Source: Candidatus Krumholzibacteriia bacterium
GTDB taxonomy: Bacteria > Krumholzibacteriota > Krumholzibacteriia > WVZY01
Direction of reading: 5' to 3'
DNA length: 25,269 nucleotides
NCBI GenBank assembly: GCA_036478295.1
Contig: JAZGDW010000159.1
Coordinates: 1-25,269 of the forward strand
The position numbers were made by a program, and so were the translations under genes. Below, one piece after another: positions 1 through 25,269 of the stretch. The notes below the pieces were generated by a model. It searched no databases and was not told the DNA's origin. It saw nothing but the letters and a program-made list of their open reading frames with translations. The first letter of the stretch is position 1. Every line of letters starts with the position of its first letter.

Positions 1-39
1 CTCTCGTACAACACTCTCGGGGTTGGTTCGCTTCGGCAT
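1..39 (-). CDS. Partial CDS, N-terminus MPKRTNPESVVRE, probable IS3-family transposase OrfA
   Basis: ATG at 39 preceded by AAGGAG; only 13 codons visible; family call from recalled similarity. Confidence 0.5.
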   Translation of the reverse strand, partial: MPKRTNPESVVRE

Positions 40-128
40 GGGCCACTCCTTTAGGGGTATTATAACATCGCAGAGTGTCCATTAATTTTGGACTTGATCT
101 GGTCCTACTCATGCTGACGGAAAACACA
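1..128 (-). mobile_element. Left end of a probable IS3-family insertion sequence (runs off the window start)
   Basis: Minus strand reads TGTGTTTTCCGTCAGC... from ~128 (TG terminus), then TGnTATAAT extended -10 (59-67), AAGGAG RBS and ATG at 39 giving MPKRTNPESVVRE, which resembles IS3-family OrfA N-termini. Exact IR end (126 or 128) uncertain. Confidence 0.5.
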
Positions 129-268
129 CTAGACTAGCGATAGCAAGATTTGATCGCGCCCCAAGTCTGTTGCTCAACAGGAGTGATGGCGCTGAATTCT
201 TGGATCCTGTTGTTGCTGAAATCCGCCACGTAGATGCTGCCGTCGTTCCCGACAGCGACCGCATAGGG
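127..268 (-). repeat. Direct repeat copy A: orphan duplicate of the 3' end of the NHL-repeat gene
   Basis: Aligns to 2532-2673 over 142 bp with 6 mismatches by hand; reads PYAVAVGNDGSIYVADFSNNRIQEFSAITPVEQQTWGAIKSCYR*; no in-frame start upstream before a stop. Confidence 0.95.
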
Positions 269-321
269 TACGACGTCGTCGTCTCGTGCAGGGTGCAGTT
301 GCCGGTGGACCTGGAGGAACG

Positions 322-453
322 GTACCGGAGTGCGTCGGATACGGGACGCCGGTGCCGGGTCTATTCATTTGCGGAAGCGGTAGCCACCCCGGCGGCGGCA
401 TCACCTGCGCACCCGGCGCGCTGGCGGTGGGTGCGATCCTGGAGAACTCCTGA
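322..453 (+). pseudogene. C-terminal fragment of a phytoene desaturase-like FAD-dependent oxidoreductase
   Basis: Frame reads VPECVGYGTPVPGLFICGSGSHPGGGITCAPGALAVGAILENS*, matching the family's YxTP(I/V)xGLYLCGxGTHPGGGVTGAPG C-terminal motif; the rest of the gene is absent. Confidence 0.75.
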
Positions 454-637
454 GGTCGGGTGGCGTAGAACGGAAAAACTAATCGCCGTCGAGCGAAATA
501 AGAGATTGTCGCTGGTCAGGATTGCGTGTTAGTACGATAGTAAGCATTAATCCGTGCTACCCGCTCGTCGGCCGTAAGTGCAATTCCGACTACGCGGACG
601 GATCAAATGGAAGGCACAGGCACCCAGGAGGTAAACG

Positions 638-2473
638 ATGTTTGCCACTAGGACCTCAGCCGCTCCCACCTTGCTCGCGTTGTGCTTGCTGCTCGCGTCG
701 TGCGAAAACCAAACCCGTACGGATAAGTCGCTAACTGCACCTCTCGCGCCTTCGCTCGTCACGACGACGAGCGGCGTAATCAACGTTCCTGCGGACTATT
801 CCGCGATCCAGGCAGCCATCGACGCCGCAGTGGCGGGAGACGTGATCGTCGTCGCCTCCGGGACCTATAGTGAGACGATCGACTTCAGCGGCAAGGCAAT
901 CACGGTTCGCAGTTCCGCGGGCGCGTTTTTGACGATCATAGACGGGGACAGCTCGAGTAGCTCTGTCGTAACGGCTGTCAGCGGCGAGGGGCCGACGACG
1001 GTTCTCGAGGGGTTCACCATCACCGGCGGCAATGCCCTCGAGGGCGGCGGGATGCTTAACGTCGGCAGCAGTCCGACCGTGCGGGACTGCATCTTCAGCG
1101 GAAACAACGCGAGCAGCCGGGGTGGTGGCATGTACAACGGCGCCGGCAGCCCCACTATCATCCGCGTACACTTCGAGCTCAACTCCGCGACAGAGATGGG
1201 TGGAGGGGTGTTCAACTTCGAGGCCAGCCCGACGATCAGCGAGTCGCGCTTCACCCAGAACACCTCCAACAAGGGTGGGGGCATGCGGAACTACCTCAAC
1301 AGCCATCCGACGGTGACCAAGTGCGTATTCGAGGACAATCACGCGGTCGAGGAAGGCGGCGGCATGGATAACCGCAAGAACAGCAATCCCATCGTCACGA
1401 ACTGCCTGTTCGTAGGCAACACGGCCAGCTCGGGCGGCGCCATGCACAACTATGTCGGTCGTGCCACGGCGACCGGCAATCCGACCCTTATCAATGTGTT
1501 GATGGTCGGCAACAGCGCATCGGAGGGCGGCGGCATGCGAAACAACGACCCCAGCCCCCTCATTCTCAATTCGGTCATCGCCTTCAATACAGGATCCGGC
1601 ATCAGCAGCCGCAACGGCAGCGCTCCAGTGATCCACAACACCATTGTTTGGGGCAACACAGCCGGCTCCTTTTCCGGTAAGAGGCTGAACACGTGGATCG
1701 TCACCTATAGCGATATCGAAGGCGGCTTTCCGGGCATCGAAAACCGGAACGTCGATCCGATGTTCGTTGATCCCGCCGGCTATAATTTGCACCTCCAGCC
1801 GGCGTCGACCCTGATCGATGCGGGCGGTTTTCATGCCTTACTGCCGCTCACGGATTACGACGGGAATCCTCGCATCATGGGTACCGCTGTCGACATGGGT
1901 CCCTATGAGTTCGGTGGAGTGAGCGGCGGGAATCTTCCTCCGATCGCCTCGTTCGCGACACCGAGCTGTACGGGGCTGACCTGCGACTTCATTGACACGT
2001 CGACGGACTTCGACGGATCAGTGGTTTCCTGGTCTTGGGACTTCGGCGACGGCGTCACCTCGACAGCCCAGAATCCAAGCCACACCTACGCCGCGGATGG
2101 GACCTACCCGGTGACGCTGACCGTCAGCGATGATGACGGCGATAGCGATGCCGTAACGCGGAACACAACGGTGAGCGCGACGACCGAAGCCCTGACCGTT
2201 AGCGCTATGTCACCTGATACCGCCGCGGTGCCCAGCACATTCATCGCGACGATCAGTGGGACCGGTTTTGGCGCCGATGCGCAGGTAGGCTTCAGCGGTG
2301 GCAAGGGCCCAGCACCCGAGGTGACAAGCGTTTCGGTTGTCAGCTCGACGACCATCACGGCGACGATTACGATCAGTTCTGGCGGCCCGCGGCGGCCGAG
2401 GATTTGGGATGTAGTCGTTACATCAGGCGGGTCGAGCGCGACCTTGCCCGGTGCACTGACGGTGCTACCGTAG
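638..2473 (+). CDS. Lipoprotein with right-handed parallel beta-helix repeats, PKD domain and C-terminal IPT/TIG-like Ig domain
   Basis: GGAGGT RBS; lipobox LLAS-C; VPADYSAIQAAIDAA start of helix; repeated GGGMxN...FxxN; DYDGNPR..VDMGPYEF motif; PKD WSWDFGDG..NPSHTY..GTYPVTLTV; ISGTGF motif. Confidence 0.85.
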   Translation: MFATRTSAAPTLLALCLLLASCENQTRTDKSLTAPLAPSLVTTTSGVINVPADYSAIQAAIDAAVAGDVIVVASGTYSETIDFSGKAITVRSSAGAFLTIIDGDSSSSSVVTAVSGEGPTTVLEGFTITGGNALEGGGMLNVGSSPTVRDCIFSGNNASSRGGGMYNGAGSPTIIRVHFELNSATEMGGGVFNFEASPTISESRFTQNTSNKGGGMRNYLNSHPTVTKCVFEDNHAVEEGGGMDNRKNSNPIVTNCLFVGNTASSGGAMHNYVGRATATGNPTLINVLMVGNSASEGGGMRNNDPSPLILNSVIAFNTGSGISSRNGSAPVIHNTIVWGNTAGSFSGKRLNTWIVTYSDIEGGFPGIENRNVDPMFVDPAGYNLHLQPASTLIDAGGFHALLPLTDYDGNPRIMGTAVDMGPYEFGGVSGGNLPPIASFATPSCTGLTCDFIDTSTDFDGSVVSWSWDFGDGVTSTAQNPSHTYAADGTYPVTLTVSDDDGDSDAVTRNTTVSATTEALTVSAMSPDTAAVPSTFIATISGTGFGADAQVGFSGGKGPAPEVTSVSVVSSTTITATITISSGGPRRPRIWDVVVTSGGSSATLPGALTVLP

Positions 2474-2531
2474 CCGGGGCACTCCGGACCCGTACAACCC
2501 GCAGAAGTACACCGGTGTAGCAGGCGAGCAT

Positions 2532-2673
2532 CACTCGACTAGCGATAGCGAGATTTGATCGCGCCCCAAGTCTGTTGCTCAACAGGAGTGATGGCACTGA
2601 ATGCTTGGATCCTGTTGTTGCTGGAATCCGCCACGTAAATGCTGCCGTCGTTCCCGACAGCGACCGCATAGGG
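2532..2673 (-). repeat. Direct repeat copy B (3' end of the intact NHL gene)
   Basis: 136/142 identical to 127-268 (offset 2405). Confidence 0.95.
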
Positions 2674-3531
2674 GAGATTGAATTGGCCCTGCCCCGTACC
2701 CAGCGTTCCCCAGTTCGTGACGAAGACGCCAGCGTTTGTGAAGATCTGGATCCGGTGGTTGTTGCGGTCGGCCACGTAGACATTGTCGCTGCTGTCTCTG
2801 GATAAAGCCCGCGGGAGGTTCAATTCTCCGTCTCCCGCACCGGGGCTCCCCCACTTGGCTAGAAATTTCCCCATGTTCGTGAACTTCTGGATGCGCGGAC
2901 TGGCATCGGCCACGAAGACGTTTCCGCTCCCATCGATTGTGATGCCGTTGGCCTGAGTGAACTGTCCGTCCGCGGTGCCCGAGTCGCCCCACGTTGTCAA
3001 GAAAACCCCACTGTTTGAGAATTTCTGAATGCGGTTCTGATTGCGGTCCGCCACGTAGACGTTTCCGGTTGCGTCCACTGCGAGGCCGTGGTTGTGCTGA
3101 AACTGACCTTCTCCGTCTCCTTTAGATCCCCATTTGGTGATGAAGCCGCCGTCACCGGTGAACTTCTGGACACGGTTGTTACCAGTTTCGGCCACAAATA
3201 GGTTGCCGCTTGTGTCCACGCCGATCCCGTGAGGATGATCGAACTGCCCGTCTCCGGTTCCGGGAGAACCCCATTTCATCAGGAATGTTCCGTCGCTCGC
3301 GAACTTCTGAACGCGGTTGTTACCCGTGTCGGCGACGAAGATGTCTCCGTTCGCATCCACCACGATGCCATGAGGCGACGAGAACTGTCCGTCTCCATCT
3401 CCCAAGCTGCCCCACTCAAGGACGAACGTGGGCTGGCACTCTCCGCTTGTGTGGATAAGGCAAATCGCAAAAAACGAGATCAGTGGAAGGCGAAGCGCCT
3501 TCATCCGGCAGGTCACCCACGAGCTGTCCAT
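2539..3531 (-). CDS. Secreted six-bladed NHL-repeat beta-propeller with C-terminal TPVEQQTWGAIKSRYR tail
   Basis: Six repeats of WGxxGxGDGQFxxPxG(I/L)xVDxxGN(I/V)(F/Y)VADxxNxR(I/V)QKF; hydrophobic N-terminus. Start ATG 3531 (AGAGAG upstream) or 3504. Confidence 0.88.
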   Translation of the reverse strand: MDSSWVTCRMKALRLPLISFFAICLIHTSGECQPTFVLEWGSLGDGDGQFSSPHGIVVDANGDIFVADTGNNRVQKFASDGTFLMKWGSPGTGDGQFDHPHGIGVDTSGNLFVAETGNNRVQKFTGDGGFITKWGSKGDGEGQFQHNHGLAVDATGNVYVADRNQNRIQKFSNSGVFLTTWGDSGTADGQFTQANGITIDGSGNVFVADASPRIQKFTNMGKFLAKWGSPGAGDGELNLPRALSRDSSDNVYVADRNNHRIQIFTNAGVFVTNWGTLGTGQGQFNLPYAVAVGNDGSIYVADSSNNRIQAFSAITPVEQQTWGAIKSRYR

Positions 3532-3753
3532 GGTGTACTCTCTATCTGCAGAGCGGTCGATAGACTGCAATACTACCACAGACCTCGGCGATTCGTCGCA
3601 GCAAACCGATCATATCTTAGGGTTCTAGTGCGCTGTTACGGCTGGAAATTCCCGGACCACCCCTTCCAGGAATCCTGATTTGCCCAAGGATTCCATGGTG
3701 CTTCACCTTGAAGTCTAGCTAGCTGAGCCAGTTGCAGAGAGTCTTGATTCTAA

Positions 3754-3834
3754 CCGGTGGCCTCGGGTGTGTATTTCGTGCTGCGCAAGGCACTGTTGGG
3801 TCAGCGAACGGCCCGGGCGGTACTTCTCAAATAA
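3754..3834 (+). pseudogene. Orphan C-terminal FlgD-Ig/T9SS-like sorting-domain tail
   Basis: Reads PVASGVYFVLRKALLGQRTARAVLLK* directly after an in-frame TAA; resembles the VASGVYFYRL...RKMVLLK* tail; followed by a terminator-like hairpin. Confidence 0.7.
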
Positions 3835-3847
3835 GAACCTGCAAAGC

Positions 3848-3877
3848 GGCGGCGGCTCCCCAAGGGGAGCCGCCGCC
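3848..3877 (+). terminator. Strong GC hairpin, probable terminator of the lost upstream gene
   Basis: Perfect 14-bp inverted repeat GGCGGCGGCTCCCC-AA-GGGGAGCCGCCGCC, 13 nt after the TAA at 3834; U-tract is weak. Confidence 0.6.
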
Positions 3878-3906
3878 TTGACGTAGAGCTCCCTCCGGCC
3901 TATATT
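3878..3906 (+). promoter_or_regulatory. Sigma70-type promoter for the 3946 gene
   Basis: TTGACG-17 nt-TATATT. Confidence 0.65.
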
Positions 3907-3945
3907 AAAGATACCCACTACAATAACCGCCCCGCGAGAAGAGCC

Positions 3946-5793
3946 ATGCAATTTCCTTCGACGCCCTGCGTCTTGCTCACTCTGTTGGTAACCCTCACCT
4001 GCGCGGCGTACGTCCAGCCGAGCGCTGCAGTGGTCTATCACAAACAATCACCCGGAGAAACCCCCGCCAACCAACGGCGTGTCACGGCGCCCGTTTCCCA
4101 CCTGGAGCTGGTTTACAAGGACAAAGGCCGGCTGAGCCTGTCCGTGGACGGACTGGGGACCGTTCTGCCGGTCGGCACGGTGCAGGTCGACAAACCCCCG
4201 GGCGGCAAGGTCAGGAAGGCCTTTCTCATGGTGGCGTCGGCCGGCTTCAGCGAGCACCGCCAGCACGAGGTGTCGATCGACAAAGCCCCGGTGGAATGGG
4301 ACCTTTCAGTTCCCAGCGCGGTCGGATCCTGGAACGGAATCGCCGATGTCACCAACCTGGTGCAGCCGCGTATCGACGGCGCCAACGCCGGCCGGGTGGT
4401 GATGGAAATCCACGAGAGCCCGAGCGATCTTATCGACGGTGTGATCCTGGCTGTCGTGTTCGACAACCCGAGTGCCGGTGAGGATAACGAGATCGCGCTG
4501 TTTTTCGGGGCTCAAAAAGTGCAAGGAGAGGCTTTTGCGATAGAGCTCTCGGAAGCGGTCGGGGCCGGGATGGGGAGTGGAAAGCGATTTGAGTTGGGAG
4601 TCGGTATTTCCTATAGTTTCCAGTCGAGCAGCGAGCAGGGACAGTTCAGCTGGATAGACATCAACGGACGCCGGCTCACCACGGCGGCGGGGGGTCCGGA
4701 CGATGGATCGCCGCTCCCGGGAGCGCTGCTCACCGTCGGGGGACTGGACGACGTCGCCTTGAACCCCGCGCTCGCGCACGGACCGGTGGCGAATCTCATG
4801 ACCGACGATGAATACTATAACCTCGGCCCGCTTCTCGACGCGGGTGACACCAGGATCACCGTTGCAACCGGAAACCCGTCCGGCGATGAAAATCTTTTCT
4901 TCGCGAGCTTTCTTGCCACCAGTGATCCGCAGGAGGGACGTGGGCCCACCGCGGTCCAGGGCGGAATCCCCGTGCAACACGAAGCAGGCTCGCGCCCGGA
5001 ACTGGACGTTGAGGAGAGCACCGTATCAGACCGCCACCCCGACAACGTCGTGCTTACGGCGACCTCTTCTTCGAGCAAGGTCGGCTCGCAATCCGAAATC
5101 AACGCTACCGTGCTTGGCGCGGGTGAGCCTCTCGCGGAGGTCGACATCGAGTTGAAAATTGTCTCGGGTCCGCACGCCGGAGTCGTATCGCAGACGCGCA
5201 CCAACGCCTATGGCCAGGCCTCGTTTCTGTATCGCGGATTGTATGTGGGCAAGGATCTACTGGTGGCCGTCGTTGCCGACAGCGCCGGCGCGGTTGCTGG
5301 ATCCAGCGTTCTGATCCACGAGTGGCTCGAGGCCGCGTCGCGGGCGTTCATCGACATCGCACCGGGCGTGTGCCCCAACGTCGTGAACCCCGATTTTCAG
5401 GACCTCCTCACCATCGCGTTGACCGGGACCGATGGGTTCGATGTGGCAAACGTGGACGTGGCCTCGCTGTCTCTGGGAGACGTTGCTCCCGTCCAGATTC
5501 AGTACCGCGACGTCAGCCGACCCGCGGACAGTGGTGATTGTCCGTGTTCGGGCGACGGGGGCGACGGGATTGAGGATCTGGTATTGAGATTCCGCATGAC
5601 CGATCTCCCGTACCTCAGCGAAGGGACGGAAGACGACTCTCAACGCATAGCGCTTACGGGAAGGCTCGAGACCGGCGAGTTATTCGAAGCGACGAATTGC
5701 GTCATCTTATCCAGATCGCTGGATCGGTCGATCGAGATGCCGAACACGGTTCTGGTGCCTACGGAGACAATCGATCAGGACGACCAGCCTTGA
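3946..5793 (+). CDS. Secreted multidomain protein with a bacterial Ig-like (Big_1-type) domain and a C-terminal 'IDIxPGxCPN...DGxxDLVLxF' domain
   Basis: Signal peptide; uncharacterised N-terminal domain; INATV..GEPLAEVDIELKIVSGPHAG..TNAYGQASFLY Ig motif; C-terminal IDIAPGVCPNVVNP and GDGIEDLVLRF. Confidence 0.75.
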   Translation: MQFPSTPCVLLTLLVTLTCAAYVQPSAAVVYHKQSPGETPANQRRVTAPVSHLELVYKDKGRLSLSVDGLGTVLPVGTVQVDKPPGGKVRKAFLMVASAGFSEHRQHEVSIDKAPVEWDLSVPSAVGSWNGIADVTNLVQPRIDGANAGRVVMEIHESPSDLIDGVILAVVFDNPSAGEDNEIALFFGAQKVQGEAFAIELSEAVGAGMGSGKRFELGVGISYSFQSSSEQGQFSWIDINGRRLTTAAGGPDDGSPLPGALLTVGGLDDVALNPALAHGPVANLMTDDEYYNLGPLLDAGDTRITVATGNPSGDENLFFASFLATSDPQEGRGPTAVQGGIPVQHEAGSRPELDVEESTVSDRHPDNVVLTATSSSSKVGSQSEINATVLGAGEPLAEVDIELKIVSGPHAGVVSQTRTNAYGQASFLYRGLYVGKDLLVAVVADSAGAVAGSSVLIHEWLEAASRAFIDIAPGVCPNVVNPDFQDLLTIALTGTDGFDVANVDVASLSLGDVAPVQIQYRDVSRPADSGDCPCSGDGGDGIEDLVLRFRMTDLPYLSEGTEDDSQRIALTGRLETGELFEATNCVILSRSLDRSIEMPNTVLVPTETIDQDDQP

Positions 5794-5908
5794 ACCCCGA
5801 GCTTTTGTTCTCCGCCATCCCAGGGAAAGAACCCTGAGCTTCCAAATCCCTCGAGTTTTCGTATCCGTTGCTTGGCAGCAGCCCGTCCCATGAGGTAAGC
5901 TATGCTTC

Positions 5909-6835
5909 ATGCTTGCCGATAAGGCAGAGCCACAGATCGAATTGTCGATATGGGAGAAACTCCAGTATTGGCTTTTGCGCCCTTTGGTTCACGGTTGTAA
6001 TCGTGCTACCGAGGAGGAGCTCAATCAGACCGCGAGGGAAGGACCTACGCTCGATCTTAGGGCTGGGCAACAGCGCCTTGCGAAGCTGATTGCACGCTTA
6101 GAAGGCCGACTGAGAATCCAGCCTGACTTGAGTTACCTAGATGTGGGCTGTGGCAGCGGTGACCTCGCCTGCGCATTGATTCAGGCGGGAGCGCGTGACG
6201 TAACCGGGATCGACATCGTCTCCAGGAATATCGAGGCCGCGCGAAGCACTGTCAGCCAAGTGCTACGAAACGAATCCTCCCCCATTTTCGTTCATGCAGA
6301 CATCAATACCTGGGAGCCCGCTCATCGCTACGATGTCGTCTTCTCCCATGAGGCTTTAGAACACATCGATCGTCCGGATCGGTTTATCCAGAGCTTGACT
6401 CGACTAATGAAACCGAACGGCTGCGCAGTGCTTGCGTTCGGCCCGCTTTTTCATTCTCCAATTGGGGACCACCTGTGGGGTTTCTTTCGCGTACAAATCC
6501 CCTGGCGTGGACTCATCTTCTCTGAGAAGGTTTTGCTGCAGCTTCGACGGGAGTTCTTTCGGCTGACTGACAACGCCCTTCGCTTTCAAGATATTACGGG
6601 GGGGCTCAACCTTATGAGGTATTCTGAGTTCCTCAAGTATGTTTCGGAGGCGGGACTAGAGTTCGAGTTTTTGAGCATCAACCCCCAGCTGAAGCGAATA
6701 CGGCCCCTCTATCATCTCTCTAGGGGACTCGTGCGCTTGCCGGTTGTGCAGGATTATTTTGTTGTGTCCGTCTATGCTATTTTGGAACGTGAACGCTCCC
6801 CAAGATCGATTCCCCCATCGTCTCATCCTCCGTGA
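5909..6835 (+). CDS. Class I SAM-dependent methyltransferase
   Basis: Motif I YLDVGCGSG, VTGIDI, YDVVFSHEALEHI, LMKPNG. Confidence 0.88.
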   Translation: MLADKAEPQIELSIWEKLQYWLLRPLVHGCNRATEEELNQTAREGPTLDLRAGQQRLAKLIARLEGRLRIQPDLSYLDVGCGSGDLACALIQAGARDVTGIDIVSRNIEAARSTVSQVLRNESSPIFVHADINTWEPAHRYDVVFSHEALEHIDRPDRFIQSLTRLMKPNGCAVLAFGPLFHSPIGDHLWGFFRVQIPWRGLIFSEKVLLQLRREFFRLTDNALRFQDITGGLNLMRYSEFLKYVSEAGLEFEFLSINPQLKRIRPLYHLSRGLVRLPVVQDYFVVSVYAILERERSPRSIPPSSHPP

Positions 6836-6870
6836 CCGAGCACTTTGCGTGGTTCTCTCTCGATTCTGGC

Positions 6871-6945
6871 AGGAATGGCGAGAGCGAGCGTGGCGATCAT
6901 GTGGCCTCGAGTGTCTACTTTTATCGGCTCACCGCGCCGGGTTAG
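6871..6945 (+). pseudogene. Degraded FlgD-Ig/T9SS-like C-terminal domain fragment
   Basis: Reads RNGESERGDHVASSVYFYRLTAPG*, compared with consensus WDGxxxxGxxVASGVYFYRL; W->R and G->S are each single-base changes; early stop. Confidence 0.7.
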
Positions 6946-7004
6946 AGTAGCCAGATTTCATTTCGCACGAGCGCCCGGCGTTAGCAACCATCCCCGATTA
7001 CCCC

Positions 7005-7046
7005 TTGACAGAACAATAGTTACCCGTCATAATTAACCATGGTGTG
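7005..7046 (+). promoter_or_regulatory. Sigma70 promoter with overlapping putative DtxR/MntR operator
   Basis: TTGACA(7005)-17-CATAAT(7028-7033); TTAACCATGGTGTG starts at 7033, 11/14 match to the perfect palindrome at 20156; extra GGTTAA half-site at 7064-7069. Confidence 0.75.
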
Positions 7047-7085
7047 ATTCTTGCTCTTATCCAGGTTAAAGGAGCCGGTAGACCT

Positions 7086-7754
7086 ATGGTAGGCAGTTCC
7101 GTTCAAGATTACGTCAAGGCGATATACAAGTTATCCCTTAAAAACAAAGCAATTACGCCGACGCATCTGGCGGAGCGGCTCGGGGTGTCCTCCCCGGCGG
7201 TGACCAAGATGGTTCGCAAGCTGCAAGACTTGAAGCTGGTCCGCTACGCCCGCTCGAAGGGGCTCAGTCTCACTCCTTCGGGAGAGAAGGTCGCCCTCGA
7301 GGTCATCCGTCACCATCGGTTGTTGGAGCTCTACCTCACTGAGGCCCTCGGCTACAGCTGGGAGGAAGTGCACGACGAGGCGGAAAAACTCGAGCACGTC
7401 ATCTCCGAGCATTTCGAAGAAAAGATAGAAAAACTCCTCGGCTACCCGACTCATGACCCCCACGGTGCGCCCATCCCGACCAGAGACGGGGACGTGGAAG
7501 CGAGTGAAATTATCAAGCTTTCCCGTCTCGAACCCGGGCAGCGGGCGGTGATCCGGCAGGTGAGCGACAACGACTCGGACATGCTGTCCTATCTCGGTAG
7601 TCTTGGCATGTACCCGGGAACCCGGGTCGAGATGGTTGCAAAGGAACCGTACGGCGGGTCACTACGGATAAAGGTGTCGGGCAAGAATCATTCGATTGGC
7701 AGCGAATTGGCCGAAAAGGTTTTTATTTCGCTGGCGAACGAGGTGGAGAATTAG
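7086..7754 (+). CDS. mntR: DtxR/MntR-family metal-dependent repressor with C-terminal FeoA/SH3-like domain
   Basis: AAGGAG before ATG 7086; QDYVKAIY, wHTH LAERLGVSSPAVTKMVRKL, RHHRLLELYL, EAEKLEH, PTHDPHGAPIP, YLGSLGMYPG. Confidence 0.9.
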   Translation: MVGSSVQDYVKAIYKLSLKNKAITPTHLAERLGVSSPAVTKMVRKLQDLKLVRYARSKGLSLTPSGEKVALEVIRHHRLLELYLTEALGYSWEEVHDEAEKLEHVISEHFEEKIEKLLGYPTHDPHGAPIPTRDGDVEASEIIKLSRLEPGQRAVIRQVSDNDSDMLSYLGSLGMYPGTRVEMVAKEPYGGSLRIKVSGKNHSIGSELAEKVFISLANEVEN

Positions 7755-7762
7755 GAAAGAAA

Positions 7763-8824
7763 ATGTCTGACAACGAAAACAAAAAAGAAGGAAGAATTTC
7801 CCGTCGTGGTTTTCTGCTGGGAGCCGGCGGCACGTTCGCCGGTCTGTTCATGGGTGCCAGACAGGCCGGTGCGGACCGGGCGCAGGGCGCACGTGGTCAC
7901 GGCGGCCATCCGAGGACCCACGTCATGCCGGCGGTGGTCGGCGAGTGCACGTCCGGTACCCTGGACCCCCAAGGTTTCCTGACCCATTTTCACTACGGAG
8001 ACAAGCGAACCCCGCTTGGTAACGGCAGGGTGCTCCGCGAATACGAGATACACGCCGTGGACAAGGAGATCGAAATTGCCCCGGGGTTGTTCTTTCCCGC
8101 CTGGGCCTACGGCTCCCCCAACGCGCCGGGTGGCCTGACCGGGCACGTACCCGGACCGACCCTCCGCGCCCGCGAGGGAGACCGTATCAAGATTCGATTC
8201 ATCAATGAGGGCTCTCATCCCCACACCATTCACTTTCATGGTTTCCATTCGGCCGAGATGGACGGGGCCTTGCCGGCCGACTACGTGTATCCCGGTGGCG
8301 AGTTCATATACGAATTCGACGCGGCGCCGTTCGGTCTTCACCTTTACCACTGCCATTCGGTACCGCTGAAGCGGCACATCCACAAGGGACTCTACGGGGT
8401 CTTTATCGTGGATCCTCCAAAGCCGCGCCCGCCGGCGCGCGAACTGGTCATGGTAATGAACGGTTTCGACACCAACTTTGACGGTGACAACGAAATCTAC
8501 GCGGTAAACAGCGTCGCCCATCACCACATGCGGAGTCTCATCAAGGTGACACGGGGCGAGCTGCTCCGTATTTACCTGGTCAACGTCACCGAGTTCGACC
8601 CGATCAACTCGTTTCACATACACGCGAACTTCTTTCACGAGTACCGGACCGGAACCAAACTGACTCCGGATCATTTCACCGATACCGTCATGTTGTGCCA
8701 GGGCGAACGCTCGATACTGGAGATGCGCCTCAGGAAACCCGGGAAATATATGTTTCACGCCCACCAGAGCGAATTCGCCGAGCTGGGCTGGATGGGTCTC
8801 TTCGACGTAACGGAGCCCGCATGA
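7763..8824 (+). CDS. Tat-exported two-domain multicopper oxidase (T1 site in domain 1)
   Basis: SRRGFL Tat motif; HTIHFHG and YHCH..H...L in domain 1; NSFHIH and MFHAH (no Cys) in domain 2. Confidence 0.88.
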   Translation: MSDNENKKEGRISRRGFLLGAGGTFAGLFMGARQAGADRAQGARGHGGHPRTHVMPAVVGECTSGTLDPQGFLTHFHYGDKRTPLGNGRVLREYEIHAVDKEIEIAPGLFFPAWAYGSPNAPGGLTGHVPGPTLRAREGDRIKIRFINEGSHPHTIHFHGFHSAEMDGALPADYVYPGGEFIYEFDAAPFGLHLYHCHSVPLKRHIHKGLYGVFIVDPPKPRPPARELVMVMNGFDTNFDGDNEIYAVNSVAHHHMRSLIKVTRGELLRIYLVNVTEFDPINSFHIHANFFHEYRTGTKLTPDHFTDTVMLCQGERSILEMRLRKPGKYMFHAHQSEFAELGWMGLFDVTEPA

Positions 8825-10017
8825 GTACGGAACAAAGCACACAGTTGAAAGAGCGTGGGGGAGCGAAGCTGGTCGTGCTGGCCATCCTGCCGCTGCTCGT
8901 GCTGGGCCTGATCGCGTTCGGCATCATCCGTTACTCGGGCCGGATGTCGCTGATGGAGGTCCCGGACGTCGAGGAGTTGTCGATACAATGGACGACCCTG
9001 GAGCCGGGCCTGATCCGGCTGGACGTAGTGAACGACGGACCCGATCCCGTGACCATCGCCCAGGTCATGGTGGACGAGGCGTACTGGCAGTTCGAGATCG
9101 TGCCCGCCGGTGGTACATTGGCGCCCCGCCAGAAGGGGGTCATCACCCTGCCGTATCCCTGGGTGGAGGGCGAAACCCACGAGGTTGTGCTGGTGTCGCG
9201 AAACGGGGTGACCTTTGATACGGAGATCGCCGTGGCGCTGGAGAGTCCCAAACCATCTCTGGGATCGCTTCGCTTCTTCGTTTTGCTGGGTATCATCATC
9301 GGTGTCGTTCCGGTCGGTCTGGGGATCATGTGGTTTCCCGTGGTACGGCACCTGTCCGAGCGCTGGGTGCGTTTTCTCCTGGCGTTTACCGTGGGGCTCT
9401 TGCTTTTTCTCGGTCTGGATACGGTTGAAGAGGGTCTCGAGATAGCAGAGAGGCTACCGGGATTTTACCAGGGCAACGCGCTTCTGGCCGGGGTGGCGAT
9501 CTTGATATTTCTTGGTTTGATAGGACTGGGCCGCATGGGCCCGTCGGGGTCGGGGCCATCCACCGGAATGATGCTCGCCTTCATGATCGCGCTCGGAATC
9601 GGTCTGCACAACGTGGGTGAAGGACTCGCGGTCGGCTCGGCGTACGTTCTCGGTGAAGTGGCGGTTGGAACGACGCTGGTACTGGGTTTCACCCTGCACA
9701 ACATTACCGAGGGTCTGGCCATCATCGTTCCGCTGGCCCGGAGGGGTCTCCGCATCTGGCACCTGGTCGGGCTGGGTGCGCTGGCCGGTATCCCGACCAT
9801 CGCCGGGACCCTGATCGGGGGCTTTACCTACTCGACCTTGTGGGCGCTGGTCTTCTTTGCCTTCGCGGCGGGTGCGATTTTCCAGGTGGTCTACGTTATC
9901 GCAAGAAGCCGCGACATCCGCTCCGCCAGCGGTGAGGTGGCGCTTCCGGAGAATTTCCTCGGGCTGGCTCTGGGGCTGGCTGTCATGTATGCCACCGGGC
10001 TGCTGGTCGTGGCCTAG
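8821..10017 (+). CDS. ZIP-family metal transporter with N-terminal TM helix and soluble beta-rich extracytoplasmic domain
   Basis: ATGA overlap with the oxidase; IGLHNVGEG and TLHNITEG ZIP motifs; multiple TM segments. Confidence 0.88.
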   Translation: MSTEQSTQLKERGGAKLVVLAILPLLVLGLIAFGIIRYSGRMSLMEVPDVEELSIQWTTLEPGLIRLDVVNDGPDPVTIAQVMVDEAYWQFEIVPAGGTLAPRQKGVITLPYPWVEGETHEVVLVSRNGVTFDTEIAVALESPKPSLGSLRFFVLLGIIIGVVPVGLGIMWFPVVRHLSERWVRFLLAFTVGLLLFLGLDTVEEGLEIAERLPGFYQGNALLAGVAILIFLGLIGLGRMGPSGSGPSTGMMLAFMIALGIGLHNVGEGLAVGSAYVLGEVAVGTTLVLGFTLHNITEGLAIIVPLARRGLRIWHLVGLGALAGIPTIAGTLIGGFTYSTLWALVFFAFAAGAIFQVVYVIARSRDIRSASGEVALPENFLGLALGLAVMYATGLLVVA

Positions 10018-10029
10018 AGAGGGACAGAA

Positions 10030-10449
10030 ATGAGTATTCGCATCAAACAGTGGTTGATAGCAGTCGTTATAACGGTCGGCGCCATGGGGATCTCTGTTGC
10101 CCGGGGTGGCGACTCAAAGGGCGGTGCCGCCGGCGATCCGGTGCGCACCATCGTACTGACGGCGAAGGACATGAAATTCAACGTCACCAACCCCACCATC
10201 GGTCTCGAACCCGGGGAATGGATCCGCATTGTCATACGCAACGAAGACCCGGGGATGAAACACGACCTGACCATTCCCGAGTTGGGACTGCGCAGTGCCG
10301 TCATCGAAACCGGCGAAACAACGGTACTGAGCTTCCGCGTGCCCAAGGACGTTTTCCTCACCTATCTCTGTTCTTTCCATCCCGTTTCGATGAAGGGTGT
10401 CTTCAACGTCGATGGCGGTTCCGCCGCAGGCGAGCTGGCACAAGAGTAA
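10030..10449 (+). CDS. Secreted cupredoxin (type 1 blue-copper) domain protein
   Basis: Signal peptide; MKHDL His and YLCSFHPVSMKG (C-x2-H-x3-M) ligand loop. Confidence 0.85.
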   Translation: MSIRIKQWLIAVVITVGAMGISVARGGDSKGGAAGDPVRTIVLTAKDMKFNVTNPTIGLEPGEWIRIVIRNEDPGMKHDLTIPELGLRSAVIETGETTVLSFRVPKDVFLTYLCSFHPVSMKGVFNVDGGSAAGELAQE

Positions 10450-10459
10450 TCGCAGGTGA

Positions 10460-10948
10460 TCAATCCGGTGGGCTCATCTTGTTGAACATGTACCGGGCGA
10501 TTTTCCACGCTCCGTCACGCTTCTGTAACACGAAGAGCTCGCGGTTTTCCTCCGGTGCGGTGACGCCTGCCGCGAGGATTGTCACCTGGCCTCGTGAAAT
10601 CGTGCGGGCGAAGGCATAGTTCCCACTCTGGACGATCTCGTCGATAGTGAACTTGATGTCGAGCTTGATGGTGGAGAAGACGTACTCGTAAGCAGCCTTG
10701 ATTTTCTCCGTGCCGACGGCAGATGGCGCGCCGGACGGCATGAACACCCCATCCGGTGCATACAGCTCGAGAACGCCTTTGACGTCCGATTTGTTCAGTG
10801 CCTTCTCATACTGCAAGAGCGTTGCCTCGATGGCCTTTCTCTCCTCTGCGCTTCTGGATTGGTCTCCTTGGGTTTGGGCATTGCTTGCTGCTGCCCAATT
10901 CAACAGGCAGACGCCCAGGACGGCGACTACAACTGTGGTGGTTTTCAT
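10460..10948 (-). CDS. Secreted NTF2-like/SnoaL-like (DUF4440-type) protein
   Basis: Signal peptide; YEKALNKSD..LYAPDGVFMP..NRELFVLQKRDGAWKIARYMFN. Confidence 0.8.
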   Translation of the reverse strand: MKTTTVVVAVLGVCLLNWAAASNAQTQGDQSRSAEERKAIEATLLQYEKALNKSDVKGVLELYAPDGVFMPSGAPSAVGTEKIKAAYEYVFSTIKLDIKFTIDEIVQSGNYAFARTISRGQVTILAAGVTAPEENRELFVLQKRDGAWKIARYMFNKMSPPD

Positions 10949-11041
10949 AATCGGTATCCTTTCAACTTGTAATCACCACCAGCTTGCCGCCCGCGGTGGT
11001 GTCCTCTCCATTGCACGATGGACCCCGACGTTGAGTTTCAG

Positions 11042-11494
11042 CTAGTTCCGTCTCTTTGCGAGCGCCTCATCCACTGACAGGTGGCTGGGGCCGCGCAAGA
11101 AAAGCGCGAGCAAACCTGCGATGTACAGCAGGCTCACTTCGTAACCGGGCATGCCGAAAACCGGTCCCGCATCGCTCATGCCGGTGATGTGGATGAAGCT
11201 AAAACCGTTCGGCAGATGAACGGTGAACATCGCAACCAGCATGTTGATGATCAGCAGCGCCGATGCGATGGACCCGAACGCGCCAACGATCAGCGCAATG
11301 CCGCCCAGCAACTCAACGGCACCGACGGCCCAGGCCATAAATCCCGCAGCGGGCACTCCGATGTTCTGCAGCATGCCCAAGAACATCTCGTGTCCGCCAG
11401 CGCTGAACAACTTCGGAAAACCGTGGTAGACGAATCCAAATCCTATAATCAGGCGCAGTGGTAACGGTGCCCATTTGCTCCATTCCTTTGTCAT
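11042..11494 (-). CDS. DoxX-family membrane protein
   Basis: AGGAGG RBS; LRLIIGFGFVYHGFPKL, ELLGGIAL, VH..NGF, GYE, GPSHLSVD. Confidence 0.88.
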   Translation of the reverse strand: MTKEWSKWAPLPLRLIIGFGFVYHGFPKLFSAGGHEMFLGMLQNIGVPAAGFMAWAVGAVELLGGIALIVGAFGSIASALLIINMLVAMFTVHLPNGFSFIHITGMSDAGPVFGMPGYEVSLLYIAGLLALFLRGPSHLSVDEALAKRRN

Positions 11495-11860
11495 CACAAA
11501 CCTCCTGTATAGGCCCGTGCCCTCAGGCACGCGTGTGTTGTGATCGCGTGGCGATCACTCTACCGAGCTCGTGTTAGTTTTTGTCTGCCGCAACCCGCGT
11601 GCTGAAGAAGTAGGTGGCGATAACTGATCGTTGTTTAGTCTGTTAGATGTCGGACGCTGGGAGCTAGCTGGTGGAACGGTCAGGTATAGGCTTTTGTAGC
11701 ACAGACGCCGGCTGTCGTCAAGACACTGCTTTACGCTTAATGATTTGTTTCACAAAGTGCAGAGATAATTGGCAGGAAGCTTTTCGCGTGGCCAAGAGCC
11801 AGTCTTCTCCAAGACAGGAGCGCTTTCGCTCAGACGATTTCAACAGGGCTAACTGTCACG

Positions 11861-12415
11861 TCATTGATCTGGCATCGCGCGGCGAAGCGCCCTTTCAAAT
11901 TCACTATACCCGGCTGTGTATCCTTCGGACTCGCACCAGTGACGAATGATTTCGAGGTCTACGCTTCGATTCTGTGCCCTGGCGACAGCGACCGCCTGCT
12001 CGAGAGATCCGCGATCGCTCCAGAATAGAAAGCCAGCGAGTCGATCGCGGCATGAATCCGTCGGGTTTATGATGTGGAGTAACTGGTCCTTCTCCCGCAG
12101 CGTTTCCCATTCCTTGATCAACTCGCCACCCACCGCCAGCGGTCCTTGAGGGAACTCGAGCAGGAGCGTGCTCGCTCCGTGTTCGTAGTGGTCTTGTACC
12201 AGACGGTAACCGAGCGATTCCAGGATTGCATTGGCGTCGGCACCCTCGGCACGAAACTCAACGATGAAGTCGAGGTCCCGTGACTGACAGGCATCGGGAG
12301 CGTATACGGTTGCCGCGCTTCCGCCGGTCAAGACGGCGACGACTCCGGTCCGGTCCAGGGCGGTGCAGACCGCAAAGGCGACATCCTTCAAAGTGCTCGC
12401 ACGAGAGATTTTCAC
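11861..12415 (-). CDS. Putative nucleotidyltransferase-fold protein (AbiEii/DUF6036-like), candidate toxin
   Basis: VLTGGSAA....SRDLDF matches the GGxA...SxDxD motif of Pol-beta-like NTases; GTG start overlaps the upstream TGA. Confidence 0.65.
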   Translation of the reverse strand: MKISRASTLKDVAFAVCTALDRTGVVAVLTGGSAATVYAPDACQSRDLDFIVEFRAEGADANAILESLGYRLVQDHYEHGASTLLLEFPQGPLAVGGELIKEWETLREKDQLLHIINPTDSCRDRLAGFLFWSDRGSLEQAVAVARAQNRSVDLEIIRHWCESEGYTAGYSEFERALRRAMPDQ

Positions 12416-12747
12416 ATCGGTTTTCCAGCGCGCCGGGGTCTCGAGCGTCGCCGGGCAGCGGCCGTGCCCAGGGCGGGCTCGGCCTCGGCGAGCCGAAGGA
12501 GCAGGTTCCTCAGGTCCTTGTGAGCGAAATACCTCGGATCGAGAGACACCCGGCGCGAGCTGCCGGAAAGACGGGTGGCCAGGATACCTTCCCGGTCAAG
12601 CGCCCGCACGATGGTCTGGATGGAGTAGAGTCGGGCGTCCAGGAGCCGCGCCAGCTCCGTCGGATAGGACTCACCCAGAAGCGCAATCAGGATAAGCACT
12701 TCTGTTCTTCGGCGGCTGCCGAACAACTTCTGTTCACGCGATTCCAT
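12412..12747 (-). CDS. Winged-helix (ArsR-like) DNA-binding protein, candidate antitoxin/autorepressor
   Basis: LFGSRRRTEVL..YPTELARLLDARLYSIQTIVRALDREGIL wHTH; basic C-terminus; start placed at 12747 from promoter geometry (alternative 12753). Confidence 0.78.
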   Translation of the reverse strand: MESREQKLFGSRRRTEVLILIALLGESYPTELARLLDARLYSIQTIVRALDREGILATRLSGSSRRVSLDPRYFAHKDLRNLLLRLAEAEPALGTAAARRRSRPRRAGKPM

Positions 12748-12753
12748 ATCCAT

Positions 12754-12818
12754 AACATACCAGTAAATATTGGTCTGTCAACCAATAATTATTGGTTGAC
12801 CAACCAAGTATTATTGGT
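12754..12818 (-). promoter_or_regulatory. Promoter overlaid by three 16-bp palindromic operators at 22-bp period
   Basis: Minus strand TTGACA(12781-12776)-16-TATGTT(12759-12754); ACCAGTAAATATTGGT (12759), ACCAATAATTATTGGT (12781), ACCAAGTATTATTGGT (12803). Confidence 0.8.
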
Positions 12819-13002
12819 GGTTTGGCGTCACGGCCAGAGGGAGTCGAGGGGAGGGGGTACGCTTTCGTGCAGATAGTCTATTGTCTTCGTCGGTGTGAGC
12901 GGGGTGTGGGAATGCCCACTCGGGCTCGATTCCAGTCGGCTTCACCGATCGATTCGCGTTTTCTCATTCTTATACTGACAAGAACTGATACGCTCACGCA
13001 GT

Positions 13003-15087
13003 ATGCCGCAACGCTCATCGGCAGATCGTTTCTACCTCTATACTCTCCTCGTCCTGTCGGCCATCGGTCTTTGCCTCCAGGTGGCTTCTCTGGGACCGCT
13101 CCGCAATAGCTTTTGGGGATTCCACCTGCAAGCGTTTCTTCATCCCGCCGTCGCCGTTGTCGGTTGGGTCTTGCTAGTTCTGGCGGCTGTGGTGTTGGTA
13201 CGGCCAGCTCGGGCAGTGGAAGCCCCAGGGGCCGAAGCGAACGTGCTCGCGCGGCACCCGTTGGTTTCGGCTGTTGGTCTGGCGCTGCTGTGCGTAGGTG
13301 TGTTCTGGGTGCTCCGGTCTCAACAGCTTTTCCTCGGCGACGCCTTGCCCCTCAAGATAGACCTGGCCAGAGGAAAGGACTTCCATCCTCGCCAGCCCTT
13401 GACCATGTGGCTTCAGCAGGCGCTCTACAGTCGTCTGGGGTTTCTGTTCCGGAGTGAAGGAGTGGGGAACGAAGACGTTGCCCAACGCACCGTCGCGCTC
13501 GGCAGCGTCATATCCGGTTTCTTCTTCGTACTGGTTGCCGCGGCCCTCGGACGCCTGTTCGTGCGCAAGACCTCACACGGACCCGCGGTATCGTGGCTCG
13601 TGACCCTGGTTCTGCTGTCGCAGGGTTTTGTTCAGTTGTTTTTCGGGTATGTGGAGAACTACACCTTTTACGCGCTGGCGATCACCGTTTATTTGTGGCT
13701 GTCGCTTCGCTTCATGGAAGGATTATCACCTCTCCTCATGCCCGGCGTCGTGCTCATCCTTGCGTTGACACTACACCTGTCCGCGGCTGTTCTCCTTCCA
13801 TCATTTCTGGTCCTTAGCACGTGGGCACTCGTGGTACGCAGGACGCGCCGCGCTGCACTCCGCGACCTCGTCGTTTGCGCGGTTGTTCTTTCTGCAGTGC
13901 ACCTGGTGTTCCTGGGGCTTCGCGAGTACAATCTGCTGTCCACACTTTTTGATGTATCCGGACGGGCGCTGGGAGGACGGGGGGTAGGCATTCCCAATTA
14001 CATGTTCTCCTCGATGCATTTTCGCGACTTCTTTAACGAACAATTCCTGATCGGTCCGTTGGGCCTCTTAGCGTTCCTTCCCGCCGCCCTGATCGCAATC
14101 AGGCGGACGGATCGCGGAAGCTTGCCCACGGTGTTCTTTCTCACAACAGGCCTGACCTACTTCGCAGCGAGCTGGATGGCCGGCGATTCCAACCTGGGAT
14201 ACGCCCGCAATTGGGATCTGCTCGCACCGGCGGGCGTATGCTTCACAGCGGGGGCCTTGTATTTTCTCATAAAGCACGTGTCGGAGCCGGTGAGCGCGGC
14301 GCGGTTGCTCAAGTTCGGACTCGTGTTCTCCATCGTGAGTCTGGTGCCGTGGGTGTGGGTCAATCACAACGAAGATCTGTCGTTCGAGCGCCTGAAGGCC
14401 CTGCCGCTGGGATTGGGCAGGACGGAAGTGGTGGTGGCGAACTGGTACCTCGAGCACGACCAGCGGGGAGAGGCAGCCACATGGTTTCGACAAGCCCTGA
14501 AGGTCAATCCCAACAATGGTCCGGCGTATGCGTTTCTGGGCATGCTTTCGACAGAGCAGGGGCAGTTCGAAGAGGCGCGCAAGCTCTACGAACGGGCGAT
14601 CGCTTTGCGGCCGGACAAGCCAGAGTACCGCCAGAACTACGTATTAACGCTCATGCAGCTCAAGCGCACCGAGGAGGCTTTGCCGCACCTCGACTGGTTG
14701 GTGAGAAAGGTGCCCGACAACGTCCTGTACTGGCGCCTCTCGGCGGATGCTCTGACACAGCTGGGGCGCGCAGAAGAACTGGTTCAGGTCTACGAGCGTC
14801 TGCTGTGGTTTGCCGAAAAGAGGCTGGAGTCAGATCCCGGAAACGAAGACGCAAGTATCGAGGCGGGGATTTTGCTCGTGCACCTCGAACGCGAAGAGGA
14901 GGCGCTGGAAAGATTCCGTCGGGCGCTGGACGCCAACCCCAATTCGTTGGCGGGGCTGTTCAACATGGGGTCAACCCTGGTCCATATGGGACGGAACACC
15001 CAGGCCCAGGCTGCACTGCAACGATTTGTCCGGCTTTACCCCGATCATCCAAACGCCGCCTGGGCGAGACAATATATCGAGCCGTGA
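13003..15087 (+). CDS. Polytopic membrane protein (possibly GT-C glycosyltransferase-like) with C-terminal TPR repeats
   Basis: About a dozen hydrophobic segments with FFGYVENY and RNWDL loops; TPR motifs (FRQALKVNPNN, YERAIALRPD, FRRALDANPN). Confidence 0.75.
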   Translation: MPQRSSADRFYLYTLLVLSAIGLCLQVASLGPLRNSFWGFHLQAFLHPAVAVVGWVLLVLAAVVLVRPARAVEAPGAEANVLARHPLVSAVGLALLCVGVFWVLRSQQLFLGDALPLKIDLARGKDFHPRQPLTMWLQQALYSRLGFLFRSEGVGNEDVAQRTVALGSVISGFFFVLVAAALGRLFVRKTSHGPAVSWLVTLVLLSQGFVQLFFGYVENYTFYALAITVYLWLSLRFMEGLSPLLMPGVVLILALTLHLSAAVLLPSFLVLSTWALVVRRTRRAALRDLVVCAVVLSAVHLVFLGLREYNLLSTLFDVSGRALGGRGVGIPNYMFSSMHFRDFFNEQFLIGPLGLLAFLPAALIAIRRTDRGSLPTVFFLTTGLTYFAASWMAGDSNLGYARNWDLLAPAGVCFTAGALYFLIKHVSEPVSAARLLKFGLVFSIVSLVPWVWVNHNEDLSFERLKALPLGLGRTEVVVANWYLEHDQRGEAATWFRQALKVNPNNGPAYAFLGMLSTEQGQFEEARKLYERAIALRPDKPEYRQNYVLTLMQLKRTEEALPHLDWLVRKVPDNVLYWRLSADALTQLGRAEELVQVYERLLWFAEKRLESDPGNEDASIEAGILLVHLEREEEALERFRRALDANPNSLAGLFNMGSTLVHMGRNTQAQAALQRFVRLYPDHPNAAWARQYIEP

Positions 15088-15113
15088 CTTGATTTCGAGG
15101 CTGTCGTCCAGGT

Positions 15114-15206
15114 TGAACCGCCCCGGGATTGCCGGAGGCTGCATTTCGTGAGAGGATGGAGTCATGAGCAGACGAAACAGGTTTTCACCGGAAGTAAGAG
15201 AGCGCG
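15114..15206 (+). mobile_element. IS3-family (IS629/IS6110-like) left-end remnant
   Basis: TGAACCGCCCCGGGATTGCCGGAGGCT resembles IS629/IS6110 terminal IRs; ATG 15164 gives MSRRNRFSPEVRER (cf. OrfA ..RFSPEVRxRA), then similarity stops. Confidence 0.85.
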
Positions 15207-15208
15207 GG

Positions 15209-15274
15209 CGCTATGATTTAGCCCCGCTACGCAAAAACCCGCGGTTCCAGAAGCTGCTGCAAGAGTACGTCTAA
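15209..15274 (+). pseudogene. Orphan C-terminal tail of a TPR-type signalling protein, fused in frame to the IS OrfA stub
   Basis: RYDLAPLRKNPRFQKLLQEYV* resembles the DPxLxPLRxDPRFQxLL terminal motif of kinase/cyclase-TPR proteins. Confidence 0.6.
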
Positions 15275-16347
15275 CCGGCCTCCTTGATCAGTGGAATGAA
15301 CTTGTGGTTGGCGCCGGGGAAGGGGTAGTCGTCGATCTCGTCGACGAGAATCCAGCGAAAATCCGTAGGCCCGCTCAGCCGCACCTCGCCCGCCCGGTAG
15401 CGGCACGAGTAGACGTCGACGCCAATCTTGAAGTGCGAATAAGCGTGGTCGACGTGGGTCAGGTAGTCGGTCACTTCCACGGTCAGGTTGACTTCTTCTT
15501 TTATCTCCCGCGCGCAGGCGTCCTCCGGCCGCTCGCCCCGGCGCACCTTGCCGCCGGGAAACTCCCACAGTCCTCCGAGAAGTCCGTCCTCCGGCCGGCG
15601 CGTGATGAGGATGCGGTCGTCCTTGCGGATGACGCCGATGGCAATGTGGTATTTCGGTACCGGCTTGCGCGGCGCCCGCACCGGAAACTCATGCTGCCGC
15701 CCCGCCGCGAAGGCACCGCAAAACCCCGACACCGGGCACGCGTCGCATAGCGGCTGTGCGGGCCGGCAGACGACGGCCCCGAGCTCCATCATGGCCTGGT
15801 TGTAATCGCCGGGGTGCTTGCGGTCGAGGAGCTTGCCCGCGTGTTCGCGAAAGAGCTTCTGTGCGGCGGACGCATTGACGGGAGAGTCGACCTCGAACAA
15901 ACGGGCCAGCACTCGTTTGACGTTGCCGTCGAGTACGGCGTGTGGCTCGTCGAACGCAATGCTCATGACAGCGGCGGCGATGTAGTCGCCGACACCGGGG
16001 AGTTTTCGGAAGGCTTCGTACTCACTCGGAATGCGGCCGCCGGCTTCGTCCGCCAGCCGGTGCGCGGCGCGGTGGAGGTTGCGGGCCCGCGCGTAGTAGC
16101 CCATCTTCTCCCAGCTCTTCAGGACCTCCTGCAGGTCGGCGCGGGCCAATGTGCAGACGTCCGGGTAGGCGGCGACAAACCGCTGGTAGTAGGGAAGAAC
16201 GGTCTGGACCTGCGTTTGCTGCAGCATGACCTCCGACACCCATACCCGGTACGGGTCCCGGGTGCCTCTCCACGGGAGGTCTCGCTTCTCTCGTTCGTAC
16301 CACAGAAGGAGTCTTTTTCGAAAAGCCGGCAAGCGCTCGCGGTTCAT
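15271..16347 (-). CDS. mutY: A/G-specific adenine DNA glycosylase with C-terminal Nudix domain
   Basis: WVSEVMLQQT, GYYARARNL, HhH LPGVGDYIA, DGNVKRVLAR, C-x6-C-x2-C-x5-C, LWEFPGG. Confidence 0.95.
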   Translation of the reverse strand: MNRERLPAFRKRLLLWYEREKRDLPWRGTRDPYRVWVSEVMLQQTQVQTVLPYYQRFVAAYPDVCTLARADLQEVLKSWEKMGYYARARNLHRAAHRLADEAGGRIPSEYEAFRKLPGVGDYIAAAVMSIAFDEPHAVLDGNVKRVLARLFEVDSPVNASAAQKLFREHAGKLLDRKHPGDYNQAMMELGAVVCRPAQPLCDACPVSGFCGAFAAGRQHEFPVRAPRKPVPKYHIAIGVIRKDDRILITRRPEDGLLGGLWEFPGGKVRRGERPEDACAREIKEEVNLTVEVTDYLTHVDHAYSHFKIGVDVYSCRYRAGEVRLSGPTDFRWILVDEIDDYPFPGANHKFIPLIKEAG

Positions 16348-16438
16348 CAATTGGCGACCTCACCCCGGGTATTCGTTTACGGACCGCCATCCGGGCAGAT
16401 TGCGGTCGAGTATAGTATGGCAGGTTGCAGGGAAACGA

Positions 16439-17488
16439 TTAGACGATTTCCAGCATACGCTCGACTGCACGCCGGGCGCGTTTGCTGATGTCCTCGGGCA
16501 CTTCGATCACGTGCTGGATTTTCTCGAGGGCGTCCCGGGTCTGCTCGAGCGTGATCTGGCCCATGTGCGGGCAGCGTACGCTGCAAAGCCGCAGCATCTC
16601 TTTCTCGGGGTTTTCGGCGACGATGTTGTCGCCCATGCTGCATTCGGTGAGCAGCAGGTACTGGGAAGCCTTGCTTTCCTGGACGTACTTGATGATCGCG
16701 TTCGTGCTGCCCGAGAAATCCGACGCCAGAACGACTTCCGGGCTGCACTCCGGGTGGGCGAGGACGAGAACGTCGGGGAACTGCTTGCGGACATTCACAA
16801 TGTCTTCGACGGTAAACTTCTCGTGCACCTCACACTTGCCGTGCCAACCCACCATGGTGTACGTGAGCCCGTCGCTGTTCTTCTTGGCGGCGCGCGGGTC
16901 CTTGACGGGAAAGATAATTTCCCGCCCGGTCTCTCTCGCCACGTTCTTTGCGAGGTATTCATCTGGGAGGAAGATTACCTGCTTGCTGTCCAGTGACTGG
17001 ATAACCTTGGCCGCGTTGCTCGATGTGCAGCAGATGTCCGTTTCCGCCTTGACGTCGGCATAGCAGTTGACGTAGGTGACGACCGGCACGCCGGGGTACT
17101 GCTCTTTGAGTGCCCGCACGTCGTCGGCGGTGATGCTGGCCGCGAGCGAACAGCCCGCCTCCAGCGACGGAATGAGGACCGTCTTCTCGGGGCTCAAGAT
17201 CTTCGCCGTCTCCGCCATGAAGCGCACGCCGCAAAAGACGATGATGTCCTTGTCCGTGTCGGCCGCGCGGCGGCTCAGGTCGAGGGAGTCCCCCTTGAAA
17301 TCGGGCACCGAGTGAAAGAGCGCCGCCTCCATGTAGTTGTGGCCGAGGATGACGGCGTTACGCTCCTCTTTGAGGCGGTTTATCTCGTAGGCGAGCTCGG
17401 CCTTGTAGCGTAGCTCGAACTCCGGCACTACGCCCTTGAGCTTCTTGTGCATCATTTCATAGGTGGATTCGAGCGTGGCCTGGGCCAT
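16439..17488 (-). CDS. nadA: Quinolinate synthase
   Basis: HNY, GDSL, FCGVRFMAE, AGCSLA, YVN, CTSSNA, CEVH, HPEC, GST, TE, CPHM; GAAGGA RBS before ATG 17488. Confidence 0.95.
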   Translation of the reverse strand: MAQATLESTYEMMHKKLKGVVPEFELRYKAELAYEINRLKEERNAVILGHNYMEAALFHSVPDFKGDSLDLSRRAADTDKDIIVFCGVRFMAETAKILSPEKTVLIPSLEAGCSLAASITADDVRALKEQYPGVPVVTYVNCYADVKAETDICCTSSNAAKVIQSLDSKQVIFLPDEYLAKNVARETGREIIFPVKDPRAAKKNSDGLTYTMVGWHGKCEVHEKFTVEDIVNVRKQFPDVLVLAHPECSPEVVLASDFSGSTNAIIKYVQESKASQYLLLTECSMGDNIVAENPEKEMLRLCSVRCPHMGQITLEQTRDALEKIQHVIEVPEDISKRARRAVERMLEIV

Positions 17489-17601
17489 GACTGTTCCTTC
17501 TGTCCGGGGGATTCTGGTTGGATTATGACTGCTCCGGTCCAATTGGCAAGCGAAACCTGGAGCTGCCGGCCGGGCCGGACCGGCTGCCCGTCTCACGTGA
17601 A

Positions 17602-17630
17602 AACTTACGCAAACGCGGGTGAAAAGTCAA
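17602..17630 (-). promoter_or_regulatory. Sigma70-type promoter for nadA
   Basis: Minus strand TTGACT-17-TAAGTT. Confidence 0.6.
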
Positions 17631-17664
17631 CCGTGGGGGTTCGGGGGAGAACGCACAATGGGAG

Positions 17665-17707
17665 ATGCCGCTAGCGTCGGGCGCGTGCCGCCAGCCGCCA
17701 GCGGCAT
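17665..17707 (-). terminator. Hairpin downstream of the ECF/DUF4252 operon
   Basis: ATGCCGCTAGCG...CGCCAGCGGCAT, 12-bp stem with one G-U on the minus strand; poor U-tract. Confidence 0.4.
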
Positions 17708-17751
17708 ATCAACCGCGAGACGTGGTGAGATCTGTGGCGCGCGACGCCCGG

Positions 17752-18312
17752 TCAAGTGTCCACGTGAAACTCGATCCCGTCATCGTTCGTTATGTCCACG
17801 TGGTTCTGGACGACCTTCGCCAAGAGTCGATCGATCCGGCCTTCGACCCGCACCATGATCAACTCGTCACGGCTCAGGACCACGACATATATTTCCCTCA
17901 CCACGTCGTTCTTTTCTTTGTACAACACCCACACCCGCTCGCTATGTTCGTTTATCTTCGCCGCCAGCTCCCAGTCGCGTTTCTCGAGCAGCTTCTGCAG
18001 CTGGATGGGAACCGCCACTTTTGACTGTCGGGGAAGGTCGTCCACCTTGTACACGGCGAGCTTCACGCGGCGGATCTCTTTGAGGTACGTGCTGGCCTCA
18101 CGGGCGTCGGGAACAAACCGGGTGACGCTCCTCGCAAGTCCCAGCGACAAGGGGCCGAGCGTGATGGCGAATTCCTTCTTGAAGTGAACGCCGGGCAGCT
18201 GTCCCTGGAGATCGCGCCGGACGCGATCGAGCTCCGGCGCCCACAGGCATCCGGAGCTCATGCTGACGAGGATGATGACGCCGACGATCCATGTCATTCG
18301 ATTTTTGTTCAT
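17752..18312 (-). CDS. DUF4252-family lipoprotein
   Basis: GGAGG RBS; lipobox-like SSGC; LKEIRRVKLAVY, WELAAKINE..ERVWVL, LIMVRVEGRI parallel the neighbouring paralog. Confidence 0.7.
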   Translation of the reverse strand: MNKNRMTWIVGVIILVSMSSGCLWAPELDRVRRDLQGQLPGVHFKKEFAITLGPLSLGLARSVTRFVPDAREASTYLKEIRRVKLAVYKVDDLPRQSKVAVPIQLQKLLEKRDWELAAKINEHSERVWVLYKEKNDVVREIYVVVLSRDELIMVRVEGRIDRLLAKVVQNHVDITNDDGIEFHVDT

Positions 18313-18339
18313 CGTACGCCTCCAATCAAATCGCCGGGG

Positions 18340-18966
18340 TCATCGATCGTCACGGTCACGTTCGCGCTTGCTGCGGCGTTTGTCACGGTACTTCGATTTC
18401 CAGTCGACGTCATCGAGTGCATCGATGTGCAGCCCGTGTCCAAGGCGGCCGATTTGCGTCGGGTCGATGGTGCCGACGATGTTGACGAATACCGCTTCAT
18501 CATCGTCGTCGACCACCATGACGACCAGGCCGTCGATGTTATTGCCCTTGCCGGGCAGTATGTAGATGTGCACGTGCTCATCCCGTTCGCGCACGCGGAC
18601 AGCCATTTCCCAACCCATTTTCTCGAGTTCCTTGGACAACCTGTCGCTCTTCTCGATGAGGTCCCGTCCGAGGTCGCCCACGAGATCGAAGACGTGGACC
18701 CGGACCAGCTTGAGTCCCGCCAACATCTCGGCCACCTCGGGGTCGTCGTGCCGCACCGCTTCGACGGCCATCGACAGCAATGGACCCTTTAGAAAGACTT
18801 CGACGGTCGATTCCAGATCGCCGAATATATTCATGCCTTCGAAATCAACGTAGCCGGGCAGTTTCTTGTAATCGTCCTTCGGGGCCGCCGCGGCGTCCGG
18901 CGCGACGAGCGCCAGCATGGCCAGCGACAGGACCGCGCAGGTGATTACACCTCTGAACGTTTTCAT
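18340..18966 (-). CDS. DUF4252-family secreted protein
   Basis: AGGAGG RBS; signal peptide; PGYVDF, VEVFLKGPLL, GWEMAVRVRE, GLVVM, FVNIVGTID. Confidence 0.8.
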   Translation of the reverse strand: MKTFRGVITCAVLSLAMLALVAPDAAAAPKDDYKKLPGYVDFEGMNIFGDLESTVEVFLKGPLLSMAVEAVRHDDPEVAEMLAGLKLVRVHVFDLVGDLGRDLIEKSDRLSKELEKMGWEMAVRVRERDEHVHIYILPGKGNNIDGLVVMVVDDDDEAVFVNIVGTIDPTQIGRLGHGLHIDALDDVDWKSKYRDKRRSKRERDRDDR

Positions 18967-19568
18967 ACGGAACCTCCTCCTGGTGGGGTCTTGGGTGATT
19001 GTTGGTTTCTTGGTGACTGACGGTTCGCCGGTGACTCCGTCTCGAAGGCGGCATCGACGGCGCGCCGCACGGGTTGCAGCATCCCGGTATCGAACGCCTG
19101 GGTGGCGGCGGTCATGGCCGATTGCCGGCTGATGTCCCCGAGGTATGCGATCGTCCATATGAGCTCTGCTTCGGCTTCCGCGACCTCCGCCGGGGTGATC
19201 TCCTGCGGCCGCGTCCGGTCAAGGACCCAGAGCGCCGATACGACGACAAGCAGGACGAACACACCCGCCAGCGCCGGCCGAAGGACGCCGAACCAGTCGG
19301 CGAACCGGTTACGCCCGGCTGCGCGCGGTCGCTCCTCGAGCCCGGCCATGACGCCGTCGACCACCCTGTCCGGGCAGTACAGTTCCGGTAGCGCGTGGAG
19401 CTCTTGCAGAACTCTCTTCGCGCGGTCGAGCTCGCGGCGGCACTCCGCGCACACATCGACATGACTGTGGAATGTCGTTAGCGCGTCCGCGCCAAGCTCC
19501 TCGTCGAGAAAGCTCTCGATTCTCTCGCGTACCCACAGGCAATTTGGATTTTTTTCAAAACGATTCAT
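18963..19568 (-). CDS. Zinc-binding (zf-HC2/ZAS) membrane-anchored anti-sigma factor
   Basis: C..VRERIESFLDEEL..HVDVCAEC (HxxxCxxC); single TM; overlaps the sigma gene. Confidence 0.88.
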   Translation of the reverse strand: MNRFEKNPNCLWVRERIESFLDEELGADALTTFHSHVDVCAECRRELDRAKRVLQELHALPELYCPDRVVDGVMAGLEERPRAAGRNRFADWFGVLRPALAGVFVLLVVVSALWVLDRTRPQEITPAEVAEAEAELIWTIAYLGDISRQSAMTAATQAFDTGMLQPVRRAVDAAFETESPANRQSPRNQQSPKTPPGGGSV

Positions 19569-20079
19569 GATCGAGTGTCCCGGTTAGTTTTTCGCGCAGC
19601 ATTCTCCTGCCCCTGTGAAGATAGGATTTCACCGTGTTCAGGGGCAGCTCCAGGTTCTTGCTGATTTCTTCGTATTTCATATCCTGTATTTCCCGCAAGA
19701 TGACGATCGACCGATACGGCTCCTGCAACGATGCCAGCGCGCCCTGGATGGTCTCGCGAAGCTCTGATGCTTCCACCGTGGCGTCAGGACCAGGTTCAAT
19801 CGATATGCCTTGTAACATCTCTTCTCCGTCTCCGGTGGCGACTACCCGCGTCCGGTAGGCCCGGCGCCTGCGCACCGCGTCGATACAGGCGTTACGGGTT
19901 ACCCGGTTGATCCACGCCGGGAGGGTGGCTTCGTTCAGTTCCTCCCAGTTTTTCCACATGCGCACCAGCACTTCCTGTGTGACGTCTTCGGCCTCTTCCC
20001 GGTTGCGCAGGCTGTAGTAAGCGAAGGTGTAGACGCGATGCCTGTGCTGATCGGCCACACTCCTGAATTTTTTTGTCAT
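19555..20079 (-). CDS. ECF RNA polymerase sigma factor
   Basis: EAEDVTQEV, WINRVTRNACID, ILREIQDMKYEEIS..LPLNTVKSYLHRGR. Confidence 0.92.
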   Translation of the reverse strand: MTKKFRSVADQHRHRVYTFAYYSLRNREEAEDVTQEVLVRMWKNWEELNEATLPAWINRVTRNACIDAVRRRRAYRTRVVATGDGEEMLQGISIEPGPDATVEASELRETIQGALASLQEPYRSIVILREIQDMKYEEISKNLELPLNTVKSYLHRGRRMLREKLTGTLDHESF

Positions 20080-20090
20080 GACTAACCGTA

Positions 20091-20119
20091 AAGACGCATG
20101 TAGGGCGCAAAAGGTTACA
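20091..20119 (-). promoter_or_regulatory. Putative autoregulatory ECF promoter
   Basis: Minus strand TGTAACC-16-CGTCTT, 11 nt before ATG 20079; fits AAC(-35)/CGT(-10) ECF pattern. Confidence 0.65.
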
Positions 20120-20127
20120 CAAGCCGG

Positions 20128-20169
20128 TTGACAAATTGAGAGGTCTGGGCTATCGTTAACCATGGTTAA
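20128..20169 (+). promoter_or_regulatory. Sigma70 promoter with perfect palindromic operator TTAACCATGGTTAA
   Basis: TTGACA(20128)-17-TATCGT(20151-20156); palindrome 20156-20169. Confidence 0.78.
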
Positions 20170-20179
20170 TTAATTTTTA

Positions 20180-20209
20180 TAAGGTGGGTAAATTAAGGTG
20201 GGTAAATTA
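20180..20209 (+). repeat. Exact 14-bp tandem duplication TAAGGTGGGTAAAT x2
   Basis: 20180-20193 and 20194-20207, plus TA. Confidence 0.9.
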
Positions 20210-20229
20210 TTGCCATCGGGGAGGTGCCC

Positions 20230-20367
20230 GTGATCCGGTCCGCAGTACAAGATTACGAGACCGTCGAGGCGCTGGTTGAGCCGATGTCGGGCCCGACGAT
20301 CGATCCCCAGGGGAAACCCATTCCCCGGGGGCAGGACGATTTCCACGAAGAAGAGGAGGAGACATGA
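20230..20367 (+). pseudogene. 45-aa internally deleted DtxR/MntR-like ORF (remnant or mini-protein)
   Basis: GGAGGT RBS, GTG start; MIRSAVQDY-ETVEALVEPMSGPTIDPQGKPIPRGQDDFHEEEEET*; ends match MVGSSVQDY and PTHDPHGAPIP of the 7086 regulator; TGA overlaps ATG 20364. Confidence 0.75.
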
Positions 20368-21188
20368 AACGCTACCGGTCCGTCGGTTCTCTTATAACGT
20401 GTGTGTTGGTGATGCTCGCTGTGAGCGATGCGCGTTCGCAAACGGACGAGCCGCTCATAACCGATCGCCCCGACATCACCGAATCCAGTACAGTCGTAGG
20501 CGCGGGAAGATTTCAGGTCGAGACATCCGTGCAGCTGCAGAGATTCGAGGAGGGACCCTTCGAAGCGACGATCTGGTCGACGCCGACACTGCTTCGCATC
20601 GGTGTCACCGGTAAGTTGGAGTTGCGTCTGGCAACTGATGCATTTTCTACCGTTAACACAGAGGTCGCGGGTGCCGCCGATGACCGTTCGTCGGGTTACT
20701 CCCCGATCGCTCTCGGGCTCAAGTATCACCTGCTGGAAGCCGGGGCTGCGGCGAGACCGTCCGTCGGCGTGCTGGCGCAGGTGGAGGTGCCCTCCGGTTC
20801 CGGTGCATTCAGGACAGACGATGCGGCAGGCGCTCTCTTGCTGGCGGCGGACTGGGACCTGACAAACTCGCTGTCGCTCGGGCTGAACAGCGGGGTGGAT
20901 ATATTCGAGGTGCCGGGTGGCGACACAAAAACAGGCGGCCTTTTCTCGGCGGCCTTGGGTTATGGTCTCACAGAGGAAACGGGGAGCTTCCTGGAAATAG
21001 CGATCGCAGGGATGGGCCTTAGCTCGGACATGAGGAGTGTCATCCTCGATGGCGGGATCACCCATCTCTTCGGTCCGGGCGCTCAGATAGACGTCGCCGT
21101 CGGCGGCGGCATCACGGAGCAGACCGAGCCCGACTTGTTTGTTACGGTTGGCTTCAGTCTCAGGGCCTCTTACCGGCCGAAAGGATAG
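20364..21188 (+). CDS. Outer-membrane beta-barrel 'transporter' (MetA-pathway of phenol degradation-like family)
   Basis: Signal peptide; ITDRPDITESSTVVGAGRFQVE family motif; alternating beta strands ending FVTVGFSLR. Confidence 0.78.
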   Translation: MKRYRSVGSLITCVLVMLAVSDARSQTDEPLITDRPDITESSTVVGAGRFQVETSVQLQRFEEGPFEATIWSTPTLLRIGVTGKLELRLATDAFSTVNTEVAGAADDRSSGYSPIALGLKYHLLEAGAAARPSVGVLAQVEVPSGSGAFRTDDAAGALLLAADWDLTNSLSLGLNSGVDIFEVPGGDTKTGGLFSAALGYGLTEETGSFLEIAIAGMGLSSDMRSVILDGGITHLFGPGAQIDVAVGGGITEQTEPDLFVTVGFSLRASYRPKG

Positions 21189-21193
21189 TTACG

Positions 21194-21937
21194 TTGTCAC
21201 AGACTTGTAAGCGCTCCGCCGCTTCCCGGCTCACCCGTGGAATCCTCACGGTCCTCATTGCCGCCGGGCTTTTTTTGTACGCCCCGTCACAGAGCGCAGG
21301 GGAAGAGGGCGACGTCGTATTGAATGCGGCATTCGTCTGCGTGGATAAGGTATTCAATTCGGAGCTGATGGCGCCGTACGATATCTTGCAGCATACGCTC
21401 TATCGCGATCCCAAGAACTACGTGCGCTGCTTCATCGTCACTCCCGACGGCAAACCCTTCGTCTCCTTCGAGGGCATACGCATTACGCCGGATTATTCGT
21501 TCGAGAATTGTCCCGCCGTGGACATCCTGGTGGTCCCGAGCACCGGCACCAGCATGAAGGAAGATCTGGAGAACAAGGTTTTGATCTCGTGGCTGGGCCG
21601 AACCGTTCGAACTGCGACGCACGTCATTTCGGTTTGCGACGGTGCCTTTCCGCTGGCGGCCACCGGTGCGCTTGACGGCCGCGCGGCGACGACCTTTCCA
21701 TCCGACCGCGACAAGTTGCAAGAGATGTTCCCCGAGGTCGACGTGCGCCGTGACGTGAATTTCGTCGTCGACGGCAAGTTCATCACGTCGGTGGGCGGAG
21801 CGCTTAGCTACGAGCCGGCGCTATACCTCGTTGAGAAGTTATACTCGAAAGAAAACGCCCGCCGCGTGGCGAAAGGGTTGGTGCTCGACTGGGAACTGGA
21901 CAAGATACCGCACATGATAGTCCGCGCGGATGAATGA
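21194..21937 (+). CDS. DJ-1/PfpI-family protein with N-terminal signal peptide
   Basis: DILVVP, SVCDGAFPLAATGALDGRAATT nucleophile elbow, VVDGKFITSVG; TTG start after AAGGA. Confidence 0.85.
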   Translation: MSQTCKRSAASRLTRGILTVLIAAGLFLYAPSQSAGEEGDVVLNAAFVCVDKVFNSELMAPYDILQHTLYRDPKNYVRCFIVTPDGKPFVSFEGIRITPDYSFENCPAVDILVVPSTGTSMKEDLENKVLISWLGRTVRTATHVISVCDGAFPLAATGALDGRAATTFPSDRDKLQEMFPEVDVRRDVNFVVDGKFITSVGGALSYEPALYLVEKLYSKENARRVAKGLVLDWELDKIPHMIVRADE

Positions 21938-22130
21938 CGGACGCGCGCGACACGGCGCGCGCGCTGACCTGGTGGCCCAGGCACTGGGCCAAAACGTCAC
22001 CGGCGTGAACTTGACGATTATCGTCTAAGTCTTGAGGGTTCATCCCTTTAGGGATGACGAACTGCCCGCTCGGTGGAGGGGTTCTTTTAGAGGTTTTGTA
22101 AGAAATCGCCATGCAACTCCCCCGGACACC

Positions 22131-22159
22131 TAGACACCCGCAAAGGCCCCCCGTATAAT
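22131..22159 (+). promoter_or_regulatory. Sigma70 promoter for the kinase gene
   Basis: TAGACA-17-TATAAT. Confidence 0.65.
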
Positions 22160-22211
22160 CGGGCATAGCATACCGCGACCCAGAGCGTGGGTTCCGGAAG
22201 GCGCTTTGCCC

Positions 22212-25200
22212 ATGATCGGTCAAACCATTTCTCATTACAAGATCCTCGAGAAGCTCGGCGAGGGTGGCATGGGTGTCGTCTACAAGGCCGAGGACACCAA
22301 ACTCAAACGCGCCGTCGCCTTGAAATTCCTCTCTCCACAAGCTGTAGGCGGTCAGGAGGAAAAGAAGCGTTTCGTACGTGAAGCGCAGGCCGCGGCAGCC
22401 TTGCACCATCCCAACATTTGTACCGTCCACGAAATTGATGAGGTTGAAGGCCAAACCTTTATTGCCATGGCCTATCTCGATGGACAAAGCCTGAAGGAAA
22501 AACTTGAGGCCAGGCCGCTGAAATTCGATGAGGCTGTGGACTTCGCCATGCAAGTAGCTGACGGGTTACAGGAGGCCCACGAGAGTGGAGTCGTCCATCG
22601 GGACATCAAAAGCTCAAACGTCATGGTGACGACCAAGGGTCAGGCCATCCTCATGGATTTTGGTTTGGCCAGGCAGGCCGAGAAAACCATGATTACCAAA
22701 GAGGGCGCCTCTATGGGCACGGTAGCCTACATGTCGCCGGAGCAGGCGGATGGCGTAGAAGTAGACCACCGCACTGATATCTGGTCCTTTGGCGTGATGC
22801 TGTACGAAATGGTCACCGGACAACTCCCTTTCAAAGGCGATTACGACGAGGCGGTCATCTATTCCATAAAGAGCGAAGACCCCGACCCGATGACCGCGTT
22901 GCGCACCGGTGTACCCATGGAACTGGAGCGCATCACGAGCAAAGCCATGGCCAAAAACTCCGCAGAACGCTACCAAAATGTAAACGACATGCTGATTGAC
23001 TTACGATCCGTTGCGAGGGAACTCGAATCCGGGACAACCAAAGCCAGATTAACCACAACAGCAAGACTGGAGAAAGAGGCAAGTGGCTCATTTTTTGAGA
23101 ATCTTTTCCAAAGACGTATTCCGCAGATTTTAGCGCTCTATTTCGCCGCGAGTTTTGGCATCTTCCAATTTGTGGAGTGGTTGGTGCGTCATTATCCGAT
23201 ATCACCGCATTTGGGACAGTTTAGTTTTGTGGCTTTGGTGTCGATGCTTCCCACCGTTTATCTGCTGGCCTACTTCCACGGAAGGCCAGGTCGTGATCGC
23301 TGGCCACGCTTTGAGAAAATCGGCATTCCAATCAATGTGCTGGCTTCAGCTGCCCTGCTTTTCGTCCTGTTTCAAAATAAAGACCTGGGGGCTGCGACAG
23401 AGACCATTTCCTTCAAGGACGAAGCAGGGAAAACGGTTGAGCGCATGATACCCAAAAGTGAGTTTCGTCATAGGATCACCATCTTTGCCTTTGAGAATGA
23501 GTCAGGCGATTCCACCCTGAACTGGTTGCAATATGGCTTAATGACTTTGCTTGATTTTGATCTGGATCAAGTCTTGTACCTTGATAATTGGCGATGGCGA
23601 GGTCTATTTACATTCAAACAAGCGGGTTTTGAAGACGCTGTTGGAGCGCCTTTGACTTTAAAGAGGAAAATTGCAATAGACGGTCATTATAGATATTTCG
23701 TCACCGGGTCGTTTACCAAGCAAAACGATATACTTTCCATTAGAACAACAGTGTATGAAACCCAACGCGGCAAACCCATCGCCGAAAACTCGCTTGCAGG
23801 ATCAGACATCTTTCAATTAGCTGATTCCATGTCAGTACAATTGACGCGAGACCTAAAAATCCCGTCTTATTACTTAGAAAAGACTGAGGATCTGCCCGTG
23901 TCAGAGTTGTTGACCACTTCGATACCTGCGTTGAAGAGCCTCATGAATGGTGTCTATGAGTCTGCCATCCATAATGAATACCAAGCCGCGGCAGAACATT
24001 ATGAAAACGCTCTGAAAGAGGATCCGAGTTTTGCTTATGTTCATTATAATTTATATTTACTTTTCACAGAATTAAACCAACGTGATCAGGCCGAGAACGC
24101 CATTCGTGCAGCCATGCAGTATAGATACAGACTTCCGGAGCTGTATCAATTCAATGTCAAGAACAAGTACTACGAAATGCAAGGAGAGTGGCAGAACGCC
24201 TTCGAAAATGCCAAGCACTGGGTCGAGCTATATCCGAACCGCACACAAGGTCACTATACGCTTGCTTCTCATTACCAGGGGCGCATGAATCAACCGGATA
24301 TGGCCATTGCAGAATATAAGCGCATTTTGGAGATTGAACCTGTGAGCCATTGGAATCTCCGGAGCATCGGAGATCTCTTCAGTAATAAAGGTGAGTATGA
24401 TGAGGCGTTGAAATATTATGAACACTACGCCAATCTATATCCAAACGAGTCCGGATCATTTACAGAGATAGGCGGCTTATATACGACGATGGGCGATCAT
24501 GAACAGGCGAAATTGTATTTTAGGAAAGCATTTCTCATTGAACCAGAGAACAGTTGGATTGTGACAGCGTTAGCAAATACGGAAAGGCACCTGGGCAATT
24601 TTGAGCAAGCCCTACAACAATACGGGAATGCGCTTGATGTTGCTAAAACTCCTCAAGAGCGCAGATCAGTTTATGAGTCATTATCGAATTATTATAGATT
24701 CAGGGGTCAAATGGGCAAGGCCATTGAATATTGGGACTTGACCGTTGCTGAAATGCAAAAGTTTGCCTCTCCATTGGATATATTGATGGAGGGAAACATC
24801 GGTTACATAGAACGCTACGTACTGGCCGGCAAGGAAGACATGGCTCTGAAGATTGTGAAAGAGTTTGAAGCACAGGCGCACCAGCTCGGCCCGCCCCTCA
24901 ATCAGATGTCTTTCTTGTTTGATCTCATTTTCAACTTTAACGTAGAAGACCCTGAAACGGGTGCTATGCTGGAGGAAGAGCTTGGGAAATTTGAAGCGTT
25001 TATACAAACTCACAATTGGGAGGAATGGCGGGTATTTCTCTGGTGGGGCCGTGCAAAGCTCGATTATTACAGAGAAGAATACTCTCAGGCCATTGCAGGC
25101 TTTCAAAAAGCAGCGGAGATGATACCAGGACGGGGAGAAAAGGTGCTCCTATTCAGTCGTATTGGTCGGTGCTATAGGAAGCTCAAGGAGTTTGAAGAAG

Positions 25201-25269
25201 CAAAAGAAACATTGCAAAAGGCTCTAAAGCTAGAGCCTTTTAGTCCACAAGCCCATTACGAGCTCGCGC
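22212..25269 (+). CDS. Hanks-type Ser/Thr kinase with 3 TM helices, TolB-N/FlgO-like domain and TPR repeats (3' truncated; absent from ORF track)
   Basis: Hand translation is open to the window end: LGEGGMGVVY, VALK, HRDIKSSN, DFGLA, YMSPEQ, DIWSFG; three hydrophobic helices ~23115-23375; IFAFENESGDSTLNWL; many TPRs. Confidence 0.92.
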   Translation, partial: MIGQTISHYKILEKLGEGGMGVVYKAEDTKLKRAVALKFLSPQAVGGQEEKKRFVREAQAAAALHHPNICTVHEIDEVEGQTFIAMAYLDGQSLKEKLEARPLKFDEAVDFAMQVADGLQEAHESGVVHRDIKSSNVMVTTKGQAILMDFGLARQAEKTMITKEGASMGTVAYMSPEQADGVEVDHRTDIWSFGVMLYEMVTGQLPFKGDYDEAVIYSIKSEDPDPMTALRTGVPMELERITSKAMAKNSAERYQNVNDMLIDLRSVARELESGTTKARLTTTARLEKEASGSFFENLFQRRIPQILALYFAASFGIFQFVEWLVRHYPISPHLGQFSFVALVSMLPTVYLLAYFHGRPGRDRWPRFEKIGIPINVLASAALLFVLFQNKDLGAATETISFKDEAGKTVERMIPKSEFRHRITIFAFENESGDSTLNWLQYGLMTLLDFDLDQVLYLDNWRWRGLFTFKQAGFEDAVGAPLTLKRKIAIDGHYRYFVTGSFTKQNDILSIRTTVYETQRGKPIAENSLAGSDIFQLADSMSVQLTRDLKIPSYYLEKTEDLPVSELLTTSIPALKSLMNGVYESAIHNEYQAAAEHYENALKEDPSFAYVHYNLYLLFTELNQRDQAENAIRAAMQYRYRLPELYQFNVKNKYYEMQGEWQNAFENAKHWVELYPNRTQGHYTLASHYQGRMNQPDMAIAEYKRILEIEPVSHWNLRSIGDLFSNKGEYDEALKYYEHYANLYPNESGSFTEIGGLYTTMGDHEQAKLYFRKAFLIEPENSWIVTALANTERHLGNFEQALQQYGNALDVAKTPQERRSVYESLSNYYRFRGQMGKAIEYWDLTVAEMQKFASPLDILMEGNIGYIERYVLAGKEDMALKIVKEFEAQAHQLGPPLNQMSFLFDLIFNFNVEDPETGAMLEEELGKFEAFIQTHNWEEWRVFLWWGRAKLDYYREEYSQAIAGFQKAAEMIPGRGEKVLLFSRIGRCYRKLKEFEEAKETLQKALKLEPFSPQAHYELA

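Follow-up and report, generated by a model that had tools for sequence, protein, structure and literature searches.

The locus poses the question of why two promoters 13 kb apart share a palindrome in the same position. The window, by which we mean the whole analysed stretch of 25,269 nt from a Candidatus Krumholzibacteriia bacterium, carries one of them ahead of an MntR-type repressor gene and the other ahead of genes for an outer-membrane barrel and a DJ-1 protein, and the first-pass annotation had joined the two in a single metal regulon. The palindrome is common to both promoters because the second precedes the scar of a deleted repressor-plus-ABC-transporter operon. We consider it fairly probable that the window holds an mntR-oxidase-ZIP-cupredoxin operon together with the scar of a paralogous mntR-mntABCD-barrel operon, that the repressor binds both boxes and that the barrel, as predicted, serves for Mn(II) entry.

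Promoters and palindromes

7005..7033, plus strand: promoter 1, sigma-70-type, of the mntR-oxidase-ZIP-cupredoxin operon (TTGACA 7005-7010, 17 nt, CATAAT 7028-7033)
7033..7046, unstranded: putative operator box 1, TTAACCnnGGTTAA type, 11/14 against the perfect 14-mer (3 mismatches)
20128..20156, plus strand: promoter 2, of the deleted mntR-mntABCD operon (TTGACA 20128-20133, 17 nt, TATCGT 20151-20156)
20156..20169, unstranded: putative operator box 2, perfect palindrome, sole perfect copy in the genome
20180..20207, plus strand: 14-bp tandem duplication in the leader, containing a weak second box near 20193-20206

The register described at the outset was recovered: both promoters have the form TTGACA-17-(-10), and the box begins on the last T of the -10 element, at 7033 and at 20156. 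The palindrome count in the window alone is weak evidence, with two matches at up to 3 mismatches, a number reached in 6 of 100 shuffles. The proposed genome scan found one perfect copy, at 20156, in 3.52 Mb. Searching the genome for the register in relaxed form (TTGAC, then a 15-19 nt spacer, 5 nt and TTAACC) gives six matches, two of which are the window sites. With a weight matrix derived from 10 sites in other genomes, both window sites excluded, these rank 1st and 3rd (box 1) of the 51 genome matches scoring at least 11. Box and register also occur at the mntR promoters of genomes G001, G007 (same register, 16 nt spacer), G009 (twice) and G226, and the palindrome appears to be a conserved DtxR/MntR-type autoregulatory operator, which bears out the operator proposed at the outset. 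The identical register does not speak for recruitment of an unrelated locus, since both sites are promoters of mntR paralogs and their match is homology. Four sequencing runs give patchy cover of site 1, with one short piece across the box. There is no Rfam match within the window.

A deletion scar at the second site

19555..20079, minus strand: ECF sigma factor, transcribed divergently; resident at this locus and the anchor for synteny with G001, G007 and G009
20230..20367, plus strand: deletion-scar ORF, 45 aa; at the joint (20256/20257) the first 9 codons of the lost mntR run on in frame into the final ~35 codons of mntD
20364..21188, plus strand: outer-membrane beta-barrel of the FapF/Pput2725 fold (PF13557/COG4313); candidate channel for Mn(II), with the plug motif DRPDITE
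21194..21937, plus strand: DJ-1/PfpI protein, exported-type, resident neighbour and likely co-transcribed passenger

In G001, of the same genus, the ECF sigma gene is followed by mntR-mntA-mntB-mntC-mntD-barrel-DJ-1 in the same gene order, with a barrel 76-78% identical to the window's. The window matches the start of the G001 mntR and the tail of its mntD with nothing between, the gap being 5117 bp in G001 coordinates (~5.1 kb), and the stop of the fused ORF overlaps the barrel start (ATGA). As G001 carries mntR-mntABCD-barrel-DJ-1 at this position, site 2 is the lost mntR's own promoter. Neither mntA nor the mntC/mntD permease domains were found in the window's genome (G000, a 91% complete assembly). 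Microhomology at the joint, read from G001, is at most about 2 bp and explains nothing. G009 carries an independent scar with other breakpoints and a frameshifted mntR remnant, ahead of which a box with one mismatch is retained. Site 2 is likely still repressed by the paralog encoded at 7086.

The 45-aa ORF had been named a mini-DtxR, a label that we withdraw for a fusion scar that is not a gene family of its own. Its only Pfam match is a weak one to Fe_dep_repr_C (E 0.017; 15.6 bits vs a cut-off of 27), neither the HTH nor the metal-site helices are present, and the search for relatives of 24-79 aa returned none except itself. It is highly improbable that the ORF works as a mini-DtxR in its own right or as a leader peptide that senses metal. 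In favour of a function, the joint preserves the reading frame, the overlap with the barrel is kept and the tail is acidic with one His; against it count the missing domains and relatives, its mapping to two G001 genes and the frameshifted G009 scar with different breakpoints. A mis-assembly is largely refuted and scarcely credible. The genome is indeed a metagenome bin of 316 contigs, but contigs of two runs from different studies, each differing by 2-3 letters, bridge the joint with 64-99 letters on its short side and no loose ends there, and mntABCD was not found on other contigs.

DJ-1 had been counted as a regulon member. In G007, DJ-1 adjoins the ECF sigma gene with neither an mnt operon nor a box, so a place as a dedicated member is unsupported and it is likely a resident passenger.

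The repressor, its box and the extent of the regulon

7086..7754, plus strand: MntR-type repressor of the DtxR family (222 aa; HTH, metal/dimer and FeoA domains), carrying Asp8/Glu100 and, in the recognition helix, Lys41

Pfam confirmed the earlier gene labels (three-domain DtxR protein, multicopper oxidase, ZIP, cupredoxin, PF13557 barrel and DJ-1/PfpI). The repressor matches PF01325, PF02742 and PF04023 (wHTH, metal/dimerisation and SH3/FeoA), each above cut-off, and is below the NCBIfam cut-offs for all named MntR/DtxR equivalogs (best NF047407, 209.7 bits vs 350). Its Asp8 and Glu100 align with Met10 and Cys102 of DtxR, and the protein fits the residue rule given for Mn sensing, by which Asp/Asn and Glu replace these two (PMC11672702). 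The rule is not decisive for Mn: the paralog C256 has Asn/Glu, also Mn-type, yet precedes FeoA-FeoB. Besides the 7086 gene, the genome has two DtxR paralogs in all: relatives of one carry iron-type Met/Cys ligands, and the other precedes FeoB. Judging from residues and gene context, the signal is probably Mn rather than Fe or Zn.

Among 110 mntR loci, the box was detected in all 12 with Lys41 (11 at up to 2 mismatches, the window at 3) vs 2 of the 98 others, of which 32 have a perfect TTAG-N6-CTAA. A second set of 22 loci gave the TTAACC box in 6/6 with Lys41 and a perfect TTAG box in 16/16 of the rest. Lys41 loci precede MntABC-type or NRAMP transporters. A quick mntR tree is compatible with a single origin of Lys41, and the relatives are not independent.

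The claim of one regulon stood in part. Shared control of both loci is likely, as no Lys41-type MntR other than the 7086 protein was found in the genome, and binding of both palindromes in trans is very probable. A wider regulon is unsupported, the other exact-type matches in four genomes being without a nearby metal gene. Several matches were rejected as members. One, at C79:34490, is a tandem site that precedes a TetR-like gene; those on contigs C25, C16 and C188 and the extra 1-mismatch boxes in G001, G007 and G009 fall within or next to unrelated genes. Upstream of the C256 dtxR, a TTAACC-like site reached a score of 11.7 and was dismissed as weak. A reversed-pattern control of the genome box scan gave as many matches as the box pattern.

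The outer-membrane barrel

The barrel matches PF13557 at 60 bits vs a cut-off of 22, and its structure model (pLDDT 86.8) has FapF (5O65; E 1e-10, TM about 0.6) and 4RL8 (E 1e-7) as best Foldseek matches. An N-terminal segment is predicted ahead of strand 1, and the N-terminal DRPD motif is conserved. An Atlas look-up gave only PF13557 and unnamed clusters, and a single-protein scan of genome contigs with the barrel query gave no match.

The proposed role in metal uptake gains independent genomic support from relatives in mntR/mntABCD/NRAMP operons. The barrel leads barrel-mntR-mntABCD in G170, G133, G195, G182 and G131 and barrel-mntR-NRAMP in G111, with a promoter box in each; the complete order Lys41-mntR-mntABCD-barrel is present in G226, and G204, a Lys41-MntR genome, has a lone barrel with a TTAACC box at one mismatch. 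In Armatimonadota, 27 of 48 barrel matches lie no more than about 1.5 kb from mntR, mntA/C/D or NRAMP, and a strict box lies upstream of 14/27 linked barrels vs 0/21 unlinked ones and 5/1920 shuffled stretches. In the window's own phylum, mntR, mntABC or NRAMP lies beside 8 of 17. The plug motif DRPD[FIY]TE, chosen on the same data used to score linkage, is Mn-linked in 27 of 30 genome copies, and two of the remaining three have a box.

Other relatives occur elsewhere. None of the loci of 80 metagenome relatives and 10 further loci (0/90; 49/90 span at least 4 kb) showed mntR, mntA, oxidase, ZIP, NRAMP or DJ-1 nearby; the 80 are 33-42% identical to the barrel, nearer in sequence than many linked barrels, and Val replaces Thr of the plug motif in 77. 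A chemoreceptor lies directly downstream in 14 of the 24 metagenome loci with neighbours scanned. In the barrel tree, which used every second metagenome row (40/80) and omitted P0005 (a duplicate of the G001 row), the window protein is not part of the main Mn-linked group; its clade includes three unlinked barrels, one of them beside MgtE; other unlinked relatives adjoin Kdp or a Na/Ca exchanger. The ABC system also occurs without a good barrel match, in G007 and in 8 of 22 Armatimonadota genomes with mntA. Since relatives lie in manganese-uptake-type operons of two phyla, the barrel is likely a manganese channel; for passage of a metal through it, taken as a separate point, we put the chances slightly above even.

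The oxidase-ZIP-cupredoxin cassette

7763..8824, plus strand: two-domain multicopper oxidase (Pfam), nearest to the solved structures 7RAB and 3GDC; its leader, as judged from the sequence, is twin-arginine-like
8821..10017, plus strand: ZIP-family transporter (Pfam) with N-terminal extension, in 2 of 201 class genomes
10030..10449, plus strand: cupredoxin (Pfam), which follows the ZIP in G009 too

The two genomes with this ZIP, together with oxidase and cupredoxin, are G000 and G009, both scarred with different breakpoints. No oxidase or ZIP match was detected in G001 and G007, which both keep mntABCD. This pattern, drawn from four genomes that are 84-92% complete, gives an even chance that the module is an importer replacing the ABC system. 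The extended ZIP itself is widespread: of 7999 scored matches, 7452 reach E 1e-30 or better. As a guess, the oxidase may clear competing Fe(II) or Cu(I) from the periplasm.

Alternative explanations

The most serious rival concerns selectivity. The barrel could be a general pore for small cations or small solutes, or pass chelates, and be often recruited by Mn operons; relatives beside MgtE, Kdp, a Na/Ca exchanger and chemoreceptors would suit such a role, most of the conserved polar barrel residues are common to linked and unlinked groups, and glycine is described as leaking through Pput2725 (PMC4493636). We consider it unlikely given that the plug motif, albeit chosen on the same data, marks the linked copies. 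It is distinctly unlikely that the same regulon serves another metal, with a repressor sensing Fe(II) or Zn(II) and a cassette handling iron, zinc or copper. Asp8/Glu100 matches the Mn rule, the transporters behind Lys41 loci are of MntABC or NRAMP type, and the two other DtxR paralogs are the ones with iron-type ligands in relatives or an FeoB link. In favour of another metal are the similar ligand set of C256 ahead of FeoB, the G001 binding protein, which scores best with AztC (Zn) and then EfaA/MntC (Mn/Fe), all under cut-offs, and reports that oxidase plus ZIP are proposed for copper uptake in ammonia-oxidising archaea (PMC7785015) and that ZIPs carry several metals (PMC9334652).

Finally, promoter, box, barrel and DJ-1 at site 2 could be leftovers drifting since the deletion, with no metal role in this organism. 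The deletion is undatable, homology fully accounts for the shared register, and both variants seen in the scar ORF (2/2) alter an amino acid. Against drift, box 2 is perfect and shows no change in other runs wherever they cover it, the barrel remains intact with 21 of its 33 listed variants silent, and in G009 the mntR remnant decayed but the box stayed; we regard this reading as very unlikely. In the explanation that we prefer, the deletion in the paralogous mntR-mntABCD-barrel operon left its promoter, palindrome and barrel gene, and the surviving 7086 repressor, loaded with Mn(II), would bind both palindromes. The barrel would let Mn(II) through the outer membrane, and the ZIP module would then import it.

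Comparison with known systems

The repressor resembles the MntR/TroR/ScaR/SloR-type regulators of mntABCD (troABCD) or mntH in its three domains, its Asp/Glu primary site and a 14-bp palindrome over the promoter start, and the importer downstream in relatives is likewise ABC or NRAMP. Its box, TTAACCnnGGTTAA, tracks Lys41 and differs from TTAG-N6-CTAA and from the IdeR box, described as 19 bp with four CCTAA repeats (PMC8464063). By reading of the alignment, Lys41 corresponds to IdeR Gln43, reported there as dispensable (PMC8464063).

Few outer-membrane routes for Mn are listed, namely MnoP, OmpU and MnoT (PMC9334652). MnoP, the outer-membrane Mn channel of Bradyrhizobium (PMC9334652; PMC6011978), is our working model for the barrel, likened by description as an outer-membrane protein tied to Mn uptake; gene context and boxes show, on genomic grounds, that the barrel too is encoded or controlled with a Mn uptake system. 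Unlike MnoP, it is a COG4313/PF13557 protein under an MntR-type box. Its predicted barrel, with an N-terminal segment before strand 1, resembles the COG4313 channels Pput2725 (4RL8), SphA and TcpY and FapF (5O65), at 15% identity. The roles described for these are uptake of hydrophobic molecules for COG4313 channels (PMC4493636) and amyloid secretion for the amyloid transporter FapF; Pput2725 was judged unlikely to pass hydrophilic solutes (PMC4493636), and no metal role was met in the literature consulted on Pput2725, FapF and kin. Among solved structures, the two-domain oxidases 7RAB and 3GDC are close to the window oxidase. In ammonia-oxidising archaea, an oxidase likewise adjoins a ZIP permease with a proposed role in metal uptake (PMC7785015); the metal proposed there is copper, whereas in the window an MntR-type box precedes the pair, in a genome where mntABCD was deleted.

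The pairing of Lys41 with TTAACC, as against TTAG, shows how DtxR paralogs within one cell could hold their regulons apart, and the deletion, having occurred twice independently, amounts to a natural experiment that hints at the function of the extended ZIP and its oxidase partner. Tentatively, and with a likelihood a little short of even, the DRPD[FIY]TE subfamily of COG4313 may form, in both Krumholzibacteriota and Armatimonadota, an outer-membrane channel dedicated to Mn(II) and controlled by MntR, and the oxidase-ZIP-cupredoxin module may be an alternative Mn importer that twice displaced MntABCD and left matching deletion scars. A Mn role would extend the COG4313 family, so far tied mainly to hydrophobic molecules, and a Mn-linked subfamily with a recognisable plug motif would give a testable substrate for many unannotated 'transporter' genes.

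Two promoters with one operator in the window

The first-pass annotation had described two promoters carrying the same 14-mer palindrome (TTAACC box) in identical register, and both were found in the window. The lineage is probably Candidatus Krumholzibacteriia, judged by the source of a homolog with 76% identity.

7005: TTGACA of site 1, 17-nt spacer, -10 hexamer CATAAT, box with three mismatches; promoter of the mntR-oxidase-ZIP-cupredoxin operon
7086..7754: MntR-type repressor
20128..20156: promoter of site 2, TTGACA at 20128, 17-nt spacer, -10 hexamer TATCGT
20156-20169: box of site 2, no mismatch
20364..21188: outer-membrane barrel, preceded by a 45-aa ORF and followed 5 nt on by DJ-1

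At both sites the last T of the -10 hexamer is the start of the box. The box count within the window alone is close to chance (two matches also reached in 6 of 100 shuffles). Site 2 is, though, the sole perfect copy in the 3.52-Mb genome, and with a weight matrix derived from 10 sites in other genomes, the window sites come first and third among 51 genome matches. Scans of this genome and three class relatives (G001 from the same genus, G007 and G009) gave no further convincing box, and the regulon appears to consist of these two transcription units. Elsewhere in the genome (C79:34460-34530), upstream of a molybdoenzyme cluster, a TTGACT-17-CATAAT promoter with a tandem repeat across the beginning of a TetR-like gene seems to be a separate autoregulatory operator.

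Site 2 as a deletion scar

The observation is real and better supported than from the window alone, but on other grounds: the two sites share a box because site 2 fronts a deletion scar. The window and G001 have in common mutY, nadA, two DUF4252 genes, an anti-sigma factor and an ECF sigma factor. Beyond them lie, in G001, mntR, genes for an ABC binding protein and an ATPase, two permease genes, the barrel and DJ-1; the window matches the G001 leader and mntR codons 1-9, and the match resumes, still in frame, at mntD codon 401, so that 5117 bp of G001 are missing. Neither mntA nor the permease domains were found elsewhere in the genome. The joint is crossed by contigs of two runs from different studies (X3 and X4, with 3 and 2 other letters, respectively), and no loose ends were seen there.

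The 45-aa ORF, previously read as a mini-DtxR, thus finds no support as a protein of its own, being an mntR start fused to an mntD tail. No relative of similar length was detected, and both variants seen within it change a residue. Its weak DtxR score arises because mntC and mntD of G001 (L043:5024-7611) each encode a DtxR-like domain at the permease C-terminus. Autoregulation of manganese importers by MntR is textbook knowledge. Since the ORF is such a scar, site 2 is the promoter at which a lost mntR paralog regulated itself. Control of the two units as one regulon is likely, but the identical register reflects homology between promoters of mntR paralogs.

DJ-1 does not hold up as a dedicated regulon member: in G007 it adjoins the ECF sigma gene without an mnt operon or a box. 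The operon thus lies between these two resident genes, with DJ-1 as a likely passenger. Upstream of the ECF sigma gene (20119-20092, minus strand), a TGTAAC-N16/17-CGTC motif kept in G001, G007 and G009 resembles an ECF promoter, presumably autoregulating the ECF/anti-sigma/DUF4252 pair operon. A Ser/Thr kinase-TPR gene (22206-25269) behind a separate consensus promoter at 22131 has a low G+C, 48% against ~60%, and was likely acquired separately. A small HTH-like gene and a nucleotidyltransferase-like gene (11861-12753, minus strand; weak Pfam match) resemble an AbiE-type toxin-antitoxin pair.

The box and its MntR subtype

Of 200 other class genomes, three (G001, G007 and G009) encode an ortholog of the 7086 protein (~70% identical), and the box is kept at each, where TTGACA-16/17-(-10) leads into TTAACCnnGGTT. 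The comparison covered 110 mntR loci, 30 of them taken from relatives and 80 from genome_contigs. Every one of the 12 proteins whose recognition helix has Lys41 had the box at its locus, 11 at <=2 mismatches and the window at 3, against only 2 of 98 without Lys41 at <=2. A perfect TTAG-N6-CTAA, the box of other MntRs, was present in 32 of these 98, and many of the remainder had no box of either type within 160 nt. In a second set of 23 loci reached via barrels and mntA (one without the helix), the TTAACC box stood at 0-2 mismatches in 6/6 Lys41 proteins, although 2-mismatch matches are possible by chance in 3.7 kb, and a perfect TTAG box in 16/16 others. The TTAACC box thus goes with the Lys41 subtype, which precedes mntABCD, NRAMP or oxidase-ZIP. 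In a quick tree Lys41 proteins fell in four places (3 changes needed), which may still be compatible with a single origin. The accessible open-access literature yielded no report of this operator; subscription papers, regulon databases or supplements may hold it.

Barrels in manganese operons

The barrel belongs to PF13557/COG4313 (model pLDDT 86.8; structural matches FapF and Pput2725). An initial neighbourhood test spoke against a metal role: not one of 80 metagenome relatives or of a further 10 had mntR, mntA, oxidase, ZIP, NRAMP or DJ-1 nearby (49 of the 90 loci hold at least 4 kb). In 14 of 24 metagenome loci with scanned neighbours (within L059-L135), sister barrels with Val in the plug lie directly 5' of a methyl-accepting chemoreceptor, a conserved pair with a predicted channel.

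Profile searches of whole genomes gave a different picture. Within the phylum, 8 of 17 barrel matches are linked to manganese genes: the window's genome, G001, and six barrel-first operons (five barrel-mntR-mntABCD, one barrel-mntR-NRAMP), all six of which carry a TTAG box at the promoter. In Armatimonadota, 27 of 48 have mntR, mntA/C/D or NRAMP within ~1.5 kb, and a strict box lies upstream in 14/27 linked barrels versus 0/21 unlinked ones and 5/1920 shuffled stretches. G226 has the complete order Lys41-mntR-mntABCD-barrel with a TTAACC box in the same register, and the G001 arrangement therefore spans two phyla. G204, which encodes a Lys41 MntR, has a lone barrel behind a TTAACC box, apparently the same trans situation as proposed for the window.

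The plug motif DRPD[FIY]TE, present in the window's barrel, has 30 genome copies, 27 linked and two more with a box, the motif having been picked on the same data and kin not being independent. Val replaces Thr in 77 of 80 metagenome barrels, and the two with Thr are unlinked. The linkage may have evolved repeatedly, since in the tree the window's barrel falls outside the main linked group, with that of G226 and three unlinked ones (one adjoining MgtE). The barrel is optional: no good match came from G007 or from 8 of the 22 Armatimonadota genomes with mntA. Other relatives (L285, L307, L309) adjoin MgtE, lie between kdpC and kdpD or neighbour a Na/Ca exchanger, a hint of a broader role with inorganic cations.

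Possible replacement of the ABC importer

At the same locus in G009, what remains of mntR, to ~codon 75, runs into a shorter piece of the mntD tail, an independent loss. Between this scar with its box and DJ-1, G009 encodes a di-haem DHOR protein, then a Rieske protein and a predicted porin other than the barrel, with no Pfam match (C293, L046:3822-7700), a second outer-membrane cassette occupying the same slot. Two other G009 contigs hold mntR-oxidase and oxidase-ZIP-cupredoxin. Only the window's genome and G009 have the ZIP (2 of 201 class genomes); mntA is present in 48, including G001 and G007, where neither oxidase nor ZIP was matched. One of 201 Armatimonadota genomes (G207, L323) has mntR-oxidase-ZIP and no mntA match. 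This distribution, a small sample of four incomplete genomes, points to the cassette as a replacement importer, for which no report was found in the open-access text available. Two actinobacterial loci (L152, L210) also have mntR adjoining oxidase-ZIP. The oxidase is close to the solved two-domain enzymes 7RAB and 3GDC; archaeal oxidase-ZIP pairs, in contrast to the window's cassette, were proposed for copper (PMC7785015).

A proposed manganese regulon

Asp8 and Glu100 of the 7086 protein match the manganese-sensing pattern of the DtxR family (PMC11672702). Another metal could be the signal, as a FeoB-linked paralog satisfies the same rule, and manganese is for that reason only the likely one. 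This paralog (C256:8386-11851, L047) has a box resembling TTAG-N6-CTAA and, downstream, genes for a membrane-anchored DtxR-FeoA fusion and for FeoB; this is likely a parallel iron regulon conserved across the order. Site 2 might also be a drifting leftover of a deletion that cannot be dated, but its box has no mismatch, reads the same wherever other runs cover it and persists in G009 in front of a frameshifted mntR remnant, which suggests continued use by the surviving repressor. As for the barrel, a non-selective pore is the rival to a metal channel, and the substrates described for COG4313 are hydrophobic (PMC4493636), in contrast to a candidate manganese role. MnoP is a known outer-membrane manganese channel (PMC9334652, PMC6011978); no COG4313 barrel in a manganese operon was found in the accessible open-access literature, including PMC8464063 and PMC7315648. 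The earlier metal-uptake proposal loses the shared box as its basis, and the 90 unlinked relatives count against it, but the whole-genome context supports it.

With sufficient manganese, a 7086 dimer would bind at each box, covering the transcription start and blocking both promoters, which would open under shortage. The scar ORF likely just keeps reading into the barrel. Under shortage the barrel would let Mn(II) into the periplasm, from where the ZIP would import it, aided by the oxidase and cupredoxin.
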